This document shows positions 1 through 64,000 of a stretch of 64,000 bases of DNA, piece after piece. This stretch comes from a virus. The translations under genes and the position numbers were made by a program. The stretch spans positions 6,167-70,166 of the IMG/VR virus record IMGVR_UViG_3300045988_154566; one strand, written 5' to 3'. The notes below the pieces were generated by a model. The model was not told the DNA's origin, ran no database searches, and worked only from the letters and a program-made list of their open reading frames with translations. Numbering within the stretch: the first letter of the stretch is position 1; each line of letters starts with the position of its first letter.

Positions 1-468
1 TAATGTTTTACACTCTGCGACGAAATACTTCGCATGATATTTTTCTACAATAGCCTTTACAACAGTGCTTTGCTTTTGTGTCTCACAATAGACATTGAAT
101 AATATATACTTCTCAATATCTATGTAGCTATATGGAATCCTTAAAGTGTCTAAAGTTTCCATTAACTCTTTAGCATAATGTGGCTTCACTGTCATTTCAA
201 CTTTCCATAACTTATCTTTTGTACTCTTTTCTTCAATCAGCTTTACAATGTAAACTCCGATAAGATTACACATAGCTATTATGAAAGCCTTTAAGAGAAG
301 CGGAAGGTCGCACATCATATATATTACTACAATAGTATATAGACCATAAGCTAATGCGTTGATTGCGGCGGCAGCCCCTTTTCCGCACTTGACAGTTATT
401 AAAGACTTAGCTGTCTGAATGATAACATTTACAATGTTAAGGATAATAAATAAAACTAATAAATTCAT
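1..468 (-). CDS. partial membrane protein running off the window start; hydrophobic N-terminus followed by a DUF2179/YitT-C-terminal-like domain
   Basis: Manual reverse translation from ATG at 466-468: MNLLVLFIILNIVNV...VKPHYAKELMETLDTLRIPYSYIDIEKY. No stop codon before position 1. Confidence 0.3.
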   Translation of the reverse strand, partial: MNLLVLFIILNIVNVIIQTAKSLITVKCGKGAAAAINALAYGLYTIVVIYMMCDLPLLLKAFIIAMCNLIGVYIVKLIEEKSTKDKLWKVEMTVKPHYAKELMETLDTLRIPYSYIDIEKYILFNVYCETQKQSTVVKAIVEKYHAKYFVAECKTL

Positions 469-485
469 AATTAATACCTCTTTTC

Positions 486-692
486 TTAATATTCTTTTAC
501 TTCTCTTACTAAATCAACTGGTTCAGGTGGCACATCTGCTTCTGTAAGGTCTAACCAACAATGTCGTTCAAGCCATCTCAAAAGAACTAACTGTTCTCCT
601 GTTATGTGTAAATATGTTGGCAGATTATCTTCATCATCATAATTGCCCTCAAGGTCTAATTTCTTAATACTTACATCATATTCATCTTTCAT
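486..692 (-). CDS. hypothetical small acidic protein (early region)
   Basis: ORF track lists 486-698 with a TTG start. ATG at 692 is preceded by a GAGGT ribosome-binding site. Confidence 0.45.
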   Translation of the reverse strand: MKDEYDVSIKKLDLEGNYDDEDNLPTYLHITGEQLVLLRWLERHCWLDLTEADVPPEPVDLVREVKEY

Positions 693-772
693 AATCAATA
701 CCTCATTTCTATTTTATGCTCTTGTTAAGGATACTTGTTTTCAATCTCATTTGTTATCTGTTCCCTTGAACA

Positions 773-806
773 ATTATAATTATAACAGATTATAAGCAAA
801 TGTCAA
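773..806 (-). promoter_or_regulatory. leftward sigma70-like promoter (TTGACA-16-TATAAT) for gene 486-692
   Basis: Reverse complement of tgtcaa at 801-806 and of attata at 779-784. Conserved leader GATAACAAATGAGATTG lies at 742-758 on the minus strand. Confidence 0.45.
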
Positions 807-850
807 GTGGTTTTGGGAAAATAAAAAAATTTTTTATTTTGATTTTTCTC

Positions 851-925
851 TTGACAAAAATGCCAAAATGTGATATAATATCAAAATACCGGCGGAGCCG
901 GACGCCCACAGGGCGGTCTTTTTTG
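851..925 (+). promoter_or_regulatory. rightward consensus promoter cassette: TTGACA-17-TATAAT, conserved start-site hairpin CCGGCGGAGCCGG, then hairpin plus T-tract
   Basis: TTGACA at 851-856, TATAAT at 874-879, hairpin at 889-901, CGCCCacagGGCG followed by TCTTTTTT at 903-925. The same cassette recurs at 2396 and 3783. Confidence 0.55.
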
Positions 926-933
926 AGCATAAA

Positions 934-965
934 AAGCTGATGACTATTAGTTTAGTCATCAGCTT
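934..965. terminator. bidirectional hairpin terminator (AAGCTGATGACTA-ttagtt-TAGTCATCAGCTT)
   Basis: Perfect 13-bp inverted repeat. A/T tracts on both sides. Lies just downstream of the minus-strand gene 970-1335. Confidence 0.5.
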
Positions 966-969
966 ACAG

Positions 970-1335
970 CTACTTTTTCTTTCTATGTTTTATCAGCGAT
1001 AGCGAGTATTCATTCTCGCCTATGTTAAAGGTTAATTCTTTCTGCGGATTAGCTGTTTGGACATTACTAATTTTGCCATTCAGTGCCATTCCCTCAAGTA
1101 AGGTTTTTAAACACTCGATAAAATCAACTTTTTCATCATCGAGTTTTACTTCTCGTGGCTTCCGCGGTTTCTTTTCAGCTTCCGCACCCTTAACATAATT
1201 CTTTATTCCCTTAGCTTTGATTTCCATTTCCGCCATTTCCATAGCTTCTTCTTTTGTGACTGGCTCTCCGTCTGCTTCACATTCCTTGAAAATCTTTAAA
1301 GCTAACTTCTCTAAGGCTTCTTTTTTACTATCCAT
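970..1335 (-). CDS. hypothetical K/E-rich small protein
   Basis: ATG start with AAAGAGG ribosome-binding site. Confidence 0.5.
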   Translation of the reverse strand: MDSKKEALEKLALKIFKECEADGEPVTKEEAMEMAEMEIKAKGIKNYVKGAEAEKKPRKPREVKLDDEKVDFIECLKTLLEGMALNGKISNVQTANPQKELTFNIGENEYSLSLIKHRKKK

Positions 1336-1391
1336 GCCCTATACCTCTTTCTTTTAAATTGGGCGGTGTATTTCAACCGCCCATCCGCAGA

Positions 1392-1769
1392 TTAGACAAG
1401 TGAGAAGATTGCCTTGCCCTTTTCCTCTTCTCTCTTTGCAGTGCCATTGGCAACCATAATCTTGAGAAGTGCAACTACTTTCTGATTAGAAAGCGCCTGA
1501 ACCGCTTCATCAGCAGGGAAGTCTTTCATAGCCTTGAGCATAATCTGAGTAGAAGTACCCTTGAAACCGTCAAGGACAACCTTGAGCTTCTCAACCAGTG
1601 CTTCATTAGCCTTAGCTTTCTTATCAGAACCAGCCCCAGCCTTAGCTTTCTTCTTCTCAAGGAGTTCCTTTTCGTGCATAAGATATGTCTTGTACATCTC
1701 ATTATCCTGAATAAATTCCTCATTTAACATAGCCTCGATAACCTGTAACTTTGTAATCTTCTTTTCCAT
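1392..1769 (-). CDS. hypothetical K/E-rich small protein
   Basis: ATG start with GAGGT ribosome-binding site. Hairpin GGGCGGT...ACCGCCC lies downstream at 1347-1370. Confidence 0.5.
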   Translation of the reverse strand: MEKKITKLQVIEAMLNEEFIQDNEMYKTYLMHEKELLEKKKAKAGAGSDKKAKANEALVEKLKVVLDGFKGTSTQIMLKAMKDFPADEAVQALSNQKVVALLKIMVANGTAKREEEKGKAIFSLV

Positions 1770-1881
1770 AATGCAATACCTCGCTTTATTATAATATTTG
1801 AAGCTGATTTTTATTTTTTAATGTGGTCGATTGATGGCTTCCTTTCCTTTCCACATTTATATGATAGCACATTTTATTGCG

Positions 1882-2172
1882 CTAGTCAAGCATAAATAAT
1901 GTCATTCCGGCTATTTCCTTTTCTACCACTTCTAAAGTATCTAAATGAATAGTGGCTCTGACTATCTTCCAACAGCCAGTTTCAAACTTGTTGTGTTCAT
2001 GGCGGCGTGGTAGTCTCTCTGCGGCATGGACTGCACTCTGACAATCTTCAAATACACCATCTATAACATAAGCAACTTGCGTTCCCATGCAATCTAAGTA
2101 TCTCATTACTTTTAAGACATACTTAGTCTCTGTTTTTCTTGGTACATGCTTAGTCTCTGTTCCCATAACCAT
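1882..2172 (-). CDS. hypothetical protein (Cys/His-containing)
   Basis: ATG start. Leftward promoter TTGACA-17-TATAAT lies about 2185-2215, with a poly(A) tract upstream on the minus strand. Confidence 0.45.
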   Translation of the reverse strand: MVMGTETKHVPRKTETKYVLKVMRYLDCMGTQVAYVIDGVFEDCQSAVHAAERLPRRHEHNKFETGCWKIVRATIHLDTLEVVEKEIAGMTLFMLD

Positions 2173-2226
2173 TACTTCCTTTCTATACCCTTATTATATC
2201 ACTTAGGTATCTATTTGTCAAGCATT

Positions 2227-2261
<35 letters not shown>

Positions 2262-2330
2262 TTCGGGTTGTTTAGCAATCTCATTTGTTATCTCCCTTAC
2301 AAGTATCATTATAGCAGACTGCCCCAAAAT

Positions 2331-2446
2331 TGCAATAGTCAAAACTGCACAAGATTTCGGGAAAATTTTTGTGCAACTTTATATCATTTTTCTCTTGACA
2401 AAAAGCGCTAAGTATGCTACAATAGTGAAATACCGGCTTTGCCGGA
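2331..2446 (+). promoter_or_regulatory. divergent promoter cassette 2: operator palindrome TGCACAA-N15-TTGTGCA, rightward TTGACA-17-TACAAT, start-site hairpin CCGGCtttGCCGG
   Basis: Palindrome at 2346-2375. TTGACA at 2396-2401, TACAAT at 2419-2424, hairpin at 2434-2446. Leftward TTGCAA-16-TATAAT with conserved leader at 2276-2292. Confidence 0.5.
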
Positions 2447-2473
2447 CGCGCGCTGCGCGGTCTTTCTGTGACA

Positions 2474-2498
2474 AAAAAAGTAGGCGTTTCCGCCTACT
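2474..2498 (-). terminator. hairpin GTAGGCGtttcCGCCTAC with T-tract on the minus strand; terminator for gene 2494-2679
   Basis: Inverted repeat flanked by A7 on the plus strand, which is T7 on the minus strand. Confidence 0.45.
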
Positions 2499-2679
2499 CT
2501 TCATCTGTATATTCAATATTGAATATTGTTCTGCTTGTATTATCTAGTGCAAGTACATCATCAAAAATTTCATTAAAGCTATATGAATCTAACTCTGCGT
2601 CACTAGAAATTATGTTACAAAATTTTTTAATTACATCATGCTCCGCCTTTGACATTTTAACAGTTCTTACAATATTCAT
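2494..2679 (-). CDS. hypothetical small protein
   Basis: ORF track. Compact tandem arrangement with neighbouring minus-strand genes. Confidence 0.35.
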   Translation of the reverse strand: MNIVRTVKMSKAEHDVIKKFCNIISSDAELDSYSFNEIFDDVLALDNTSRTIFNIEYTDEE

Positions 2680-2683
2680 AATA

Positions 2684-2920
2684 TTATTCCTCCATTTTTC
2701 TTATTTTACATTTAGTATATCCATATTTTTTTAAAACTGTACCTTTCCAGTAGCGTTTCGCGCATATCTTTTCAATTCCTCTCTGTATGATTGGCGCTCT
2801 TTTTTCTTTATCCTTAGATAAATCCATACTAGCGTCCTCTTGTTCATAAGAGACTATACTGGCGACTGGTCTATATTGACCAGTCGTACAAAATAATGTA
2901 ACTTGATAATTTACTAACAT
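2684..2920 (-). CDS. hypothetical small basic protein
   Basis: ORF track. Abuts neighbouring genes. Confidence 0.35.
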   Translation of the reverse strand: MLVNYQVTLFCTTGQYRPVASIVSYEQEDASMDLSKDKEKRAPIIQRGIEKICAKRYWKGTVLKKYGYTKCKIRKMEE

Positions 2921-2922
2921 GA

Positions 2923-3117
2923 TTATTCCTCCTCATACTTATACTTTGTTATAACTTTTTCGTCCTCTTCAGTAACTAGCATACAGTTGCTACCTATTAA
3001 CTCTGCTAACTCACAAGCCTTATGATATACTTCATATGCGGCTTCCATACCAGTTACTCTTGCTATTATTGTTATTCCTAAAATAACCCAATATGTCATA
3101 ATATCAACTCCTTTCAT
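2923..3117 (-). CDS. hypothetical small protein with C-terminal hydrophobic segment
   Basis: ORF track. Confidence 0.35.
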   Translation of the reverse strand: MKGVDIMTYWVILGITIIARVTGMEAAYEVYHKACELAELIGSNCMLVTEEDEKVITKYKYEEE

Positions 3118-3129
3118 TTTAAAATAATA

Positions 3130-3477
3130 TTACAAATATTTATTACATGCCCTTTCAATATCTTGTCTTATTTTTTCTCTATACTTCTTAGGAATAGCTT
3201 TAAAGAACTTTTCCTTATCCTCCGTGGATAATTGCGTATAAAAATATTTAGTCTCATTAGCTGAAATATGGAAAGGATTTACTCCTCTTTTCAGCATAAA
3301 AAGATATGTTCTACTAAAAACAATAGTCTCACTAAATCTTGAGAAAACTGCTTTTCCAAAAGTGAGGATAATTAACTGACCATCTCTCAATTCATAAGTA
3401 TTAACTTTCAATTGAATAAAATCCATAACAATAGCTCCAACAACAAATGCAATAATAATCTTAATCATAAATATCAA
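3130..3477 (-). CDS. hypothetical membrane protein (N-terminal transmembrane segment)
   Basis: ORF track. Hydrophobic N-terminus IIIAFVVGAIVM. Confidence 0.4.
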   Translation of the reverse strand: MIFMIKIIIAFVVGAIVMDFIQLKVNTYELRDGQLIILTFGKAVFSRFSETIVFSRTYLFMLKRGVNPFHISANETKYFYTQLSTEDKEKFFKAIPKKYREKIRQDIERACNKYL

Positions 3478-3489
3478 CTCCTTTCAACT

Positions 3490-3652
3490 AATAATAATCA
3501 TAATAAGATGAACAACTACAATAGCTAGGCTGGCTATTCTTCCATACATAAGTTAAACTATCATCTTCTTCACACTGACTGATTGCCTCTGCCTCTGTCT
3601 CAACTTCCCAACCACAATCTGAACTATCTTCTCTGTTATACACTATCCACAT
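3490..3652 (-). CDS. hypothetical 54-aa acidic Cys-containing protein (below the ORF-track length cutoff)
   Basis: Manual translation: MWIVYNREDSSDCGWEVETEAEAISQCEEDDSLTYVWKNSQPSYCSCSSYYDYY. AAAGGAG ribosome-binding site 7 nt upstream. Confidence 0.4.
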
Positions 3653-3733
3653 AATATCAATCTCCTTTCAAGTGGGTACTTCTTACTTCTCTATTATAAT
3701 ACCATGTCAAGGGTAGAATTGCAAGTGACAAAA

Positions 3734-3833
3734 TGCACAATATTTTGGGATAATGTTTGTGCAATATGTCAACTTTTTTCCCTTGACAAAAATCCTAAAA
3801 GGTGGTATAATAGGCAAATTCCGGCGGGGCCGG
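3734..3833 (+). promoter_or_regulatory. promoter cassette 3: operator palindrome, TTGACA-17-TATAAT, start-site hairpin CCGGCgggGCCGG
   Basis: Palindrome at 3734-3763. TTGACA at 3783-3788, TATAAT at 3806-3811, hairpin at 3821-3833. Confidence 0.5.
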
Positions 3834-3850
3834 ACGTGCTCCGCCCGCCC

Positions 3851-4110
3851 AGTTAGTCTAGTCTAACTTAGGTTAGTTTGAAGTAACAAGTGTTTTATAA
3901 GCCTAACAATAGTTAGCTTAATCTAATTATAGTTAGTTTGAATTAACAAGGATTAGCTTAATCTAACTAGGGTTATAAAATCCTAACTAGAGTTAGTTTG
4001 AATTAACAACTGTTAAAAATTGCTAACTTTACTTTTATAAAACGAACTTTGATTCGTCTTCTCTAACTTTAATTTTATACAGCTAACTACAGATAATTAC
4101 AACTAATTAA
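3851..4110. repeat. iteron array 1: about 9 copies of the 14-bp palindrome CTAAC-N4-GTTAG interleaved with 3 copies of GTTTGAA(T/G)TAACAAG
   Basis: Examples: ctaacttaggttag, ctaacaatagttag, ctaattatagttag, ctaactagagttag. Degenerate copies continue to about 4110. Confidence 0.8.
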
Positions 4111-4140
4111 AATTAGAGAACGCAAATCAAATTGGGGAGG

Positions 4141-4166
4141 GTTGCCGCTACTTGGCAACCCAAACC
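4141..4166. other. 8-bp-stem hairpin GGGTTGCC-N7-GGCAACCC overlapping the 3' end of gene 4148-4429
   Basis: Inverted repeat seen in sequence. Confidence 0.5.
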
Positions 4167-4429
4167 TTTAATAATATGTCGTCATATTTAGTCGACTGGT
4201 CATCAACATCAAATAACATCTTGACATTAGTTCCCTCTGCGATATCACAACCATCATACTCCCAGATATCGCCCGCCCTATCAGCAATCCGCACAAATCC
4301 GTTGTCATTGCTGATTACTCTTCCTTCTCTTGTACAGTGACCCTCAAGATATATTGCGCCTAAGAAAAGCGTTCCTAAAACTAAACCCAGGGCTACTCTC
4401 TTAACTATTCTCTTACTATTGTTTTTCAT
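4148..4429 (-). CDS. hypothetical secreted or membrane-anchored small protein
   Basis: ATG at 4429 with GAGGT ribosome-binding site. The ORF track extends to a GTG at 4444. N-terminal hydrophobic signal-like segment. Confidence 0.45.
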   Translation of the reverse strand: MKNNSKRIVKRVALGLVLGTLFLGAIYLEGHCTREGRVISNDNGFVRIADRAGDIWEYDGCDIAEGTNVKMLFDVDDQSTKYDDILLKVWVAK

Positions 4430-4493
4430 AATTTTAAACCTCACTTTTCATTTTTATTTTTATATGCGGGCTTGGCTTCCCAAGCCCTAATCA

Positions 4494-4802
4494 TTAACAG
4501 TATATTAAGGACATGTCTGCCCACTTCAATATTGATATCTGTGCGCACTGTCTACCCAGTGCTAATGCGTCTCTTTTTGTAGACACTCTGTGGCTCTTGT
4601 CTACAAAGTAAACTCCATTTTCTAACCATAAGCCGCAATTTCCACCGTATGCCCTAACGGCTTTAATTGCCTCTTCGGGAGTTGTAACCATTACTCCCTC
4701 TGTAGCTACTTGATAACCACTCTTGTATGTGATTATCTTACCATTCTTGAGGGTAAGTCCTCCACACTCTGTTATCTTTCTTATTGTCCTAATGTTTATC
4801 AT
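4494..4802 (-). CDS. hypothetical protein
   Basis: ATG start with GAGGT ribosome-binding site. Confidence 0.45.
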   Translation of the reverse strand: MINIRTIRKITECGGLTLKNGKIITYKSGYQVATEGVMVTTPEEAIKAVRAYGGNCGLWLENGVYFVDKSHRVSTKRDALALGRQCAQISILKWADMSLIYC

Positions 4803-4840
4803 ATTATTACCTCGCTTTCTTTTTCTTGGGAGGTCCCGGC

Positions 4841-5113
4841 TTAATAGCCGAGACTTATTAATTTGCTAATGTAAGAGTTTAAAACTGCAATTAACTGTTT
4901 TTCAGTCATTCCATTTTTAAACTGCGGTGCGCTTGCTGTGACTGGTGGAAGCTCATGCCCCTCAACAACTACTGAAAAGCTACATTCAGGGTCTTTATTG
5001 ATAATATTGAAAACTGCCTTAATATGTAAGTTTTCCTTATAAAGTCCACTGTAGCCCTCTTTAGCTACAAGTACTAAATTTAATCCTTTACTTCCAAAAT
5101 TTAACTTTTTCAT
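4841..5113 (-). CDS. hypothetical protein
   Basis: ATG at 5113 with GAGG ribosome-binding site. The ORF track extends to a GTG at 5176. Confidence 0.4.
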   Translation of the reverse strand: MKKLNFGSKGLNLVLVAKEGYSGLYKENLHIKAVFNIINKDPECSFSVVVEGHELPPVTASAPQFKNGMTEKQLIAVLNSYISKLISLGY

Positions 5114-5437
5114 AATAACCTCTTTTCTGTCTCTCTCTTGAAAGACTATCAATTTTATTTTACGGTTTTCGTTCACCGCACCATTATAATATCATACCCA
5201 GTTTTTAATGTCAACACTTTTTTCAAAAATTTTTAAAATTTTTTTCATGCCCTATTTTCAAGGCTTTTCACGCACCCAAACACATGCAGCAGACAGTTAT
5301 TTGACTACATTTTTAGTCATCAATAGTGACGATGTGTCTACTTTTGTAGTCAGATAGTCACTCATTATGGGATATGATTAGTCTTGTAGTCGCACCCAAT
5401 GTCGATTTGAAAAGTTTAATTAAGTAGTCAAATAGGC

Positions 5438-5470
5438 AAAATGCGGTGCGCTTTATGGGAGGAAGCGCGC
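5438..5470 (+). promoter_or_regulatory. conserved module AAAATGCGGTGCGCTTTATGGGAGGAAGCGC, copy 1: hairpin GCGCTT/AAGCGC with GGGAGG in the loop and a tiny ORF MGGSAP
   Basis: Near-identical copy at 6895-6926. Both are preceded by AT-rich TGACTA-containing sequence with TTGAAA-18-(-10-like) spacing. Confidence 0.45.
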
Positions 5471-5487
5471 CGTTCAAAATAACTAAC

Positions 5488-5610
5488 CAAAGTTAGTCAA
5501 GCTTAACAATAGTTAGACTAAACTAATTAGATTTCGGGAAGACTAACTTGAGTTAGTTTGAATTAACAAGCATTAAGCTTGACTAACTTAAGTTAGTTTC
5601 CTTAAACTGG
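5488..5610. repeat. iteron array 2: about 5 copies of CTAAC-N4-GTTAG plus one GTTTGAATTAACAAG
   Basis: Copies: ctaaccaaagttag, ttaacaatagttag, ctaacttgagttag, ctaacttaagttag. Followed by hairpin GTGCGGA...TCCGCAC at 5617-5639. Confidence 0.8.
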
Positions 5611-5794
5611 GTGAGTGCGGATTAGCAGTTTCCGCACTTATCTAATAAACTAGACATAAAGCCAATAATGAACTCCATAAGACTAAGAAGTTCGTCATCA
5701 GATATGACTATGTGTGTAAGTACAAAGTCAATCTGACTATTGGCTTCTGTGACAGTGGAGCATTGCTCCACCATCACTATTGCTTCTATAAAGG

Positions 5795-6271
5795 TCATGC
5801 TATCACCTCCCCTGTTTTCTCATTCACCAAGTCACATCTAAGACCTAGTATCTTGCAGGCTTTAGCAGTATTGTAGAACACTGCCTGTGCCTTGCCATAA
5901 CTCTCAATCTTTGTAAAGATTGGAGTATTGCCATTATAAATTCCATAAGATTCAGCTTCTTTTGTCTGAATCTCATAGTCGCCCACACAATGAGCGACAT
6001 GGTCGAGAATGAAGTTTAACACTTCACCCTCAAACTCCAACTCTGGAGCTGAATTGAGGCAATCAACCTCATATTCCCAAGGGAACCATTCTCCCTCAGT
6101 GAATATTGCCCCTCTTAAAAGGAGTTGACAGAGGTGCGGAGCTGCTGAATACTCCTTGACCTCCTCAAGACGGATAACAGCCTCTCCGTCTGTGCAGAGG
6201 TAAGTTCCTTCCTCTGCTTTACCATAGCCTGCCAGTGGCATGTCCACTGGCATTTTAAAGCCTCTAATCAT
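5795..6271 (-). CDS. hypothetical acidic protein
   Basis: ATG start with GGAGAGGAAGG ribosome-binding site. Confidence 0.5.
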   Translation of the reverse strand: MIRGFKMPVDMPLAGYGKAEEGTYLCTDGEAVIRLEEVKEYSAAPHLCQLLLRGAIFTEGEWFPWEYEVDCLNSAPELEFEGEVLNFILDHVAHCVGDYEIQTKEAESYGIYNGNTPIFTKIESYGKAQAVFYNTAKACKILGLRCDLVNEKTGEVIA

Positions 6272-6319
6272 ATTTTATTCCTTCCTCTCCGTCAAGCCGA
6301 TGAGCCAGCTAAATCTATA

Positions 6320-6583
6320 TTAGACTGCTGGAATACTTCCACAGCCCCAAGGACCACTATAGTCCCTGTCAAAAATGTGAGCCTGTGTCCTATTAAGGAA
6401 CACACCTACACAATTGTAATCAACAGTTGTGTAGTCATCTTCGATATAATCGAAGATTTCTCCACGCAATTTGTTTAAAGTTGCGCGAAGCTCACCCTTA
6501 CCATAAGGGGCTTTGAACTCCACAATGGAAGTTCTTTCTATGAGAAGGTTCTCCTTCTCCATTATTATGATTACCTGATTCAT
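6320..6583 (-). CDS. hypothetical protein
   Basis: ORF track. Tandem with 5795-6271. Confidence 0.4.
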   Translation of the reverse strand: MNQVIIIMEKENLLIERTSIVEFKAPYGKGELRATLNKLRGEIFDYIEDDYTTVDYNCVGVFLNRTQAHIFDRDYSGPWGCGSIPAV

Positions 6584-6695
6584 ATCTTACCTCTTTCTGC
6601 CCTTGTCTTTCAAGGACTGTTTATTTTATTTTGTCGCCATTGCCTTACGACACCATTATAATACACCCACCGCACACTCATTACAATATGCAAAA

Positions 6696-6725
6696 TGCAC
6701 AAAGTTTGACAGATATTTTTGTGCA
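6696..6725. promoter_or_regulatory. operator palindrome TGCACAA-N15-TTGTGCA, third copy, overlapping a TTGACA -35 element
   Basis: Same inverted repeat as at 2346-2375 and 3734-3763. Confidence 0.5.
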
Positions 6726-6867
6726 ATTTGTACAAAAGAAAATACACCAGTTGGAAGCACCGAACATTTGTTCACCGTTTTGTTCAGCTCCGAGAATAGT
6801 TTAGTTTTTTAGACGCATGAGTTGTGGGAAAATTTATTTGACTATTTGATTAGACTTTTAGAATTTG

Positions 6868-6926
6868 AAATGTTTAAATGACTAGAAATATAGTAAAATG
6901 CGGTGCGCTTTATGGGAGGAAGCGCT
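6868..6926 (+). promoter_or_regulatory. rightward promoter-like TTGAAA-18-TATAGT followed by conserved module copy 2 (GCGGTGCGCTTTATGGGAGGAAGCGC)
   Basis: TTGAAA at 6868-6873, TATAGT at 6892-6897. Module at 6895-6926 is identical to 5438-5470 over about 30 nt. Confidence 0.4.
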
Positions 6927-7171
6927 CCGACGATTTGAAAATGTACGGGACTATACTCTTGATGTGTACTGATTATTTTTTGATAAAACTACAGACCATA
7001 CGCAAGAGGTAGCCAGCAGTTTAAAATAAAAAAAATTTTTCTCTTTTACCCGGGGATATATTATGGGAAAATGAAAAATTAATTCGATGAAATCATATTT
7101 AGCTGGTACATTCACACACCCCAAATTTTTTGAAATTTAAAATACGAAACACCCCAAATTAAAATACGAGA

Positions 7172-7477
7172 TTAATTCCGAACAACTCTCCCATGTTTCC
7201 CCGTTTGTTTATATGCCATAAATAAGTTATTTAATTTAATATTATCTCCATCTCCTAAATTAATTAATAGGAAATCACAATTTTTTATAATATCTGCGGT
7301 TTCCGCATTTTTTATGTAGCGAGTCGGCGCACCAACCGATTCAGCCCACTTAGCGGCAATACTATCTTTATTTGTTACCAACATATAAAATAAATAGCAT
7401 TGACTTTCCGCAATTAACTTCTGCATTTCCGCATCAATATCTTCAATTTTATTAAAACCAATTGCCGCGACTATCAT
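7172..7477 (-). CDS. hypothetical protein (possible Rossmann-like fold)
   Basis: ORF track. MIVAAIGFNK N-terminus and LINLGDGDN motif. Confidence 0.35.
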   Translation of the reverse strand: MIVAAIGFNKIEDIDAEMQKLIAESQCYLFYMLVTNKDSIAAKWAESVGAPTRYIKNAETADIIKNCDFLLINLGDGDNIKLNNLFMAYKQTGKHGRVVRN

Positions 7478-7543
7478 TCTATCACTCCTTTATAATAATT
7501 ATATCAAAAAATTTTTTTCTTTTCAAATTATCTACTTTTGTCC

Positions 7544-7572
7544 TTGACTTATGAAAATTTTTTTGGTATAAT
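7544..7572 (+). promoter_or_regulatory. rightward sigma70-like promoter TTGACT-17-TATAAT at the head of the structural operon
   Basis: TTGACT at 7544-7549, TATAAT at 7567-7572. AGGAGAG ribosome-binding site before the 7603 ATG. Confidence 0.5.
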
Positions 7573-7602
7573 TATTATAAGAATAAGAATAAGGAGAGAC
7601 TA

Positions 7603-8685
7603 ATGGAGCAACAAAAAGAAAATAGTGATTATATTAAAATGGATTTTAGTATTGAATCACCTGCAGAAAGAGTAGAAAAAGTAAAAGAAATTATTGCCAA
7701 CACTCCTCCTGAAAGATTAACTCATTCTTACTTAGAAAAATTAAGTAACTACATAATTTTTGCTATGGATAAAGAAGAAAGAAAACAAAATAAAATCTTA
7801 ACAGATAACCATATGCAAACAGTAAATGTAAGAGAGACATCTTTTGAAGGACTTGTAGGCAGATTAGAAAATGGCGAAGATGGCATATATAATATGATTG
7901 CGAATGACAAAAATATTATATTTAAACCAAAATTTGAAATCACAGATGCGGATGTCGCGGAAATGCCTGAGTTAAGGGAACTCCGCAAGGGTATAGAAGA
8001 ATTAAAGGAACAATTAAAAACAGCAAGAGGCAAAAAAGCATATCAAATAAAAAAACATATCATAGAAGCAAGTCAAGACCAGTATGTAATAAAAAATTCT
8101 TATAAAAAACCTATCTATTGTATAAATCCCCTTAAAAGTGTAGCAAAATTAGATTTAGATGAACATGTAACTGTTGATGAAAATGATGAAATTCATACTG
8201 ATGGTATTTTAAGTTTACTCGTGCCGCAACATATTTGCGCGGTATTGTGTAATTATGAAAAATTAAGAATCCAAACTTGGAATAAACTAAATAGTGATGT
8301 TAAATGGTTTCTCGTAGATTTAGACAATCTAATAGATGAGACCTTAAAATATGATTATCCAATATATTATGATATTACTCTTTTAAAGATTCGCGGCTAT
8401 CAGAATGTAGATATCCAAGAATACTTAGAAATAAAATATAAAGTAAATCATTCTGTTGAATATATATCTTCTCTTTGGCGGAATAAGATACCAAAATTAC
8501 TCGCGGAAAAGGCACAAGAGAAATGGTTAGTTTGGTATTATACTAACAAAGCAGAAGGAAAATGGAAAAAATGTTCAAGATGTGGGCAAATTAAGTTAGC
8601 TAGTAATAGATTCTTTTCAAAAAATAATACAAGCAAAGACCATTTTTACAGTATATGTAAGTGTTGTAGAAATAAAAGAAAATAA
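7603..8685 (+). CDS. hypothetical protein with C-terminal Cys4 zinc-ribbon-like motif
   Basis: C-terminus: CSRCGQIKLASNRFFSKNNTSKDHFYSICKCCRNK. Confidence 0.5.
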   Translation: MEQQKENSDYIKMDFSIESPAERVEKVKEIIANTPPERLTHSYLEKLSNYIIFAMDKEERKQNKILTDNHMQTVNVRETSFEGLVGRLENGEDGIYNMIANDKNIIFKPKFEITDADVAEMPELRELRKGIEELKEQLKTARGKKAYQIKKHIIEASQDQYVIKNSYKKPIYCINPLKSVAKLDLDEHVTVDENDEIHTDGILSLLVPQHICAVLCNYEKLRIQTWNKLNSDVKWFLVDLDNLIDETLKYDYPIYYDITLLKIRGYQNVDIQEYLEIKYKVNHSVEYISSLWRNKIPKLLAEKAQEKWLVWYYTNKAEGKWKKCSRCGQIKLASNRFFSKNNTSKDHFYSICKCCRNKRK

Positions 8686-8703
8686 TGTAAAGGAGTTGAC
8701 TAA

Positions 8704-9996
8704 ATGGGCGCACAAGAAGTAGAGCCAGGGAAATATTACTGTGAAAAATGTCGTAAGACAATGGGCGCAGTACAATTTTTTACTTATAAAGATGGTAGTA
8801 AAAGCGAATTATGTAAACAATGCTTAACTATGCATATTAATAACTGGGAGCCAGAAACATTCAAATGGCTATTGGAAAAATTTGATGTTCCATATCTCCC
8901 TTGGGAATGGGATAAGATTAGAGACAAACAATATGCGAAAGACCCCTATAAAATGACTGGAAATAGTGTTTTTGGTCGTTATCTCGCGAAAATGAAATTA
9001 AATCAGTGGAATAAATATCATTGGTCTGATACTGAGCGGCTGGTGCGGGAAGCAGATGAACTTGCTAATAGGGCGGCTGCGGCAAAAGAAGAAGATGAAA
9101 AACTTGAGAATATGCGGAAGCTCGCGGATGAAGGTGCAATTAGTGAATCTCAATATCAAACATACGCGGAAACGCAGATTGAGAAACCTATACCTAAGCC
9201 AGAGAGTTTACCCAACCCATATGAGAATGGACAAGCTAATCCGGCATATCGGGCTGCCGCGCGAGCATCTGTTTATCCTGTAAATAATAATCCATTTGAA
9301 GAAATTGATTTACCAGATGTTGGAAATGATTTAACACAAGAGGATAAGATTTATTTAGCTACAAAATGGGGTAGATTTTATTCTGCGGAAGAGTGGGTAA
9401 CTTTAGAAAAGAAATATAATGATTTTACAAATTCATTTGATATACATTCTGCGGCAACTATAGATACTTTAATTTTTATTTGTAAGACTTCATTAAAAAT
9501 GAATCAGGCTCTTGATAGCGGAGACATTGAATCTTATCAAAAATTATCAAGAGTTTATGATGCACAAATGAAAGCTGCGAAGTTTACGGAAGCACAGAAT
9601 AAAGAAGATAAAAGTAATGACTTTGATGCTATTGGTTGCATAGTAGAGTTTTGTGAAAAAGAGGGCGGATTTATTCCAAGATTTTATACAGAAACTCCGC
9701 AGGATAAGGTTGATGTTGTTATTGCAGATGAAAAATCTTATGTTAAGTCTCTTGTTGATGGTGATTCTGGATTAGCGCAACAGATAGAGCAGTATCTTAA
9801 GAAGCGTGAAATCCTTGAAGAACAAAAGAGAAATAAGGAAAAAGCAAAATTAGAAGGTAAAGAGCAGATTGAATTAACAGATAAAGATATTCAAGAGTAT
9901 ATAGAGCATCAACAGAAAGAAAAAGAAAAAGATAATATCGCGGAAGATGATGATGAAGATAATTTTGGAAGTCTCTTTAGTATGGAGGTTGAGTAA
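8704..9996 (+). CDS. hypothetical protein with N-terminal Cys4 zinc ribbon (same motif as 7603-8685) and acidic C-terminus
   Basis: N-terminus: YYCEKCRKTMGAVQFFTYKDGSKSELCKQCL. Its position immediately upstream of the terminase makes a small-terminase or DNA-recognition role possible. Confidence 0.5.
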   Translation: MGAQEVEPGKYYCEKCRKTMGAVQFFTYKDGSKSELCKQCLTMHINNWEPETFKWLLEKFDVPYLPWEWDKIRDKQYAKDPYKMTGNSVFGRYLAKMKLNQWNKYHWSDTERLVREADELANRAAAAKEEDEKLENMRKLADEGAISESQYQTYAETQIEKPIPKPESLPNPYENGQANPAYRAAARASVYPVNNNPFEEIDLPDVGNDLTQEDKIYLATKWGRFYSAEEWVTLEKKYNDFTNSFDIHSAATIDTLIFICKTSLKMNQALDSGDIESYQKLSRVYDAQMKAAKFTEAQNKEDKSNDFDAIGCIVEFCEKEGGFIPRFYTETPQDKVDVVIADEKSYVKSLVDGDSGLAQQIEQYLKKREILEEQKRNKEKAKLEGKEQIELTDKDIQEYIEHQQKEKEKDNIAEDDDEDNFGSLFSMEVE

Positions 9997-10619
9997 TGAG
10001 TTTACAAAGTATACTAGACCTTTCCGCGGAAAGAGATAATAAAAAAGTAGGTTGTTCAGAAGAAAGATTAAGAGAATGCCTTCCCGAATTGCGGAAGGCT
10101 ATTGCTTTTTATCGTGAATATCCAGATATCTTTGTTGATGATATTAAAGGACCAGATTGTAACTTCCAATTTTATTTTTATCAGAGAGTTTTCTTAAGGT
10201 CGGTTATGAGACATCGTCGAGTCTATGCAGTTTTTCCACGTGCATATAGTAAATCATTCTTGACTATGATGGCTTTAATGTTGCGTGCAATTCTTTATCC
10301 AGGTGCGGCATTATTTGTAACTACAGGTGGAAAAGAGCAAGCTGCAAGTATTACAATCGCAAAGATTGAAGAAATTTGTCGGCTTATTCCCGCGCTAAAT
10401 AAAGAAATTAATTGGGATAGAGGAGCCTCAAAAAAATCAAAAGATAATGTAAAATATATCTTTAAGAATGGCTCTACTATTGATATTCTTGCGGCAAGGG
10501 AGTCATCCAGAGGTCAACGTCGTACAGGTGGAGCTATGGAAGAGTGTGTACTTATTGATGGAACTGCTTTGAACGAAATAATTATTCCTAGACTTATAAG
10601 GTTGTGGGACCTAATTTAG
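9996..10619 (+). CDS. terminase large subunit, N-terminal ATPase part (exon 1 or N-terminal fragment)
   Basis: Walker-A-like VFPRAYSKSF. Walker-B-like ECVLIDG near the end. Start overlaps the upstream stop (TAATGA). Confidence 0.6.
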   Translation: MSLQSILDLSAERDNKKVGCSEERLRECLPELRKAIAFYREYPDIFVDDIKGPDCNFQFYFYQRVFLRSVMRHRRVYAVFPRAYSKSFLTMMALMLRAILYPGAALFVTTGGKEQAASITIAKIEEICRLIPALNKEINWDRGASKKSKDNVKYIFKNGSTIDILAARESSRGQRRTGGAMEECVLIDGTALNEIIIPRLIRLWDLI

Positions 10620-11700
10620 TAATAAATTAGTGCATGAACGGTGTGAACCCATTGGTTATGGGGTGTAGTATAAGGATATACTGCTAACGGTTAGGCTATA
10701 AATAAAGTGAGACCGTGCTAAGTTTATATTTGTTATAAAAAAGTGTAGAGACTATCCAGAGGAGAAATACGCCTGGTTAGGGCTGAGAATAACCACAGCT
10801 CGAAGCGCACCGCAACTTTTTAAAATTTTTGGTCAAAAATATAAAATAAAATTGTTCATTTTTTTAATTTTATTGAGGGTATGTATATCCCGGGATAAAA
10901 CTGAGTTATAGAAAGGAATTAAAAAAATGATTCAATGGAAAAAAATTTTTATAGATGAAAAAGAGACTAATTACAGTGTTTCTAGCACTGGAGAGGTTAG
11001 AAATGATATAACTAAAAAAATATTATCACAAAGAATTCAACAAGGGTATAAACATGTAACTTTATCATTACCAAATAAGATAAAATCATGTCGAGTTCAT
11101 AGACTTGTAGCACAAGCCTTTATTAAGAATCCTGAAAACAAGCCCTATGTGAATCATATTGATTGTGATAGAAGTAACAATAATGTTGAAAATTTAGAAT
11201 GGGTAACGCCAAAAGAGAATTCTCAAAAAGCGGTTCTAGAAGGTAAATTTTTAAATAGTTCCCATTTAAGACCTGTTGTTCAATATAATTTAGCAGGGAA
11301 AAAGATTAGAACTTTTGAAAGTGCCACTGAGGCAGCAAGACAGTTAAATTTACAACAATCTAAAATAACAGAATGTTGTAGAAGAAATAGAAAAAGAACC
11401 GGAGAATATCAATGGAGATATGCAGATGAAGAATGTCTTCAATTAGAACCTATTCAAAAACAAAATCACCCTGGAGTGAAAGTTGCAAGATGCAACGATG
11501 ATTTAGTTATATTAGAAATTTATAATTCTTATAAAGAAGCAGCAAATGCAATAAAAGGTAGTTATCAAGCTATTGCTGCAATATGTAATGGAACAACTAT
11601 AAATATTCATCATAAAGGCTGGAGATGGAAAAAAGTTGATGATATAGTCCAATCAAAAAAAGATTGACAACTAATGTTGATAGACGACTCGCAGATGGTA
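10600..11700 (+). mobile_element. putative group I intron, or a free-standing homing-endonuclease insertion, interrupting the terminase large-subunit gene and carrying an HNH ORF
   Basis: About 300 nt of structured non-coding sequence at 10620-10926 with GAGACC/GAGACTA-type elements. The HNH ORF has its own ribosome-binding site. The terminase ATPase motif III (ITTAG) resumes downstream in the same frame as exon 1. Boundaries are approximate. Confidence 0.45.
10927..11667 (+). CDS. HNH homing endonuclease (NUMOD4 N-terminus, HNH_3 core, NUMOD1-like C-terminal DNA-binding repeats)
   Basis: Motifs WKKIFIDE...YSVSSTGEVRN and HRLVAQAF...NHIDCDRSNNNVENLEWVTPKEN. Confidence 0.8.
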   Translation: MIQWKKIFIDEKETNYSVSSTGEVRNDITKKILSQRIQQGYKHVTLSLPNKIKSCRVHRLVAQAFIKNPENKPYVNHIDCDRSNNNVENLEWVTPKENSQKAVLEGKFLNSSHLRPVVQYNLAGKKIRTFESATEAARQLNLQQSKITECCRRNRKRTGEYQWRYADEECLQLEPIQKQNHPGVKVARCNDDLVILEIYNSYKEAANAIKGSYQAIAAICNGTTINIHHKGWRWKKVDDIVQSKKD

Positions 11701-12815
11701 GTAGAGACCCTAAAGAGACAGTAAATAAAAGTCAGGTATATATTACGACTGCGGGATGGAAGAATTCATTCGCATACGAGCACCTCATTGAGATGTTAAT
11801 TGATTCAATTCTAGACCCAGGTGAAGTAATGATATTAGGTGGAACATATGAAGTTCCAGTTGAAGCGGGCTTGTTAAGTGAAGACTTTGTAGACCAGTTA
11901 AAATTACAAGGTACTTTCAATGATGCCTCCTTTGACCGAGAATATCGGAGTATTTGGTCAGGAGATGCGGAAAATGCTTTCTTCTCTAATGAATTATTTG
12001 ATAAATATCGTCAATTACTTCAACCAGAATATGAATTCAGTTCAAGAAGTTCAAAGAACGCATACTATATACTTTCAGTCGATGTAGGTCGTTTTGGATG
12101 TACAACTGAGGTTATGGTTATAAAGGTAACGCCGCAAGTGCAAGGAACAGCATTGAAGACTCTTGTTAATATTTATAGCTATGATGAAGAACATTTTGGA
12201 GTTCAAGCTATAAATATAAAAAAACTTTATTACAAATATCGTGCGAGAACCGTGGTTATAGATGCCAATGGTCTAGGTGCTGGACTTGTGGACTTTATGA
12301 TAATAGGTCAAGAAGACCCGAAAACAGGAGAATATTATCCACCTTTTGGAGTAGAAGGCGGAACTTTCGATGATTGGTATGACCAGTATAAGAAATTTAA
12401 AACAGATGATATGGTTAGAGATGCGATGTATTTAATTAAGGCTAATGCGCCAATCAATACTGAAGCTCATAGCTATTGTCAAACTCAAATATCTAGTGGA
12501 AAAATTAAATTTTTAATTGATGAAAGAGATGCAAAAATAAAGTTAATGTCTACAAAAGTTGGTCAAGAAATGACTCCAGAGCAACGTGCAGAAAGGTTGA
12601 TACCATTCACTTTAACCACGATACTAAAGGAACAGATGTTGAATCTGGTGGAAGAGAACGAGGGTGTAAATATTATTCTTAAGCAAGCTAATAGAGGAAT
12701 TAAGAAAGATAAATTCTCTGCTTTTGAGTATGGATTATATTATATAAAACAGCAAGAAGATAGGAAAAAAGATAGACATAGTAGAGATATTTCAAAGATG
12801 ATGTTTTTCAGTTAA
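11664..12815 (+). CDS. terminase large subunit, C-terminal part (rest of ATPase plus RNase-H-like nuclease)
   Basis: ITTAGW motif III. Nuclease motifs ILSVDVGRFG and VVIDANGLGAGL. The ORF-track start is a TTG overlapping the HNH stop. The true 5' end is probably a splice junction near 11690-11720. Confidence 0.6.
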   Translation: MTTNVDRRLADGSRDPKETVNKSQVYITTAGWKNSFAYEHLIEMLIDSILDPGEVMILGGTYEVPVEAGLLSEDFVDQLKLQGTFNDASFDREYRSIWSGDAENAFFSNELFDKYRQLLQPEYEFSSRSSKNAYYILSVDVGRFGCTTEVMVIKVTPQVQGTALKTLVNIYSYDEEHFGVQAINIKKLYYKYRARTVVIDANGLGAGLVDFMIIGQEDPKTGEYYPPFGVEGGTFDDWYDQYKKFKTDDMVRDAMYLIKANAPINTEAHSYCQTQISSGKIKFLIDERDAKIKLMSTKVGQEMTPEQRAERLIPFTLTTILKEQMLNLVEENEGVNIILKQANRGIKKDKFSAFEYGLYYIKQQEDRKKDRHSRDISKMMFFS

Positions 12816-12820
12816 AAAAT

Positions 12821-12857
12821 GCGGGCAGATTTATGTAATTTGCCCGTACTTATTTTT
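12821..12857 (+). terminator. intrinsic terminator after the terminase gene
   Basis: Hairpin CGGGCA-N13-TGCCCG followed by a T-rich run. Confidence 0.4.
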
Positions 12858-12893
12858 AATTAATATAGTAAGGATTACATCATTGCACATAAT

Positions 12894-13265
12894 GTGGAGG
12901 TGAGTAATTTGAGAAGTTCTCGCGGAGAAATAAAAATTGAAGAAATTTTAACAATGGCAAATTTACCTTTTCAAGAGGAATATAGTTTTCCAGACTTAGT
13001 AAGTTCAAGTGGAAGACCATTGCGTTTTGACTTCTGTGTATTCGATGATAATGGAGATATAGATTTCTTAATCGAGTATCAAGGTATCCAACACTACGAG
13101 GCCAAGTCGAAATTTGGAGGTACTAAAGGATTATATCGCCAGCAATACAATGATAAGATGAAAAGAATTTATTGTCAACAACATAATTATACTTTAGTTA
13201 TTGTTCCTTATTGGGAAGAAGGACTCGTAGATTACGATTATTTATTAAAAGCCGCAGGTTATTGA
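12894..13265 (+). CDS. hypothetical small protein, possibly a Vsr/DUF559-like PD-(D/E)xK nuclease
   Basis: Pattern RFDFCVFDD...FLIEYQGIQHYE. Weak motif-level similarity only. Confidence 0.35.
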   Translation: MEVSNLRSSRGEIKIEEILTMANLPFQEEYSFPDLVSSSGRPLRFDFCVFDDNGDIDFLIEYQGIQHYEAKSKFGGTKGLYRQQYNDKMKRIYCQQHNYTLVIVPYWEEGLVDYDYLLKAAGY

Positions 13266-13316
13266 CTTTTAACGAAAATTTTGATATAATAAGAAAGTAA
13301 AGGGGGCGAAAGATTA

Positions 13317-14921
13317 GTGACTGAAAGAACCAAGGAGATTAGAGAAAAAGGTTTTGATATGTTCAATAAAGAACCTTCAGCTCCGACAACCTTTTACAAA
13401 GATATGTTTTCTGAAGATAAATCAGATATCTATTTTAGTAGTGTAAAAGTAGGTCAAAAGAAACTTGATGATGCAACTTTAACACTTAGTGATTTAAAGA
13501 AAGCAAATCCAAGATTGGCTGATAAAAATACTATTTTACAAGCAATAGATAGATATGATTTAAAACAAATGAGAGAAATCTCTGATTTCTTTTATCGAAC
13601 AAGTGGGATTTATTCCAGAATATTAAGATATATGGCATTTATGTATAGATATGACTATTTTATTACTCCTTATGTTAATGACCCAAATATGAATAAAGAA
13701 AAACTATTAAAAGGTTTTTATAATTCAATGTCAACTTTAGATAATTTTAAAGTTAAAAAAACATTGGGTGAAATTGCATTAAAAGTATTAAGACATGGAT
13801 GTTATTATGGATATAAAGTTGAACAAAGCGGTGGAATTGTGTTACAAGAATTACCACCAAATTATTGCAGAAGCAGATTCTCAGCTAATGGTAAACCCGC
13901 AGTTGAATTTAATATGAAATTTTTTGATGATAATTTTAGAGATATTCAACAGAGATTACAAGTATTAAACATATTCCCAAAAGAGTTTTCTAAAGGATAT
14001 GTAAAATATAAAAAAGGTTTATTACCACCTCAATTTTCAGGTGACACAAATGGTTGGTATTTATTAGACCCAAAACAAACAGTTAGATTCACTGCAAATG
14101 GAGAAGAATATCCTGCTTTTATTTCTGTGATTCCTTTAATATTAGATTTAGATGAAGCACAAGGTCTTGATAGAAAGAAAACCTTACAAAGATTATTAAA
14201 ACTTGTCGTTCAAAAAATGCCTTTAGACAAGAATGGAGAAATGATTTTTGATGTTGATGAAATGAGGGCTTTTCATAATAATGCAGTTATGATGTTAAAA
14301 AATGCTTTAGGCTTAGAGGTTTTAACAACACTTGCGGATGTTAGTGTAGAAGATATGACTGATAGTAATGCATCTGCGCAAACGGATGATTTGCAAAGAG
14401 TTGAGCGTCAGTTATATAATGAAGCGGGTGTGTCTCAAATGCAGTTTAATACAGATGGTAATATTGCATTAGAGAAATCTATTTTAAATGATGAAGCTAC
14501 AATGTATAATATGCTTTTACAATTTGAATATTTTTTAAATGAGTTACTAGAACCTTATAACAAAAGTCCAAAGAAAGTTCAATATAAAGTACAGTTATTA
14601 ACTACAACTATTTATAATTATAAAGAACTTTCAAAAGCATATAAAGAACAAACCCAATTAGGTTATTCTAAGATGTTGCCGCAGATAGCTTTAGGTCAAA
14701 CTCAAAGTAGTATTTTAGCTACTGCTTATTTTGAGAATGAAGTTCTTGATTTAGTTAGTTTATTCATCCCACCTATGCAAAGTAGCGTAATGAACGCAGA
14801 TATGTTAGATAGAACATCTAAAAAAATTGCAAATGGAAATGAAAAAGAGGCGGGAAGACCTGAAAAAGAAGATGACCAAAAATCAACTAAAACTTTACAG
14901 AATAAAGAAAGTATGAGCTAG
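13317..14921 (+). CDS. portal protein candidate
   Basis: 534 aa, immediately downstream of the terminase. GTG start per the ORF track. Assignment is positional only. Confidence 0.4.
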   Translation: MTERTKEIREKGFDMFNKEPSAPTTFYKDMFSEDKSDIYFSSVKVGQKKLDDATLTLSDLKKANPRLADKNTILQAIDRYDLKQMREISDFFYRTSGIYSRILRYMAFMYRYDYFITPYVNDPNMNKEKLLKGFYNSMSTLDNFKVKKTLGEIALKVLRHGCYYGYKVEQSGGIVLQELPPNYCRSRFSANGKPAVEFNMKFFDDNFRDIQQRLQVLNIFPKEFSKGYVKYKKGLLPPQFSGDTNGWYLLDPKQTVRFTANGEEYPAFISVIPLILDLDEAQGLDRKKTLQRLLKLVVQKMPLDKNGEMIFDVDEMRAFHNNAVMMLKNALGLEVLTTLADVSVEDMTDSNASAQTDDLQRVERQLYNEAGVSQMQFNTDGNIALEKSILNDEATMYNMLLQFEYFLNELLEPYNKSPKKVQYKVQLLTTTIYNYKELSKAYKEQTQLGYSKMLPQIALGQTQSSILATAYFENEVLDLVSLFIPPMQSSVMNADMLDRTSKKIANGNEKEAGRPEKEDDQKSTKTLQNKESMS

Positions 14922-14933
14922 GAGGATTAAATA

Positions 14934-16283
14934 ATGAAAAGAGCTTTTAATCGTAGTGTTGCTACTATTGATAAGCCAGAATTTATAAATGTCACTTCAA
15001 TTAATCCTCTTATCTCCGAATGTGAAGTAAAGGTTTTATATGTAGGTGAAAACCGCAATAAATCTTTAATCACAAAAGAAGTTGCTAGAAATATGGCAGA
15101 AACACTTCCAGGCTGTCCTATTGTTGGATATTATAGGGCAGATAAAGAAGACTTTTTTGACCATGGCGATATTCTTACTATTGATGGAGATGGGATAAAA
15201 TTTAGTGATGCAACAAGACCTTATGGTTTTGTAGCTCCAAATGCAAAAATTTGGTTTCAGAAATTTATTGATACTGATGAAAATGGAGTAGAAACGGAAA
15301 GAGAATATTTAATGACTACAGCTTTTTTATGGACTGGTTCTTATCCAGAATGTGAACAAGCTTTAGATAATAACAATCCGCAATCTATGAAATTAGAAAA
15401 AGACAGTTTAAAAGGAAATTGGGCAAAAACGGGAAATTCTAATGTTGAATTTTTCATAATAAATGACGCAATAATTCAGAACTTATGTATTTTAGGAAAT
15501 GATATTGAACCTTGTTTTGAAGGTGCAAATGTATCTGAACCAGACATAAGTGCTAATTTTAGTAAAGAAGATAATATTACTACTTTATTTACTATGATGA
15601 AGCAATTAAAAGAATTATTAACTACTCAAAAAGAAGGAGGACAAAGTTCAATGAGTATGGTCGAAGAGACTAAGCTTGATGAAACTTCTGTTGAAAATTT
15701 TTCAAAAGAGCAGGACAAAACTGATGAAACTGTTCAAAAGAAAAATGAAAATACAATAGAAGAGTTCAAGAAACAGGATGAAGAAGAGAAACCTTCTAAC
15801 AATAAAGAAGATGAATCTAAGGATAATAAGGAAGAAGAATCTTCTGATAATAAAGACAAAAAAGATAGTGAAGATAAAAAAGAAGACGAAGATAAGAAGA
15901 AAAATGAAAATTTTGAATTACTTCAGTCAGAGTTTGATGCCCTTCAGGCTAAATATACTTCATTAGAGGAGTCTTATAACGAACTCGTAGCTTTCAAGAA
16001 AAGCATCGAAGATAAGCAGAAAGATGAATTAATTCAGTCTTTCTATATGCTTAGCGATGAAGATAAGAAAGATGTCATTGAAAACAAGTCTAATTATAGT
16101 TTAGATGATATTGAAAAAGAACTTTCAGTTATTTGTGTAAGAAAGAAAGTTAATTTCAATTTAGATGATGACAAAGAAGATTCTAAAGATGTTTCAACAA
16201 CATTTAATTTAGATTCTTTAGAATCTGATAGTGATTTACCAGCTTGGTTAAAAGCGGTAGAGTCTACAGCTAAAAAGCATTAA
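14934..16283 (+). CDS. scaffold-like / head morphogenesis protein with long K/E/D-rich low-complexity linker
   Basis: Linker EEEKPSNNKEDESKDNKEEESSDNKDKKDSEDKKEDEDKKK, then a coiled-coil C-terminus. Position between portal and capsid genes. Confidence 0.4.
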   Translation: MKRAFNRSVATIDKPEFINVTSINPLISECEVKVLYVGENRNKSLITKEVARNMAETLPGCPIVGYYRADKEDFFDHGDILTIDGDGIKFSDATRPYGFVAPNAKIWFQKFIDTDENGVETEREYLMTTAFLWTGSYPECEQALDNNNPQSMKLEKDSLKGNWAKTGNSNVEFFIINDAIIQNLCILGNDIEPCFEGANVSEPDISANFSKEDNITTLFTMMKQLKELLTTQKEGGQSSMSMVEETKLDETSVENFSKEQDKTDETVQKKNENTIEEFKKQDEEEKPSNNKEDESKDNKEEESSDNKDKKDSEDKKEDEDKKKNENFELLQSEFDALQAKYTSLEESYNELVAFKKSIEDKQKDELIQSFYMLSDEDKKDVIENKSNYSLDDIEKELSVICVRKKVNFNLDDDKEDSKDVSTTFNLDSLESDSDLPAWLKAVESTAKKH

Positions 16284-16305
16284 TTAAAATAGGAGGAACA
16301 TAAAA

Positions 16306-17013
16306 ATGGCATTTACTAGAATTGGTTTTGGTCAGGTTGAAGAAAACCAGATGTCTTACTACCATACAGGTCAGATGTTTGCTAGTTTACCTCTTGATAC
16401 ATCAGTACAGTTACTTCAGAATGGTGAATTTATGTACTATGATTACGCAAGTGGAAAGGTAACAGCAGAACCTAAAGTTGAGGGCGTAGAACCTATGTTA
16501 GTATTAAATGAAATTAAGGTTTATGAAGATTACCTTGCAAATAAAGATTTTGCTATGATGAGAGTAGGAGAGAACTATGTTACTAATCCTGCGGCAATCG
16601 GTAGAATTACTTCTGTAGTTATTGACCCAGCAACAGGTGGGGCAGCTAATCCTTACGGTGGTGGTTCAAAAACTGTAAGCGCAACAATTGACCCAGCTCA
16701 TACAGAGTATGGTTATAGAATGAGTGGTATAGCTCCAAGAGTTGTAAAGACTAATATTGGAGATATTTATACAACAAACATGGTAGCTACAGGTGTTGAT
16801 TATGCAGTTGGTAATATTTTAGTTCCAACAGTAACAGAAACAACAGTTAATGATTTAACTAATGGTGGAACAACAACACAGAAAACTTTAGTTCTTACAA
16901 AGAACGCTGATGGTGAAACTGCAGTACCTACTAAGGGTATGGCATGGGCAGTTGTTAAGGTTTATACAATGCCAGACGGACAGCCTGGATTAAAGTTACA
17001 AAGAGTACAGTAA
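16306..17013 (+). CDS. capsid-associated protein (decoration or minor capsid candidate)
   Basis: AGGAGG ribosome-binding site, beta-rich composition, position just before the capsid gene. Confidence 0.35.
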   Translation: MAFTRIGFGQVEENQMSYYHTGQMFASLPLDTSVQLLQNGEFMYYDYASGKVTAEPKVEGVEPMLVLNEIKVYEDYLANKDFAMMRVGENYVTNPAAIGRITSVVIDPATGGAANPYGGGSKTVSATIDPAHTEYGYRMSGIAPRVVKTNIGDIYTTNMVATGVDYAVGNILVPTVTETTVNDLTNGGTTTQKTLVLTKNADGETAVPTKGMAWAVVKVYTMPDGQPGLKLQRVQ

Positions 17014-17031
17014 TAGGAGGAAAAGATAATA

Positions 17032-18066
17032 ATGGCATTACAGTATAGTGATATGTTAGCATTATGTAAGACAGTTGCTAAAGCTAATCCAGCTTCTCCT
17101 GTTGCTTATAGCTTCGGAGATAAAAAGTTTGGTTATGAAGATATGCATGAAACACTTCGTTCAGAGTTTCAGGCTTTAGCTCCAGATTACAGAACTTATG
17201 TAGAAAATCAGAATACAATATTCAGATTATTAGAAGAAACTTTCGATGATGTTTTACCAGAGAGAGTTATGCAGCAATATTCTCAGTTTGCTGAAATTAA
17301 GACATTCGCACAGGGAGATAAACCTATTTTCTTACAGAGAATTACAACAGCTTCTCGTAGAAGAGCAAAACAGTTCATCGGTAAGGTTGGTTTAAATGGT
17401 ATGTACGAGGCATTCAGACTTGATGGTCGTGCTTACGAAGTAACAACTAACGCTATTGGTGGCGCTGCTAGAATTGGTTTCGAGGAATTCCTTGATGGTC
17501 GTGTAAATATGGCAGATGTCCTTGATATCGTTCTTGAAGGTCTTGATGAATGTATTTATGTTGAGATTGAGAAGCAGTTAATTGGAGCTGCTAAGAATGT
17601 TCAGGCAGCAAATAAGCATTCAGATAGTAAATTCAATGAATCACAGATGGATAGATTACTTTCTATCGCTGATTCTTATGGAAAGTCAACAATTTATTGT
17701 ACTTTTGAATTTGCAGCAACAATGATTCCTTCAGAGGGTTGGATTTCAGATGAGATGAGAAATCAGAAGTGGAACAATGGTTACCTTGGTAACTATAAGG
17801 GACATACAGTAATTGTATTACCACAGTCTTTTGAAGATGAAACAAATACAACAAAGGTTATTGACCCATCATATGCATTTATTATTCCTACTGGTGCTGA
17901 AAAGCCAGTTAAGATTGCATTTGAAGGTGGTACAATCGCTAAGAGCTTCACAGGATATGATAATTCAGAAGAAATTCATATTTATAAGAAGGTTGGCGTA
18001 AGAGCTATATTCTCTAATGCAATTTGTGTATATCAGAACACAACTCTTAAGAGAACAGCAGCCTAA
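17032..18066 (+). CDS. major capsid protein candidate
   Basis: 344 aa, AGGAGG ribosome-binding site, strong terminator directly downstream. Assigned from position and size, not from recognised motifs. Confidence 0.45.
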   Translation: MALQYSDMLALCKTVAKANPASPVAYSFGDKKFGYEDMHETLRSEFQALAPDYRTYVENQNTIFRLLEETFDDVLPERVMQQYSQFAEIKTFAQGDKPIFLQRITTASRRRAKQFIGKVGLNGMYEAFRLDGRAYEVTTNAIGGAARIGFEEFLDGRVNMADVLDIVLEGLDECIYVEIEKQLIGAAKNVQAANKHSDSKFNESQMDRLLSIADSYGKSTIYCTFEFAATMIPSEGWISDEMRNQKWNNGYLGNYKGHTVIVLPQSFEDETNTTKVIDPSYAFIIPTGAEKPVKIAFEGGTIAKSFTGYDNSEEIHIYKKVGVRAIFSNAICVYQNTTLKRTAA

Positions 18067-18079
18067 GTAAAATTTAATA

Positions 18080-18114
18080 GGGGAGATAATTAATTTTATC
18101 TCCCCATTTTTTTT
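18080..18114 (+). terminator. intrinsic terminator after the capsid gene
   Basis: Hairpin GGGGAGATAA-N6-TTATCTCCCC followed by T8. Confidence 0.7.
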
Positions 18115-18139
18115 AGAGATAAAAGGAGAAGAAAAGATA

Positions 18140-18733
18140 ATGGATGGAAATAAATTAATTTCAGTTAGAAATAGAAATAATGGTTCTACAGGATATTCTA
18201 TTCCAGATAGAAATATTACTAGACTTTGGAATGTACCAGGAGAGACAAAAAATATTCCTTTCGCGGAATTACAGAGTTTACAGTATGTTCCTGGCGGAGA
18301 ATATATTCTTGAGAATCTTTTAATTGTTGAAGATGATGAAGCTCTAAACGCATTAAATATGCATGTTGAGCCAGAATATAAATATACAGAAGAAGATATT
18401 AAGAGTATACTTTTATCTGTAGATGATGATAGCTTAGATAGACTTGAAGATTTCTTAAACTTCAGTCCAGCAGGTGGAATTGATTTAGCTCAAAAATTAG
18501 CAGTTGAGTTAGAAATTCCAGATACAAGAAAAAGAAAAATGATTTCTGAGAAAACAGGATTAAATATAGATAATGCTATTATGATTAATCATATGATGAA
18601 TGATGATGATAGCGAAGAAGAAAAAGCTGATGCTCCAAAAAGAAAGACAACTCCATTAAGAGAAGAAAAGAAAAGCACAGCCCCAGTAAGAAAGACAACT
18701 CCTAAGTATGTTGTAACATCAATGGGAAAATAA
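18140..18733 (+). CDS. hypothetical head-tail connector / neck-region protein
   Basis: ORF track with ribosome-binding site, in the morphogenesis block. Confidence 0.4.
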   Translation: MDGNKLISVRNRNNGSTGYSIPDRNITRLWNVPGETKNIPFAELQSLQYVPGGEYILENLLIVEDDEALNALNMHVEPEYKYTEEDIKSILLSVDDDSLDRLEDFLNFSPAGGIDLAQKLAVELEIPDTRKRKMISEKTGLNIDNAIMINHMMNDDDSEEEKADAPKRKTTPLREEKKSTAPVRKTTPKYVVTSMGK

Positions 18734-18761
18734 TATAGGAAAGAGAGGTGCTTTATTTACA

Positions 18762-19364
18762 ATGAGCAAAATATACACCTCATTCTCTACCATATATGAT
18801 AATTTTTTAACAAGAGTAACTTCTGATATGTACATGGAATGGACTGAATTAGATACTTATAGTCATTTACAAGATTTATTAACAGTATCAATTCCTAGAT
18901 TTGAATTTCCGCGATTCAATATTTTTGATTATGAAGAAGGATATTATGATAGTTTAGGTACATATAAAGGAGTAGAAAGTAACAATATTGAAGTGCCTGC
19001 GGCCGGATGGGTCGGAGGCACTTTTCATAATGACTTAACTCTTGAAGAGATTAATATTATTGCATTAGATATGGTTATAGAATGGTTAGGACAGCAATTG
19101 TCAACAACAGATAATACTGTTATGAGATATAGCGGAAGTGATTTTAAATTTACATCACAAGCAAATCATATGGCAAAAATTAAAAACTTACTTGAAAAAT
19201 ATGAACAAGAATCTAATCATCTTCAAAAGTTATATAAAAGAAGAATTGTTGATAAAGATGGTTCTATAAAGACTACTATTCCTACATTAATGATGCCTTT
19301 CTCTTCTCCGGAAGAAGAACGAATGAAAGGAGTGTTTTTTAATGGTTATGAAATACGACATTGA
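18762..19364 (+). CDS. hypothetical neck-region protein
   Basis: ORF track. Confidence 0.4.
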   Translation: MSKIYTSFSTIYDNFLTRVTSDMYMEWTELDTYSHLQDLLTVSIPRFEFPRFNIFDYEEGYYDSLGTYKGVESNNIEVPAAGWVGGTFHNDLTLEEINIIALDMVIEWLGQQLSTTDNTVMRYSGSDFKFTSQANHMAKIKNLLEKYEQESNHLQKLYKRRIVDKDGSIKTTIPTLMMPFSSPEEERMKGVFFNGYEIRH

Positions 19365-19653
19365 TATTAGTATTAAAGCAGTTGAAAAAAACTTAGATAG
19401 AATTACAAATCGTATTTTTAAATTACTTCCTTCAAGAGAAGAAGGAGATGATTGGCAGACTCCTTTAAAAAATTTAATTGTAGAAATTGGTGGAATGTCA
19501 AGTCTGTTATACGACCAAACAGATTTATTACATTTATTATGTAAATTAGAAGGATTATTAGTCTTAACTGAAGATACTGATTTTTTAGTATTTAGAGCAA
19601 CTATTTTTGAATGTTTAGGACTAATAAATAAAATAAAACAATGTCTGGCTTAG
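19342..19653 (+). CDS. hypothetical neck-region protein
   Basis: Start overlaps the upstream gene. Confidence 0.4.
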   Translation: MVMKYDIDISIKAVEKNLDRITNRIFKLLPSREEGDDWQTPLKNLIVEIGGMSSLLYDQTDLLHLLCKLEGLLVLTEDTDFLVFRATIFECLGLINKIKQCLA

Positions 19654-20591
19654 ATAATATGAAGCAAAGACTTGATAGCCGCGGTGGTTTTCTTAATGGT
19701 CGTAATGTAAAAGGAAAATTAAATTCTTTTCATGCCGCGCTTAATAATTCATATCAGTCAGAGTGGATAACAGTTAATAAGGGAAAAGAAAATGAACAAA
19801 AAGTGCATTGTCTTATAAATCCTAGTCGATTAACAGAAGAGTTTGATAAGAAAGTTATTTCTGTTGATTTTGATAAAGGTATAACTGAAGGAACTGTATT
19901 CTATTGGGATAGAACAGAGAAATATTGGATTGTAAATTTACAGCAACATACTGAAGAAGCTTACTTTAGAGGAGATATTACAAGATGCGATTATCAAGTT
20001 GATATTGATGGAGAGCATTATTGGGTTTATCTTCGTGGTCCAATAGAAACAGATATATCTTGGAGTCAAAAACATGGTATATATTTTAATAATCTTAATT
20101 ACTCTATGTTAATGCATATAACAAAAAATAAAAAGACTTTAAATTACTTTTCACGATTTAATGTAGTTAAAGTAAGTTTTTCTTATATAGATGAAAATGG
20201 TGAAAAGCAAGAAGAATGGCATAGATGGCAAGTTGCGGCAACGGATAAATATTCTAATAATAATATTATTGAAGTTTATCTAAATGAATATGCGGATAAC
20301 CAGATTGAAGAAGATAAAGTCAAGGAAGAAGAGAAAGAATTTTCTCCTGAAGAAGCTTATATCGACGGTCCGCAATTTATAAATCCTTATGATGAAAATG
20401 TCATTTATACTATTAAAAATAATACTGGTGGAAAATTTGTAGTTAATTCTAATAAAGTTAAAATTGTTGAATCGAATGATAATTCATTAATATTAAATGT
20501 TTTAACAGGAAAATCTGCAAAATTTGATATCGTATATCGGAAACCAGATGAAGATGATATTGTTCTTAATGTAACAATTAAATCATTATAG
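19641..20591 (+). CDS. hypothetical structural protein
   Basis: ORF track. Start overlaps the upstream gene. Confidence 0.4.
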   Translation: MSGLDNMKQRLDSRGGFLNGRNVKGKLNSFHAALNNSYQSEWITVNKGKENEQKVHCLINPSRLTEEFDKKVISVDFDKGITEGTVFYWDRTEKYWIVNLQQHTEEAYFRGDITRCDYQVDIDGEHYWVYLRGPIETDISWSQKHGIYFNNLNYSMLMHITKNKKTLNYFSRFNVVKVSFSYIDENGEKQEEWHRWQVAATDKYSNNNIIEVYLNEYADNQIEEDKVKEEEKEFSPEEAYIDGPQFINPYDENVIYTIKNNTGGKFVVNSNKVKIVESNDNSLILNVLTGKSAKFDIVYRKPDEDDIVLNVTIKSL

Positions 20592-20611
20592 AGATAAAAG
20601 GAGAATAGAGA

Positions 20612-21220
20612 ATGGGAGTTAGAAGTCAGAAAATGAACTCGACTCTTCAAGGAGAGCCAAAATCTTCTTTTCTTTCATGCGAAAAAGATTTGGAATCAAT
20701 TATTCGTAAGCTTTTTATAGAAGATAAAACTGTAAGTAATTATTTAAAAAGATTACTTGCAGTAAATACTTCAGATTGTTTAATTGACAAAACAAATCCT
20801 GCTTATATAGATAAAGTAAACAGATTATCTATAAAGAAATTATTGGATGATGGATATATCAGGATAAGTCCAAAGATTGAGAGAAAAGAAAATGAAGAAG
20901 TAAAATCATATATTAGAATTAATTTTGATAATTTTACTGAATCTAGTAATCCAGAATATAGAGACTGTATAGTAGAGATAGATGTTTTATGTCATACTGA
21001 TTACTGGGAATTAGAAAATTATCAATTAAGACCAATAAAGATTGTTGGATATATAGATGCTATTTTAAATAAAACAAAACTTTCGGGAATAGGAACATTA
21101 AATTTTTTTGGTTGCACTGAAGTAACTTTAAGTAATGATTTATCTGGTTATTGCTTAATGTACCAAGCAACGCATGGAAATGATGATTCAATTCCTGAAG
21201 AAGATGAAGATAATGATTAA
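20612..21220 (+). CDS. hypothetical structural protein
   Basis: AGGAGAA ribosome-binding site. Confidence 0.4.
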   Translation: MGVRSQKMNSTLQGEPKSSFLSCEKDLESIIRKLFIEDKTVSNYLKRLLAVNTSDCLIDKTNPAYIDKVNRLSIKKLLDDGYIRISPKIERKENEEVKSYIRINFDNFTESSNPEYRDCIVEIDVLCHTDYWELENYQLRPIKIVGYIDAILNKTKLSGIGTLNFFGCTEVTLSNDLSGYCLMYQATHGNDDSIPEEDEDND

Positions 21221-21962
21221 TGAATTATTATTGTTATCAAAGAATGACATTCCCTTTATTGAGGGACGCGCGGTTATTCATAATCCAACAATGAATGAGA
21301 TTGCTCTTATAGGAGAACGAGCTTTTAATATTGGTACACAATTTTTAAATTTTTCTAAAGAACTTTTATCTTCTAAGGACAAAAATGATTTAGAGGATAA
21401 AAGCGATTTTGATATATTTATGTCAGTAATGAATAGTCATGAGCGCTATGAATATAGAACTGATGCAATGTTAGTATTAGCATTGTTATTTCCAAACTGT
21501 CAATTAAAGATAGATAAAGATAAACTTATTTTGAAAGACCAAAATGGAGGAATCTTTATGGAAATAAATAATGATAATTTTACTTCTTTTAGAGATAGAA
21601 TAAGTGATTTATTTTGTCTTAAAAAAGTTACAACCACTGCGGCGGTCTATGACCCTGCGGATAAGCAAGCCCGCAAGATAGCTGAGAAATTGAAAAAGAG
21701 ACATGAGACTCTTGATAAGAAGAAAAATGGAGAAGAAAATGAAAATCAAAAAGTTTCAATTTTTGTTCGCTATGTTTCTATTCTTTCTGTTGGTAATCAT
21801 AAAGATATAAATGAACTTATGAATTATACAGTTTATCAATTATTAGATGAGTTTACTCGTTTTCAAAAGAAACAAAGTTTTGATGCTTATGTTCAAGCTA
21901 AAATTGCAGGAGCTAAAGACTTAGAAGAAGTTGAAAATTGGATGGGAGACATCCATTCATAG
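21174..21962 (+). CDS. hypothetical structural protein
   Basis: ORF track. Confidence 0.4.
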   Translation: MEMMIQFLKKMKIMINELLLLSKNDIPFIEGRAVIHNPTMNEIALIGERAFNIGTQFLNFSKELLSSKDKNDLEDKSDFDIFMSVMNSHERYEYRTDAMLVLALLFPNCQLKIDKDKLILKDQNGGIFMEINNDNFTSFRDRISDLFCLKKVTTTAAVYDPADKQARKIAEKLKKRHETLDKKKNGEENENQKVSIFVRYVSILSVGNHKDINELMNYTVYQLLDEFTRFQKKQSFDAYVQAKIAGAKDLEEVENWMGDIHS

Positions 21963-21992
21963 CAAATTATTTATTTAAGGAGGAAAAATATA

Positions 21993-22958
21993 ATGAAGTT
22001 TGGTGTCCGCGAAATATGCGATGTAACTTTTAAGGCTACATCTAATAACCAAAAAATCGGAAAGAAAACTTTCAAAGCTGGACAGCCAGCATTTTTCATT
22101 GATAGTGCAAAAACATCTACTTTAGAGCAGGCTACAACAACAGTATATGCTCAAGGTGGTAAAGGTAACTCTCGTCTTATCGCTTGGGAAGGTGAAAAGA
22201 CTATGACATTCACAGTTGAAGATGCTTTAATTTCTCCACAGGGTCTTGCTGTACTTTCAGGTGCAGGATTACTTGAAGCTGGTGAAAATGCAATTCAGCA
22301 TGTTCATGTTACTATTGATGCAACAGTTGGTGATGAAGGTAAGGTAGAAATAAGCTTAGCTGAGCTTAATGATGAATTAGGTACAAATGAAGAAGAGCTT
22401 ACTATCTGTGGAGATATTCCAGTATATGCTACAAAGCTTGATGGTTCAGGTGCAGGTATTGATTATTATTCAGATGTTACACTTACAGGTGCAACAGGAA
22501 CAGAGAATGATTATCTTGTAAAAGTTAGTGATAATGCTGAATTTACAATTAAGGATGATGCATCTTTAGCTGTTACTAAGGGTACTGTTGTTAAGTTAGA
22601 CTTCTATGTAGCAATGAAAAAAGGTGTATCTGAAATCACTATTGCTCCAGAAGATTTCGGTGGATATTATTATGTTGAAGCTGATACTTTATTCAGAAGT
22701 GAAGCTACTGGTAAAGATATGGCAGCTACAATTACAATTCCTAAAGCTAAAGTACAGTCAGCAATGACATTTACAATGGCTTCTAGTGGAGACCCAAGTA
22801 CATTCACATTCACAATGGATGCATTCCCTGGATATACTTACTTTGATAGAACAAAGAAAGTTATGTGTACTATCCAGGTTGTAGGTACAGATGGAACAAC
22901 AGAGGATGAAACATATCATAAGGATGTTCCAGCAGATACTCACAAAGCTACACCCTAA
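21993..22958 (+). CDS. major tail protein candidate (frame-0 product)
   Basis: AAGGAGG ribosome-binding site, beta-rich sequence. A programmed-frameshift extension and a strong terminator lie downstream. Placed before the chaperone-like genes and the tape measure. Confidence 0.5.
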   Translation: MKFGVREICDVTFKATSNNQKIGKKTFKAGQPAFFIDSAKTSTLEQATTTVYAQGGKGNSRLIAWEGEKTMTFTVEDALISPQGLAVLSGAGLLEAGENAIQHVHVTIDATVGDEGKVEISLAELNDELGTNEEELTICGDIPVYATKLDGSGAGIDYYSDVTLTGATGTENDYLVKVSDNAEFTIKDDASLAVTKGTVVKLDFYVAMKKGVSEITIAPEDFGGYYYVEADTLFRSEATGKDMAATITIPKAKVQSAMTFTMASSGDPSTFTFTMDAFPGYTYFDRTKKVMCTIQVVGTDGTTEDETYHKDVPADTHKATP

Positions 22959-23256
22959 AGAAGAGCCGGCAGAGCCGGTATACACTATTTCATTAGGAGA
23001 ACCTGATAGTAGTGTTGTAGGAAAAGTATCATGGGATGTTACAGTTCAGAAAGACGGAAAAACAGAAGGAACTTGCGCATTAGTAAGTTCTACTGTAAAC
23101 GCTCTTGATGCAACAGAGAACACAACAGTAGTAGGAAATAAAGTAACAGTTGACTATACAGCAGCAGGAGGAACTACTGATGAAGAAGTTAAGATTGTTG
23201 TTAAATGTGTAGAAGACAATACTAAGACAGCTACTGGAACTTATACAATCGCGTAA
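22953..23256 (+). CDS. +1 frameshift extension of the major tail protein encoding a C-terminal Ig-like (Big_2-type) domain
   Basis: CCC_UAA at 22953-22958. +1 reading gives KEEPAEPVYTISLGEPDSSVVGKVSWDVTV...TATGTYTIA. The +1 frame stays open from 22891 to 23256. Confidence 0.5.
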
Positions 23257-23285
23257 GCGGGGAATCCCGGTCAAGGATTTCTTTA

Positions 23286-23326
23286 GCGGGGTCGGGTTAT
23301 TATACTCGACCCCGCATTTTTTTTTG
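23286..23326 (+). terminator. intrinsic terminator after the major tail gene and its frameshift extension
   Basis: Hairpin GCGGGGTCG-N12-CGACCCCGC followed by T9. Confidence 0.7.
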
Positions 23327-23344
23327 TTTATAGGAGGTGAGACA

Positions 23345-24607
23345 ATGCGTAATTATTCTACCCTTTTTACAGAAGATGAAGTAACATCAATAATCAAAGA
23401 ATTAGATGGTGTTTTTCAAACTGAAGATATTCAACAAATGAGTCAAAAAATTTTAGCAAATTTAAAATCTATGCAAAAGGAACTCAAACACTTATTAAAA
23501 GATTTAGAAACTCTTGATTCTTTGGAGGAGGTTCAAAATAAAAAAGAGCAAATTGAAGCAAAGTGGAAAAACGAGGGACATGAGAATGAAATAACTCCAG
23601 CAAAAATGAAAACAGCATTAAGCTCACTTGCATTGAAAGAATCAGATATGAGTCAATTTAAAAGTATACAACAAGGAATTTCAGCAACATACGGAGCTGT
23701 AAATAAAACAATTTCAACAAAGAGAGCCCAGATATATGGAAAAGCCTATGTTTATGTTATGAAAATAAGAGAAATACTTACTGACCAAAAAGTAGATTAT
23801 CATATCTATGCAAAAACAGATAGCGGTGATACAATTTTAGTAGAGTTAGATGATTATGAAGTTTTATATGCAATGAAAGAAAATGATAATAAAATTGGAG
23901 TGGCTTGTTATACTGCTTTAAATGCAATTAATGAAGCTAAAATGAAGAATAATACACAACTTCATGAAAAACAATCAGGACTGAATGCACAGGCAAAAAA
24001 AGGTTTTGACTTATTTAAACAAGCTATAGATAAAAAAGTCTTAGTAGAGACTAAAGTAACAGATGAAGATGGTAAAGAAAGAATGATGTACCAAGTTGCA
24101 TATAATGGCAATAAAAAATGGTATAAAGATAAAAACTTGTCTAATGAAAAAGCAAAATTTAATAAAGGACATTTTTTTGAAGCTTTTGATATAATCGCTT
24201 CAAAAATGATACAAAATCAAACTTTTGAAAAAATAAAATATAATAATGTTATAAATAATTTGGAACATGATAATGTAGATGCTTGGGCTGGCGGAGATAA
24301 TGCTGAAGATTTTTATTTACAACATTCTGTTAAAGCTATTATAGGACAATCTAGTGCTACTATTAAATCATATAAATCTGTTCAGAATATCCTTAATATT
24401 CTTATAAATTTAATAGATGGTATAACTACAAAAGGCTTTTCAAGAGAAGAAGTTAAAAAACAATTAGAAAAGAACTTCTTTGATAAAAATAAATACGATG
24501 CTTTAGGAAAAACAACAAAAGCAATGAATAAGGATGTAGAAAAAGCAGTAGATAGAATGCTAGAAATATTTAAGTCACAACAAGTTGACAATTCAAAAAA
24601 AATATGA
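23345..24607 (+). CDS. hypothetical K-rich coiled-coil protein (tail assembly chaperone region)
   Basis: ATG at 23345 with GGAGGTG ribosome-binding site. The ORF track lists 23324. Confidence 0.4.
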   Translation: MRNYSTLFTEDEVTSIIKELDGVFQTEDIQQMSQKILANLKSMQKELKHLLKDLETLDSLEEVQNKKEQIEAKWKNEGHENEITPAKMKTALSSLALKESDMSQFKSIQQGISATYGAVNKTISTKRAQIYGKAYVYVMKIREILTDQKVDYHIYAKTDSGDTILVELDDYEVLYAMKENDNKIGVACYTALNAINEAKMKNNTQLHEKQSGLNAQAKKGFDLFKQAIDKKVLVETKVTDEDGKERMMYQVAYNGNKKWYKDKNLSNEKAKFNKGHFFEAFDIIASKMIQNQTFEKIKYNNVINNLEHDNVDAWAGGDNAEDFYLQHSVKAIIGQSSATIKSYKSVQNILNILINLIDGITTKGFSREEVKKQLEKNFFDKNKYDALGKTTKAMNKDVEKAVDRMLEIFKSQQVDNSKKI

Positions 24608-24642
24608 TATACTATAATTAAGAAATAAAAGGAGGGCTAATA

Positions 24643-25170
24643 ATGCCAAGTTTTAAAGAGTTAGATATATCAGTAAACTCTGATTTATATTATGAGGGAG
24701 CAACTATAAATAATCACCCTATAAAAGTGAAGCAATATATTCCTATCGAAGAAAAAATAGAAATTGCAACAAATGTATTAAAAAATTCTTTTGATGAAAA
24801 GAATAGTTTTGCTAATCCTTTTAAAGTGTCTGTGTATTTTGCTTTAGGGGTTATATATCATTATACAGATATTTTCTTTACAGATGAAGAAAAAGAAGAC
24901 CCTACTAATTTATATAACATTCTTGAAAGTAATGATGCTATAAGTGCAGTTATTTCATTAATACCAAGAGATGAATATGATTATTTAAAATCAACTACAG
25001 ATGAGTTAATTAAGAATTTTTATACTTATCGTAATTCTGTTTTAGGTATTTTAGAAGCAGTTAATGAAGATTATGCTACTACACAGGCAGATTTAGATAA
25101 TATCATTAAGGAAGTTGAAGACCCTAATTCATTAGGATTATTAAAAGAAATTATGACAAAATTGGGCTAA
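24643..25170 (+). CDS. hypothetical acidic protein (tail assembly chaperone candidate)
   Basis: AAAGGAGG ribosome-binding site. Position immediately before the tape measure gene. Confidence 0.4.
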   Translation: MPSFKELDISVNSDLYYEGATINNHPIKVKQYIPIEEKIEIATNVLKNSFDEKNSFANPFKVSVYFALGVIYHYTDIFFTDEEKEDPTNLYNILESNDAISAVISLIPRDEYDYLKSTTDELIKNFYTYRNSVLGILEAVNEDYATTQADLDNIIKEVEDPNSLGLLKEIMTKLG

Positions 25171-25226
25171 AATGTTCTATCGGTTCATAAGTTTCTCGAA
25201 ATATTTTAGAAAAAGAAAATTATAAT

Positions 25227-25262
25227 GGGAATGTGATATTCGTATCGCATTCCCATTTTTTA
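25227..25262 (+). terminator. hairpin plus T-tract before the tape measure gene
   Basis: Hairpin GGGAATG-N14-CATTCCC followed by ATTTTTT. Confidence 0.45.
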
Positions 25263-25287
25263 GTATAGAGAAAAAGGAGAAAAATGA

Positions 25288-28200
25288 ATGGCAGGAAGAA
25301 AAAGAATTGATATTGATATAGGTTTCAATACCGATACCTCAAGAGCAAAAGCTCAAATTCAAGATTTACAGAAACAGATAGTTAATTTATCAGTTGCCGC
25401 AAAGCAGAATACAGCAACTAATACTTTATCTTCTGATATTTCCAAAGCTGTAATAGAAGCTAGTAAATTAAATGGTATATTATCACAATCAATGACTTTC
25501 AAGGGAGATAACCTTGACTTATCTAAATTTGTTACAAACTTAAATAAGTCTGGTACTACTATTTCTCAAGTTCGTAAGAATTTAGAATCATTAGGTCCTC
25601 AAGGTCAAAAAGCATTTACATCTTTAGCGCAATCTATTATGTCTGCGGAAGTTCCTTTAAGACAGTCTGAAGGACTTTTAAAGAGTTTTTCTACTACTCT
25701 TACAAATAGTGCGAAATGGACTGTAGCTTCAGGTGCCGTTCATCAAGTACAGACAGAATTTAGTAAAGCTTTTGAGTATAGTAGAAAGCTTGATAAATCA
25801 TTAAATGAAATTAGAATAGTATCTGGAGAAAGTTCAGATAATATGGCTAAATTTGCTAAACAAGCAAATGAATCTGCCAAAGCTTTAAATACAACAACAA
25901 CTGCATATACAAATGCGGCATTAATCTTCTATCAGCAAGGTCTTGATACTGCCGCAGTTAAAGAGCGTACTGATGCAGTTACAAAGATGGCAAGTGTTAC
26001 AGGAGAGACTGCTGCAGATGTATCTTCTTACATGACTGCTATTTGGAATAACTTTAATGATGGTTCAAAAAGCGTAGAATACTTTGCAGATGTTCTTACT
26101 GCATTAGGTGCGGCAACTGCATCTAGTACAGATGAAATTGCGGAAGGTCTTGAAAAGTTTGCTTCTATTGGTAATACCGTAGGTTTATCATATGAATATG
26201 CTACTTCTGCTCTTGCAACTGTTGTTGCAGAAACTCGTCAGTCCGCAGATACTGTAGGTACTGCATTTAAAACATTATTCGCGCGTATCCAGGACTTAGA
26301 GTTAGGCAATACATTAGATGATGGAACAACATTAGGTCAGTATTCTAAGGCTCTTGAAGCTATTGGGGTAAATATCAAAGATTCAAAGGGCGAAATTCGT
26401 GATATGGACGATATCTTAGACGATATGGGTTCTAAATGGAAGACTATCTCTAAGGATACTCAGATTGCGGTTGCACAAGCAGTTGCAGGTACTCGTCAGT
26501 ATAGTCAATTAATTGCCTTAATGGATAAGTGGGATGTTTTCCAAGAGAACTTAAATACAGCTAAAGGTGCGGAAGGTTCTTTACAACAGCAAGCTGATAT
26601 TTATGCAGAATCATGGGATGCCGCATCTAAGAAAATAAAAACTTCATTAGAAGAAATTTATTCAAATCTTATTGATAGTAAAACTATGGTTGATTTAATG
26701 AAATTCCTTAGTAAAGCTATTGAAGGTTTTGGTCATTTTATTGATTCTGTTGGTGGAGTTAGAACTGCTTTTATTTTATTAGCAAATACTATAATTTCTA
26801 ATCAAGGTCCTCAAATAAGCAAATATGTTGATAAAGTTGTTGATAACTTTAAAATCAAATTTGGTATTATGGGCAAAGAGATTGAGGCAACTAGAGAGAA
26901 AGCTCAAAAAGAATATAAAGCTATGATTGCAGGAATGGATATAAAGACTCCAGAAGACCGTGCACAAGTAGCTAATATGAAAGCAAATTATGATATTGAA
27001 AATGCTATTTTTGAGAAGAAAAAAGAATTAGCTAAAATAAATGCAAATTTAACTGAATCTCAAATAGAACAAATAGCCAATGAGAAAGCTCAATTAAAAC
27101 AATTAGAAGAAGAATCTGAAGTCACAGCTAGGATTTATGATACTAAAAAGAAAGCTAGACATGCTGCACATGATGATGTCTTATCTCTTGGTAGTAGATT
27201 TAAAAATACCAATTTATCTTTAGATAAAGTAGAAAATATAAAAATTCGTAATGACATTCTTTCAAAGTTTTTACCTGAAGATACTTTACAAGAAGCTTAT
27301 GCAAAAAAAGTATTGTTAGGTGAAATGGATGAAATGGAGTCTGAAAAATATCTCCAAGAGAATTACTCTAAAAATGAAAGAGTTAGACAGCGTAACCAAA
27401 ATTTTAGAGATATGGTAAAACAAGTTGACCCTAATAAAAAGTTTTCAAAGCAAGAGCGTAGACCTTCACGAACTACTAAAATAGAAGATTATAACTCTTA
27501 TGCTCAAGTATTAGAGGATACAAGAAAAGCATTAGAGTCTCAAGATTATCAAGAACCAATACAAAAAATTCTTCAAAAACAATTTACTAAAGATTATAAT
27601 GCTGCGATACAAGCATATGAGACAAATGAGACTAATATTTCTACTAGTAATAAAGTTTTAAATTTATTTGATATGGAAAAAGTTAAGTCAGGTAAATTTT
27701 CTTTAAAAGGTATGCAAGAAACATTATCCACTCTTTATAATTCTTCAAAAGAAAATAAGCGAATGATTGATGACCTTATGAGATTAGATGAATATAAAGA
27801 AAAGGATGATATTAAAAAACTTATTACTGGTCAAGATGTAGAAGGTATAAATAAATCAGACTATACTCATATGCTACAAACAATTGAAAAGAAAAGAGCA
27901 GGTTATCTTACAAAACGAGATGATATTAGTGGTAATATCAGAGGACTTTTACAAGATTATGGTTTTGGAGCTCCTGATGTTGCAAAAATGTCTGATGCAC
28001 TCGATAAACAGCATAAAATAATAGAAGATACAGATGAATCTTTAACAGCTCATGTAAAAGTATTACTGGATGTTCAAAATCATTCTAATTCAGTAGTTGA
28101 TTCTATTAACAAGATGGGATTTTCTGTAGGAAGCATCGGTGAAAACTTTACTAATGGCGCGAATGCAATGAGTAATTTTGCAATGACTGCTAATAGTGTT

Positions 28201-31200
28201 TATTCTGTTTTTGAATCTATAGAAGAAATGATATCTGGAGATTTAAAAGTAAGTATGGGTTCTCTCATAGGACTTTTTACACAAGCAGGTTTTGCCATTT
28301 CGGGTTTAATACAAACAGGAAAAGCTTTTAGTCAATTTTCAAATATGCTTTCAGGAACTATTGGAAATAGAGTCACTTTAAAAGACCAACAAGCATTAGA
28401 GAATAGAAGATATAATTTAGTAGAAGCAAGAAATAATATTGATACTTCATTTAAAGAATACCTTAGCAAAAAAAGTAGATTAAAAGATGATGAAGATAAA
28501 CAAAAAAGATTATCCAATTTTACAAGTCTATTAAATGAAGATGGAATAGAATTACCAGATAACTTATCTGCGATGAGCAAAGATGAAAGAAGAGCATGGC
28601 TTGGTCAAATAAGCGGACATAGCATCACTAAGAATAACACAACTAGTCAACATTCTTCAATATACGGACTTACTGGTGAGTTAATGTCCGATGAAGGTTG
28701 GGCAAACTTTACTGAAAGTTTAAAACAGAGAAGAGCTGCTGCGCAAGAAGAACAAGATATTATAGCAACAACTCAAGCGGTTGAAGGTCGTGGCGTTCAA
28801 ATCGCAAGTAAAGTTTCAAAAGCTATGGGTGCGATTGGTATCGCGGTTCAGGTCGCAACAGCAGCGTATGCCGCATATAATCTTATTCATAAAGCAGTTG
28901 TAGCTAATTTACAAAAAGAAGCAGAAGAAAGTCTTAGAGTAGCACAAAATACAACAGAAAAGACAAAACAATATAAAGAAGAATCAGATAAAGTTAGTGA
29001 ATTAAAGAAAGCTTATGATGAATTATATAATAAGTATAATGATGGAGAATTATCAGCTTCTGCGTTAAAGAGACAAAGCTATGACCTTTGTATGCAATAT
29101 GGTGAAGAAGAGCTTGCAGTAAAAGCATTAAGTGGAGAGTATAAGAGTCTTGAAGAAGCTATGAAGTCTATTGAGAGTGAAAAAACAGAGAAAACACTTA
29201 ATTCTGCAAAACAAGAACAGAAAAATTATGAAGTAGCTCTTAGAGACCAATTAAGTGCAAGTGCAGAAGAAGATTCAAGTAGAAGAGATTTTGTTAATAG
29301 TATCGAGACTATTGATTTAAAAGGTATGGTTACAAGAAATGCTAAAGAAGATAATTTAGCTAACCAACTTCAAAAATTAGGAGTTGAATTTATCAACAAA
29401 GACCATATTAATCTTCAGAGTTTTGTTGCTGCAATTAAAACAGATACGGATGCTGTTCAGTCTGTATTGAATGAATCTGATACTTCTGCAGCGAGACAGT
29501 TAAGACAGTATTTATCAAGTGCTAAAGACCAGGTTGATGGTTTAACAGAATCTATTGATACTGCGCATGAAGCACAAAAAACTATGATTATAGATGCTCA
29601 AAACTTTGATGCTATTGATTCTATTGAAGATTATACTGCGACATGGAGAAGTATGGTTCATGAAGCATTGAGTAAAGGTGTTTATGATTCTATCGAAGAT
29701 GCTTCAAAATGGGCAAATTCATACATGTCTGCTATTGATAGCGTAAAAGAATACGCTCAAACTGCCACAGTTGCTGATACCTTAGCTGGAAACACATCTG
29801 AAGAAGTACTTAAAGAAGTACTTGAACAAAAAAAGAATATTGACAATTTTACAGCTGAAGATTATGTCAATGAGTTAGGCGATAAAGCTCAATATAAATA
29901 TCGTACAATTGGAGTTCTTCAAGGAGGAGTTGGAGGCGGCACACCAAATGAAGCTGATAGTTATGTAACTGATGCAAATTTAGGAAAAAAAGAAATAGAC
30001 CAGGATGCCGTTGCAGAATGGAGAGAAAATAAAAAGCGTAATTATGGATTAAGTAATAGTTTAGATTATTATACATCTATGACACAAGCATTAGATAAAT
30101 ATAGTGCTTATGAGCAGAGTTTCTTTACTAATTTCTCTCAAAAACTTAGTGAAGCAATAGAAAAAAATGATGGAAATGTTGAAACAGCTTTATCTTCGCT
30201 TGCAGAAAAAATACCTAATGTATTTAAAGAAGCTGCAGAAAAAGGCGAGGCTGATTATGCACAAACTTTAATTGATGGTTTAATTACTGATAAAACAGAA
30301 TTAACAGATAAGCAAAAGAAACAAGTTCTTAATACTCTTGATTTTTCAGGTGTTACATCTGAAGGCGTATCAGTTGATGAAAAAACTTTAAATAATATGG
30401 ATTATTCTTCTCAAGCTACTCTTATGGCAGCCTTTTATGGCGAGAAGTTAAAATTGATTGAAGAGACCGGTGACGCTGCAAGAGAGGAAGCTCAAAAAGA
30501 AGCTGAGACATATAAAGAAACATATAAAGACCAAATAGATGATTATAAAGAAGCTCAAAAAGAGTTAGAATTATTATCAGAAGATTCAGATGCTAATTTT
30601 ACTCAAGAGAGTATTAATAAATTAGCTGATGAATTTAATGGTGACAACTTAAATGACCTTAAGAATAAAGACGCATTTACTGAATTAACAAAGGTTATGC
30701 AAAAACAAGGTTATAAGACTGATGATAATACTATGAAGCAATTCTTTGAAGGTCTTAGTAATAAGAAATATGCAGACCAGTTAGAAAAACTCGATAATTT
30801 AGTTAAAGACCTTACTGTTGATTCAGAAGATTGGAATAAAGTTGTTAAAGCAGGCAAGAAAGCTCAAGAAGCTAATAGCAGTGTTATTGATGATATTCAA
30901 GCTGGATATAAAACTTTAACATCTGCTATGAAGGATTATAATGCTAATGGTTACTTTACTATGGATAATCTTCAAGCTATCCTTGAACTTGAACCTAAAT
31001 ATCTTTCAGCTTTAGAGTGGGATGGAAGTCAATTTAAGTTAAATACTGCTGACTTAAAAGAGATGACTAAGGCTAAACTTGCAGATATGGCAGTAAGCCA
31101 AGCAGAAATTACTGTAGCTAAAGTTAAGTCTATTTTATCAAGTGATAATATAGTTAATGCGGCTATGGAATTAGAAATGACTCAAAAGTTGACCACATCA

Positions 31201-34200
31201 ACAATGAGTTATGCAGAAAGCTTAATTGCAAGTGCTAGAGGTTTAGCTACTAATAATAAAGAGCTTCAGAATAATGCTGCAGCAATGCAACAAGTTATGA
31301 TGTACATTGATGCGCAGGAAAATGCAATTGCCGCGATAGGTAATGTTTATGATAACATAGATGCGCATTTTGATAAGATTATGGGTGGTAGTTCTGCTGC
31401 TTCATCTTCAAAGAAGAAATACTTTGAAGATGAGTTCGATAGATATTGGGAGTTTAAGAAGGCTATTGATGAAGTTGCTCATGCAATGGAACGCCTTGAA
31501 GATGAACAAGATAATTTATATGGACAAGAATTAATTGATAATCTTAATCAAGTAAATGATTTATTAGTAACTCAAAAAGCTAACTATGAAGCTTTATATG
31601 AAGCACAAAAAGTTGAAGCAGAAGAGTTAAGAAGTTCATTAAGCGCATATGGGGCATTATTTGATGAAGAAGGTCGTCTCACAAATTACGCAGATATTAC
31701 GACATCTATGTTTGCTCAGTATGGTAATGTTGATGATTCAGAAACATATGAAGAGTTTAAAAAGTATCTTGAGAGATATGATACTCTTTATTATTCTGAA
31801 ATGGTTGATACTACAGATAAGATTGTAGAAGAATCTAAGAAGATACTTGAAAATAATCTTAAAATTTGGGAAACAGATATCCAGATTAACTTAGATTTAA
31901 AACAAGCTGAAAGAGACTGGAATGATTTCTTAAAAGAGATTAATAGAAACTTTAAATCAACATTTAGTGATGCTGGACAAGAAATTAAATATGCTTTAAA
32001 GAAAGCTCAAACATTTAACCTAGATGATGGAACTCTTGCAAGTGATATTCAGAAAGTTGAAAATATCAATTATGAGATAAATCAATTACAGAATGGCGGA
32101 ACTAGTAATTTATTTAACTCTTTATCAGAAGCGGAAAATGCTTTAAAAGAAGCTAATAAGACACTTCAAGATGATGCTGAAGAATTATTCTCAACATATG
32201 AAGAAGGTTGGAATGCTTATTTAGATTATATTGATGATGTAGGAACACATCTTGATAATATTAATAAGAAATATGAAGAATTAAATGAAGAACTTGAACA
32301 TCAAGCTAATTTAATTAGTCTTTTATATGGAGACCAAGCTTATGATAAACTTGCTAAGTTATATGATACTCAACAGAAGAATAATTTAGCTCAATTAAAA
32401 TCTTTAAGACAGCAAACAGATTTTTATCAAGCACAATATGAAAAAGCTGTTCAATTAGATGGCGAAGATAGCAAGTCCGCAGAGAAGTGGCTTGAAAAGA
32501 AGAGACAGGCTATGCAGGACCTTCGTTCAGAAGAAGAGACTTATATTAAAACTATTCAAAGTAAATACAATAATACTATTGATAGTATTATTCAAAAAGC
32601 TAGAATGGCTACAAATGGCGGAGTTGATACTGATTGGGCTAGAACTATGTATGAGTTAACAAAGACTAAATCAGAAGGTAATTATGACGATGTTGAAAGA
32701 GTATATCAATTAACCTCATTACAGTCTAAATGGAATAAATTAATTGCGGATACTACAGGAACTAAGAATCAAGAGAAGTTAAAGAAGATTATGGATGAGC
32801 AATTAGCTAATCTTGAAAAGAAATCTACTTTAACAGAATATGATATTGGTCTTGCGGAAAAAGCACTCGCAGTAGAGCAAGCTAGAATAGCACTTGAGCA
32901 AGCTCAAAATTCAAAAGATAGTATGAAGCTTACTAGAAATGCAGAGGGTAATTGGTCTTATCAGTATGTAGCAGATGAAGATAATGTTGCGGAAAAGCAA
33001 CAAGATTTATTAGATGCTATTAATGATAAATACGAATATGTAAAATCTGCAAATCAACAAGCCTTAGATGATTTACTTCAATATGAAGAAGACTTCTGGA
33101 CTAAATATGCAGAAATTATGAAAGATGTTTCTTTATCTGACGAAGAAAGACAAAGTAGAATAGCTCAACTCTATGAAATGTATTATGGAGAAGAAGGTAT
33201 TCTTACTCAAGCTTATCAGGATTCTGCACAAACACAGCAAGATTTAAACCTTGTTACAGCAGAACAGTTGTGGGCGATTTATGAATCAGACCAAGAGAAG
33301 TATGCTACTATGACTGCCGCAGAGCAAGAGCTAATAGATGGTTTAAAGAATGGAACTATTAAATCTTATGAAGATATTCAAGAAGCTGGTCAAAGAGTTA
33401 ATGATGAAAGTCTTGACTATTGGAATACAACTGCACAAGCAATGGCAGATGCATGGAATGCAGATGACGGAATGAGCATTAAATCTCAGGTTAATGAAGC
33501 ATTAAAGGATTGCTCAACTGCATTAGGAGATTATAATGCAGATGTAGATGCAGGATGTGCAGCCGCAGGTGAAGATTTTACAGATGTAGGTAATGCAATA
33601 GATGATGTATCTAATGCTATTGATGACTTAGATGGAACAACTGAAGATTATATTGATAATGCAGAAAAATTAATTGATGACTACATAAATAGTTTAAAAG
33701 AATTAGAATCTCAATGGAAAGAAGTTAAGTCTATTGTTGAAAAGAATATTGAAACTATGAAAAAATATGAGTTAGCTGCAAAGAGTGCTTCTACTGCTTA
33801 TAGTCCAGCTGCTGCCACACCATCAAGCGGAGGTAGTGGAGGTGGAGATGCTACTGATATTGCAGATAACAACCCTCCGGAAGAAACAGTTCATTATTAT
33901 GCTGTAGATAGCGCACCAGATGGTGATGGTTTAGTAGTAACAGTATATGAAAGAACGGGGAATAGCGAAAAAGCAATAGGACGAGATGGAGAAGAGCCAA
34001 AAGATTATAGAGACCATAGAATTAGTTCTGTTTGGGAAGCTAGAGATTATATAAATCAAGTTTTATCTGACAATGGATACGATGAAGAATTAGACCCTAA
34101 TGTAAATGTCCAAACAAGCGGTTACAAATATTATTTAGATAATGCAAGAGTAAACACTTATTCCTTTGATACTGGTGGCTACACTGGAGAATGGGATAAT

Positions 34201-34533
34201 TCAGGAAGACTTGCTATCTTACATCAAAAAGAATTAGTTTTAAATAAGGATGATACAGAAAATATTCTTAATGCAGTTGAATTTGTTCGTGGAATTGCAA
34301 ACTCTATAGGAGCTTCATTATTATCTCAACTTGCAGGAATGACAAATGCTACTTCTAGTATTCGTCCTGTTGGAGCTGATTACTTATCTTCTAATGTTAG
34401 TAATGCTTCTAGTAGTAATGTTTATAATGTTACTGCGGAGTTCCCTAATGCGGAAAGTGTTCAAGACATTAGAGAAGCTTTATTAAGTTTACCTAATTTA
34501 GTTAGTCAAAAAGTTAATGAAAAAAATATTTAA
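25288..34533 (+). CDS. tail tape measure protein, 3081 aa, with TP901-family core region near the N-terminus
   Basis: Motif KALNTTTTAYTNAALIFYQQGLD...MASVTGETAADVSSYMTAIWNNF. Extensive coiled coil. GGSGGGDATD linker. C-terminal globular region. Confidence 0.8.
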   Translation: MAGRKRIDIDIGFNTDTSRAKAQIQDLQKQIVNLSVAAKQNTATNTLSSDISKAVIEASKLNGILSQSMTFKGDNLDLSKFVTNLNKSGTTISQVRKNLESLGPQGQKAFTSLAQSIMSAEVPLRQSEGLLKSFSTTLTNSAKWTVASGAVHQVQTEFSKAFEYSRKLDKSLNEIRIVSGESSDNMAKFAKQANESAKALNTTTTAYTNAALIFYQQGLDTAAVKERTDAVTKMASVTGETAADVSSYMTAIWNNFNDGSKSVEYFADVLTALGAATASSTDEIAEGLEKFASIGNTVGLSYEYATSALATVVAETRQSADTVGTAFKTLFARIQDLELGNTLDDGTTLGQYSKALEAIGVNIKDSKGEIRDMDDILDDMGSKWKTISKDTQIAVAQAVAGTRQYSQLIALMDKWDVFQENLNTAKGAEGSLQQQADIYAESWDAASKKIKTSLEEIYSNLIDSKTMVDLMKFLSKAIEGFGHFIDSVGGVRTAFILLANTIISNQGPQISKYVDKVVDNFKIKFGIMGKEIEATREKAQKEYKAMIAGMDIKTPEDRAQVANMKANYDIENAIFEKKKELAKINANLTESQIEQIANEKAQLKQLEEESEVTARIYDTKKKARHAAHDDVLSLGSRFKNTNLSLDKVENIKIRNDILSKFLPEDTLQEAYAKKVLLGEMDEMESEKYLQENYSKNERVRQRNQNFRDMVKQVDPNKKFSKQERRPSRTTKIEDYNSYAQVLEDTRKALESQDYQEPIQKILQKQFTKDYNAAIQAYETNETNISTSNKVLNLFDMEKVKSGKFSLKGMQETLSTLYNSSKENKRMIDDLMRLDEYKEKDDIKKLITGQDVEGINKSDYTHMLQTIEKKRAGYLTKRDDISGNIRGLLQDYGFGAPDVAKMSDALDKQHKIIEDTDESLTAHVKVLLDVQNHSNSVVDSINKMGFSVGSIGENFTNGANAMSNFAMTANSVYSVFESIEEMISGDLKVSMGSLIGLFTQAGFAISGLIQTGKAFSQFSNMLSGTIGNRVTLKDQQALENRRYNLVEARNNIDTSFKEYLSKKSRLKDDEDKQKRLSNFTSLLNEDGIELPDNLSAMSKDERRAWLGQISGHSITKNNTTSQHSSIYGLTGELMSDEGWANFTESLKQRRAAAQEEQDIIATTQAVEGRGVQIASKVSKAMGAIGIAVQVATAAYAAYNLIHKAVVANLQKEAEESLRVAQNTTEKTKQYKEESDKVSELKKAYDELYNKYNDGELSASALKRQSYDLCMQYGEEELAVKALSGEYKSLEEAMKSIESEKTEKTLNSAKQEQKNYEVALRDQLSASAEEDSSRRDFVNSIETIDLKGMVTRNAKEDNLANQLQKLGVEFINKDHINLQSFVAAIKTDTDAVQSVLNESDTSAARQLRQYLSSAKDQVDGLTESIDTAHEAQKTMIIDAQNFDAIDSIEDYTATWRSMVHEALSKGVYDSIEDASKWANSYMSAIDSVKEYAQTATVADTLAGNTSEEVLKEVLEQKKNIDNFTAEDYVNELGDKAQYKYRTIGVLQGGVGGGTPNEADSYVTDANLGKKEIDQDAVAEWRENKKRNYGLSNSLDYYTSMTQALDKYSAYEQSFFTNFSQKLSEAIEKNDGNVETALSSLAEKIPNVFKEAAEKGEADYAQTLIDGLITDKTELTDKQKKQVLNTLDFSGVTSEGVSVDEKTLNNMDYSSQATLMAAFYGEKLKLIEETGDAAREEAQKEAETYKETYKDQIDDYKEAQKELELLSEDSDANFTQESINKLADEFNGDNLNDLKNKDAFTELTKVMQKQGYKTDDNTMKQFFEGLSNKKYADQLEKLDNLVKDLTVDSEDWNKVVKAGKKAQEANSSVIDDIQAGYKTLTSAMKDYNANGYFTMDNLQAILELEPKYLSALEWDGSQFKLNTADLKEMTKAKLADMAVSQAEITVAKVKSILSSDNIVNAAMELEMTQKLTTSTMSYAESLIASARGLATNNKELQNNAAAMQQVMMYIDAQENAIAAIGNVYDNIDAHFDKIMGGSSAASSSKKKYFEDEFDRYWEFKKAIDEVAHAMERLEDEQDNLYGQELIDNLNQVNDLLVTQKANYEALYEAQKVEAEELRSSLSAYGALFDEEGRLTNYADITTSMFAQYGNVDDSETYEEFKKYLERYDTLYYSEMVDTTDKIVEESKKILENNLKIWETDIQINLDLKQAERDWNDFLKEINRNFKSTFSDAGQEIKYALKKAQTFNLDDGTLASDIQKVENINYEINQLQNGGTSNLFNSLSEAENALKEANKTLQDDAEELFSTYEEGWNAYLDYIDDVGTHLDNINKKYEELNEELEHQANLISLLYGDQAYDKLAKLYDTQQKNNLAQLKSLRQQTDFYQAQYEKAVQLDGEDSKSAEKWLEKKRQAMQDLRSEEETYIKTIQSKYNNTIDSIIQKARMATNGGVDTDWARTMYELTKTKSEGNYDDVERVYQLTSLQSKWNKLIADTTGTKNQEKLKKIMDEQLANLEKKSTLTEYDIGLAEKALAVEQARIALEQAQNSKDSMKLTRNAEGNWSYQYVADEDNVAEKQQDLLDAINDKYEYVKSANQQALDDLLQYEEDFWTKYAEIMKDVSLSDEERQSRIAQLYEMYYGEEGILTQAYQDSAQTQQDLNLVTAEQLWAIYESDQEKYATMTAAEQELIDGLKNGTIKSYEDIQEAGQRVNDESLDYWNTTAQAMADAWNADDGMSIKSQVNEALKDCSTALGDYNADVDAGCAAAGEDFTDVGNAIDDVSNAIDDLDGTTEDYIDNAEKLIDDYINSLKELESQWKEVKSIVEKNIETMKKYELAAKSASTAYSPAAATPSSGGSGGGDATDIADNNPPEETVHYYAVDSAPDGDGLVVTVYERTGNSEKAIGRDGEEPKDYRDHRISSVWEARDYINQVLSDNGYDEELDPNVNVQTSGYKYYLDNARVNTYSFDTGGYTGEWDNSGRLAILHQKELVLNKDDTENILNAVEFVRGIANSIGASLLSQLAGMTNATSSIRPVGADYLSSNVSNASSSNVYNVTAEFPNAESVQDIREALLSLPNLVSQKVNEKNI

Positions 34534-34538
34534 AAAAT

Positions 34539-34568
34539 GGGGCAGGAAACTGCCCCAATATTTTTTTG
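34539..34568 (+). terminator. intrinsic terminator after the tape measure gene
   Basis: Hairpin GGGGCAGgaaaCTGCCCC followed by AATATTTTTTT. Confidence 0.7.
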
Positions 34569-34637
34569 GTCAGTTTTAAATAATTTTGCCCAAAGAAAAA
34601 TTAATTATTGTAAGAGATTAAAAGGAGGTTTTACAGA

Positions 34638-37600
34638 ATGTCAAATAAGAATAGTCAAGATATTTCTTCAGCTTTATTAGCGGCATTTGAGACTTATAGT
34701 AAAAGTACTGCCGCGTCAGTAAAAGCATCTGTTACTATTGAATGTACAATTACTGGTATCGTAGATAGAGCTGCGGGCATCTATACTGTTAAATATCAAA
34801 ATAATATATTTAATGTATATTCTAATAATGCTGACTACTCTATTAAAGATATTGTCTATGTTTTAGTTCCAGAAAATGATTTCTCAAAAAAGAAAATGAT
34901 TGTAGGGTTAATAAAACATAATACGGATGAATCAGCATCTTCCGCGGAAGAAGATTCTACAGCTAGTCAATATCTTGTAATTGCAGACAATGTTTTAGAT
35001 ATTAACTCAAAAGAAGTTATAAACCTTTGTTCTTTTCATACAGAAACTAAAGATGTTTTTTCAAGTAATGTAGATTCCGCAGACCAAGTTTTAATGCCAA
35101 AATATTTAAAGCATTATAAAACTTATGCTTTATCTATGAAAGTAAAAACTTCATTAATAGATAGTCAAAGAGTTGGCGGAGATTATGGTATTACATTACA
35201 GCTTCCATTCTTCAGATATAGTGAAGATAATGATAAAATGATTAATGATAAAACTTTAACATTTGATATTCATAAGATGTTAGGTAATCCATATAATTAT
35301 CAAGTTTGGACACAGCAAACTTATTATTTTACATTAGAAGAAAATGATGAAGAATTTTATGATAGCCGCAGAAGCCCCATTATTTCTGCTTTTGTAAGAG
35401 ATTTTAATCAAGATGAAAATGTTGATACAAATGATATTTTTATTAAAGATGTTCAATTTTTAGTTGTTCAAGCTTTAACAGAAATAGAAATGCAAGGTAA
35501 TTATTTAAAAATAAAATCTGATACTGGAGAATACTTTTTAAAGAATTACTTTGAAACAAAGAAAATTTTAAAACCAATTTTAAAGATAAAAGGACAAGAA
35601 AAGAATATCAGCGGATATGATTGCTATTGGTTTGTAAAAGATGCTTCAGTTAATGCAACTAACAATCCTGACTATTGTACAAAAGGCGGACTTGGTTGGA
35701 AATGTCTTAATGAGAAAACTAAAGTTAATACAAATGACAATGGAGATACTTCTTATCAATATGTTACAAATATATACAGTTATCAAGTAAAAATAGAAGA
35801 TGTTAAAACATCATTGATTTATAAGTGTGTATTAACAAAAGATACAGAAAGAATTTCTGGTGAATTAGAAATTGTAAATCTTAATTCAGATATTAAGTTT
35901 AGTTTATATTCAACAACAGGAAACAATAATTTTGTAAAAAATATAGGTAAAGTAAGTCTTGCAGCAGACCTTTATTATCCAGGAATTACAGATAATGAAA
36001 ATTCAACAAGTAATTTTAAATATTACTGGGATAGATACGCAAAAGATGGAACTTACTTAGATAGTGATTTCTTAACTTTTAGTGATATAAATACAAAAGA
36101 GAATGGACATTATATTACTAAAGGCGCTTATCCGACTTCTAAAATGCAAGATAGCAATTTAATCACTTGTACAGTATTTGAAGAAAAACAACGCGCGGAT
36201 AGTAGTATAGAGAGCATTAACCTTGGTAGCGCGGATTTAGCTATCGCCGCAGTAGATAGCTATGAATATGTAACTTATTTATATAATGCAACTAGATTAT
36301 ATAATTATGATTCAGATGGAGATTCTCCTTTTACAAGATATTATGATAAAGATACGGTAAACTTAAATGAAATTGAACCAATTACATTTAAAATATATAA
36401 AGCAAATGGAAATGAATTAACAGAAACAGAATATTTAGCTGTTAATATTATTTGGAGAATACCAAAGAAATCTTTGATTAATATTAATCCTGTTTTAATT
36501 AGTGAGGAAGACGATAATTATTATTATGTTCGTGGCGAGAGAAATCTTCCTTATACTATTGACGCTACATACAATCCTTCAAAAAGCAATAATGAGATTA
36601 CTTTATATACCACTTTTGCGGGAGTTGAGATGTTAAATAATACATCATTTACTTTTGTTAAAGATGGCGGAAATGGTACTAATGGTACAAACTATAGTGC
36701 AGAAATTATTATTGATGGATACGCATATGGACAAAAGAATCCTACTACAAATGGAGTATATAAACTTTGCTATGTTTATTTTGCGGATAGCGCAAAATGG
36801 ATGTTATATGATATGCAAAATAATCAATTAATTGATGATACAGCATTAAGAACTCTTGATGTAAGAGTATTTAGTCAAGGTAAAGTTATTACTGATGATA
36901 CCTTATATACAGTAACATGGAGTATGTTTGATGATAAAGCAACTAATCCTTGCTTTACTTTTGATAGTACAAAAAATCAGTTAGTTCCATCAGTAGCATT
37001 TAACCCTTCAGAAGTATATTGCAATATTTTGCAAGCAGAAGTAACTGTTACAGATACAAGCGTTGCTAATAAGAATTGGATAATTTATGCTTACTATCCT
37101 ATTGAAATTACTTATTGTGCAAAAGAATCAGATGTTATTTATACAGATGAAAAAGGTAATAAGAGATGCGCGGTTCCAGTGCTTAATGGCGGATATTCAG
37201 AAGTCTTATTTGCTTCAGATGGTACAAATCCAAAGTGGGACAATAGTTCTAACTTTACCGTTGTAGATAATCTATATAGTATAGATAGCTCAAATGTTTA
37301 TGATTATGAATGGGAGACTTCAGAAAACTTAAACATTTCAGAATATAGAAGTGCAGACTTACCAGAAAATCAGAAAGTAATTGAGCCTACTTCAAAATTT
37401 GATAGTGGTATTAGTAAGAACTATATAAAGACAACACTTACTCTTGATTCAAAGACTAAAGAGGGATTAATTAAAACAAAAGCAGAATATGATAAAGAAG
37501 CAGAAGATTATCAAAATCAAATTACTACTTTAACAACTAATTATTCAACTTTAAAAAATGTTTTAAGCTATTTCCAATATAAACCTTGGTTAAATGTTTT

Positions 37601-40076
37601 AACAGAAGTAAAAGATTATATTTCTCTCAATAATGATATGATTAGAACTTTAAGAGAAAGTGAAAGCCTTTTAAGTGATGTTAGTAAATATTATCAACAA
37701 CATACTGAAATTGGTGGAATTGTAACTATTGATTTTGTTACTTATAATAACTATATCAATAGAGATGTTACAAATGCATTGTTAGGTAAAACTTTGCCAG
37801 TTTCTTTTTCGACTAGAAAGATTGATTTAACAGATAGACAACTCGCTAGATTGAAAGAAAAACTTGATATTTCTGTTTATAATGTATTTGTAAATTATGT
37901 AAATATATATAATGATAAAGTAGAGGTAGTTCTTCAATATAAGAATCAGTTAATTGCAGAAGAAGGCGGTGCTAGAAAGTATGAAAGCAAAAGAGAAAAA
38001 CTCTATAATCTTTGTTCTGGAGATTCTACTAGCGCAATTACAGAAGGAATCTATCCTGTTTCCCGCATGATTTCTACTTTTGATAAGATTAAAACAACAT
38101 ATAAAAATTCCTATGATAATCTGGTCGCATTACAAAATCATTTCACAGAGATAAGTTCTTATTCTGAATACAGCGATATTTTTGAAAATATGAAAAAGAC
38201 ACTGTTAGATTATGGAAAATTATCAGATTCAGAAGAGAATATGGAAATTAAAGAAAATCTTACACTTGATTACAATAATAAATTAAGTTTATTATATACC
38301 GATAAAATAGCAGCTATCGTTCAAGCCAATGCTTACGATGTCTTAATTGGTGTTGAAATGAATAGAATTATTCATATTAAACCAATTATTATGTTGTATA
38401 ATAGATATGCTATGTCTAATATTAATGGTTGGGATGGTAATAAAATATATACAGGTGATGAAGATAGTTTCTTATTAGCTCCGCAAGTAGGCGCAGGTAA
38501 AAAAGATAGTAATAATAAATTCACAGGTATGGTTATGGGACTTAGAAATTTGAATAAGACATCTGCCGCAGAAGACACTCAGGTAGGTCTTTTCGGATAT
38601 AGCGGTGGCGCGCAATCACTTTTCTTAAATGCAGAAGATGGTTCTGCAATATTTGGTCTTCATAAAAGAGGGCAGATTATCATTGACCCATTAACATCAC
38701 AAGCCTTATTATATAGTGGTAATTTTTATAAAGAATTTGATAGAGATGGAAAACCAATCAACTATTCTTCTCAAAATAGGAATAACCAAGGAATGCAGAT
38801 TGATTTAACAACACCTAAAATTGAGTTCGGCTCTGGTAACTTTATAGTCACTCCAGAAGGACATGTAACTGCAAAAGGTGGAGGTTCAATTGCAGGTTGG
38901 AAAATTGGAAATACAACTTTAACAAGCTCTGATGAAAATATTACTTTAGATTCTGCGAATACTAAGATTTATGGTCATAATCATTCTACTCTTGACAGTA
39001 CTAATGATGGATTCTACTTAAGCCCAGATGGTATTAGTATAGGTTCTTGTTTTAGAGTAAATCAAGATACTTTATTATTAGGAAGTTTAAGAAGTGGTAG
39101 TAGACATTGGGAGTTAAAATATGACGCAGAAAATAGCTATTTAAGATATGGTACAAAAGGAAATAGTAATTCTGTTTATGTGGGAACAGATGCAATCACT
39201 TTAGGTCGAAAATTCAGTGTTAATAACGAAGGTGAATTAGCTGCGACATTAGGACACATAGGTGGCTGGGAAATTGGAGATAAGAGTTTATCTTGCGATA
39301 GTAGAAGTGCTTCTATGTATAGCGGCAGTCATACTACTTTAGATTCAACATCGAGTGGATTTTATTTAAGCTCAGATGGCTTTAGTCTTGGTAAACATTT
39401 TAAATTTAAAGAAAATGGAGAAGGAACTGTTGGTAATTTATATGTTTCTGATTCGGGTTGGTTAGCTTTAAATGTAAATGAAGATAATGAATGTGGTATA
39501 GGTACTAGCTCATCTGCATTTTATGGCGGAAGTCCAGACTCAAGTACGGCACCTTTTAGAGTTACTTATGATGGTCATTTATATTCAACTAATGCTACTA
39601 TATCTGGTGATATAACTGCATCAAGTGGAACTATTGGTGGTTGTACTATCGAAGAAGGTGTCTTAAAAGTAGATACTATAAATATTAGAACTGGTGCGGT
39701 TACTGCAAATGAAATTGCTTCACACACTATTACATCTGATGAAATAGATACTGATAGATTATATTGTAATGCTGCGAATGTTAAAGGAACTCTTACTGCA
39801 AATCAAATAGATTGTCAAGGTGTTATTGATGCTGGAACTATTAATGCAGACAATATCACAACAGGAACTCTTTCTGTAGAAAGATTAAGTGGTCCAAAGC
39901 ATACGAAGGCTATTGAATGGTATAGCTATTTTATACCTGGTTTTACGCAAAAAACAATTCAGGTTAATGAAAAACAGGCTGATGGGACATATCTTTTTCA
40001 TGATGTTACAATTGATGTAATTCAAAGTAATACTCAACATTACTTCTTAGCAGCAGTACCTGATACTGGTAATTAA
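34638..40076 (+). CDS. large tail protein (1812 aa; distal tail, fiber or tail-associated candidate) with internal C-terminal repeats
   Basis: AAAGGAGG ribosome-binding site. Repeated blocks GGGSIAGWKIGNTTLTS...HSTLDSTNDGFYLSPDGISIG and HIGGWEIGDKSLSC...HTTLDSTSSGFYLSSDGFSLG. Confidence 0.5.
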   Translation: MSNKNSQDISSALLAAFETYSKSTAASVKASVTIECTITGIVDRAAGIYTVKYQNNIFNVYSNNADYSIKDIVYVLVPENDFSKKKMIVGLIKHNTDESASSAEEDSTASQYLVIADNVLDINSKEVINLCSFHTETKDVFSSNVDSADQVLMPKYLKHYKTYALSMKVKTSLIDSQRVGGDYGITLQLPFFRYSEDNDKMINDKTLTFDIHKMLGNPYNYQVWTQQTYYFTLEENDEEFYDSRRSPIISAFVRDFNQDENVDTNDIFIKDVQFLVVQALTEIEMQGNYLKIKSDTGEYFLKNYFETKKILKPILKIKGQEKNISGYDCYWFVKDASVNATNNPDYCTKGGLGWKCLNEKTKVNTNDNGDTSYQYVTNIYSYQVKIEDVKTSLIYKCVLTKDTERISGELEIVNLNSDIKFSLYSTTGNNNFVKNIGKVSLAADLYYPGITDNENSTSNFKYYWDRYAKDGTYLDSDFLTFSDINTKENGHYITKGAYPTSKMQDSNLITCTVFEEKQRADSSIESINLGSADLAIAAVDSYEYVTYLYNATRLYNYDSDGDSPFTRYYDKDTVNLNEIEPITFKIYKANGNELTETEYLAVNIIWRIPKKSLININPVLISEEDDNYYYVRGERNLPYTIDATYNPSKSNNEITLYTTFAGVEMLNNTSFTFVKDGGNGTNGTNYSAEIIIDGYAYGQKNPTTNGVYKLCYVYFADSAKWMLYDMQNNQLIDDTALRTLDVRVFSQGKVITDDTLYTVTWSMFDDKATNPCFTFDSTKNQLVPSVAFNPSEVYCNILQAEVTVTDTSVANKNWIIYAYYPIEITYCAKESDVIYTDEKGNKRCAVPVLNGGYSEVLFASDGTNPKWDNSSNFTVVDNLYSIDSSNVYDYEWETSENLNISEYRSADLPENQKVIEPTSKFDSGISKNYIKTTLTLDSKTKEGLIKTKAEYDKEAEDYQNQITTLTTNYSTLKNVLSYFQYKPWLNVLTEVKDYISLNNDMIRTLRESESLLSDVSKYYQQHTEIGGIVTIDFVTYNNYINRDVTNALLGKTLPVSFSTRKIDLTDRQLARLKEKLDISVYNVFVNYVNIYNDKVEVVLQYKNQLIAEEGGARKYESKREKLYNLCSGDSTSAITEGIYPVSRMISTFDKIKTTYKNSYDNLVALQNHFTEISSYSEYSDIFENMKKTLLDYGKLSDSEENMEIKENLTLDYNNKLSLLYTDKIAAIVQANAYDVLIGVEMNRIIHIKPIIMLYNRYAMSNINGWDGNKIYTGDEDSFLLAPQVGAGKKDSNNKFTGMVMGLRNLNKTSAAEDTQVGLFGYSGGAQSLFLNAEDGSAIFGLHKRGQIIIDPLTSQALLYSGNFYKEFDRDGKPINYSSQNRNNQGMQIDLTTPKIEFGSGNFIVTPEGHVTAKGGGSIAGWKIGNTTLTSSDENITLDSANTKIYGHNHSTLDSTNDGFYLSPDGISIGSCFRVNQDTLLLGSLRSGSRHWELKYDAENSYLRYGTKGNSNSVYVGTDAITLGRKFSVNNEGELAATLGHIGGWEIGDKSLSCDSRSASMYSGSHTTLDSTSSGFYLSSDGFSLGKHFKFKENGEGTVGNLYVSDSGWLALNVNEDNECGIGTSSSAFYGGSPDSSTAPFRVTYDGHLYSTNATISGDITASSGTIGGCTIEEGVLKVDTINIRTGAVTANEIASHTITSDEIDTDRLYCNAANVKGTLTANQIDCQGVIDAGTINADNITTGTLSVERLSGPKHTKAIEWYSYFIPGFTQKTIQVNEKQADGTYLFHDVTIDVIQSNTQHYFLAAVPDTGN

Positions 40077-40095
40077 AAAAGGAGATAAAAGGATA

Positions 40096-40275
40096 ATGGA
40101 AAAATTAAGATTAAAATTAATAGAAGATATTAATGCAAGCGGACTTCCGCTTGAAGCAATTGTTTTTGTAGTTAGAGATGTTTATAGAGATGCTCAAGAA
40201 ACATATCAAAAATATCAACTTGCACAACAAACTCAAACTACAGAAGAAAAGAAAGAAGATATAGACCACCAGTAA
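40096..40275 (+). CDS. hypothetical 59-aa protein (below the ORF-track length cutoff)
   Basis: AAAGGAGATAAAAGGA ribosome-binding site. Sequence MEKLRLKLIEDINASGLPLEAIVFVVRDVYRDAQETYQKYQLAQQTQTTEEKKEDIDHQ. Confidence 0.4.
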   Translation: MEKLRLKLIEDINASGLPLEAIVFVVRDVYRDAQETYQKYQLAQQTQTTEEKKEDIDHQ

Positions 40276-40295
40276 TGGTGGTCTTATTTTTTTGG
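40265..40295 (+). terminator. intrinsic terminator
   Basis: Hairpin GACCACCagtaatGGTGGTC followed by TTATTTTTTT. Confidence 0.65.
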
Positions 40296-40325
40296 TCTAA
40301 AATATGTAATTTATATTTTTTAGAT
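40296..40325 (+). promoter_or_regulatory. conserved post-terminator motif GGTCTAAAATATGTAATTTAT (putative late promoter or re-initiation element)
   Basis: Near-identical motif at 48198-48225 (GGTCAAAGTTTTGTAATTTAT). TTTTTTTGGTC also follows the tape measure terminator at 34562-34572. Confidence 0.35.
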
Positions 40326-40362
40326 TTTAAATGTAATATAGGATAGGAGGTAGCTTATCTAA

Positions 40363-40815
40363 ATGTTAGCTTTATTGAAATCTTATTCTGTTGGAGAAAT
40401 TTTTATCTTCATAGTTGTGCTTGCTTTGGCGGTAAAGGAAGCTATCTCATTATATCAATATTTTGCAAAAGGAATTTCTGATAACTTTGATAAGAAGTAT
40501 AAAAAGCAGGAAACTCTTAATAGTTTAAGTGAGAAAATAAACCAATTAACAATAATGGTTAAACAACTTCAAGAAAATAATGAACAGCAAAATAAGAAAA
40601 TCGAGAACTTAATTGATTCTGATGTACAAGATATAAGAAGTTGGATTGTGCAACAACATCATGCGTGTCAACAAGGAAAACGTTTAGACTCGTTTGAAAT
40701 GGATTGTATTGAAAAAAGATATGCGTGTTATGATAAAGAAGGCGGCAATTCATACATCCATAATCTTGTAGAGGGGATTAGAAAAATGAATAATAGTCAA
40801 GAACAAGAGAAATAA
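40363..40815 (+). CDS. membrane protein with N-terminal transmembrane segment and coiled coil (holin-like or XhlA-like candidate)
   Basis: Transmembrane segment IFIFIVVLALAV. GGAGG ribosome-binding site. Confidence 0.4.
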   Translation: MLALLKSYSVGEIFIFIVVLALAVKEAISLYQYFAKGISDNFDKKYKKQETLNSLSEKINQLTIMVKQLQENNEQQNKKIENLIDSDVQDIRSWIVQQHHACQQGKRLDSFEMDCIEKRYACYDKEGGNSYIHNLVEGIRKMNNSQEQEK

Positions 40816-40831
40816 AAGGAGGCATATTTCG

Positions 40832-43411
40832 ATGGCAAGTAATACTTTATATGCACCAACATTAAGTAGTTATATGCCAGCTTTTCTTGCAAGTAGCAAT
40901 TCTTGCAGAATATATTTTTCTCTATCTAAATTTAATACCGCCGCAGATGTTAAGTCCGCTCATATTTCAGTTGTTAAACAACCGAGCGGACTTAGCGTTG
41001 TTGAAACAAATTCTGGAGCGAGAATAAATAATAGATATAGAAATACTGGTATTATAGTTAATGCGGAAGTACATGCCGCAGATAATGACTTATATTATGT
41101 TGAATTATTTGGAAATGAATTAAAAAATAATAATTATGATAAAGATTCTTCTTCAGGCATAACAGCTCTTGGTCGTGTAGGTTTTACAGCCGGATGGATT
41201 TATAAAATTCAAATTCGATTATGTGGAACGGAGAATTATACAGCTTCTTCTATTGGTTTGGCGCAATGGCTTGTTGATAATTCAAATACTTTTTCTGAAT
41301 GGTCTACAGTAACTTTAACTAAAGCTATTGATGATACTAGAATTCAGATTAATACATTAGATTTTGATTCTTCTGTTATTAATAATGTAAATGAAGATAA
41401 AAGTTTATATTTATCAACATTAGATTTAAAAGGTAAATATAGTTGTAAAGATACAACTGAATTACTTTATTCATATCAATTAAAATTATATGGAGAAGAT
41501 TATATTTCCGCGGATTCTGAGGAAGGTTTATTAGAAGATAGCGGAATTAAATATGGAAATCAGTATGAAGCAAGTCAAAATGAATTTGGACATACTTTTA
41601 AAACAGAATTAAAAGATGGACAGAATTACACATTAGTATTTTCATATATGACTACCAATAAATATGAAAAACAACTAATTATTCCTTTTGATGTTATAGT
41701 AGATGAACTACCCGAGGTTGATGCGGAAGTTTATACAATAGATAGTTTTAGTCCTTATAATCATCATAAGCCTGAAACTAAAAATTTTATGCGAGCTATT
41801 ACAGATTTAGCAACAGAAGAAGAAGAAGGTTATATTTGCTTAAAGTTACATACATCAAGTGAAAATTTATATAATGGAGTTATTTGTTTGCGCAGAGCAG
41901 ATAGTAAAGATAATTTCAAGACATGGCAAGATATTAAATTAATTTATATCAAAAATCAAAATATTAATGATATTCCTGAAGTATATGATTTTGCTATTGA
42001 AAGTGGTGTTTGGTATAAATATGGTATTCAGACATATTCAGAGTTAGGTCGTGGCATATTAAAGTCTATGTCTGTACCTGTTATAAGAAATTTTGAGCAT
42101 ATGTTTCTTTTAGGAGAGAACAATCAACAATTAAAGATTGAATTTAATCCAAAGATAAATAGTTATAAATATAACGTATCAGATGGAAAAACTGATACTA
42201 TTGGCGGCAAGTATCCATTTATTACAAGAAATGGTGCAGTTCGATATAGAACAATTCCACTTGAAGGTCTTATTTCTTTTAACATGGATGAGAACGGACA
42301 TTTTATAACAAAAAATAAAATATATGGAAAAGAGATTGCGGATTTACATAGAGCTTATGAACAAGAACATGGAATTGATTTTTATAATTATAATTATGAA
42401 AAAGATTTTCGTGAAGAAGTATTAAAGTTCTTATTAGATGGAAAACCAAAGCTTTTCAAATCTCCAACTGAAGGAAATATTATTCTGAGATTAATGGATG
42501 TTAGTTGTACACCAAATCAGCAGTTGGCAAGAATGATATATACATTTACTGCGAATGGGCATGAAATTGCGGAAAATACTTTAGAGAATTATGTAAAGTA
42601 TAATTTCTATGACCCAGGTCAATATGGAGAAGATGAAATGTCAACAGAAGTAAGACTTGGGCAATATTGCGGAACTATTAAGTTAGGAGAGAATATCCTT
42701 GCGAAAGTAAAAGAGAAATATAACTTTAAAAATGAAAGTTTAAATCTCCAAGAAGAGTTTGTTAAATTATCAAATGTAAGAATCGAAATTCAAGATGGAA
42801 AAGGTGTTACATCTAATATTCTTCAAAAACCTGGATATACTTTAGTCTATAATAATAATATACCTATTAACTTATTTGGACCAAATGAAGAATATCAATT
42901 TGACGAGATGATAGAGATTGCCGTAGATGATAATTTACATATTGTAAGTGCAGAAGAGACTAATCCAAACACTATAGTTACTGTACAAATGGATTATTTA
43001 TATACTGTTTCTATTGGCGCCTATACTGCAAAGCCAGTGAAATCAAGAATTATTAGAAGAAATATTGGACAGATATATGATGTATTTGAACCTAATACTT
43101 CTCTATATAATGAAATATATTATAAATATTATATTGACTGGGATAATCAATATAGAAAATTATATAATTTAAGTTCTATTTCTATTGAAGCAGAACCTGG
43201 AGCAACTTTTAATATCAAAACTAAAGATAACAAAGAAGCTAGTAAGTATATAATTGGCGCAAATGGGCGATTAACATTAGGAGATATTACAACTATTACT
43301 GCAATAGATTTTATTGGATATACTACTGCAGATGGTCAAGCAGAAGAAAAGGCTATGCAGATTATGCTTGACTATACTTATAGTGTAATATCTGGTGAAT
43401 ATATAGGATAG
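40832..43411 (+). CDS. baseplate or tail fiber structural protein (859 aa)
   Basis: Large beta-rich protein in the tail module. AAAGGAGG ribosome-binding site. Confidence 0.45.
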   Translation: MASNTLYAPTLSSYMPAFLASSNSCRIYFSLSKFNTAADVKSAHISVVKQPSGLSVVETNSGARINNRYRNTGIIVNAEVHAADNDLYYVELFGNELKNNNYDKDSSSGITALGRVGFTAGWIYKIQIRLCGTENYTASSIGLAQWLVDNSNTFSEWSTVTLTKAIDDTRIQINTLDFDSSVINNVNEDKSLYLSTLDLKGKYSCKDTTELLYSYQLKLYGEDYISADSEEGLLEDSGIKYGNQYEASQNEFGHTFKTELKDGQNYTLVFSYMTTNKYEKQLIIPFDVIVDELPEVDAEVYTIDSFSPYNHHKPETKNFMRAITDLATEEEEGYICLKLHTSSENLYNGVICLRRADSKDNFKTWQDIKLIYIKNQNINDIPEVYDFAIESGVWYKYGIQTYSELGRGILKSMSVPVIRNFEHMFLLGENNQQLKIEFNPKINSYKYNVSDGKTDTIGGKYPFITRNGAVRYRTIPLEGLISFNMDENGHFITKNKIYGKEIADLHRAYEQEHGIDFYNYNYEKDFREEVLKFLLDGKPKLFKSPTEGNIILRLMDVSCTPNQQLARMIYTFTANGHEIAENTLENYVKYNFYDPGQYGEDEMSTEVRLGQYCGTIKLGENILAKVKEKYNFKNESLNLQEEFVKLSNVRIEIQDGKGVTSNILQKPGYTLVYNNNIPINLFGPNEEYQFDEMIEIAVDDNLHIVSAEETNPNTIVTVQMDYLYTVSIGAYTAKPVKSRIIRRNIGQIYDVFEPNTSLYNEIYYKYYIDWDNQYRKLYNLSSISIEAEPGATFNIKTKDNKEASKYIIGANGRLTLGDITTITAIDFIGYTTADGQAEEKAMQIMLDYTYSVISGEYIG

Positions 43412-43421
43412 GAGGAATTGA

Positions 43422-45713
43422 ATGAATAGCAATGATTATTTACAAGATTATTCTTTCTTAAAAGAATTAGATAATGAAAGAATAAAAGTTTATTATGTTA
43501 AAATCATTGTTTTAACATTAGATGAACTTCCTATTAGAGCTATTGAAGGAAGAGTCGGGGCCGGCTCTTCTATATCAATAGCCGCGAATTCTGCGGTTCG
43601 TAGAACATGTAGTTTAAATTTTGTTGCAGAAGATTCTGATAATGATTTAAGAGATATTGATAACTTATTAAGTATGAATAGAAAGATTAAAATACTTATA
43701 GGTTTTGAAAATACAATTAATGATAAATATGATAAGATAGTGTGGTTTCCGCAAGGAATTTATGTTATTAATCAAATTTCTTTAACACATAGTATGACAG
43801 GAGTTAATGTTTCAATCTCTTGTAAAGATAAGATGTGTTTATTAAATGGAGAAAATGGTGGTAATTTCCCTACTTCTGTTACATTTAATCCATATGACCA
43901 GTTATATGGTTATATGAAAATTGATTATGATAGTGATGATATACCATTTCCTGCAGATTATAATGATTATACAATTTATGGATTTTATAGTACTGTTACA
44001 AAAAGTATTTCTTATTATTATCATAGTAAAGATACTGGTTTATGGACAGAGGGCGGAGAAGATTTAATCAACTCTACAGTTTCTATTGAAACAAAAATAT
44101 ATGATATTATTCAAACAGTTGTGTGTAACTATGGTGGAGAATCTATAGATAAAATTTTAATTAGCGACATTCCGCTTCGTATAAAACAGTTGTCTCATTA
44201 TGGTGGTTCTAATGTTTTATATTACAATAATAAGAACAATTATTATACTACTAATGAGAAGTATGTTGCAGAAGATACAAGGAGCAATACAGAGGAGACT
44301 TCCGCATGGCAGCAATTTTCTTTTAATGAAGATGTTGGATATGAATATGTTGATTTTGTTTATCCTAAAGAGCTTACTGGCGGAATGGGGGATAATGTTT
44401 GTACTATCTTAGACACTATTGTTTCCACGCTAGGCAATTATGAATACTTTTATGATATAGATGGAAATTTTGTTTTTCAAGAGAAAAAGAATTATCTTAA
44501 TAATTCTTATACTCCTGATAATTATTATAGATTAGATAATGGAAAGCCAATGGCTTTAAATAGTTTAAATAATATGGTTGTATTAGATAATACTAATTAT
44601 CAAGTTGATTTTACTGGAAACACTGAATCTGTATATACCTTTAACGAAGGTAATGGGCTAATATCATCTTATTCAAATAATCCTTCTTATACAAATATTA
44701 AGAATGATTATCATATTTGGGGTAAAGATGATAATTCTAATGCTATTCATTATCATTTAGTTATAAAAGAAAAGCCTAAAATAGAAAATGAATATAAAGT
44801 TATTTTCTTAAAAAATATAGATGGTCAGTATAATGGTAAAATTAGATTAGCTTTACCTAATGAAATAAATGCTATGCTAGAATATAATGAGAATCAAAAG
44901 TCTCTTGATATGAGCGGCAATGCTTCATTTAAGTATGATGAAAAAAGTGGTACTTATATCATTGATACTAATTATTATGGTCAAGTAGATAAATCTGCAT
45001 TGCAAATTGATGGTAATACAATTTATAATTATATTCCGGATGATTGGCGTGCAGAGATATACTTACAAGGTTTAACAAAGTTACAAGCTTCTCAGAGACC
45101 AGATATTTATGAACAAGAATTATTAGATAATTTTAATTCTATTTATGAGTTTTGTTATTATAATGAAGATAATGAATTCATTCCGCATGGTCGTTTTAAA
45201 GAAGATGTATTTAAGCCAAATAATTTAAAATATTATATTGACTATTTAGAACCCGTTGATAGTATGTATGATTTCTCTGTTGATGCTATCAATAGTAAGA
45301 TATATACTTATCAGCAAGATAGTATTAAGAAAATTTATGATAGAGATGTTCCAAATGTTATTTTAATAGATATCAACGATGAACAAAGAGATTCTCTTAT
45401 AAAAGAATGTGAATTAGCGGGACAGACTTATTCAAATATTGATTCCGCATTGTTTAAGAATATTATTCCAACGACAGTAGGATATTCTGCTGCGGAAATA
45501 GCTAGACAAGCGCTATATCAATATATTACTTATAATGAGTCAATTTCACTTCAAAGTAGACCTATTTATTATTTAGATGTAAATAGAAGAATTACAGTAG
45601 AAGATAAAGCATCAAAGATATCAGGAGATTATATTATATCATCTATCTCAATGCCATTAGATGCGTCTGGCAGTATGTCTATAACAGCCACTCGCGCAGC
45701 AGATAGGTTATAA
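43422..45713 (+). CDS. baseplate or tail-associated structural protein (763 aa)
   Basis: GGAGG ribosome-binding site, tail module. Confidence 0.45.
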   Translation: MNSNDYLQDYSFLKELDNERIKVYYVKIIVLTLDELPIRAIEGRVGAGSSISIAANSAVRRTCSLNFVAEDSDNDLRDIDNLLSMNRKIKILIGFENTINDKYDKIVWFPQGIYVINQISLTHSMTGVNVSISCKDKMCLLNGENGGNFPTSVTFNPYDQLYGYMKIDYDSDDIPFPADYNDYTIYGFYSTVTKSISYYYHSKDTGLWTEGGEDLINSTVSIETKIYDIIQTVVCNYGGESIDKILISDIPLRIKQLSHYGGSNVLYYNNKNNYYTTNEKYVAEDTRSNTEETSAWQQFSFNEDVGYEYVDFVYPKELTGGMGDNVCTILDTIVSTLGNYEYFYDIDGNFVFQEKKNYLNNSYTPDNYYRLDNGKPMALNSLNNMVVLDNTNYQVDFTGNTESVYTFNEGNGLISSYSNNPSYTNIKNDYHIWGKDDNSNAIHYHLVIKEKPKIENEYKVIFLKNIDGQYNGKIRLALPNEINAMLEYNENQKSLDMSGNASFKYDEKSGTYIIDTNYYGQVDKSALQIDGNTIYNYIPDDWRAEIYLQGLTKLQASQRPDIYEQELLDNFNSIYEFCYYNEDNEFIPHGRFKEDVFKPNNLKYYIDYLEPVDSMYDFSVDAINSKIYTYQQDSIKKIYDRDVPNVILIDINDEQRDSLIKECELAGQTYSNIDSALFKNIIPTTVGYSAAEIARQALYQYITYNESISLQSRPIYYLDVNRRITVEDKASKISGDYIISSISMPLDASGSMSITATRAADRL

Positions 45714-45730
45714 TATTAGAAAGGAGAATA

Positions 45731-46480
45731 ATGAATTATAGTATTGGGCAATACAATAATATAAATGAATCTTTACAGATTATGAGTCCTGTGAATCAAA
45801 GCGGCGACCCATATGAAGTAGAGACTGTAATTGAAGATACTGGTATTGTTTTTAAAGACCCCGCAGTTAAATTAAGTGGGTCTTTATCTAGTAATAACAA
45901 TTATTTTTTACATTGTAAAATAAAACGACTTAGTACAGAACAAACCTTTTATATTAAGTTAAGAACCGCGGATGATGCAGAAACAAAAGAACAAAATATT
46001 AAGATTGTAACTGTAAAACAAGGTGCGGGATGGTTTGACCTTCAAATAGTTTTTAATCCAATTATAAATTCTTTTAATGAAATTTTATTTAATTTAACAA
46101 GAAGTACAATTGATTATACTAGTACTCCAAGAAAACCAATTATTATTTTTGAAGAATTATCTGAATTACAAAATTTATTAGGCGGAAGTGCAATTCCCGC
46201 AAGTGTAGTTTTAAAATTAGGAGTTCAAGCAGGACCAGGTCTTAATATGTGTATTAATGGAGAAGGTGTTATGGTTGGTAATAGTGGAAAATATGAAGTT
46301 AATAATGGAAAAGTTTATGTAACTTTTCTTTCTATTGTTACAACCGCAACAGATACAGATATAGAAGATAAGCAAGCTGAAAATAAAACAATCTGTTTAT
46401 TTAACAGAGTGGATGGAGATAATAGAGTACGAAAAGTACGACCATTTACTATTGATTATATTTATGAGGAAGGAGAATAA
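45731..46480 (+). CDS. baseplate or tail structural protein (249 aa)
   Basis: AAGGAG ribosome-binding site. Confidence 0.4.
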   Translation: MNYSIGQYNNINESLQIMSPVNQSGDPYEVETVIEDTGIVFKDPAVKLSGSLSSNNNYFLHCKIKRLSTEQTFYIKLRTADDAETKEQNIKIVTVKQGAGWFDLQIVFNPIINSFNEILFNLTRSTIDYTSTPRKPIIIFEELSELQNLLGGSAIPASVVLKLGVQAGPGLNMCINGEGVMVGNSGKYEVNNGKVYVTFLSIVTTATDTDIEDKQAENKTICLFNRVDGDNRVRKVRPFTIDYIYEEGE

Positions 46481-46483
46481 TAA

Positions 46484-48163
46484 ATGGAAAGCTTTTATGG
46501 CGGAAGACAAGGTAAATCATTTATTCTAGTTGACCATTTTGACACAATTGCGGATATGGAAAAATGCTTTGCCGCAGGTGGTAGTACAACAGATAGAGTG
46601 AATTATGGCGAATATGTTATTATTGATACTATCATAAATAGACATGATAAACAAGATTTGAACAATGGCAAAGTCTATATGCGTAAGATAGATAATACTG
46701 CAGAATATATAGGTCAAATTGTAGGACCACAAGGTAATTGTCCTATTGTTGATTTTCAAGAATTTAATGACCCTAACCATTATTTAACTGATGGTACACA
46801 GATTTCTACTATTTCTAATACAGGACTCGTACCAGGTAAAGATAGCGCGGGTAATTATAATGATAGTGTAACTACTAAATGGGGAATCATGAGAGACAAA
46901 TATAATAATGTAATAGGCTGTTATATTGGTTTAAAGTTTCCTTATTTAGTTGAAGATTATACTGCAACAAGCGTTTCTGCATATGTAGATGCATCTATTG
47001 ATAAAATAGAAGATGAGCATCCATTTTATAAGAAATGGAGAATTAATGTTCCAAAAGGTATTAAAGGTGATGCTGTTACTGGAGTTGAAACAGTAACAAA
47101 TAGCGAAAGACAATATTATAGATTTACAATTACTAACTATGATAATTCAGCTCCAACAACAAGAACTGTTGATTTTGATTATAATATTATCAGTGGTATT
47201 ACCGTTGCGGATAATGGTACTTTAACAATATCATTAACTTGCCATGATGACATTATATTTAGCAATAGATTAAGATGGATTGACCAAATGGTGTTAAGCG
47301 ATACTGGTATTTTAAGTGTTAAATATAATAATATTGATAGCTCAACTAATATTAATCAAGATAATCCAATTAGATGGGTTAATAACATGAATATTGCGGC
47401 AGATGGTAAAGTATCTACAACATATAACACTTCAACAACGCCGGTTATTATTAATAATGGCAATCCTATTAAATGGATTGAGTCTATATCATTTGCACAA
47501 AATGGTAAAGTTAGTGTAAAATATAATACACAAGAAACTGCTACAATAGTAAATAGTGAAAATCCTATTTTATGGATTGCCGCAATGTCGATTGATGATG
47601 AAGGTCATGTCGTTGCTACCATGAATGATAATAGTGAAAAGAAATCAACTGGTCATTTAAAGTGGTTTGATAATGTCACACTCGCGGCAGATGGTACACT
47701 TACTTTTGTTTATCATAATTCAGAAGATGGAAACGTTATTTTTAGTAAAGCTATTAAATGGATTAGTGGTATTAAAGTTAATACAGGAGATAGTGAAGGC
47801 GAAGGAAATCAAAAGCTTAATATAAGTTATAATAATGGAACTAATGAAGATATTGGTAATCCTATTAACTATATTATGGAAGCTATTGTCTCTCAACCAA
47901 ATGTTGAAAATTCAACAGCAGAACCTTACCATTTATTGATTTTATATGCGGACCCTGCATATCGTGCAGCTTTAGTCTCACCAGTTAGTTATCCGAGTCA
48001 GAAATTTAATACTTTAAGAACAGATTGGTTTGATGCGGGTATGATTCGTGGAGAAAAAGGTGAAGTGACTGGAATAGTTCCAAGTCAGATTATTAGTACA
48101 TCTGCAGATAGCTTAGTAGAGAATGGTATCTTATTAAATACAGTAACAATAAAACATGCTTAG
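46484..48163 (+). CDS. tail fiber or baseplate protein (559 aa) with internal (I/V)(K/R)W(I/V) repeats
   Basis: Repeated RWIDQM, IRWVNNM, IKWIESI, ILWIAAM, LKWFDNV, IKWISGI motifs about every 30-40 aa. Confidence 0.45.
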   Translation: MESFYGGRQGKSFILVDHFDTIADMEKCFAAGGSTTDRVNYGEYVIIDTIINRHDKQDLNNGKVYMRKIDNTAEYIGQIVGPQGNCPIVDFQEFNDPNHYLTDGTQISTISNTGLVPGKDSAGNYNDSVTTKWGIMRDKYNNVIGCYIGLKFPYLVEDYTATSVSAYVDASIDKIEDEHPFYKKWRINVPKGIKGDAVTGVETVTNSERQYYRFTITNYDNSAPTTRTVDFDYNIISGITVADNGTLTISLTCHDDIIFSNRLRWIDQMVLSDTGILSVKYNNIDSSTNINQDNPIRWVNNMNIAADGKVSTTYNTSTTPVIINNGNPIKWIESISFAQNGKVSVKYNTQETATIVNSENPILWIAAMSIDDEGHVVATMNDNSEKKSTGHLKWFDNVTLAADGTLTFVYHNSEDGNVIFSKAIKWISGIKVNTGDSEGEGNQKLNISYNNGTNEDIGNPINYIMEAIVSQPNVENSTAEPYHLLILYADPAYRAALVSPVSYPSQKFNTLRTDWFDAGMIRGEKGEVTGIVPSQIISTSADSLVENGILLNTVTIKHA

Positions 48164-48167
48164 TATA

Positions 48168-48197
48168 GGGCGGCTTAATTGCCGCCCATTTTTTTTA
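48168..48197 (+). terminator. intrinsic terminator
   Basis: Hairpin GGGCGGCttaattGCCGCCC followed by ATTTTTTTT. Confidence 0.7.
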
Positions 48198-48265
48198 TTG
48201 GTCAAAGTTTTGTAATTTATTAATTGAGATTTTTATATTATATATAAATATGGAGGTGTTGTTTA

Positions 48266-48481
48266 ATGAGTAAAAGTGATTCATCTAAGTTCATCTCACA
48301 AATAACACTTGGAGAAGATAAAGTTGTATTAAAAGACCCAAATGCTATTGAGAGAGAAAAAGATAGTGATGTTGAAGCTGTTTTAAATTTTGTAAATGGT
48401 TTTAATATTTTTGGTATGAATATAACTTTAAACAAGGAAGATAATACGATTAATTTTGGAAAACAGGAGGGTGAAGAATGA
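48266..48481 (+). CDS. small protein, paralog of 48478-48822
   Basis: Shared KDPNAI...E(K/D)S...NF(V/S)NG...FG(M/I)...D..IN FG pattern. ATGA overlap with the next gene. Confidence 0.5.
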   Translation: MSKSDSSKFISQITLGEDKVVLKDPNAIEREKDSDVEAVLNFVNGFNIFGMNITLNKEDNTINFGKQEGEE

Positions 48482-48822
48482 GTGATAAAGTAAGTACGAA
48501 GATTACTTTTGAAAATGAAGTTTATACTGTAAAAGACCCAAATGCAATAAATAAATATGAAGATAGCGCTGATTCTGATGAAGTACAAGGTCAGGGTGAT
48601 GTAACTGGAATTTTAAATTTTTCAAATGGAATGAAATTATTTGGAATTACTGGTGTTGATTATGATAAAGATACTGAAACAATTAACTTTGGGGAATATA
48701 ATCCTGAAGATAATGCGCCAGTATATAAATTTAAAATAATGACAGAAGATGAGTATTCTGTTTTAACTGATAAAGACCCTTATACTTTTTATTTATTAGA
48801 AAAAAGTAGTAAGGAGGAATAA
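48478..48822 (+). CDS. small protein, tandem paralog, with C-terminal DEYxxLxxKDPYTFYLL motif
   Basis: See the paralog above. C-terminal motif resembles the C-terminus of the fiber 50734-52287. Confidence 0.5.
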   Translation: MSDKVSTKITFENEVYTVKDPNAINKYEDSADSDEVQGQGDVTGILNFSNGMKLFGITGVDYDKDTETINFGEYNPEDNAPVYKFKIMTEDEYSVLTDKDPYTFYLLEKSSKEE

Positions 48823-50720
48823 TGCAAGAATATTATTTAGATAGCAATGATAATAAAACTAAATCAAGTTTTTATCAAGATATTAATAGTGGTATATATA
48901 ATAATGTTGCTATTGGTAAAATATATTTTGATAATAAGTTACTTTGGACTGCGCCAAAGAAAAAATATGCTATTATTAATACAAATGCTTTAAATAAAAT
49001 TAGAATGTCTGAAGGAGACCAATATAATTATTTAGGTAATGATTTGAATTTTATTAAAAGTGCTTTACCAGAGCAATATAATGTTGCCTTAGAGGGGTCT
49101 ACTGCCGCAATTTATGCAAAAGAAGGAAAATTATATTCTTTTGCAGACTATGCATATTTTGATACATTAGAATTGTTAAGTCAGAAAATTGGGTTATTTA
49201 AAGAACCTGGTATTTATAATAACAATCCTTCACAAATGAATATTAATTTTTTAAATTCTCAAATCTATTTTAATAAAGTTTTTAATAATTATTCAGATAC
49301 TTGTTTTTTTACTTTTCAGAATACTTCTATTGGAATGGATTTTAATAATTTTACTTTTCCAAAAAACATTACTCATTTGAATTTTACTTTTTCAAATGCA
49401 TGGGGATTGGCAATGTCATTGCCGGTATGTCCAAATACAGTTTTAGATATGATAGGGACTTATGAAGATGCTGGAGGCGGCGTTTACTATAATAATATTT
49501 TAAATCAATATTGCAGACTTACAAATTGTTACTCTAGTAAATGGGCGCCATTGTTCTTCGGAGATGGTTATTACCATAGTCGAGGAGGAACTGTTATTGG
49601 AGATAATGTTATAAAGATGGATAGAACTTTTCAAAATTCAGCTTTATATTTTTATCATCCTGATTATAATTTATTTGGACCTAATACGAGTTGGCTATTA
49701 AATACTTATAGAAATTGTCAATCTCTTGAATGCACTAATTTTAATAATAATTTTTTTCATAATAATATTGGTATTGCCTCATGGACTTTCGCAGATTGTA
49801 GAAATTTACGTGCAGTTACTGTAGGATGTTTAAACAAAAAAGCTCAATTATCTGGAATTTATTATAATTGTCCAAATATTCAAACTGTAGATATTGATGC
49901 AGATGTAACTTCTTTATATTATGGTAATGAGGATACTCCTTTTTATTGGAATATTGGTAGTGGAAATAATTATAAACATAATATCAATGTATATATAACA
50001 AATTATTATGGAGATGGAAAGTTATTAGATGCATGTTGGTTATATAAAATGTTTGATGATTATTCTGTTGTAAATAAAGTTGAATTAAATCAAGCGAGAA
50101 ATCTTGTAAATATTGCTTACTGTTGTAGCTATCTTGATGAACTTACAACTTTTATTCTTTATGGAAATAATATTGTAAATATGGACCACTGTTGTGCAGG
50201 ATGTTATAATTTAGTGAATTTTTATCAATCTGATGGTTGGTATTATGGAAATTATGGTAGTAACTTAATAGATGCAAGCCATGCTTTCTATAAGTGTGGA
50301 AATTTATCATTTTTTTCATCACTTATATTTAAGTCTAGAAATTTACAAAAAATAGATTATGCTTTTTCTCAATGTCAAAATTTGAGAAATATAAATGCAT
50401 ATAGTGGACCATGGAGTGTAATTGGCGGAAATCAATTAATTGAAATTAATAATCCTTTTGATAATTGTTTTAATCTAGGAGGAAATTTATTCTTTTCTTC
50501 AGAAAATATAAGAATGGCAAATTTAGGTTGTGAGAATAATCATAACAATATTTTAAATATATTTATTAAATCAAATACTTTAACAAATAATAGTTTTAGT
50601 AATAAGTATGGAAAAAATATTTGGTCTAATAATAATGGATATGATGATGCTGTGAATAATATTTTTATATATTATGCAGATAAACATCAGCATTATTATA
50701 TATATGAGAATTGGGGATAA
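48822..50720 (+). CDS. BspA-type leucine-rich-repeat (LRR_5-like) protein; receptor-binding candidate
   Basis: Repeated AFxxCxNLxxI pattern: WTFADCRNLRAV, IAYCCSYLDEL, HCCAGCYNLVNF, AFYKCGNLSFF, YAFSQCQNLRNI. N/Y/F-rich. Confidence 0.55.
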   Translation: MQEYYLDSNDNKTKSSFYQDINSGIYNNVAIGKIYFDNKLLWTAPKKKYAIINTNALNKIRMSEGDQYNYLGNDLNFIKSALPEQYNVALEGSTAAIYAKEGKLYSFADYAYFDTLELLSQKIGLFKEPGIYNNNPSQMNINFLNSQIYFNKVFNNYSDTCFFTFQNTSIGMDFNNFTFPKNITHLNFTFSNAWGLAMSLPVCPNTVLDMIGTYEDAGGGVYYNNILNQYCRLTNCYSSKWAPLFFGDGYYHSRGGTVIGDNVIKMDRTFQNSALYFYHPDYNLFGPNTSWLLNTYRNCQSLECTNFNNNFFHNNIGIASWTFADCRNLRAVTVGCLNKKAQLSGIYYNCPNIQTVDIDADVTSLYYGNEDTPFYWNIGSGNNYKHNINVYITNYYGDGKLLDACWLYKMFDDYSVVNKVELNQARNLVNIAYCCSYLDELTTFILYGNNIVNMDHCCAGCYNLVNFYQSDGWYYGNYGSNLIDASHAFYKCGNLSFFSSLIFKSRNLQKIDYAFSQCQNLRNINAYSGPWSVIGGNQLIEINNPFDNCFNLGGNLFFSSENIRMANLGCENNHNNILNIFIKSNTLTNNSFSNKYGKNIWSNNNGYDDAVNNIFIYYADKHQHYYIYENWG

Positions 50721-50733
50721 AAGGAGGGTTTAA

Positions 50734-52287
50734 ATGAAAAATTGGAACTTTAATGGTTCATTAAAAGAAAATAATAAAAGAGTTCTTACAGAAGCAGAAG
50801 GTTCTGTTAATATGATTAGCGCAAGAAAAGACCCTTCTGTATCTTTTAATAATGATAATGGCACATTAAAAATGACATTAAACATTCCCGCTGGTGGAGG
50901 CTCTGGAAGTGGCGGAGGAGAAACTGAATCTGGAGTAGGTAGAACTTATGTAACTAAAGATGGTGAAAGCCGTGGAGAATATTTTAATGTTTATGAAGCA
51001 CCTGAAGGAACTGATTATATTGGAAATGCATGGGGGCATGGCTCTCATGCAGAGGGCGGAAATTTATGGAGAAGTGATGTTTCTCAAACACCTTTTTATT
51101 TAGAGTATGATGCAGAAAAAATACCTTATGATATAATAGCTAGAGATACTCTTTTTATAGCAGGGTCTTGCGTATATATTCATACCTCTGCAGCGATAGG
51201 CTTAAATTCTCATGCTGAGGGATATCAATGTATTGCTGCGGGAGATGCTTCTCATGCAGAAGGATACAAAACGTTTGCAGATAGTAGTGCATGTGGAGCG
51301 TCGCATGCTGAGGGGTATAAGACAAGTGCAACTGGTAAATACAGTCATGCAGAAGGTTATAATACGGTAGCTAGTGGAGGTGCATCTCATGTAGAAGGTA
51401 CTAGTGCAAAAGCTACTGGATGGTGTTCTCATGCAGAAGGTAATTATACGACAGTGGAAGCCTCATATAGCCATGTAGAAGGTCGTGAAAATACTATCTC
51501 AGCGTCTGGATGTTCAAGTCATGTTGAAGGATTTAATAATAACCTTAAAGGTGCTAGAAATCATATTGAAGGTACAGATAATACAATAACAAATGATTAT
51601 GTTAAGGGTGTTCATATAGAAGGTGGAAGTAATACTTGTGACTTTGGTGTTTATAGTCATATTGAAGGACATAATAATATAGGTGATGATTCTTATTATT
51701 CGCATATTGAGGGAAAAAACAATAGAGATTATGGCAATTATAGCCATATTGAAGGATATAATAACGAATGTGATGATGCAAATTATTGTCATATTGAAGG
51801 AAGAGAGAACTCCACAGGCGATGGTGCTTATGAAAATCATATAGAAGGTAGCTATAATAGAAGTAATTATAATACTAAGTATTTTCATATAGAGGGACAG
51901 CATAACAATTTTTCTTATTGTAGAGGACCTGCGCATGTAGAGGGATCTAATAATACACAATCTGGATTTTCAGAAGACCCATACTTATATATGGAGAATA
52001 CTCATATTCAAGGGAAATATGCTAAAATAGATAAGACAATGTTTAAATATTCCCAATCATCTGGTAATTATAGAGATTTTAAATATGCTGATGTTGTAGG
52101 CGGTGGAACGAGTGACTCAGATAGAAAAAATATTTCAACTCTTGATTGGGATGGAAATCAAACAATAGCTGGAGAATTATATATCAAAAACTCAGACCAA
52201 CCACTTATTAAATGTTTAACACAATCTGAATATGATAATTTAGCTACTAAAAATCCATATACTTTATATCTTATAAAGGAGGCTTAA
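50734..52287 (+). CDS. tail fiber with about 20 tandem 14-16-aa SH[AIV]EG repeats
   Basis: Examples: SHAEGYKTSATGKY, SHAEGYNTVASGGA, SHVEGTSAKATGWC, ...HIEGKNNRDYGNY, SHIEGYNNECDD... N-terminal 55 aa are paralogous to 52418-53089. Confidence 0.6.
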   Translation: MKNWNFNGSLKENNKRVLTEAEGSVNMISARKDPSVSFNNDNGTLKMTLNIPAGGGSGSGGGETESGVGRTYVTKDGESRGEYFNVYEAPEGTDYIGNAWGHGSHAEGGNLWRSDVSQTPFYLEYDAEKIPYDIIARDTLFIAGSCVYIHTSAAIGLNSHAEGYQCIAAGDASHAEGYKTFADSSACGASHAEGYKTSATGKYSHAEGYNTVASGGASHVEGTSAKATGWCSHAEGNYTTVEASYSHVEGRENTISASGCSSHVEGFNNNLKGARNHIEGTDNTITNDYVKGVHIEGGSNTCDFGVYSHIEGHNNIGDDSYYSHIEGKNNRDYGNYSHIEGYNNECDDANYCHIEGRENSTGDGAYENHIEGSYNRSNYNTKYFHIEGQHNNFSYCRGPAHVEGSNNTQSGFSEDPYLYMENTHIQGKYAKIDKTMFKYSQSSGNYRDFKYADVVGGGTSDSDRKNISTLDWDGNQTIAGELYIKNSDQPLIKCLTQSEYDNLATKNPYTLYLIKEA

Positions 52288-52293
52288 TAAATA

Positions 52294-52395
52294 ATGATTT
52301 TTATGGGTACTTCTAATATACAAGATTTAAAATATGGTAATATAAACATCGTCCGAGTATATTGGGGAAATAATCTAATTTGGATAAAAATATAA
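52294..52395 (+). CDS. possible 33-aa micro-ORF between the fiber genes
   Basis: MIFMGTSNIQDLKYGNINIVRVYWGNNLIWIKI. GGAGG lies 11 nt upstream. Weakly supported. Confidence 0.2.
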   Translation: MIFMGTSNIQDLKYGNINIVRVYWGNNLIWIKI

Positions 52396-52417
52396 TAAAA
52401 GGAGGTTAAAATAATAA

Positions 52418-53089
52418 ATGAAGAATTGGAATTTTAACGGCTCCTTAAAAGAGAATGGCACAAGAGTATTAACTGACGCGGAAGGCGTAATTAATATGAT
52501 TGGCGCTAGAGAAGATGCAGAATGCAAATTCACAAATGATAATGGAAAATTAAAAATACTTCTTAAGATACCTGCGGGAGGCGGTACTGGTGGAAGTATA
52601 GATGTTGATGATGAAATTAGTGATACTTCTGAAAATCCAGTTCAGAATAAAGTAATTGCAGCAGCTTTAAAAAATGTGAAAATTCCAGTTGATGATGAAA
52701 TTAACGCGGAAAGCGAAAATCCAGTTCAGAATAAAGTGATTGCCGCAGAATTAGAAAAACTTTTTCAATCTGTCAGTGAAGGAAAACGACTTATAGCACT
52801 CGCCATCACTGACAGAGGTGTTATAACGAGTGCTACAGATAGTTTTGAACAGATGGCAAAGAATATTATGTCATTAAAGAGAAATGACTTAGATATTAGA
52901 GTTTCTGATACATTTAGTCCAGTTAAAATTGAGAGTTCATTTAAAATTGCGACAATGCAAGATTCTGTCGAGGTTAAGAGACAAGTACCAACAGCCGCGG
53001 TTATATCCGAAACATTTAAGCCTATTAAATTAGGTGGCGGATTTAGAATTGCAGGAATGGCTGATTCTGTTGAGTTTGATAAGATATAA
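52418..53089 (+). CDS. short tail fiber paralog (shared N-terminal domain, distinct C-terminus with internal duplications)
   Basis: N-terminus MKNWNFNGSLKEN..RVLT.AEG..NMI.AR.D....F.NDNG.LK..L.IPAGGG is shared with 50734. DDEI..ENPVQNKVIAA is duplicated. Confidence 0.55.
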   Translation: MKNWNFNGSLKENGTRVLTDAEGVINMIGAREDAECKFTNDNGKLKILLKIPAGGGTGGSIDVDDEISDTSENPVQNKVIAAALKNVKIPVDDEINAESENPVQNKVIAAELEKLFQSVSEGKRLIALAITDRGVITSATDSFEQMAKNIMSLKRNDLDIRVSDTFSPVKIESSFKIATMQDSVEVKRQVPTAAVISETFKPIKLGGGFRIAGMADSVEFDKI

Positions 53090-53266
53090 GATAATTGAAA
53101 CTACTACTATTGAAACTGTTGAAGCTGGAAAATATACCATCTGAAGTATGGAACTCTGCAATTGTAGGAGTCAGTTTTTCAAAATAAGATTTACATTATC
53201 AACCGCGGAAGATAGTGTCAGTAAAATTTTAATAGATTTTTCAAATTAAGAAAGGAGATAAAAGGA

Positions 53267-54598
53267 ATGGCGTTACATGGACACGCTAAAATTGAATTAA
53301 CAAACGCAAAGACTGGAGAAGTTCAGATTATTGAAGAAGATAATATGATTACTAATGGACTTGCTAATTTATTTTCTCAAATACCTTATATGTATGCAAT
53401 ATCTTCAGTACAAGACCAAAATTTACTAAATAATTTTTTACCTTTAAATAACAAGGCAATGGGAGGTCTATTATTATTTCAAAATCCTTTAAATGAGAGT
53501 ATAGATAATATTACAATACCTAAAAATTCAGACAATCCTATTATTGGTTATGCTTCAAATAATGTTAATAATGGTTCAGATATTAAAAGAGGTTCTCGTA
53601 ATTTAACTGAAAGTATTAAATTAGATAATGGTTATAAATTTGTATGGGATTTTTCAACATCTCAAGGTAATGGACAGATATCGGCTTTAAGCTTGACACA
53701 TGCTGATACGGGTTTAAATCCTATAAGTATGAATATAGTAGATACAGCACATGGCATATTAACATCACAGGATTCTAACATATATACTTATGTACAGTAT
53801 ATATGTGATTTTGATTGGAATTCTAATATTGCAACCTGTATTGAAACTATAGATTCAACGCATCTTAGAATTACAAAATTAAAAATAGTTATAGGTGATA
53901 CTATATCTATAAATGATAAGATTGGCTCAATATTTGTTATTTCTCAAACAACTAAAGAATTATCTACAGCATTAGCAAAAATTACTTACTTACATTGGAG
54001 TCCGAGTGATGATGATTACTATTATGGAATGGCAGGTGATAGTTATAATTCAGGTGGTACAATGTATTTTTATAGAATATCTAAATCAGATTATACATTA
54101 GATACAAATTTCACATTTACATGGAGAACAAATGTTTCTTATGTATATGGATATAATTCAAAATTAACACATAAAAATATATTATATATTGGTTCAAAAG
54201 ATAGGCAAATACTTAAAATAAATTTATCTACAAAAAATGTAGTCTCTATTAACGGTTTAGGTTATACAATTGTAAATGATAATAAAAGAGATATTCTTCA
54301 TGCTGGAAACATTTTTATTTTAGAAAATGGTAATATAGTATCTCGTAATAATACTGTAAATTTTTTTAATACTGGTACTAATGGAGATAATGAACAAGCA
54401 ATATTTATAGATTCAACTAAACGTAAAGTATTATGTATTAAAACATCATATTCTTATGGCAATGCTTATATATATTTTAATATAGGTATACTAAAAGATT
54501 ATCTTGCAACTATTAATAATCTTGATACTCCAATAACTAAAACTTCAGACCAAAGTATGAAAATTACTTACACAATTACAGAAGTGGAGGATAAATAA
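53267..54598 (+). CDS. tail fiber or receptor-binding candidate (443 aa)
   Basis: AAAGGAGATAAAAGGA ribosome-binding site. N/Y/S/T-rich, beta-rich. Confidence 0.4.
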   Translation: MALHGHAKIELTNAKTGEVQIIEEDNMITNGLANLFSQIPYMYAISSVQDQNLLNNFLPLNNKAMGGLLLFQNPLNESIDNITIPKNSDNPIIGYASNNVNNGSDIKRGSRNLTESIKLDNGYKFVWDFSTSQGNGQISALSLTHADTGLNPISMNIVDTAHGILTSQDSNIYTYVQYICDFDWNSNIATCIETIDSTHLRITKLKIVIGDTISINDKIGSIFVISQTTKELSTALAKITYLHWSPSDDDYYYGMAGDSYNSGGTMYFYRISKSDYTLDTNFTFTWRTNVSYVYGYNSKLTHKNILYIGSKDRQILKINLSTKNVVSINGLGYTIVNDNKRDILHAGNIFILENGNIVSRNNTVNFFNTGTNGDNEQAIFIDSTKRKVLCIKTSYSYGNAYIYFNIGILKDYLATINNLDTPITKTSDQSMKITYTITEVEDK

Positions 54599-55032
54599 TG
54601 ACAGCAACTGTAATAAATAGCTTAACTAAAAAAGCTGAAAATTCAGATACTACATACCAAATTGCAGTAAAACAATTTCTAGTAGAACCTTTAAGAGGTT
54701 CTACTGGAGTTAATAATCTTGAAGAACAATTTTTATTAGGAATTGATTGTGTAACAACAGAACAAGAAGATTCTAGTACGCATGTAAAAACAATAGTACA
54801 AGAATTTAGAAACGCGGATTCTGTTACAACTAATTATTATACAATCACTTCAACTATACAACCAGGACCAAGTGCGGGATACACTGCCGCGTATACTGAG
54901 ACAGAAAGACATGTTCTTTCTTTTGTTTCTGCGGCGGGCACTGTTACTGTGGCAACTAAGGTTGTATCAAAAAAGAAAGAAAATAATATTACTTCTACTA
55001 AGACAGTAATTACAAATAGTTTGGCGGGTTAA
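54598..55032 (+). CDS. hypothetical T/S-rich protein (fiber-associated)
   Basis: ATGA overlap with the upstream gene. Confidence 0.4.
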   Translation: MTATVINSLTKKAENSDTTYQIAVKQFLVEPLRGSTGVNNLEEQFLLGIDCVTTEQEDSSTHVKTIVQEFRNADSVTTNYYTITSTIQPGPSAGYTAAYTETERHVLSFVSAAGTVTVATKVVSKKKENNITSTKTVITNSLAG

Positions 55033-55051
55033 AATACCCGCCTTCTTTTTT
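55023..55051 (+). terminator. intrinsic terminator
   Basis: Hairpin GGCGGGTtaaaatACCCGCC followed by TTCTTTTTT. Confidence 0.7.
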
Positions 55052-55136
55052 GTAGTTAGCTGTAATCTAATTTTCTTTGTCAATTCGGACAAGTTTTCAT
55101 TTTAAAAAATAATCGTATGTCTCCTGTTAAATTGCG

Positions 55137-55196
55137 AATTTCTACACGAATCAATTAAAATTTTCCAAAATTTCGTGACAATTCTACACAAATCAC
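55137..55196 (+). promoter_or_regulatory. direct repeats AATTTCTACACGAATCA and AATTCTACACAAATCAC upstream of the 55243 gene module
   Basis: Two 17-nt imperfect direct repeats about 43 nt apart. TATAGT lies at 55212-55217. Confidence 0.3.
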
Positions 55197-55242
55197 TTAA
55201 CGCTATTTTTATATAGTATTGCAAGGGAAAGGAGAAAGAAAA

Positions 55243-55653
55243 ATGTATAATCAAATGCCTTATTTTGGTCAACAAACTCAGTCGCCGTATAGCTTGCCAC
55301 AATACTACCAGCAAGCACCAACGCCGCAACCACAGTTTGTAGCACCACAACCACAACAACCTGCATTAAAGGGAAGACCGGTTTCATCAATAGATGAGGC
55401 TAAAGCCTCTCAGATTGATTTTGATGGAAGTTTATATCTATTTCCAGATATTGCCAATAAAAGAATTTATACAAAACAAATAGGTGAAAATGGAATAGCT
55501 ATAATGAATTCTTATTCTTTGCAAGAAGAAATTTCCACCCTTCCGCAAGAGTATGTAACTAAGGAAGAGTTTGACAAGGTTGTTGCGCAATTAAAGTCTC
55601 TATTGGAAGAAAGAGATAAAAAAGAAACACCGAAAGCAACTATGAGTTTTTAA
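55243..55653 (+). CDS. Q/P/Y-rich protein
   Basis: GGAGAAAG ribosome-binding site. N-terminus MYNQMPYFGQQTQSPYSLPQYYQQAPTPQPQFVAPQPQQP. Confidence 0.5.
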   Translation: MYNQMPYFGQQTQSPYSLPQYYQQAPTPQPQFVAPQPQQPALKGRPVSSIDEAKASQIDFDGSLYLFPDIANKRIYTKQIGENGIAIMNSYSLQEEISTLPQEYVTKEEFDKVVAQLKSLLEERDKKETPKATMSF

Positions 55654-55665
55654 TAGGAGGTTTTA

Positions 55666-55902
55666 ATGAGTAATGGAATAAATCCAATGCAACTACTTGG
55701 AATGATTAGAAATGGTTCTAACCCACAGCAATTAATGCTGTCAATTTTAGAACAGAATCCTAACATGAAGACATTAACAGATTTAGCAAAAGCTAATAAT
55801 GCAAGTGGTATTGAGAATTTTGTTAGAAATTATGTTAATAGTCAAGGCGGGGATTTTGATAAAGATTTTAATGCCTTTAAACAAATGTTGGGCGTTAAAT
55901 AA
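55666..55902 (+). CDS. hypothetical small protein
   Basis: AGGAGG ribosome-binding site. Confidence 0.45.
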   Translation: MSNGINPMQLLGMIRNGSNPQQLMLSILEQNPNMKTLTDLAKANNASGIENFVRNYVNSQGGDFDKDFNAFKQMLGVK

Positions 55903-55929
55903 ATAAATTTTATAAGGAGGACAAAAGAA

Positions 55930-56718
55930 ATGTTCAATTCAAACAGTGGTTATTCATTAGCCGATATTGCTGCGGCAACCGGCAATAATAACTGTAACAA
56001 TGGCGGATGGAATGACGGAGGCGCCTGGTGGATTATTATCTTGTTCTTATTCTGCTTTGCTGGCGGATGGGGAAATGGACGAGGTGGACTCTTCGGAGGT
56101 TCAGATTCTACAGGTAGTGGTATAACAGATGGTTATATCTTAACTTCAGATTTTGCTAACATCGAAAGGAAAATAGACAATGTAAACAACGGTATCTGCG
56201 ATGGATTCTATGCTATGAATACTGGTATGTTAAATGGCTTCGGTCAGGTAAATAACAATATTACACAGCAAACAATAGCAGACATGCAGAATACTAACGC
56301 AGTAACTGCTCAGATTACTGCATTAGGTACTCAGATGAGTCAATGCTGCTGTGATAACAAATATCAATCTGCAACACAAGCTGCTGACTTAAATTATCGC
56401 TTAGCTGAACAGAGCTGCCAGACTCGCCAGGCTATCGCGGACGCTGCACAGGCAGTAACATTAGGAAATGATGCTAATACTCGTAGCATCTTAGCTGCTA
56501 TCCAGGATATGAATACTCAAGCATTACAAGATAAGATTGCTACTCTTACAGCAGACAATCAAGCTCTTAAGTTTGCTGCTTCTCAGCAAGCTCAGAATGC
56601 TTACCTTGTTCACACTTTAGCACCAAGCCCAAATCCTGCATATATTGTTCCTAATCCTTATACAGGAAATTATGGATACAATAACTGCGGTGGATGCGGT
56701 TGTGCATGCGTAGGTTAA
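55930..56718 (+). CDS. Gly/Trp-rich membrane protein with Q/A/N-rich coiled coil and Cys-rich C-terminus
   Basis: NNCNNGGWNDGGAWWIIILFLFCFAGGWGNGRGG transmembrane segment. CCCDNKYQ motif. C-terminal NNCGGCGCACVG. Confidence 0.5.
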   Translation: MFNSNSGYSLADIAAATGNNNCNNGGWNDGGAWWIIILFLFCFAGGWGNGRGGLFGGSDSTGSGITDGYILTSDFANIERKIDNVNNGICDGFYAMNTGMLNGFGQVNNNITQQTIADMQNTNAVTAQITALGTQMSQCCCDNKYQSATQAADLNYRLAEQSCQTRQAIADAAQAVTLGNDANTRSILAAIQDMNTQALQDKIATLTADNQALKFAASQQAQNAYLVHTLAPSPNPAYIVPNPYTGNYGYNNCGGCGCACVG

Positions 56719-56734
56719 TTTAAGGAGGTCTATA

Positions 56735-57157
56735 ATGGAGATTACAGCAAATGCAGTTCAAACAGTAACAGCAAATTCAAATGTAATATTTACAGACACT
56801 CCGGTGTCAGGTAATTGCTCTATTGTTCACAGAGAAGGCTCAGGTCTCGTAAAGTTACGCGGCCTGACTTCTACTCAATGTAGAGCAAGATTTAGAGCTA
56901 GTTTTGGAGCAAATATCGCATTGCCAGATGGCGGTACTGCTGGTCCAATTTCAGTAACTATCTCTCTTGATGGAGAACCAATCTCTGCTACTAGGATGGT
57001 TGTTACACCAGCCGCAGTTAATAATTATTTTAATGTTTCTGCGGATATCTTTATAGATGTACCTAAAAATTGTTGTGCTACAGTGGCAGTTACAAATACA
57101 AGTGGAGTAACTATTGTAGTACAGAACGCTAATTTAATTGTTGAGCGAGTAGCTTAA
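56735..57157 (+). CDS. BclA C-terminal-domain-like (C1q/TNF-like jelly-roll) protein without collagen repeats
   Basis: AAGGAGG ribosome-binding site. About 140 aa, beta-rich, ending ...VVQNANLIVERVA. Pattern resembles the Bacillus BclA C-terminal domain, which ends ...IIIEKVA. Similarity judged from memory. Confidence 0.4.
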   Translation: MEITANAVQTVTANSNVIFTDTPVSGNCSIVHREGSGLVKLRGLTSTQCRARFRASFGANIALPDGGTAGPISVTISLDGEPISATRMVVTPAAVNNYFNVSADIFIDVPKNCCATVAVTNTSGVTIVVQNANLIVERVA

Positions 57158-57171
57158 AGAAAGGAGTCCTT

Positions 57172-57732
57172 ATGAATAACTTAAAAAGTATGAAAGAGCA
57201 ATTAACCAGTGTTGTCCAAGCACAAATGGGAAATATGCAAAATGTAAGTGCTAAAGAGTTAGGCGAAGCTGTTGATATGATAAAGGACCTCTCTGAAGCT
57301 ATTTACTATTGTACAATTACAGAAGCTATGGAAGCAAAAGAAAAGGAAGAACATGAATATGGTAATGTTCATTATTATACAGACAAAAGGTATCCAGATT
57401 ACTACAGAGATGTAGATAGAGAATACGGAAGAATGTATTATGATGATAAACCTGGTGCAGGAACTGGATATACTGGTACACGAATGATGTATACAGAACA
57501 AATTCCAAAGACAATGATGCGTGATTCTAGAGAAGGTAGAAGTGGTATGAGCCGCCGCATGTATATGGAATCTAAAGAAATGCACAAAGATAGTGCTACC
57601 CAAATGCATGAGTTAGATAATTATATTAAAGAATTAGGTAGTGATATCACAGAAATGATAAAAGATTCTACTCCAGAAGAAAAACAAGTTCTCCAACAGA
57701 AAATAGCTAATTTAGCTGCAAAGATAAAATAA
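57172..57732 (+). CDS. Tyr/Arg/Met-rich hypothetical protein
   Basis: AAGGAG ribosome-binding site. Central region HYYTDKRYPDYYRDVDREYGRMYYDDKPGAGTGYTGTRMMY. Confidence 0.45.
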   Translation: MNNLKSMKEQLTSVVQAQMGNMQNVSAKELGEAVDMIKDLSEAIYYCTITEAMEAKEKEEHEYGNVHYYTDKRYPDYYRDVDREYGRMYYDDKPGAGTGYTGTRMMYTEQIPKTMMRDSREGRSGMSRRMYMESKEMHKDSATQMHELDNYIKELGSDITEMIKDSTPEEKQVLQQKIANLAAKIK

Positions 57733-58049
57733 TGAAAATAAATGGTATTGATTGGAGGGTTTACTTTGTTGAAAAAGATAATGAAAAATTACAAAGAAGC
57801 GATGGCTCATATACCCTCGGTTCATGCGATAATAATACTAATATTATTTATCTTAGAGAGGATTTGTATGGAAGGTCATTGAAGAAAGTCTTATGTCATG
57901 AGTTAGCGCATGCGGCAATGTTTTCGTATCAAATTAATTTGACATTAGACCAAGAAGAACTAATTGCAGATTTTATTGCAACCTATGGAGAAGAAATTAT
58001 TGATATTACAAATTTTCTTTTTAATAAGTTAAAGGAGAGGTCTTATTGA
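57732..58049 (+). CDS. small HExxH zinc-metallopeptidase-like protein
   Basis: LCHELAHAAM motif. ATGA overlap with the upstream gene. Confidence 0.45.
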   Translation: MKINGIDWRVYFVEKDNEKLQRSDGSYTLGSCDNNTNIIYLREDLYGRSLKKVLCHELAHAAMFSYQINLTLDQEELIADFIATYGEEIIDITNFLFNKLKERSY

Positions 58050-58066
58050 CCTCTCCTATTTTTTTT
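58033..58066. terminator. bidirectional terminator between convergent modules
   Basis: Hairpin AGGAGAGGTCttattGACCTCTCCT followed by T8. Lies between the plus-strand 58049 stop and the minus-strand 58070 stop. Confidence 0.7.
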
Positions 58067-58069
58067 GTC

Positions 58070-58594
58070 TTAAAAAGCAGACTTAGTAGGTATACTATTA
58101 GCCTTAACTTTCTGAGCACTTGTAGTTCCATTTTTTAAATAAGCATCTAAAATACAGATAGCATCTGCTTCATCATCATTAACTGTTTTATTATAATTAT
58201 TCTTTACATATGCTATATCTGCCGCTTTTAACTTATCTCTTGTAACTCCACGTCCAGTATGAATACCAATAGCACTTCTCCAGGAATTTGGTAATATTGT
58301 TTCAATTTTTATATTCTTATTATATTCCCAGACCGCAACTCTTAAGCATCCTTGTAACCAATTTAATTTTTGATTAACTGTTGAATTGTGCGTATACTCT
58401 GCATGAACCTCTTCTATTACTATTGTATCTATATCATATTTTTTTATAAGTTTTAGTATTTCATCTCGCATATATGCGATTCTTTTTTCTATTGATGTAC
58501 TTGCGGAAGCTATGCATCCTGATTCTCTTGTTTCTCCATTTTTAATACTCCAACCTGTTGATTTAGTACTGGCATCTAATGCTAATATATTCAT
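58070..58594 (-). CDS. ruvC: RuvC-family Holliday junction resolvase
   Basis: MNILALDASTKSTGWSI N-terminal catalytic Asp motif. Acidic residues DTIVIEEVH and DEADAICILDAY. Confidence 0.7.
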   Translation of the reverse strand: MNILALDASTKSTGWSIKNGETRESGCIASASTSIEKRIAYMRDEILKLIKKYDIDTIVIEEVHAEYTHNSTVNQKLNWLQGCLRVAVWEYNKNIKIETILPNSWRSAIGIHTGRGVTRDKLKAADIAYVKNNYNKTVNDDEADAICILDAYLKNGTTSAQKVKANSIPTKSAF

Positions 58595-58767
58595 TGTCTT
58601 TTTCTCCTATCTAAAATTTGATTTAAAAAAATCCAAAACCTAATTTTGTCTTCTATTTACGAGTGTCTACAGCCTGAGCAGACTTTTTCTCTTACATTTA
58701 GTATACCAAATTTTTTCTTTAGAGTCAATGAGTCTAATGTAGAAAATAAAAAAAAATGGAGAGTGAA

Positions 58768-59019
58768 TTAACACTCTCCATCAAACATGCAAATAAAATT
58801 TTTATGTTCTCTATTACAATACTCTTTCATCAGTCTATTATGATAATATTCTAAGTCTTTAAAAGTAATAAACTTATTTCCAACATTATCACACATATCA
58901 TTGGCAACGATTTTCTCTGCTGTTATTACTCCAGTTTTTAAATTATTTGCATCAATAGTAGTTGAAATATTACTTATTTCCGGAAGAACCAAAACCGCCA
59001 TCTCCTCTATCTGTCTCAC
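58768..59019 (-). CDS. hypothetical protein (its 5' end overlaps the dUTPase gene; true start uncertain)
   Basis: ORF track only. Confidence 0.3.
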   Translation of the reverse strand: MRQIEEMAVLVLPEISNISTTIDANNLKTGVITAEKIVANDMCDNVGNKFITFKDLEYYHNRLMKEYCNREHKNFICMFDGEC

Positions 59020-59428
59020 TTAAATCACTAACTTCTGTGAACTCCATTGATTGATATGGTAATAAAATCATCTGCGCAATTCTATCTCCAGGCGCGATAA
59101 CTGTATTTCTATTCGAGTCATTATGAATAGCTACAATAACCTCACCTCGGTAGTCACAGTCAACCACGCCTACGCAATTAGCTGGTCTAAGTCCCTGCTT
59201 AGTAGCTAATCCACTTCTAGCAAAAATTCCCGCAAAGAATCCTTCAGGTAACTCAAAGGCTAAACCAGTCCCAATCTTAACAGTTTCTTCAGATTTAATT
59301 GTAATTGGTGTATCAATAGCTGCATAAAGGTCATATCCAGCAGCATACTGCGAACCCTGAGTAGGAATAAGAGCGTCATCCCGCAATTTCTTAACATTAA
59401 CCATAAATGTATTACTTAAAAGACTCAT
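58970..59428 (-). CDS. dut: dUTP diphosphatase (trimeric dUTPase)
   Basis: Motifs AGYDL, RSGL, GVVDCDYRGE, RIAQMIL, RGDGGFGSSG. Confidence 0.9.
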   Translation of the reverse strand: MSLLSNTFMVNVKKLRDDALIPTQGSQYAAGYDLYAAIDTPITIKSEETVKIGTGLAFELPEGFFAGIFARSGLATKQGLRPANCVGVVDCDYRGEVIVAIHNDSNRNTVIAPGDRIAQMILLPYQSMEFTEVSDLSETDRGDGGFGSSGNK

Positions 59429-59721
59429 TAATCTTCATCCTCCTCATCTTCTCTTGTTACTGTTGGAAAACTACCAAATTTTCTTGAATAATCCACTGAA
59501 ATAGTAGAATCTGGCTCTTTTTCTTCCTGGAATACTCTATTAAGAGTAACACGATACCATGACTGAACAACTTCGCCTTTAACTTTCTGTTCTTTATATT
59601 CTGATGAATACTTTGCTAAGATAGAAGTTTTTTCATTCTTAGCTTCTTCAATAAGAGCTTTTGCTTCAGATTCTGAATCTACTCTCCACTGCTCTTGCGT
59701 TTTTATTAAATACTTTGACAT
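59428..59721 (-). CDS. hypothetical protein with acidic C-terminus
   Basis: ATG at 59721 with AAAGGAG ribosome-binding site. The ORF track extends to 59772. Confidence 0.4.
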   Translation of the reverse strand: MSKYLIKTQEQWRVDSESEAKALIEEAKNEKTSILAKYSSEYKEQKVKGEVVQSWYRVTLNRVFQEEKEPDSTISVDYSRKFGSFPTVTREDEEDED

Positions 59722-59735
59722 TTTATTAACTCCTT

Positions 59736-59996
59736 TTATCTCGAAACAATATTTATATTCAAATCTTCGCAATCATACTTAGTAAAGAAATCTTTCTTAT
59801 ATTTTTCAAGATAAGCTGTATTTCCTATTAAGTCTATATTATTTATTGAATATTCTTTACAAAAACCAATTATAGCATCTACTAAAGAGTCAGTAGGCGC
59901 AGATTGTAATTCTACGCCTCTGCCATGTTTATAGATAGCTATTAATTGGTCATAATCTCCTATATTAAACAATACAATTATTTTATCCATTAGCAC
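59736..59996 (-). CDS. hypothetical protein
   Basis: ORF track. Confidence 0.4.
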   Translation of the reverse strand: MLMDKIIVLFNIGDYDQLIAIYKHGRGVELQSAPTDSLVDAIIGFCKEYSINNIDLIGNTAYLEKYKKDFFTKYDCEDLNINIVSR

Positions 59997-60358
59997 TCAA
60001 TTACTCCTTGTGACCAGTCTGCTAAGTAATATACAAAACTATCATTTAACTGCGGATTTTTTATCCATATCTCATAGGCATCGCCTTCAGATTGTTTAAT
60101 AATATCCATAACTTCTCCAAGAGAATGAAGAATTTCTGATAGCTTTAAAGTGATATTATCCCAATCCGCATTTTTACAATTAAACAATGTATAATAATGA
60201 GTTTCATTATTTACAAGTATAAAATATGTCTGCTTATCACTCATATATCCTGAAACTTGATTAAGCTTTTTATTATATTCAATAGGGTCTAAAGGCTGAC
60301 CTTGATTTATAATCTGCTTATTAATCTCATATATAGTTCCTAACTGAACCTTTGCCAT
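59990..60358 (-). CDS. hypothetical protein
   Basis: ORF track. Confidence 0.4.
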   Translation of the reverse strand: MAKVQLGTIYEINKQIINQGQPLDPIEYNKKLNQVSGYMSDKQTYFILVNNETHYYTLFNCKNADWDNITLKLSEILHSLGEVMDIIKQSEGDAYEIWIKNPQLNDSFVYYLADWSQGVIEC

Positions 60359-60409
60359 TCTTTTCTTACCTTTCTTCTTTTTATTAATTATATCATAATT
60401 TTTTAAAAA

Positions 60410-62566
60410 TTACAAATGTAATACTCTATCTCTTATTTCTTCTGTTCTTCCCTGATTCCAGAAATTCGTGCCTATGTAGCCACACGTCCTTCTAGCAACA
60501 TTCATCTTGTTAGTATCTGTATTACCGCAGTTAGGACATCTCCAATAGAGTTTATGATTATCATCTTCCTCAATCATTATTTGTCCTGTGTATCCGCAAC
60601 ATTGACAGTAATCAGATTTAGTATTAATTTCGGCATACATAATATTGCCATAAATAAATTGTAAAACTGATTCAATAGCTTCAATATTATTTTGCATATC
60701 AGGAACTTCGATATAACTAATTGCGCCACCAGGAGAAAGTTTCTGAAATTCTGATTCAAGTTTCAATTTCTTAAAGGCATCTATTTTTTCTCTTACGCAT
60801 ACATGATAAGAATTTGTAATATAATCATGGTCTGTTACATTCTCAATAATACCAAATCTTTTCTTTAAACATTTTGCAAATTTATATGTTGTTGATTCCA
60901 AAGGAGTTCCATATACAGAATAATCTATATCTTCTGCGGCTTTCCATTGTTCACATTTATCATTAAGATACCGCATTACAGATAAAGCAAAACTCTTTCC
61001 TTCTTCTGTTGTATGAGATTTTCCTAGCATTCGATATGTCATTTCATACAATCCTGCATAACCTAAAGATATAGTAGAATAGCCATGATACAATAATTCA
61101 TTAATGTTATCATCCTTACTTAATCTTGCTATTGCACCATGCTGCCATAATATTGGTGCAATTTGAGAAGATGTATTTAATAGCCTATCATGCCTACATT
61201 TTAAAGCTGTATGACATAACTCAAGTCTTTCTTCTAACAATTTCCAAAATTCATCGAAGTCTCCATTAGAAGAACATGCAACATCTACTAAATTAATAGT
61301 AACAACACCTTGATTAAATCTACCATAATATTTACCTTTATTTTTATCATAGTTTAAGGCATTAGCATAATTTTTCTTCATTCTATCAACTGTCAAGAAA
61401 CTGCGGCAACCCATACAAGGATATAAGTCACCTTCTTTAATTTCTTTTTCAATTTTATTAGAAATATAATCTGGAACCATTCTTTTAGCAGTGCATTGAG
61501 CAGCTAAATGTGTTAAGTACCAATATTTACTATCTTTATGAATATTTATATCATCAAGAGCATAGATTAACTTAGGAAAGGCTGGAGTGATATATACACC
61601 CTTTTCATTCTTTACGCCTTGTATTCTTTGTTTTAAAACTTCTTCAATAACAAGAGCCAAATCATCTCTATCTCGTCCTTCTTCGACTTCTACTAAGTTC
61701 ATATAAACAGTAATAAAAGGAGCTTGACCATTTGTAGTCATTAAAGTAACTATCTGATATTGTAAAGTTTGAACGCCCGCGCGAACATCATTTAAAACCA
61801 TTTTTTCAATAGTGTCTTCTGAAAGTTCTGGATAATCTTTTCTAAATTTCTTTCTACTTTCTTCAACAAAAGGAGACAAATGAGCTAAACTTACTGATTG
61901 TCCGCCATATTGAGAACTTGCAACTTGAGCAATTATTTGAGTGGCAATATTACAAGCTGTTGAAAACTTATGAGGTTTATCAATTTTTGTTTTACTTATA
62001 ACAGTTCCATTTTGTAACATATCTTCCAGATTTATTAAACAGCAATTATAAATTCTTTGAATAAAATAATCTGCATCGTGAAAATGTAAAATTCCTTTTT
62101 CATGAGCATCTACAATTTCTTGCGGTAATAAGAATCTTTTAGTTACATCTACTGAAACTTCACCAGCTACATAGTCTCTCTGTGTAGTAGCAAGCATTGC
62201 ATCTTTATTTGAATTTTCATGTAAATAATAATCATTTGAAGAATCTACAATTTCATTAATTGTATCATCTATTGTATTTTTTCTTTTTTTATTTCTTTTT
62301 TCACGAAATAGTATATAGGATTTTGCTACATCTTTTCTTTTTGTTGACATAAGACCTTTTTCAACATAGTCTTGAATCTCCTCTATTGTTAAAGTTTTTT
62401 CTTCTGCAATGTCGCTAATATAGTCTGCAATATTACCGGCTTTTTCAATAGCATAATCATCTACACTACCATTGTCAACATCTTTAAACGCGGCAAGTAC
62501 AGCATCAATAATCTTATTTCTATCAAATTTCTGTACTCTTCCATCTCTTTTTATAATAGTTTTCAT
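60410..62566 (-). CDS. nrdD: anaerobic ribonucleoside-triphosphate reductase (class III RNR, NrdD)
   Basis: N-terminal ATP-cone MKTIIKRDGRVQKF. C-terminal glycyl-radical motif RRTCGYIGT. Zinc site CQCCGY...CPNCG. ATG at 62566 has a GGAGG ribosome-binding site. The ORF track starts 4 codons upstream. Confidence 0.9.
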   Translation of the reverse strand: MKTIIKRDGRVQKFDRNKIIDAVLAAFKDVDNGSVDDYAIEKAGNIADYISDIAEEKTLTIEEIQDYVEKGLMSTKRKDVAKSYILFREKRNKKRKNTIDDTINEIVDSSNDYYLHENSNKDAMLATTQRDYVAGEVSVDVTKRFLLPQEIVDAHEKGILHFHDADYFIQRIYNCCLINLEDMLQNGTVISKTKIDKPHKFSTACNIATQIIAQVASSQYGGQSVSLAHLSPFVEESRKKFRKDYPELSEDTIEKMVLNDVRAGVQTLQYQIVTLMTTNGQAPFITVYMNLVEVEEGRDRDDLALVIEEVLKQRIQGVKNEKGVYITPAFPKLIYALDDINIHKDSKYWYLTHLAAQCTAKRMVPDYISNKIEKEIKEGDLYPCMGCRSFLTVDRMKKNYANALNYDKNKGKYYGRFNQGVVTINLVDVACSSNGDFDEFWKLLEERLELCHTALKCRHDRLLNTSSQIAPILWQHGAIARLSKDDNINELLYHGYSTISLGYAGLYEMTYRMLGKSHTTEEGKSFALSVMRYLNDKCEQWKAAEDIDYSVYGTPLESTTYKFAKCLKKRFGIIENVTDHDYITNSYHVCVREKIDAFKKLKLESEFQKLSPGGAISYIEVPDMQNNIEAIESVLQFIYGNIMYAEINTKSDYCQCCGYTGQIMIEEDDNHKLYWRCPNCGNTDTNKMNVARRTCGYIGTNFWNQGRTEEIRDRVLHL

Positions 62567-62652
62567 TAGAACCTCCATTATTTTTATATTTTTGAGTCTA
62601 TAAGTATATAACTTTTATATGTTAAAAGTTATATACTTTTGACCAATGGAAA

Positions 62653-62925
62653 CTATTCTGTATAACCTAATTTTACATCATCACTTGGTGTTGGAATATT
62701 GCATAGCTCCTTATATTTATTGATATACCAATCTGATTTTCGCATATCTTCTTCTCCATTCTTATAAAGCGCTCTTTTCCTATATTTCCAAGCATTTAAT
62801 TTACAAAAAGATTTAACTTCCTCTTTTCCAAAAATTAAAATCATTTCATCTATACATTCCATAGACCCTTCTCTACAATAATGAGAAGGGTGATTTACAA
62901 CATCATGCTTTTGTGATTCTGACAT
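62653..62925 (-). CDS. DUF3310-family phage protein
   Basis: HPSHY...IE.ID......C..NAWKYRKR motif pattern. Confidence 0.55.
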   Translation of the reverse strand: MSESQKHDVVNHPSHYCREGSMECIDEMILIFGKEEVKSFCKLNAWKYRKRALYKNGEEDMRKSDWYINKYKELCNIPTPSDDVKLGYTE

Positions 62926-62954
62926 TTTTATCTCCTTTAATCATAATATTCTTC

Positions 62955-63641
62955 TTATGGTTGGATATCTTTCCACCGTTGATTATACCAGATACCATCG
63001 AAGCTACTTATAGAACTAAAATACTCTTTATATTTTAGATATCCTTCTTTTCGAGATAGCCCATCTTTTTTATCAGTGCGAATTTGTAAGACTAATTTTT
63101 CTGTCATTTTACTATTTTTCCTCTTTGCAGAAACATTTCTTTTTGATATCTTTTTTGCTTTTTCAAGATTATTATAAGTGAAATCTTCAGGTTTTATTTC
63201 TTTATAAGTTGTTCCTTGCCAGATATCTTTAAAAGTTCCTTCTGCTATATAAGAATAATCATTATAAACATCTGAAAAATTTTCGCATTGTAATCTGCGT
63301 TTTCTTATATTTAATACATCTTCATTATTGACTTTTCTCGCCCATGTTCCAAAATTATCTCCACCAATGGTTTCATTATAGCCATCATAATAAGTATTAA
63401 AATATTGAATCCATTTTTGTTCTAAAGAATTAAGCTGTTCTAGTTTACATAATTCAATTATTTCAAATGTGAAATTATCTATTCCATATTCCTTCATAGC
63501 TTTATGAAGGGTGTATTGAGGATTCTTAGCAGCTCTTCGATGGCTCTTCCATCTAGCTTGTATATTTATAGATTGTCCAATATAACTTTTATTATTAATT
63601 ATATTAGTAATTTTATAAATTCCACATAAATCTTTTTTCAT
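62955..63641 (-). CDS. GIY-YIG homing endonuclease (free-standing)
   Basis: GIYKITNIINNKSYIGQSINIQARWKSHRR N-terminal GIY-YIG motif. Basic C-terminal DNA-binding region. Confidence 0.8.
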   Translation of the reverse strand: MKKDLCGIYKITNIINNKSYIGQSINIQARWKSHRRAAKNPQYTLHKAMKEYGIDNFTFEIIELCKLEQLNSLEQKWIQYFNTYYDGYNETIGGDNFGTWARKVNNEDVLNIRKRRLQCENFSDVYNDYSYIAEGTFKDIWQGTTYKEIKPEDFTYNNLEKAKKISKRNVSAKRKNSKMTEKLVLQIRTDKKDGLSRKEGYLKYKEYFSSISSFDGIWYNQRWKDIQP

Positions 63642-63679
63642 TATTGTTATTTACCTTTGTTTTATTAAAATTCTATTAT

Positions 63680-63934
63680 TTAATCATAATACTCCTCTTC
63701 TTCATAAGAATCAAGAGCGCTAAAGCGCTCGTGAGTGATTTGCATTTTATCTCCCATAACATTTGTGATTTTATACAACTGATGTGCATTTGTTGATTTA
63801 TAAGTTTTTCCAACAAAAGTATCTTCTCTTCTAAAACCTGTTATCATTAACATTGTTCCTCTTGTGAACCAACCTTTTTCCATAACGGTTTTAGTTCCAT
63901 CAGGGTTTCTTCTACTAATTTGCTTTTTAAACAT
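63680..63934 (-). CDS. hypothetical protein
   Basis: ORF track. Confidence 0.4.
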   Translation of the reverse strand: MFKKQISRRNPDGTKTVMEKGWFTRGTMLMITGFRREDTFVGKTYKSTNAHQLYKITNVMGDKMQITHERFSALDSYEEEEYYD

Positions 63935-64000
63935 TGCATAATATTCTCTTGTAAATTTTACATTTACAACACCTGTTGTTGTTAATAAAGAAATTGACGA

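Follow-up and report, generated by a model that had tools for sequence, protein, structure and literature searches.

Repressors of the DtxR/IdeR family are metal-dependent, winged helix-turn-helix proteins. On their consensus box, TTAGGTTAGCCTAACCTAA, two identical dimers sit on opposite faces of the DNA (PMC7762939). By arithmetic, this consensus equals two overlapping TTAG-N6-CTAA sites, 5 bp apart. Members of the family differ in specificity, the operator of T. denticola TroR being unrelated in sequence. The tox operator of corynephage beta, being phage-borne and controlled by the host DtxR, shows that a viral genome can bear an operator answering to the iron repressor of its host. Titration of regulators by repeated sites is likewise familiar from the Fur titration assay and from the datA locus for DnaA. 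Synthetic decoy repeat arrays titrate transcription factors with an effect that scales with copy number (PMC3322331). We compared these systems with two repeat arrays located in the early region of a gut phage, within a 64-kb stretch of its DNA (hereafter, the window). A sequence-only reading had described them as clusters of CTAAC-N4-GTTAG palindromes bracketing a three-gene cassette, and three leftward ORFs do lie between the clusters (4148-4444, 4494-4802, and 4841-5113, or 5176 with an alternative GTG start). The locus comprises the following features.

3730..3767, no strand: inverted repeat TGCACAA...TTGTGCA, upstream of the 3783 promoter
3783..3811, plus strand: sigma-70-type promoter from the consensus scan, TTGACA-17-TGgTATAAT, 12/12 with TG
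3821..3849, no strand: GC-rich hairpin between promoter and array 1
3852..4116, no strand: array 1, 13-14 units in 20-bp register
3863, 3903, 3983: exact CTAAC-N4-GTTAG dyads of array 1
4140..4160, minus strand: 3'-terminal hairpin of leftward gene 4148-4444, bounding array 1 on its other side
4148..4444, minus strand: ORF, 98-aa membrane-anchored protein, function unassigned
4494..4802, minus strand: ORF, 102-aa protein, function unassigned
4841..5113, minus strand: ORF, 90-aa protein (111 aa from GTG at 5176), function unassigned
5186..5214, minus strand: leftward promoter TTGACA-17-TATTAT, driving the three-gene cassette
5406..5435, plus strand: weak promoter-like element TTGAAA ... AAATAG before array 2, below the consensus scan
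5444..5472, no strand: GC-rich hairpin CGGTGCGCTT...AAGCGCGCCG before array 2
5472..5607, no strand: array 2, 6-7 units that keep the 20-bp register of array 1
5483, 5543, 5583: exact CTAAC-N4-GTTAG dyads of array 2
5613..5640, minus strand: 3'-terminal hairpin of leftward gene 5622-5798, bounding array 2

Exact copies of CTAAC-N4-GTTAG occur six times in the 64-kb window compared with 0.05 expected, a number reached in none of 100 shuffles. With up to two mismatches, 13 copies fall within the two clusters and the rest of the window remains at chance level; together with further degenerate units at 4023, 4043, 4063, and 5523, this makes the earlier count of at least 14 copies a fair one. The register had been overlooked: both arrays follow a strict 20-bp spacing without any indel, with a YTAAC-like pentamer recurring at each 20-bp step between 3863 and 4103 (13 units) and again between 5483 and 5603 (6-7 units), and TRF assigned a period of 20 to the arrays. 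The statements that they are neither a simple tandem repeat nor CRISPR were upheld. They do not form a simple satellite, and instead of 24-40-nt repeats with unique spacers of similar length they show a 20-bp period with gaps of 4 and 6 bp, without a match to a known repeat or to Rfam. Array 1 contains eight GTTAG-N6-CTAAC units with at most one mismatch at 3852-4027, while its degenerate, AT-rich tail (~4020-4116) retains only the CTAAC-like half (4023, 4043 as CGAAC, 4063, 4083, and 4103 as CTAAT...ATTAG). The corresponding units of array 2 lie at 5492, 5512, and 5552. A proposed second motif, GTTTGAAKTAACAAG, is indeed present in four copies (3876, 3936, 3996, and 5556; 0.05 expected), but is not a separate element. 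Parsed as GTTAG-TTTGAA-KTAAC-AAG, it turns out to be a variant of the unit that keeps to the 20-bp register and was multiplied by a 40-60-bp higher-order duplication.

The evaluation of related sequences changed the definition of the repeated element. Judged by its conservation, the conserved unit is GTTAG-N6-CTAAC with the core TTAG-N6-CTAA, and not CTAAC-N4-GTTAG as assumed before. Within the window, it is found 11 times with up to one mismatch (1.76 expected), exclusively inside the clusters. In relatives fetched via a protein, thus independently of the motif, GTTAG-N6-CTAAC was kept 26 times, whereas the gap from CTAAC to GTTAG amounted to 4 in 11 cases and otherwise to 12-14, 20, or 23-24. 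Array periods of 19, 20, 28-30, and 39 bp all retain the unit, and unit spacings across arrays are multiples of ~10 bp. A position weight matrix of 676 distinct units displays the same 10 core bases and free spacers, the flanks preferring A at -1 (62%) and T at +1 (66%), which extends the palindrome to CTAACT-NN-AGTTAG.

TTAG-N6-CTAA corresponds, in sequence and spacing of its half-sites, to what one dimer of a DtxR/IdeR-family protein would contact, and the inverted TTAG...CTAA, 6 bp apart, of such a one-dimer site is present in the window arrays. The canonical 19-bp double box, TTAGGTTAGSCTAACCTAA, is not found in the window, and neither is GTTAG-N1-CTAAC, the N6 spacers being TTTGAA, CTTAAT, and similar. 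In some metagenomic arrays (L119, L135, and L160), N6 reads GTTAGS, creating a near-canonical DtxR box each 20 bp. The same unit was also detected in bacteria. Eight bacterial loci carry TTGACA-N5-(GTTAG-N6-CTAAC-N4)x2.5-3 approximately 30-60 bp upstream of feoA-feoB, the genes for ferrous-iron uptake. The units begin directly behind the -35 box and extend over the -10 box and the transcription start. A DtxR-family gene (Pfam Fe_dep_repress, Fe_dep_repr_C) adjoins feoAB in four of the eight, and these look Treponema-like; the Lachnospiraceae loci revealed no regulator within the 8 kb examined, which leaves the connection to a Firmicutes regulator indirect. Five loci were picked via a regulator homologue. 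Three of them contain no unit, one (L218) has a perfect unit in the interval separating the regulator gene from a Zip transporter gene, and another (L220) has a unit with one mismatch 17 bp upstream of a regulator-ZnuA-ABC operon. The bacterial feoAB units are apparently the operator of a DtxR-family metal-dependent repressor, their position at a metal-uptake promoter with a DtxR-type regulator nearby being a trait of the bacterial loci and not of the phage. LexA had been considered in view of the unit at 4043, CGAACTTTGATTCG, and of the Cheo box (CGAAC-N4-GTTCG), from which the dyad differs by one base per half-site. It was discarded, since GTTAG-N6-CTAAC is what stays invariant and the sites in the host belong to feoAB and not to SOS genes.

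A DtxR-family ORF was found neither in the window nor among the phage loci examined, and a low-sensitivity scan returned no such genes in viral contigs. Given that the same units occupy feoAB promoters and that about 20 of them reside in a phage without such a regulator in the 64 kb covered, the metal-loaded repressor of the host is most likely the binder. We consider it reasonably likely that a host DtxR-family protein binds the arrays, and slightly better than even that both clusters are operator arrays for a host DtxR-family repressor. The earlier proposal of iterated sites for a dimeric helix-turn-helix protein gains support in the form of candidate double-stranded sites for a dimeric (winged) helix-turn-helix protein. 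Each 20-bp unit carries one GTTAG-N6-CTAAC and would accommodate one metal-loaded repressor dimer. Replicating phage DNA could then offer thousands of sites, sequestering the holo-repressor and derepressing host iron uptake, on the same titration principle on which the Fur titration assay rests. Such a sink is the primary role that we favor for the arrays, at an absolute likelihood below even. In addition, coated arrays might halt the rightward transcripts from 3783 and ~5407 before these run antisense into the leftward early genes, rendering antisense transcription metal-dependent; a local roadblock of this kind in this phage seems rather unlikely.

The arrangement of promoters and hairpins around the arrays is relevant for this roadblock as well as for other readings. 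The promoter at 3783..3811, part of one of three paralogous modules, aims into array 1 and is antisense to the leftward early genes. Of the described rightward promoter with a conserved 5' hairpin ahead of each cluster, the first one holds, while the element at ~5407-5435 fails the consensus (its paralogue at 6865-6894 scores 10/12) and the hairpins before array 1 and array 2 belong to different sequence families. Read leftward, the hairpin 3821..3849 looks like a terminator closing array 1, its paralogues at 889-915 and 2433-2459 having T-runs and being scored terminator-like. The hairpin 5444..5472 is followed by a U-rich tail in the leftward reading, and in a related locus (L039) it carries a compensatory G:C to A:T change.

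Such features could also be read on the RNA level, with 5'-hairpin transcripts exposing CUAAC-NNNN-GUUAG stem-loops as a sponge for an RNA-binding protein or as an RNA mimic. A promoter and 5' hairpin before both window arrays, the compensatory change, and array folding far better than that of shuffled sequence (z = -6.4) are in line with this. However, folding is just as good for the opposite strand (z = -6.0), and the folding signal therefore reflects the palindromes alone. With a conserved, complementary T/A pair at its two ends, the loop would shrink to 2 nt; the palindrome running into the would-be hairpin loop suits a DNA dyad and not an RNA tetraloop. The unit spacings in multiples of ~10 bp, the lack of an inward promoter at most arrays of other phages, the existence of promoter-hairpin modules without arrays (798-915, 2342-2459, and 6861-6929), and the outcome of the Rfam search (no family at gathering score, only sub-threshold palindromic matches on both strands) also speak against transcripts as the functional form, so we regard this explanation as highly improbable. 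Cas12a-like repeats or an RNA anti-CRISPR were dismissed, there being neither strand asymmetry nor an Rfam match. A Patescibacteria element has UNCG loops between the same half-sites; it may be RNA and was deemed unrelated.

A further explanation keeps the dimeric binder but assigns it to the phage. A phage protein, either the winged-helix product of 1392-1769 or a putative Cro/XRE-like one, would coat the arrays, which would then serve as a switch with many operators or block transcription from the rightward antisense promoters. The likeness to host feoAB operators would reflect convergence or mimicry. The structural model of 1392-1769 shows a coiled-coil protein with a C-terminal winged helix, which Foldseek related at probability 1.0 to F-93, YodB, the AspA centromere-binding protein, and the Fur DNA-binding domain, so that it could be a DNA binder. 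In addition, at 12 loci of candidate-phyla bacteria, XRE-family regulators use the same double dyad as an operator placed 17 bp ahead of the regulator gene itself, so that DtxR proteins are not the only users of the motif. Both window arrays, as well as the largest array found (L089), lie just downstream of rightward promoter modules. On the other hand, the 1392-1769 family is present in essentially all relatives, array-bearing or array-free, and fits better to the ubiquitous TGCACAA/TTGTGCA repeats, a cis motif distinct from the array unit and found in the early regions of all relatives; a profile comparison of this family with the DtxR family yielded 16% probability. A Pfam scan of 16 early ORFs gave no HTH or RHH match, and no HTH_3 protein is encoded by the ORFs beside the window arrays. 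Co-occurrence analysis linked no gene family to the arrays, neither in 10-kb flanks from relatives nor within 2.5 kb at 169 loci, and none is universally adjacent to them. The half-site stays invariant, without drift, across unrelated phages, and consensus promoters point into 17 of 104 arrays and away from 28, an inconsistent position. A multi-operator switch is possible, but its likely binder is the host metalloregulator and not a phage protein; the latter we judge improbable.

The cassette and neighboring small proteins retrieved nothing in Pfam, PHROGs, and PADLOC, and the PDB sequence search gave no match. The 102-aa protein was modeled at a pLDDT of 91 without HTH or RHH, and its fold had no significant match in the PDB. 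Among its >3,700 homologue clusters, the best 120 show 66-76% identity, a few being nearly identical, and the protein is not obligately linked to arrays. Loci chosen via the cassette gene lack arrays in 2-3 of four cases, and some array-free relatives do keep this gene. The family of the 4148-4444 protein occurs near arrays in 15 other loci. Since other phages carry arrays in many intergenic slots, the idea that they specifically bracket the cassette was abandoned.

Extension of the search toward other phages confirmed that nothing comparable is annotated: 50,697 phage records contained no near match to the arrays, and in distant mode only two unannotated faecal contigs matched. Within 1.9 Mb of loci, at least 119 arrays of 4-27 units were identified in early regions of gut and rumen Firmicutes phages, some of which carry 3-5 arrays per 10 kb, or 27-40 units. 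The distribution is patchy, arrays being absent in ~15 of 22 related lineages with the same genome layout. Arrays are flanked by terminators and begin at least ~40 bp downstream or 100-300 bp upstream of a promoter. Patchiness, homogenization of units (as in L054 and L010), inconsistent promoter position, and terminator flanks resemble dosage-like behavior, which we count in favor of host operator arrays.

This distribution also bears on the suggestion that the arrays serve genome maintenance, either as origin iterons, where the promoter would serve in priming or activation and the AT-rich tail would melt, or as a partition centromere. The phased 20-bp repeats are consistent with it, falling within the 17-22-bp direct repeats in helical phase typical of iterons, as are the AT-rich degenerate tail of array 1 (4020-4116) and the strong promoter firing into array 1. 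Two arrays flanking genes are known from the P1 or F replicons. Yet absence from about two-thirds of relatives (and from the cassette-gene loci mentioned), multiplicity in other phages, and use of the same units as feoAB operators in bacteria are at odds with a maintenance site. Neither a linked initiator nor conservation among related replicons accompanies the arrays: no initiator-like match was obtained among 18 early-region ORFs, and no ParA, ParM, TubZ, or partition NTPase with adaptor among the ORFs of 1-8.7 kb. The sequence-only reading had advised looking for a GC-skew switch at the array locus; the minimum lies instead at ~7-8 kb (near 7.5 kb) and coincides with the switch in gene orientation. 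Both the origin and the centromere proposals are consequently very unlikely. Because the arrays are patchy and multiple, neither a terminase pac site nor an injection stop signal like that of T5 was retained as an explanation.

Patchiness, whole-unit changes in copy number, and homogenization in some arrays could equally result from a selfish or neutral minisatellite that spreads by slippage and recombination and lacks any function. Array 1 is conserved in L004 and L039, the latter lacking exactly one unit (20 bp), and copy number shifts by exactly one unit among three close genomes. In these same genomes, however, the core varied at 7 of 168 positions compared with 28 of 210 in the spacers (p = 0.002), and all 676 distinct units share the 10 core bases while their spacers are free. 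Together with the identical motif at operator position in host promoters, this renders a functionless repeat the least credible of the explanations considered.

In the boldest reading, gut and rumen phages would possess protein-free auxiliary elements, tandem decoys of the host iron-repressor operator whose number grows as the genome replicates; these would strip the metal-loaded repressor from promoters of the host and force iron import for the phage, a takeover by DNA alone, which in this full form we hold to be unlikely. If a host metalloregulator binds, this would be a widespread phage means to couple infection to iron or to seize its control, and non-coding DNA decoys would join the tools of host takeover. 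It would also mean that gut Lachnospiraceae and Treponema possess an uncharacterized DtxR-type regulon (feoAB), and would provide a simple sequence signature linking uncultured phages to hosts with such a regulator. The literature searched contained no report of a natural phage-borne decoy array for a host metalloregulator or of a phage-borne DtxR, and no description of the feoAB operators of gut Lachnospiraceae and Treponema-like bacteria.

Compared with known systems, the arrays share some traits with each. Paired XRE operators of the C-protein-like type have the same CTAAC-N4-GTTAG-N6-CTAAC-N4-GTTAG, but comprise two dyads only, immediately upstream of the XRE gene and always by XRE and PLD-like nuclease genes; the phage arrays do not show this arrangement, and no XRE gene is located near them. 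The pSK41 ParR-parC system has 20-bp repeats, the same period as the arrays, and with pSK41 parC, the inc18 omega-protein heptads, and pNOB8 AspA they have phased tandem sites and (predicted here) rows of dimers in common. Unlike these centromere arrays, they are dispensable among relatives, lie beside no partition ATPase or adaptor gene, and carry the half-site of a metalloregulator box. Titration systems resemble them in having many high-affinity sites (putative here) in tandem without the cognate gene. With the DtxR/IdeR iron box they share the TTAG/CTAA half-sites and the 6-bp gap per dimer (PMC7762939). The canonical DtxR box, however, is a single 19-bp site with two dimers 5 bp apart on opposite faces over one regulated promoter, whereas the phage arrays consist of single-dimer units each 20 bp, repeated 7-13 times (27-40 elsewhere) and mostly off the promoter core. 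The closest counterparts are the feoAB operators of gut Lachnospiraceae and Treponema-like bacteria, which are identical to the phage arrays in their unit, in the alternation of N6 and N4 spacing, and in the A/T preferences of the flanks, and differ in that they place 2.5-3 units over a promoter, while the phage arrays are longer and lie between terminators.

Both palindrome arrays lie within a low-GC (~31%) segment of a large Firmicutes-type phage, whose large terminase is closest to those of gut phage Phass-1, Geobacillus E3 and Enterococcus phages; SPbeta-type YonB, YonD and YonG domains are carried by related loci. Small leftward genes, each with a strong promoter, occupy window positions 1-7,500, and a rightward block from 7,600 opens with a sigma-like protein gene followed by packaging and structural genes. 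The C-terminus of the sigma-like product is rich in cysteine and gives weak endonuclease VII/HNH matches. The large terminase gene (within 9996-12815) appears split into an N-terminal (9996-10619) and a C-terminal part (11664-12815), with a 246-aa ORF resembling a homing endonuclease (10927-11667) between them; in the Enterococcus phages EF1 and EF5 the terminase match is likewise broken by an annotated 'HNH homing endonuclease'.

3852-4116, array 1
4148-4444, 4494-4802 and 4841-5113, minus strand, three-gene cassette between the arrays
5472-5607, array 2
3730-3767, 2342-2379 and 6692-6729, TGCACAA/TTGTGCA inverted repeats
7603-8685, plus strand, sigma-like protein gene, first of the rightward block (phrog_5767, PHROG annotated sigma factor, E = 2e-49)
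25288-34533 and 34638-40076, plus strand, two giant ORFs (3,081 and 1,812 aa) in the structural block

Exact CTAAC-N4-GTTAG dyads occur six times in the window against 0.05 expected and are confined to 3863-3996 and 5483-5596. Arranged in rows of 20 bases, the period determined by TRF, the arrays show a YTAAC-like pentamer heading each row (3863-4103 and 5483-5603) with zero indels. The sequence-only reading had regarded this dyad as the unit. The relatives fetched independently of the motif, 45 loci found via the sigma-like protein (50-63% identity), revealed GTTAG-N6-CTAAC as the conserved unit instead (26 occurrences); just 11 cases have a complementary gap of 4, the others having 12-14, 20 or 23-24. 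A second repeated motif reported alongside the dyad is indeed present, but it is not a separate element: it represents a variant unit, GTTAG-TTTGAA-KTAAC-AAG, which keeps the 20-bp register and was multiplied through a 40-60-bp higher-order duplication. Spacing varies among relatives, with 20, 29, 30, 28 and 39 bp in L034 and a second set of units at 28-29 bp in L031. As the array of L010 (7900-8140; 12.7 near-identical copies of TAGCTTTAACTAAGTTAGT) has a 19-bp period, with the GTTAG-N6-CTAA unit intact and the linker one base shorter, the 20-bp period is not obligatory.

The ten core bases show 90-99% conservation across 676 distinct phage units, with free spacers; A is preferred ahead of GTTAG and T behind CTAAC, so that the original dyad properly reads CTAACT-NN-AGTTAG. 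Three close genomes differ at 7/168 positions in the TTAG/CTAA cores versus 28/210 in the spacers (p = 0.002), and one of them has exactly one 20-bp unit fewer. Unit invariance, flank preference and core conservation point to a symmetric dimer recognizing double-stranded DNA, in line with the initial proposal of iterated sites for a dimeric protein. The same properties speak against an array of RNA stem-loops, as do the equal folding of the two strands (z = -6.4 and -6.0) and the lack of any match to an Rfam family.

Both arrays are retained in two IMG/VR contigs of 145-150 kb that are 86-95% identical to the window. Across the 45 relatives, similar arrays were found in about seven lineages (L010, L023, L024/25, L031, L034, L037 and the window group), and about fifteen lineages of the same layout have none. 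Two array-free loci (L030, L042) keep a homologue of the 4494-4802 gene, and four loci picked via this gene comprised one with an array, one with scattered single units and two with nothing. Considering this absence from many relatives of the same layout, the arrays are accessory rather than an obligatory cis element of the genome type. A scan for two dyads in tandem returned 22 bacterial stretches (one genome per species), 30 stretches from viral contigs and, from metagenomes, at least 120; most of the matches listed are early regions of phages sampled from gut and rumen. The fetched loci contain 119 arrays of 4-27 units (at most one mismatch per unit), and the L089 array reaches roughly 40 when degenerate units are counted. 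Phage contigs often carry several arrays, which adjoin GC hairpins, and many have a strong early promoter 100-300 bp downstream of them. Of 104 cases, 17 have a consensus promoter directed into the array and 28 one directed away from it. Frequent neighbours are relatives of the window genes at 4494 and 4148, together with a 155-aa family and a HAD-like nucleotidase; none of them is universal or an annotated DNA binder in the fetched loci.

A rightward promoter with a conserved 5' hairpin had been described before each cluster. Such elements exist, but the -10 box before array 2 is poor and the modules are not array-specific. The promoter at 3783-3811, a perfect extended -10 consensus, is part of a 118-bp module (TGCACAA...TTGTGCA inverted repeat, promoter, GC hairpins) present at 3730-3847, 798-915 and 2342-2459. 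The latter two copies lack an array and have a T-run immediately after the hairpins, thus predicting a transcript of only ~35-40 nt. The element at 5405-5472 preceding array 2 has a paralogue at 6861-6929, likewise without an array. Read leftward, the module hairpins resemble terminators for the gene before them, and both arrays thus sit between two hairpins for early leftward transcription. In total, five rightward promoter and GC-hairpin modules of two sequence families lie antisense amid the leftward early genes, three with 11-12/12 consensus promoters and an extended -10. A cluster of TGTAGTC (5303-, 5345+, 5385+) and TAGTCA (5314, 5355, 5425), ~40 bp apart, sits at 5290-5440, flanked by array 2 and the leftward promoter of the cassette, without window-wide enrichment.

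The main alternative for the array binder is a phage-encoded protein. The 125-aa early protein at 1392-1769 (minus strand) is modelled as a long coiled-coil helix with a C-terminal winged helix (pLDDT 88.5), and among the structures that Foldseek matched to it are SSV1 F-93, YodB, AspA (centromere-binding protein of pNOB8) and the Fur DNA-binding domain. Its family, often with two paralogues per early region, occurs in relatives both with and without arrays. TGCACAA/TTGTGCA repeats are a better match to a conserved phage regulator than the arrays: they number 4-22 per 10 kb in the relatives' early regions (0 in L010) versus 0-2 in the adjacent downstream structural region, are strongly enriched in nearly all relatives (L006-L046) irrespective of arrays, and also adjoin arrays in unrelated phage contigs, e.g., L054. 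A conserved regulator, perhaps of this winged-helix family, probably uses them as its operator. The 102-aa cassette protein (4494-4802, minus strand) gave a confident alpha/beta model (pLDDT 91) with no HTH or RHH, no PDB fold match and no Pfam or PHROG family; with >3,700 homologue clusters, the best 120 of them on phage contigs of up to 205 kb and at 66-76% identity save a few near-identical ones, it is a very conserved early protein. No DtxR-family ORF was present in the window or any fetched phage locus, and a low-sensitivity scan of viral contigs found no such protein.

In eight bacterial loci among the matches listed (two binned Lachnospiraceae, one Spirochaetales, five unbinned metagenome contigs), the units stand immediately upstream of feoA-feoB, arranged as TTGACA-N5-GTTAG-N6-CTAAC-N4-GTTAG-N6-CTAAC-N4-GTTAG-N6-CTAAC or as the same units from the -10 box on. 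A DtxR-family gene adjoins feoAB in four of the eight; profile searches starting from DtxR, from MntR and from the L061 protein all recovered these four ORFs and no other in 1.9 Mb. Pfam confirmed both DtxR domains in these regulators, the closest named homologues being Treponema metal-dependent regulators. Of the loci selected through regulator homologues, one has a perfect unit separating a Zip transporter gene from that of the regulator, another a one-mismatch unit 17 bp before a regulator-ZnuA-ABC operon, and three no unit.

The simplest interpretation sees the arrays as multimerised putative operators for the host's DtxR-type metal-dependent repressor, whose binding we infer from the comparative evidence. 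As the phage genome replicates, they would titrate holo-repressor and thereby derepress feoAB. Function appears tied to site number rather than exact placement, since copy number is variable and homogenised, units are gained and lost whole, several arrays occur per genome, distribution is patchy, terminators insulate the arrays and their relation to promoters is not fixed. In the window phage, each rightward promoter module would have a coated array ~40 bp downstream, which could halt antisense transcription into the leftward genes when metal is plentiful. The iteron or partition-centromere roles suggested by the sequence-only reading conflict with the evidence: the arrays are patchy and multiple, linked initiator or partition genes were not found within the region examined, the GC-skew turn is positioned elsewhere, and identical units serve as host operators.

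The half-sites also recur in other bacterial contexts. Four contigs, three of Patescibacteria and one from a MAG binned as Gammaproteobacteria, share the element CTAAC-YYYY-GTTAG-CCGWAG-CTAAC-(TTCG/TACG)-GTTAG-CGAAGG (L050 7708, L052 7675, L058 7762, L060 2202); its loops are of the UNCG type, and one genome has it on several contigs. This element may represent a structured RNA whose half-sites match by chance. In twelve loci among the matches listed, mostly Saccharimonadales and other candidate phyla (L049, L063, L067, L070, L076 and seven metagenome loci), the double dyad is found 17 bp ahead of the gene for a 74-aa XRE protein, which adjoins a PLD-like nuclease gene. The sequence can therefore not be assigned to DtxR proteins alone, and this layout resembles a controller-protein operator. 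On the published DtxR consensus TTAGGTTAGCCTAACCTAA, two identical dimers bind on opposite faces (PMC7762939). Written out, it comprises two TTAG-N6-CTAA sites offset by 5 bp, and some metagenomic arrays with N6 = GTTAGS give a near-canonical DtxR box every 20 bp. The DtxR box thus shares TTAG-N6-CTAA with the phage unit, the published box holding two such sites 5 bp apart.

What the first reader, a model, noticed from the sequence alone, without database searches (positions are those of the whole stretch)
5438..6926. Second conserved promoter/leader module with hairpin, in-loop Shine-Dalgarno and micro-ORF
The 30-nt sequence AAAATGCGGTGCGCTTTATGGGAGGAAGCGC occurs twice, at 5438-5470 and 6895-6926. 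Each copy sits downstream of AT-rich TGACTA-containing DNA with promoter-like TTGAAA-18-TA..T spacing. The sequence folds as GCGCTT-loop-AAGCGC with GGGAGG in the loop. It opens a tiny ORF, MGGSAP..., of 8 aa in one copy and 13 aa in the other. Possible roles are a leader peptide or riboregulator, or a recognition site for a phage RNA-binding protein.
Basis: seen in the sequence. Interest (0 to 1): 0.5.

Follow-up and report, generated by a model that had tools for sequence, protein, structure and literature searches.

The report
Hairpin-capped orphan promoters in phage
The repeated 31-base sequence is a GC-rich hairpin placed at the first transcribed bases of a gene-less promoter that points against the phage's early genes. 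It is one local version of a promoter-plus-hairpin unit found dozens of times across a family of large uncultured phages of Gram-positive bacteria, and it is not a leader peptide or a translated micro-ORF.

Summary
The repeat is real. An exact 31-mer occurs at 5438-5468 and 6895-6925, with 0 expected by chance. It folds into a 10-12 bp GC-rich hairpin.

The window is a roughly 145-150 kb phage of an SD-using, Firmicutes-like host. All genes around the repeat lie on the opposite (minus) strand, and no plus-strand gene follows either copy. The micro-ORF (MGGSAP...) exists, but its shared part is just the repeat. It has no SD and is absent from relatives' hairpins.

In 28 related phage loci, near-consensus sigma-A promoters split into two classes. 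Minus-strand promoters run straight into an SD and a gene (median 5' MFE -0.6 kcal/mol). Plus-strand "orphan" promoters have no ORF and are followed within 4-10 nt by a GC hairpin whose stem sequence varies but stays paired (median -16.6; p = 2e-35).

Copy 2 (TTGAAA-18-TATAGT plus hairpin) fits this class. Copy 1 keeps the hairpin, including one compensatory G-C to A-T change, but has a degenerate -10.

My best reading, inferred and not shown, is a hairpin at the very 5' end that protects an untranslated, antisense-oriented transcript. The duplicated intergenic cassettes may also act as PeSL-like linkers for gene swapping. Rivals are a weak minus-strand terminator, a promoter-proximal attenuator and a DNA palindrome.

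Interest is moderate.

The parts
5438..5473 (+). Copy 1 of the repeat: AAAAT followed by the GC hairpin GCGGTGCGCTTT-ATGGGAG-GAAGCGCGCCGT
   Evidence: Exact 31-mer. RNA fold -20.2 kcal/mol. Present in L002, L037, L049 and L051, with one compensatory G-C to A-T change. Second-best hit of covariance model R1 in the window.
6895..6929 (+). Copy 2 of the repeat: the same hairpin, with a T-T mismatch at stem position 4
   Evidence: Present in 6 genomes, with only position 4/4' and one loop base varying. Fourth-best hit of R1.
6865..6894 (+). Sigma-A-type promoter-like site TTGAAA-18-TATAGT, ending 6 nt before the copy-2 stem
   Evidence: Promoter scan, 10 of 12. Both hexamers are invariant in 6 genomes. 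Three-genome identity is 0.93-0.97.
5405..5437 (+). Degenerate paralogue of that promoter upstream of copy 1. TTGAAA is kept but there is no acceptable -10 at 16-18 nt.
   Evidence: 75% identity to 6863-6898. Alignment A3. Not called by the promoter scan.
5481..5598 (.). Long imperfect inverted repeat directly after copy 1. It holds three ACTAACnnnnGTTAGT palindromes and six nTAAy motifs phased every 20 nt.
   Evidence: fold z -9.0. The same motif type forms a 13-unit phased array at 3852-4110.
5606..5646 (+). 14-16 bp hairpin overlapping the stop of the - strand gene 5622-5798. In the window it carries three G.U pairs that exist only on the + strand.
   Evidence: Relatives have A-U or G-C at those three pairs.
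5186..5214 (-). mRNA promoter (TTGACA-17-TATTAT with TG) of the next - strand operon. It belongs to the same intergenic cassette as copy 1.
   Evidence: Its paralogue is at 6658-6686.
6658..6686 (-). mRNA promoter (TTGTAA-17-TATTAT) for genes 6583-5622. It is back to back with the copy-2 promoter.
6692..6727 (.). Inverted repeat AAAATGCACAA-N15-TTTGTGCAAT between the divergent promoters of the copy-2 cassette. It is a candidate operator.
   Evidence: Read. The same pair occurs at 3730-3766. Three-genome identity is 0.93-0.97. TTTGTGCAAT recurs upstream of orphan promoters in L018 and L004.
5473..6894 (-). Cassette flanked by the two copies: three small - strand ORFan genes (5622-5798, 5795-6271, 6320-6583) with no family hits
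   Evidence: The segment 5947-6580 or 6313-6580 is replaced in L001, L049, L051 and L053, with a fixed breakpoint at 6580-6584.
3783..3850 (+). Sister module M0: a perfect promoter TTGACA-17-TGGTATAAT, then AGGCAAATT, then a GC hairpin. It fires into the 20-nt phased array.
   Evidence: Best R1 hit in the window (E 0.13).
851..925 (+). Sister module A: a 12-of-12 promoter, two mini hairpins (CCGGCggaGCCGG and CGCCCacaGGGCG) and a T tract. The predicted RNA is about 40 nt.
2395..2469 (+). Sister module B, with the same design as module A

Best explanation
The two 31-mers are the stem-loops of two paralogous copies of one intergenic regulatory cassette in the early region of a large phage of a Firmicutes-like host.

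Each cassette carries a minus-strand mRNA promoter for the next block of small early genes. Back to back with it sits a plus-strand orphan promoter that has no gene. The hairpin begins 4-10 nt after the -10 element of the orphan promoter, that is, at the predicted first transcribed bases.

This design (a sigma-A-type promoter, then a short A/T-rich stretch, then a GC-rich hairpin of variable sequence) is shared by dozens of orphan promoters across the phage family. Those promoters point against the early genes and towards the late genes.

I infer that the hairpin forms in the nascent plus-strand RNA at its extreme 5' end. There it would shield an untranslated transcript from 5'-end-dependent decay. 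Such a transcript has no ribosome bound near its 5' end, and in Firmicutes the relevant pathway is RppH with RNase J1.

In this lineage the purine-rich loop GGGAGG could add a second, SD-like stabiliser without any translation. Copy 2 looks active. Copy 1 keeps a selected hairpin but has a degenerate -10.

Shown: the architecture, its strand bias, its positional constraint and its structural conservation. Inferred: that the promoters fire, that the RNA rather than the DNA is the working form, and that the effect is stabilisation.

The duplicated cassettes also bracket a swappable three-gene ORFan block, in the manner of PeSL linkers.
For: - The repeat and hairpin are real.
- All local genes are on the - strand, and nothing codes downstream on the + strand.
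- Strict extended -10 promoters upstream of the sigma-like gene were counted in the related loci (32 loci, 28). Of 94 + strand promoters, 44 have a hairpin of at least 7 bp starting 3-16 nt after the -10, and only 13 have an SD plus start. Of 237 - strand promoters, 8 have such a hairpin and 186 have an SD plus start (Fisher p 1.6e-20).
- A threshold-free comparison of the first 40 transcribed nt gives the same split. For + promoters the median MFE is -16.6 kcal/mol and GC is 61% (n = 79). For - promoters the median is -0.6 and GC is 33% (n = 190). Mann-Whitney p is 2.5e-35.
- The same holds inside the window. The five orphan modules fold at -15 to -20 kcal/mol. The mRNA promoters, including the + strand promoter of the sigma-like gene, fold at 0 to -7.7.
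- The spacer from the -10 to the stem is 4-10 nt, with a mode of 8.
- Stems differ in sequence but stay paired. In 11 hairpins from distant relatives, 93.9% of cells are paired, 7 of 9 pairs show changes on both sides, and 0 of 500 shuffles reach the observed covariation score.
- A covariance model built only from those distant relatives ranks M0, copy 1 and copy 2 as hits 1, 2 and 4 of the whole 64 kb, all on the + strand.
- L003 carries the near-identical 5' arm GCGGTGCGC behind a consensus promoter.
- Within the lineage, variation in 11 copies from 6 genomes falls on stem positions 3-5, including one compensatory G-C to A-T change.
- Loops are purine-rich and T-poor on the promoter strand (185 purines to 116 pyrimidines; T is 8%), against an opposite background skew.
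- Among - strand mRNA promoters, 5' structure appears only when the SD is far from the 5' end. The fractions are 0%, 14% and 23% for an SD within 35 nt, at 36-220 nt, or absent (p 1e-4).
- The copy-2 promoter and hairpin are more conserved than the sequence just downstream.
Against: - No transcription data exist. Transcription start sites are predicted only from promoter geometry.
- G.U against A.C asymmetry in the stems does not favour the promoter strand (6 against 10).
- In this lineage one copy-1 allele pairs better on the + strand and the other on the - strand.
- The same loop motif (CGACCA / TGGTCG) occurs in both orientations relative to the promoter.
- Copy 1 lacks a usable -10, yet its hairpin is conserved. 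The hairpin may therefore work independently of a start site.
- Sister modules A and B end in a terminator after about 40 nt, so there is little RNA to stabilise. The act of transcription, rather than the product, may be what matters.
- Only 2 of 79 orphan units have a + strand terminator within 100 nt. The extent and purpose of the RNAs are therefore unknown.
- Most long-leader mRNAs have no 5' hairpin.
- The hairpin sets were selected for pairing, so the covariation counts are partly circular.
Confidence: 0.42

Rival explanations
1. The hairpin works on the minus (coding) strand. It would be a weak intrinsic terminator, insulator or 3'-end stabiliser that closes one early operon before the next minus-strand promoter.
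For: - The genes are on the - strand. Each copy is the last GC-rich structure between a - strand gene block and the next - strand promoter, about 215-230 nt further on.
- On the - strand the stem is followed by CAUUUUGCCUAUUU or CAUUUUACUAUAUUU.
- No canonical - strand terminator is called anywhere in 4000-8000, so something else must end these units or they read through.
- In this lineage the sequence before the stem is AAAATG rather than the family's AAATTT. That creates a U4 run on the - strand.
- The L037 allele of copy 1 pairs perfectly only on the - strand.
- PeSL stem-loops of T4-type phages are terminators sited next to promoters (PMC2839356).
Against: - The - strand fold is weaker (-12 to -13 kcal/mol) and has an A.C mismatch in the window allele.
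- The loop is 9 nt and only 4 U follow a 2-nt gap. The terminator scan does not call it.
- In relatives the GC hairpin sits after a separate, canonical - strand terminator and is followed by GAAATTTCC on that strand. As a family, therefore, it is not the terminator.
- Its distance is fixed relative to the + promoter, not to the - strand gene ends.
- Some hairpins lie between two face-to-face promoters with no gene end nearby.
Confidence: 0.2
2. The unit is a promoter-proximal attenuator or pause element. RNA polymerase loads constitutively at strong orphan promoters but is halted or terminated within about 40 nt. A phage factor later lets it run on towards the late genes, following the logic of lambda PR'-tR'/Q or HK022 put. 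Alternatively, polymerase occupancy itself is the function.
For: - Nearly all orphan promoters point towards the late-gene block that begins with the sigma-like gene.
- Sister modules A and B in the window, and L003 294/1048, have a hairpin plus T tract right after a perfect promoter. That predicts RNAs of roughly 40-55 nt.
- The promoters are near-perfect: -35, TG, -10 and a GGA discriminator.
- Conserved motifs (AATTTCGGGA, TTTGTGCAAT) lie just upstream and could be binding sites for a factor.
- The sequence downstream of the hairpin is poorly conserved.
Against: - The two copies of this finding, like most family members, have no U tract after the hairpin on the + strand. The tails are A-rich.
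- No antiterminator has been identified.
- Hairpin sequence and length vary widely, unlike put or nut sites.
- The sigma-like gene has its own strong promoter at 7544-7572.
Confidence: 0.13
3. The GC-rich palindrome acts at the DNA level. It could be a protein-binding or cruciform site, or simply a conserved linker that promotes recombination between regulatory cassettes.
For: - Most stems are perfect Watson-Crick palindromes with no strand asymmetry in their wobble pairs.
- Loop motifs occur in both orientations.
- The copies bracket a gene block that is swapped between relatives, with a recurrent breakpoint at 6580-6584 at a cassette edge.
- This parallels PeSL-mediated shuffling, where a role for the stem-loop as a protein target was proposed (PMC2839356).
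- Copy 1 is conserved without a good promoter.
Against: - Stem sequences differ from copy to copy across the family, so no single sequence-specific protein fits.
- The observed swap breakpoints are not at the 31-mers themselves.
- The tight spacing to the -10 element and the A-rich, T-poor loops on the promoter strand point to a transcript.
Confidence: 0.1
4. This is the first reader's model: a leader with an in-loop Shine-Dalgarno sequence that opens a translated micro-ORF, acting as a leader peptide or riboregulator of a downstream gene.
For: The ATG and the ORFs of 13 and 8 codons exist. GGGAGG is a strong SD-like sequence.
Against: - GGGAGG lies after the ATG, not before it, and no SD precedes the ATG.
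- The common peptide is encoded by the repeat itself, and the tails diverge at once.
- There is no + strand gene to regulate.
- The longer + strand ORF after copy 2 shows 8 non-synonymous changes to 1 synonymous change against L037, and it loses its stop codon.
- Loops of the family's other hairpins mostly lack both ATG and SD.
Confidence: 0.03

Closest known systems
PeSLs (promoter-early stem-loops) of T4-type phages (Arbiol et al. 2010, PMC2839356; Comeau et al. 2014, PMC4122927)
   Same: Both are repeated composite cassettes of a strong sigma-70-type promoter plus a GC-rich stem-loop. Both lie in intergenic DNA between small ORFan early genes. Their stem sequence differs between phage lineages. 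Both flank gene blocks that are swapped between close relatives.
   Different: - In PeSLs the stem-loop lies upstream of the promoter, in the same direction as the genes, and was shown to terminate transcription.
- Here the hairpin lies downstream of a promoter that points against the genes and has no ORF.
- The hosts and phages are unrelated (Gram-negative myoviruses against a Firmicutes-type phage).
- Recombination at the motifs has not been shown here.
5' stabilisers of Gram-positive RNAs: the aprE leader 5' stem-loop, the cryIIIA STAB-SD and the ermC leader (reviewed in PMC3997798)
   Same: A stem-loop lies at or within a few nt of the 5' end. In this lineage there is also a strong SD-like sequence with no start codon at SD distance. 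The RNA is untranslated, and the host uses strong SDs.
   Different: - The known cases are leaders of mRNAs, whereas these units have no ORF.
- The SD-like GGGAGG sits inside a 7-9 nt loop, where 30S binding is doubtful.
- Neither stabilisation nor the start site has been measured.
Lambda OOP RNA and other convergent antisense RNAs or 'excludons' (OOP from my own knowledge; excludon concept in PMC7154746)
   Same: An orphan constitutive promoter is placed at the 3' end of an early gene and fires convergently into it.
   Different: OOP is a single 77-nt terminated RNA. Here there are several units per genome, most without a + strand terminator, and some (A and B) terminate before reaching the gene.
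Lambda PR'-tR'/Q and HK022 put (promoter-proximal RNA elements that control elongation; from my own knowledge)
   Same: A strong promoter is followed at once by a structured RNA element, and the promoter is oriented towards the late genes.
   Different: There is no U tract after the hairpin in the two copies of this finding, no conserved sequence like put or qut, and no identified factor.
Conserved RNase III processing hairpins in the early RNAs of T7 and SP82 (from my own knowledge)
   Same: A repeated, conserved stem-loop lies between early genes of a large lytic phage.
   Different: Those hairpins lie on the coding strand and have about 20 bp of duplex. This stem is 10-12 bp and is tied to an opposite-strand promoter.

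Membership tests
Sigma-A (sigma-70-type) promoter | A -35 hexamer close to TTGACA and a -10 hexamer close to TATAAT (A at position 2, T at position 6), 16-18 nt apart | tested here: met
   Copy 2 has TTGAAA-18-TATAGT, 10 of 12, invariant in 6 genomes. Copy 1 does not meet it: its candidates are TCAAAT at 15 nt or TAGGCA at 20 nt, and the scan does not call it.
Family-wide orphan promoter plus proximal GC hairpin module (defined here) | A GC-rich hairpin starting 4-10 nt after the -10 element, with no SD or ORF downstream, pointing against the local early genes | tested here: met
   Copy 2 meets all three criteria. A covariance model built from distant relatives ranks copy 1 and copy 2 second and fourth in 64 kb, but their individual E-values of 2.5 and 5.6 are not significant. 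Copy 1 fails the promoter criterion.
Intrinsic (rho-independent) terminator, minus strand | A GC-rich stem, a short loop (3-8 nt), and at least 5 T in the 8 nt that begin 0-2 nt after the stem | tested here: inconclusive
   The stem qualifies at 10 bp with one mismatch. The loop is 9 nt. The tail is CATTTTGC or CATTTTAC, with 4-5 T depending on offset. The scan does not call it. Fold energy is -12 to -13 kcal/mol.
Leader peptide / upstream-ORF attenuator | An SD and a start codon at proper spacing, a peptide conserved beyond the nucleotide repeat, and a regulated gene downstream on the same strand | tested here: not met
   No SD lies before the ATG. The peptides diverge after MGGSAP. No + strand gene follows.
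PeSL cassette | The order stem-loop, AT-rich region, -35, -10, SD, ATG, all in the direction of the genes, with the stem-loop terminating upstream transcription | tested here: not met
   The hairpin abuts a promoter on the opposite strand. On the gene strand it lies about 215-230 nt upstream of the next promoter. Terminator activity was not tested.
PeSL cassette | Repeated copies flank ORFan genes, and gene content between copies differs between close relatives | tested here: met
   Three ORFans with no family hits lie between the copies. The block 5947-6580 or 6313-6580 is replaced in L001, L049, L051 and L053.
5' stabiliser (aprE leader / STAB-SD type) | The hairpin or SD-like element lies within a few nt of the mapped 5' end and lengthens RNA half-life | not testable with these tools
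   Only the geometry is known: 6 nt lie between TATAGT and the stem, and the family spacer is 4-10 nt. There is no start-site or half-life data.
Any curated RNA family (Rfam 15) | A match at or above the family's gathering score | tested here: not met
   No matches in the whole window on either strand. No tRNA or tmRNA either.

The most novel reading that the evidence does not exclude
A whole family of large Firmicutes-type phages, including relatives of the 140-kb Enterococcus phages EF1 and VRE9, runs a dedicated non-coding transcription programme. Several near-perfect host-type promoters per genome, each capped by a GC hairpin, fire against the early genes and towards the late genes. Their purpose would lie in the act of transcription itself. 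Possibilities include shutting off early operons by collision or antisense RNA, activating the adjacent iteron-type origin (M0 and copy 1 fire straight into 20-nt phased CTAAC arrays), and pulling the genome into the cell as T7 does. The hairpin would be the common device that makes such gene-less transcripts viable.
Probability: 0.25. Interest if true: 0.7.

Novelty: new variant of a known kind. Interest (0 to 1): 0.45.

Why it matters
If the orphan promoters fire, this phage family devotes some of its strongest host-type promoters to RNAs that encode nothing and oppose its own early genes. That would be an unexplored layer of phage gene control.

It would also be a natural test of the rule that, in Gram-positive hosts, an RNA needs either a ribosome or a hairpin at its 5' end to survive. 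The hairpins would be ready-made, sequence-diverse 5' stabiliser parts for synthetic biology in Firmicutes.

The duplicated cassettes also extend the PeSL idea, in which regulatory cassettes act as linkers for gene shuffling, beyond T4-type phages.

For genome annotation, the result warns against calling micro-ORFs inside such hairpins.

Tried and rejected
- **Known RNA families and tRNAs:** an Rfam scan at gathering threshold over the whole window and a tRNA/tmRNA scan found nothing.
- **Cultured phage DNA:** megablast of 4800-7600 against INPHARED phages gave no match.
- **Neighbouring proteins:** PHROGs and Pfam gave no hits for the seven small - strand proteins around the repeat.
- **Micro-ORF and leaderless ORF (MRCALWEE...):** rejected. 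There is no SD, the peptides diverge beyond the repeat, and the ORF is absent from family loops.
- **Small + strand ORF after copy 2 (MYGTILLMCTDYFLIKLQTIRKR):** it stays open in relatives, but shows 8 non-synonymous changes to 1 synonymous change, loses its stop in L037, and has no SD. I rejected it as coding and as a type I toxin.
- **Structured RNA downstream of copy 2:** the MFE z-score is only -1.55, and the predicted helices are not kept in L002 or L037.
- **Shared 3' hairpin between the copy-1 unit and 7295-7310:** a short chance match.
- **Strand test by G.U against A.C counts:** not significant (6 against 10).
- **The 21-mer in other collections:** only close relatives carry it (L049, L051, L053). 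Hits in two Nannocystaceae MAGs and two other contigs are chance matches in GC-rich DNA.
- **RNA anti-CRISPR or solitary CRISPR repeat mimic:** considered and set aside, because the hairpins differ within one genome.
- **RNase III site:** set aside because the duplex is too short.
- **Full 25-sequence MAFFT alignment of hairpins:** it slipped register, so I built the model from 11 sequences that aligned without gaps.
- **Literature searches** for orphan or antisense promoters in such phages found nothing specific.
Full report
**1. The observation**

The sequence AAAATGCGGTGCGCTTTATGGGAGGAAGCGC is 31 nt long. It occurs exactly twice, at 5438-5468 and 6895-6925 on the + strand. No shuffle produced a match, even with three mismatches allowed.

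The similarity extends beyond the 31-mer. It runs to 35 nt with one mismatch. About 36 nt upstream are 75% identical with one indel.

It has 10-12 bp, written (G)CGGnGCGCTT(T)/(G)AAGCGCnCCG, with a variable fourth pair. As + strand RNA it folds at -20.2 and -15.5 kcal/mol. As - strand RNA it folds at -13.2 and -11.9.

The two micro-ORFs exist as described. The promoter-like spacing TTGAAA-18-TATAGT holds for copy 2 only. Copy 1 has no acceptable -10 at 16-18 nt.

**2. Context**

The window is a phage. Supporting features:
- a portal protein, and a split large terminase interrupted by an HNH-like ORF;
- proteins of 3081 and 1812 aa;
- NrdD.

Gene starts carry strong GGAGG-type SDs, so the host is Firmicutes-like. 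The left 7.5 kb holds small genes on the - strand. From 7603 onward the genes are on the + strand, beginning with a protein that matches a PHROG annotated as sigma factor.

Every gene near the repeat is on the - strand: 5622-5798, 5795-6271, 6320-6583 and 7172-7477. None of them has a family hit. No + strand gene follows either copy.

The two copies belong to paralogous intergenic cassettes, 5120-5480 and 6590-6937. These cassettes also share the - strand mRNA promoter and 5' UTR. A third cassette, 3640-3850, shares the same features.

**3. Close relatives**

Five further genomes or contigs at 85-94% identity carry the element (L001/L002, L037/L047, L049, L051, L053).

In the 11 copies, the AAAAT prefix, the top of the stem and the loop are invariant apart from one loop base. 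Variation falls on stem positions 3-5. It includes one compensatory G-C to A-T change in copy 1 and free variation of the mismatched fourth pair.

Wobble evidence for strand is contradictory. The window allele of copy 1 pairs better on the + strand, and the L037 allele pairs better on the - strand.

The copy-2 promoter and hairpin are among the best-conserved non-coding stretches (0.93-0.97). The 50 nt after the hairpin are the least conserved (0.63-0.70).

The exact hairpin is confined to this lineage. Other database hits are chance matches.

**4. The wider family**

I used the sigma-like protein to fetch 45 related loci at 50-98% protein identity. A script then found about 60 instances of one design:

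TTGACA-17/18-TG(G/A)TATAAT, then a short A/T-rich stretch (often GGAAATTT), then a GC-rich hairpin of 7-16 bp.

With strict promoter criteria the two strands behave very differently (Fisher p 1.6e-20):

| Strand | Promoters | With hairpin | With SD plus start |
|---|---|---|---|
| + | 94 | 44 | 13 |
| - | 237 | 8 | 186 |

A threshold-free comparison of the first 40 transcribed nt agrees (p 2.5e-35):

| Strand | n | Median MFE (kcal/mol) | GC |
|---|---|---|---|
| + | 79 | -16.6 | 61% |
| - | 190 | -0.6 | 33% |

Further properties of the design:
- The stem begins 4-10 nt after the -10 element.
- Stems differ in sequence but stay paired. In 11 hairpins, 93.9% of cells are paired and 7 of 9 pairs change on both sides. 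This set was chosen for pairing, so the count is partly circular.
- A covariance model built only from distant relatives ranks M0 (3818-3850), copy 1 and copy 2 as hits 1, 2 and 4 of the 64-kb window, all on the + strand. Individual E-values are weak, at 0.13, 2.5 and 5.6.
- L003 has almost the same 5' arm (GCGGTGCGC) behind a consensus promoter.
- The cultured Enterococcus phage EF1 shares the genome layout and has two similar + strand units.

The window itself has five orphan units, listed in the parts. All fold at -15 to -20 kcal/mol. The mRNA promoters, including the + strand promoter of the sigma-like gene, fold at 0 to -7.7.

**5. What the orphan units do**

The facts are these:
- The orphan units point against the early genes and towards the late genes.
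- Of 79 units, 23 sit within 100 nt of the intrinsic terminator of a - strand operon. Only 2 of 79 have a + strand terminator within 100 nt.
- Some are face-to-face promoter pairs that share one hairpin (L004 670-763).
- Units A and B end in a hairpin plus T tract after about 40 nt.
- M0 and copy 1 fire directly into arrays of nTAAC motifs phased every 20 nt.

The hairpin marks transcripts that lack a ribosome-binding site near the 5' end. Among - strand mRNA promoters, 5' structure is never seen when the SD is within 35 nt. It appears in 14-23% of promoters when the SD is farther away or absent. Loops are purine-rich and T-poor on the promoter strand, against the local composition skew.

[quoted passage not shown] I therefore commit to a 5'-terminal protective hairpin on an untranslated + strand transcript as the most likely role (confidence about 0.4). 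In this lineage the GGGAGG loop may add an SD-like stabiliser.

Three steps remain inferred: that the promoters fire, that the RNA is the working form, and that the effect is stabilisation.

**6. Rivals**

- **A weak - strand terminator or insulator** fits the gene strand and the CAUUUU tail. It also fits the absence of canonical - strand terminators nearby. Against it, relatives place a separate canonical terminator before the hairpin.
- **A promoter-proximal attenuator awaiting a phage factor** fits units A and B and the orientation towards the late genes. The two copies of this finding, however, have no U tract.
- **A DNA-level palindrome** fits the absence of strand asymmetry and the conservation of copy 1 without a promoter.
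- **The leader-peptide model** is contradicted by the context.

**7. Comparison with known systems**

The closest described system is the PeSL of T4-type phages. PeSLs are repeated cassettes of a strong promoter plus a stem-loop between ORFan early genes, and they mediate modular shuffling (PMC2839356, PMC4122927).

The parallel here is gene swapping. The gene block between the copies is replaced in relatives, with a recurrent breakpoint at 6580-6584, at the edge of the cassette.

The differences are the order and the orientation. PeSLs read stem-loop then promoter along the genes. This unit reads promoter then hairpin against the genes, so it is not a PeSL member.

Functionally it resembles 5' stabilisers (the aprE leader, STAB-SD) and convergent antisense promoters (lambda OOP). 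Membership cannot be tested without RNA data.

**8. Verdict**

The repeat is real and is part of a conserved regulatory module. The micro-ORF and the leader reading are wrong.

The family-wide split between gene-driving promoters and hairpin-capped orphan promoters appears not to have been described. My two literature searches found nothing specific. I rate it a new variant of a known kind, of moderate interest. Its mechanism awaits 5'-end mapping.

Noticed in passing
window 3852-4110 and 5483-5600; also L008 ~7909-8140, L022 ~7150-7420, L021 ~7811, L029 ~5218, L032 ~6885, L035 ~5304: Arrays of CTAAC/GTTAG (nTAAC) motifs are phased every 19-20 nt. The window has 13 units after module M0 and 6 units after copy 1. 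The arrays are conserved in distant relatives, at 9-19 motifs per 240 nt against 0.4-0.6 expected. In L022 and L008 they sit next to extremely AT-rich DNA. This looks like an iteron-type replication origin or another protein-binding array.
   Followed up: partly
window 851-925 and 2395-2469 (also L002 1230, 4172, 5373; L037 1844, 5007): A second type of orphan unit has a 12-of-12 or 11-of-12 promoter followed by two mini hairpins with an invariant first stem (CCGGCnnnGCCGG-A-CGnnCnnnGnnCG) and a T tract. It predicts RNAs of about 40 nt that stop just before the terminator of the facing - strand gene. M0 (3783-3850) is the same type without the T tract.
   Followed up: partly
window 3730-3766 and 6692-6727: The inverted repeat AAAATGCACAA-N15/16-TTTGTGCAAT lies between the back-to-back promoters of two cassettes. 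Three-genome identity is 0.93-0.97. TTTGTGCAAT and AATTTCGGGA recur upstream of orphan promoters in L018 and L004, so this is a candidate operator. In the copy-1 cassette it is replaced by a cluster of TAGTC/GACTA motifs (5298-5430).
   Followed up: partly
window 7049-7138: A non-coding block between copy 2 and the end of gene 7172-7477 is 100% identical in the window, L002 and L037, although its flanks vary. The adjacent 7139-7183 is the most variable stretch and holds expanding ACACCCCAAATT / AATTTAAAATACGA direct repeats.
   Followed up: no
window 2225-2260: An uninterrupted run of about 36 T (94% matches) lies in the intergenic DNA next to the 12-of-12 - strand promoter at 2221-2193.
   Followed up: no
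L004 670-763; L021 2128-2224; L041 ~3145-3240; L005 and L046 equivalents: Pairs of perfect consensus promoters face each other with only one shared GC hairpin between their -10 elements. Their predicted start sites are about 35-40 bp apart, so two polymerases could not occupy both at once.
   Followed up: partly
window 7603-8685: The first + strand gene matches a PHROG annotated as sigma factor (E 2e-49) but no Pfam family. It ends in a Cys-rich segment with weak HNH / endonuclease VII PHROG hits. Its homologues lie in 140-kb Enterococcus phages (about 40% identity), Brevibacillus phage Sundance and others.
   Followed up: partly
window 9996-12815: The large terminase appears to be split into 9996-10619 and 11664-12815 by an inserted ORF (10927-11667). 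That ORF looks like a homing endonuclease of the HNH/AP2 type, judged by eye from its sequence. The same region in Enterococcus phages EF1 and VRE9_2 carries annotated homing endonucleases.
   Followed up: no
window 7295-7317 (+): A + strand terminator-like site (TGCGGtttCCGCA followed by TTTTTTAT) lies inside the - strand gene 7172-7477. It is about 400 nt downstream of the copy-2 promoter and could end a + strand antisense RNA, or it could be chance.
   Followed up: no
window 5606-5646: The hairpin overlapping the stop of gene 5622-5798 differs from L002 and L037 by three transitions. All three keep pairing only as G.U on the + strand. This hints that a + strand RNA spanning copy 1 to 5646 (about 210 nt, fold z -9) is under selection. 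The chance of 3 out of 3 is about 1 in 8.
   Followed up: partly

Follow-up and report, generated by a model that had tools for sequence, protein, structure and literature searches.

A predicted mobile group I intron with an HNH endonuclease gene in the terminase large-subunit gene of an SPbeta-like gut phage

A terminase gene in two pieces

The terminase large-subunit gene (terL) in virus record IMGVR_UViG_3300045988_154566 is split into two segments, 9996-10589 and 11667-12815, which raises the question of what kind of element lies between them and whether a single terminase can still be made. Coordinates refer to the 64,000-nt stretch of the record that was analysed, here called the window; the phage is an SPbeta-like gut phage with a YonF-type terminase. 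Three open reading frames occupy the region, at 9996-10619 (207 aa), 10927-11667 (246 aa) and 11664-12815 (383 aa), and the first and third are in the same frame, since 11664 - 9996 = 1668 = 3 x 556. A sequence-only reading had described this layout, with same-frame halves, an HNH_3/NUMOD ORF preceded by a ribosome-binding site and about 300 nt of non-coding sequence, all of which was confirmed. It had also proposed that a mobile element, most probably an HNH-bearing group I intron, had entered the terminase gene, and on this point structure, covariation and relatives now agree: segment 10590-11666 is very probably a mobile self-splicing intron of the IA type that encodes an HNH homing endonuclease, with splicing and homing being the activities that we infer for it.

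9996..10589, plus strand: terL exon 1, residues 1-198, placed by alignment with the homologues P0001 and P0002, by blastn to contig L002 and by the phrog_2 match
11667..12815, plus strand: terL exon 2, residues 199-580, with the ITTAG motif and the nuclease domain, placed by the same homologues, by L002 and by phrog_2
12820..12848, plus strand: terminator-like hairpin 3' of terL

Exon 1 contains a deviant Walker A motif (PRAYSKS) and a Walker-B-like GAMEE, and the ITTAG motif of exon 2 lies at 11739-11753. When joined, the two parts give a protein that matches the PHROG family phrog_2, 'terminase large subunit' (E=3e-21), as well as phrog_5909, and shares 45% identity with the terminases annotated in Enterococcus phage H1 and in Geobacillus virus E3; Pfam and PDB sequence searches with the terminase returned no match. 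The portal gene at 13317-14921 (phrog_2739, 4e-85) adjoins terL, placing it in a packaging-gene neighbourhood.

Boundaries of the insert

10590..11666, plus strand: predicted group I intron, 1,077 nt (3 x 359), beginning AGACUU... and ending ...GAUUG, absent from L002 and L003

Comparison with uninterrupted relatives fixes the insertion site at IIIP/TTN (a slash marks the junction). The homologues P0001 (89% identity, 580 aa) and P0002 (100% over the aligned part) run without a gap across this point, and removal of the insert yields ...NEIIIP/TTNVDRR... with the reading frame exactly restored; the earlier estimate that about 25 codons are removed therefore fails, as none is missing. Two contigs with about 95% identical DNA, L002 and L003, lack precisely 10590-11666. 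In a blastn comparison with the intron-less L002, the match stops at 10588 and resumes at L002 4595-5566, corresponding to window positions 11667-12638. Thus the interruption stands, with its limits at 10590 and 11666 rather than at the ORF ends 10619 and 11664. Intron sequence supplies the final 9 codons (RLIRLWDLI) and the stop of the N-terminal ORF, as well as the TTG at 11664, the apparent 'start' of the C-terminal one.

The codon at the site is CCA in the intron-less allele and CCU in the window. Within ±30 nt of the insertion site there are 9 differences from the intron-less allele, compared to about 5% overall; this excess is not significant, and it is only suggestive as a possible sign of co-conversion. 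A phage about 95% identical lacks this intron and has a different one elsewhere in the same gene.

An assembly or sequencing artefact, for example a chimera in which an endonuclease gene had been joined into terL, has a negligible chance of accounting for the arrangement. The same interrupted gene is present in an independent IMG/VR contig, L004 (96.6% identical), and a homologous, ORF-containing insert is found in L108, so that the arrangement is not an assembly error; in addition, the boundaries are base-exact at the canonical pair of U before the insert and G at its end.

Splice sites and guide sequence

10586..10609, plus strand: P1, exon UCCU (10586-10589) with guide GGGA (10606-10609), G•U at the splice site
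10601..10605, plus strand: P10 part of the guide, GUUGU with ACAAC (11667-11671), bases 1-5 of exon 2

Exon 1 ends with ATT ATT CCT, giving a U at position -1, and the omega-G at 11666 is the intron terminus; the U at -1 and the G at the intron 3' end are found in 5/5 variants. The guide GUUGUGGGA (10601-10609) is complementary to the ligated junction UCCU/ACAAC. On the intron side, P1 is extended by pairing of 10590-10594 with 10600-10605. All P1 cells (100%) are paired and pair 17/23 covaries; the exon base at -4 also covaries with the guide, as U-A in the window and C-G in three relatives. The 5 pairs of P10 are all paired in 4/4 variants and, being invariant, offer no covariation.

The predicted ribozyme core

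10611..10630, plus strand: P2 hairpin with a GNRA loop (GUAA vs GUGA among variants); 2 pairs with compensatory change
10639..10645, plus strand: P3 5' strand CGGUGUG, partner 10806-10812; 7 bp, invariant in 4 variants
10648-10662 and 10665-10684, plus strand: two P3.1/P3.2-like hairpins between P3 and P4, also in Enterococcus phage EF1
10687..10716, plus strand: P4-P5; P4 invariant in 4 variants
10718..10743, plus strand: P6/P6a; 3 pairs with compensatory change
10748..10755, plus strand: P7 5' strand in the R-like GUGUAGAGACUAUCC (G, bulged A, GACUAU), partner 11644-11650
10756-10776 and 10780-10801, plus strand: P7.1 and P7.2, between P7 and P3'
10806..10812, plus strand: P3 3' strand CGCACCG, pairing with 10639-10645
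10813..10821, plus strand: P8 5' strand CAACUUUUU, partner 11630-11638; one compensatory change, U-A to A-U
11630..11666, plus strand: 3' core, with P8' AAAAAGUUG (11630-11638), the S-like GAUAUAGUCC and P7' AUAGUCC (11644-11650)
11651..11665, plus strand: P9, AAUC-A7-GAUU; 2 pairs with compensatory change

The P3-P7-P8 pseudoknot, P4-P6 and an R/S-formed P7 are all present. In the model, R-like GUGUAGAGACUAUCC and S-like GAUAUAGUCC would form P7, the guanosine-binding helix, whose 7 bp are invariant and align to P7 of the Rfam group I model RF00028 in two same-site introns, those of the metagenomic contig L005 and of EF1; the 64 kb window contains GAWATAGTCY at one place only. Group I introns of phages are usually of the IA type. 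The IA feature, extra helices P7.1 and P7.2 between P7 and P3', is present, and in the RF00028 alignments of L005 and EF1 these helices form an insertion at exactly that point; they are class-defining peripheral elements (PMC3984707).

The assignment of P3 to CGGUGUG at 10639, rather than to the alternative 5' strand GGGUGU at 10661, which was rejected, follows from its 7 bp and from a compensating extra base pair in EF1 (GGUGGUG/CGCCACC). Hairpin 10648-10662 was likewise rejected as P4, since the P4'-P6 segment GACCGUGCUAAG matches the P4'-P6 alignment to RF00028 in EF1; the EF1 homologue of 10687-10743 aligns to P4-P6 of that model. P4-P5 is unusually short in ORF-less variants. The two hairpins between P3 and P4 are an insertion relative to RF00028 in the EF1 alignment, and the loop UGGUU (10653-10657) of the first pairs with AACCA (10791-10795) in L7.2. 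This contact of 5 pairs is paired in 20/20 cells, and 2 pairs are changed on both sides (UAGUC/GACUA).

Covariation and covariance-model searches

Among 4 variants that are 75-79% identical, a small set from which the structure itself was derived, the 79 proposed pairs are 99.7% paired and 12 pairs are changed on both sides, compared to 4.1 ± 1.4 in shuffles (0/500 reach the observed value) and to only 0-2 in a control with sliding partners. Compensatory changes fall in P1, P2, P6, P8 and P9; these four close variants show no change in P3, P4 and P7, which therefore add no covariation of their own. RNAalifold, run independently, yields P2, P3, P4, P6, P7.1, P7.2, P8 and P9, and also most of P1, where the pairs between exon and guide are shifted by one register.

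Searches with RF00028 of the whole window, the region and the 401-nt 5' part (even at E<=10) gave no group I match, and Rfam scans by gathering score and by E-value gave only spurious matches (L20 leader, bxd_3 and miRNA families), the weak L20 leader match being explained by the terminator-like hairpin after terL. The model is blind to the window because an 820-nt P8 loop, which holds the endonuclease ORF, separates P7 from P7' and leaves the core in two halves. The P8 loop is 9 nt in L005 and 8 nt in L054. With L005, the nearest homologue that lacks the ORF, RF00028 gave a full-length match of 23.0 bits (E=0.004), below the gathering score of 50 bits, and with the same-site EF1 intron a full-length match of 52.1 bits (E=1e-12), above it; the window thus misses a threshold that only its homologue EF1 reaches. 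The sequence-only reading had proposed RF00028 as a check and had counted a missing group I core in favour of fission, a rule that would wrongly disfavour the intron here. As this case shows, a group I intron with an ORF in P8 may give a negative RF00028 result; comparison with alleles that lack the intron or the ORF resolves the matter.

The low Rfam score and the small P4-P5, together with the indirect basis for splicing, might suggest a decayed intron that no longer splices, with terL a pseudogene in a defective phage, or one that requires a host or phage factor. Such a state is improbable. The core has been kept by compensatory changes across variants that are 21-25% diverged, neither exon is damaged, with 89-100% identity to uninterrupted terminases, two lineages retain an intact endonuclease ORF (77.6% identity between the window and its orthologue in L108), and terL is essential.

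The endonuclease gene

10927..11667, plus strand: HNH homing-endonuclease ORF, 246 aa, with NUMOD4, HNH_3 and NUMOD1, I-HmuI-like

Pfam matches to NUMOD4, HNH_3, NUMOD1 and I-HmuI_NUMOD-like are all above cut-offs; the ORF also matches phrog_59 (2e-46) and, with the H...N...N residues aligned, I-HmuI in PDB 1U3E (E=6.5e-13). A Shine-Dalgarno-like GAAAGGA lies 9 nt upstream of the ATG, which is 307 nt from the stop of the N-terminal ORF and 337 nt from the true 5' splice site; a promoter scan for the ORF found nothing convincing. At the other end, the last ~13 codons encode P8', J8/7, P7' and P9, and the stop codon UGA straddles the 3' splice site as UG/A.

T4-like phages offer known cases of genes split in two with a free-standing endonuclease gene lying between the parts. 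By this precedent the insert could reflect gene fission by a free-standing HNH gene, yielding two polypeptides, the C-terminal part being made by translational coupling from the TTG at 11664, which overlaps the TGA stop. The ATTGA overlap once proposed to mediate this coupling is instead the intron-terminal ...AUUG plus the first exon base, the TTG belongs to the conserved ...UUG intron end, and no Shine-Dalgarno sequence precedes 11664. Moreover, the ORF is flanked by non-coding sequence that folds into a group I core with covariation, and the guide of this core pairs with exon sequence on both sides of the insert. Introns of about 250-280 nt without any ORF lie at the same insertion site in L005, L054 and EF1, so that the site has variants with and without the ORF, which a free-standing endonuclease gene does not explain. 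Fission is accordingly very unlikely, and the group I intron is retained as the explanation.

In the pre-mRNA, guide GUUGUGGGA would pair with the exon 1 end UCCU and the exon 2 start ACAAC, and the core, made up of P3-P8 and P4-P6 and binding guanosine in P7, would catalyse two transesterifications that join the exons, giving an uninterrupted 580-aa terminase, ...NEIIIP-TTNVDRR.... The I-HmuI-like HNH endonuclease of the P8 loop would make the intron mobile: acting as I-HmuI and I-BasI do, it may nick or cut an intron-less terL in a mixed infection, after which repair would copy the intron in.

Relatives and implications

Searches of viral contigs with the 15-mer GAGACTATCCAGAGG and with CAGCTCGAAGCGCACCG gave 47 and 39 loci, nearly all chance matches, with only L004 and L005 relevant; the only true copy among 18 loci in a scan of the genome collection was L108. 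Further RF00028-positive introns occupy other sites in terL of relatives, and this terL family has at least 6 insertion sites and up to 4 introns in one gene.

There is a tentative case, which we consider doubtful, that the window intron and its same-site relatives in L005, L054, L108 and EF1 constitute a separate IA-like lineage, one poorly captured by RF00028. One mark of such a lineage may be the two hairpins between P3 and P4 (P3-J3/4-P4), the first kissing L7.2 through a covarying 5 bp; the other may be an endonuclease ORF whose C-terminal codons and stop have been recruited from the ribozyme segments P8'-P7'-P9 plus the first base of exon 2. If this sharing is real, a single RNA molecule could either have its endonuclease translated or its core folded, but not both; if the lineage is distinct, the clade, together with the 6 or more insertion sites of this terL family, would be a natural system for studying how introns and endonucleases are assembled.

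HNH-bearing group I introns are well known in phages, and the present case is a new example missed by the standard intron model; it leaves the current understanding of group I introns unchanged. For annotation, two 'hypothetical' ORFs and an HNH gene would become one spliced terL with an intron feature, and two PHROG families of 'unknown function', 15503 and 24618, appear to consist of pieces of similarly split terminases. The YonF-type terminase of SPbeta-like gut phages and Enterococcus phages joins the intron hot spots.

Comparison with known systems

One described relative is the first of three introns in terL of Enterococcus phages EF1/EF5 (MF001358), at the same insertion point (I-I/L-P before the junction, ...N after it); the MF001358 annotation labels only the HNH of the third intron, as 'Phage intron'. 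Its core is homologous to that of the window, with GGUGUAGAGACUAUCC, GAAGCGC..ACC and AUAGUCCAAU...AUUG, the two P3-P4 hairpins and P7.1/P7.2 in common. Unlike the window, the EF1 copy lacks an ORF, and its P4-P5 is longer and more canonical.

Terminases are typical intron targets (PMC3984707), terL group I introns have been described in Bastillevirinae and other phages (PMC11878797), and these papers document introns in terL as well as phrog_59 HNH enzymes encoded within group I introns of phages (PMC11878797, PMC3984707). The terL introns of PMC11878797 are mostly IA-like, as here, with a nuclease-coding loop that defeats covariance models on one or both sides, and several introns may again occur per terL. 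The window differs in its YonF/SPbeta-like phrog_2 terminase, compared to phrog_675, in insertion site and in lineage, the phage here being an uncultured one from the gut.

The DNA-polymerase introns of SPO1/SP82 (I-HmuI/I-HmuII) and the Bastille intron with I-BasI are likewise IA-type introns from phages of Gram-positive bacteria, lie in a gene that is essential and conserved, and encode an HNH endonuclease with NUMOD. Unlike SPO1/SP82, the window has terL rather than DNA polymerase as host gene, low protein identity to I-HmuI, and an ORF in P8 that reaches the 3' splice site; nicking here is predicted. The T4 td, nrdB and sunY introns (IA2) and those of Twort share the P7.1/P7.2 peripheral domain, a mobile and optional distribution and an endonuclease ORF that loops out from the core, whereas the T4 enzymes are of the GIY-YIG or other types and are encoded in P6 or P9 loops.

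An exact insertion in the terminase gene

The locus of the terminase large-subunit gene (terL) comprises three ORFs, which lie where the sequence-only reading had placed them. As that reading also held, the two outer ORFs share a reading frame.

9996-10619 (+), N-terminal terL ORF, 207 aa
10927-11667 (+), HNH ORF, 246 aa
11664-12815 (+), C-terminal terL ORF, 383 aa
9996-10589 (+), exon 1
10590-11666 (+), insert
11667-12815 (+), exon 2

In the middle ORF Pfam recognizes NUMOD4, HNH_3, NUMOD1 and I-HmuI_NUMOD-like domains; neither outer ORF has a Pfam match. Joined, the outer ORFs give a protein that hits phrog_2, "terminase large subunit" (E=3e-21), and shares 45% identity with terminases annotated in Enterococcus phage H1 and Geobacillus virus E3. 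The neighbors, a YonG_N protein upstream and a portal protein downstream (phrog_2739, 4e-85), fit the terminase assignment, and the gene order is the yonG-yonF-yonE order of SPbeta-like phages. Two families of "unknown function", phrog_15503 and phrog_24618, are much stronger matches than the terminase family, to terL residues 8-232 and 349-578 respectively; lengths of 245 and 230 positions point to their having been built from pieces of intron-split terL genes.

The boundaries of the insert were located with a trial fusion of the two terL halves, which as a protein-database query returned thousands of uninterrupted homologs of 575-583 aa. These align without a gap at the insert site (...ALNEIIIP TTNVDRR...). 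The N-terminal ORF departs from them after P198 and runs on as RLIRLWDLI-stop, and the C-terminal ORF rejoins them at the T codon that follows its TTG. No terminase codon is missing by this comparison, and the earlier proposal that about 25 codons are removed with the intervening sequence was wrong. Over its aligned part one homolog, P0002, shows 100% identity; it is encoded on contigs L002 and L003, whose DNA is ~95% identical to that of the window. In these contigs the matches to window 8000-10588 and 11667-12638 are contiguous, which places the insert at 10590-11666 (1,077 nt, or 3x359). Exon 1 ends ...AUUCCU, the insert ends ...GAUUG and exon 2 begins ACAACU, so that the predicted spliced RNA would carry ...AUUAUUCCU joined to ACAACUAAUG...; the intron-less allele in L002 reads GAAATCATTATTCCA followed by ACTACAAATGTCGAT at the insertion site. 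The surrounding stretch, NEIIIPTTN, is nearly invariant among homologs, as expected for the target of a homing endonuclease.

Further features in the neighborhood of the gene are:

12820-12848 (+), intrinsic-type terminator hairpin after terL, followed by a T-run
12894-13265 (+), 123-aa ORF between terL and the portal gene
7603-8685 (+), 360-aa ORF upstream of the packaging genes

A weak Rfam "L20 leader" match at 12763-12861 (+) (27.6 bits, E=0.017) reflects merely this hairpin and T-run. The 123-aa ORF has no Pfam match; it matches phrog_9084, "homing endonuclease" (9e-28), and also phrog_559, a VSR-like nuclease family reported inside Bastillevirinae terL introns, and could be a free-standing homing-endonuclease gene that is short or has been truncated. 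The 360-aa ORF matches a phage sigma-factor family (phrog_5767, 2e-49), and its Cys-rich C-terminus (residues 318-360) gives a weak endonuclease-VII-like match to phrog_1035.

A group I core that the standard model misses

The sequence-only reading had named a search with the Rfam group I model, RF00028, as a check, and that search finds nothing: neither the region, nor its 5' 401 nt by themselves, nor the full window gave a match at either threshold. An R-like element, GUGUAGAGACUAUCC, lies at 10743-10757; almost 900 nt separate it from its S-like partner, GAUAUAGUCC, at 11641-11650, which falls in the 3'-terminal part of the HNH ORF. The model misses the window because the ORF fills the P8 loop, leaving the two halves of the core too far apart. 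Relatives with inserts at the same site were found by pattern scans with conserved core sequence, followed by filtering.

Relatives of the terL insert at the same site
L004, same phage in IMG/VR: 96.6% identical, intron present
L005 (same contig as L053): 253-nt insert, identical codon junction, no ORF
L054/L052: 250-nt insert, identical codon junction, no ORF
L108: 1,051-nt insert, orthologous HNH ORF, 77.6% aa identity

The L108 contig (CACYVR010000001.1, 138.8 kb) is labeled uncultured Methanobrevibacter sp. RUG12316 and binned as an archaeal MAG. Its terL is SPbeta-like and contains the orthologous intron and HNH ORF; the contig most likely comes from a phage and was misbinned.

RF00028 aligns along its full length (model positions 1-253; 23.0 bits, E=0.004) to the L005 copy, which has no ORF, and its positions for P7, P3', P8, P7', P9 and the terminal G agree exactly with those assigned by eye. 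A cultured phage, Enterococcus phage EF1 (MF001358), carries an ORF-less homolog of the intron at the same I-(I/L)-P junction; this copy scores 52.1 bits (E=1e-12), above the gathering score. Independent assemblies exclude an assembly artifact as the source of the interruption. Nor can these loci be explained by fission of terL by a free-standing endonuclease gene, with the C-terminal part translationally coupled through the overlap at the HNH stop. Fission leaves the ORF-less inserts and the covarying core (below) unaccounted for, and the intron's own end accounts for the TTG/TGA overlap.

The structure of the group I intron was examined in an alignment of four different variants, two of which have an ORF and were trimmed in the P8 loop. 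The proposed helices are P1, P2, P3, two hairpins, P4, P6/P6a, P7, P7.1, P7.2, P8 and P9. Standard pairs fill 99.7% of cells in these four variants, from which the structure was itself derived. With the same dependence on four sequences, 11 pairs change on both sides, compared to 3.0 ± 1.5 in shuffles, of which 0 of 500 reach 11; sliding the 3' partners leaves only 0-2 such pairs. RNAalifold, run independently, predicts the nested helices, with the exon-guide part of P1 shifted by one register; P7 is absent because the program cannot form the pseudoknot. The exon-guide pairing of P1 covaries (UCCU/GGGA in the window, CCCU/GGGG in the other variants), and the guide extends 5' as GUUGU, which pairs in P10 with ACAAC, the first five bases of exon 2. 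Together these pairings make a 9-nt guide (10601-10609) complementary to the ligated junction. P3, P4 and P7 do not vary among the four variants, and P3 is backed by a compensating extra base pair in EF1 (GGUGGUG/CGCCACC vs GGUGUG/CGCACC). A covarying 5-bp kissing (loop-loop) pairing connects the first extra hairpin after P3, through its loop UGGUU (10653-10657), with the P7.2 loop (AACCA, 10791-10795). It reads UGGUU/AACCA in the window and L005 and UAGUC/GACUA in L054 and L108, with two pairs changed on both sides; it was not seen by eye in the EF1 homolog.

An intron that no longer splices is unlikely, since compensatory changes have been kept and both exons and the endonuclease ORF are intact. 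Subgroup IA, the usual class in phages (PMC3984707, PMC11878797), is indicated by the P7.1/P7.2 elements that lie between P7 and P3', and the hairpins between P3 and P4 correspond to the known optional "P3.1"-type helices (PMC3873408).

The endonuclease ORF

The ORF at 10927-11667 encodes a predicted HNH homing endonuclease. It matches phrog_59, "HNH endonuclease" (2e-46), the family commonest in Bastillevirinae introns (PMC11878797), and I-HmuI (PDB 1U3E; E=6.5e-13), where the alignment pairs the HNH-motif His and Asn residues. Its final ~13 codons (...W K K V D D I V Q S K K D) constitute P8', J8/7, P7' and P9, and its UGA stop codon spans the 3' splice site, between UG and A. ORF-less relatives have nearly the same 3' sequence, so the ORF appears to have taken over existing ribozyme sequence for its tail. 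Endonuclease ORFs that extend into core sequence are known (PMC3984707, Fig. 2b).

Mobility and intron density in related terL genes

Mobility is argued from comparison of relatives. The intron is present in the window and L004 and absent from L002 and L003 (~95% identical). They have instead a different 1.2-kb HNH-containing insert, at a site equivalent to window 12638/12639. This insert (L002 5567-6766) is another group I intron, which RF00028 scores at 43.6 bits (E=1.7e-9). It contains a 277-aa HNH_3 ORF and breaks terL between EQML and NLVE, so that the final 55 codons form a separate ORF. Intron-plus and intron-minus alleles differ at 9 positions within ±30 nt of the terL site, compared to ~5% overall, an excess that is suggestive of co-conversion and is not significant.

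Further introns crowd the terL genes of this family. L005 has a second one, at about 5155-6296, between ITT and AG of the ITTAG motif (RF00028 81.6 bits), whose ORF is GIY-YIG-like as judged by eye from sequence. The L052/L054 terL has at least four (L054 about 1533-2676 plus upstream inserts in L052, reverse strand), located before the YSKSF Walker A, after TTGGKE, between IIIP and TTN, and after ITTAG. The intron-dense relatives also include L110 (1415-1639 and 1906-2674), and EF1 terL has three RF00028 introns, with only one HNH annotated as "Phage intron".

The exact insertion, the same-site homologs and the covarying core bear out the original view that a packaging gene has been invaded by a mobile element, most likely a group I intron. 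On comparative sequence evidence, the terL insert is a real, well-formed intron of this type with a predicted HNH homing endonuclease. Its worth is modest, an annotation correction and a methodological lesson; also of value are the covarying contact between the hairpin and L7.2 and the crowding of this terL family with introns. Both the kind of element and the kind of target were already known, and what is new is this example, missed by the standard model.
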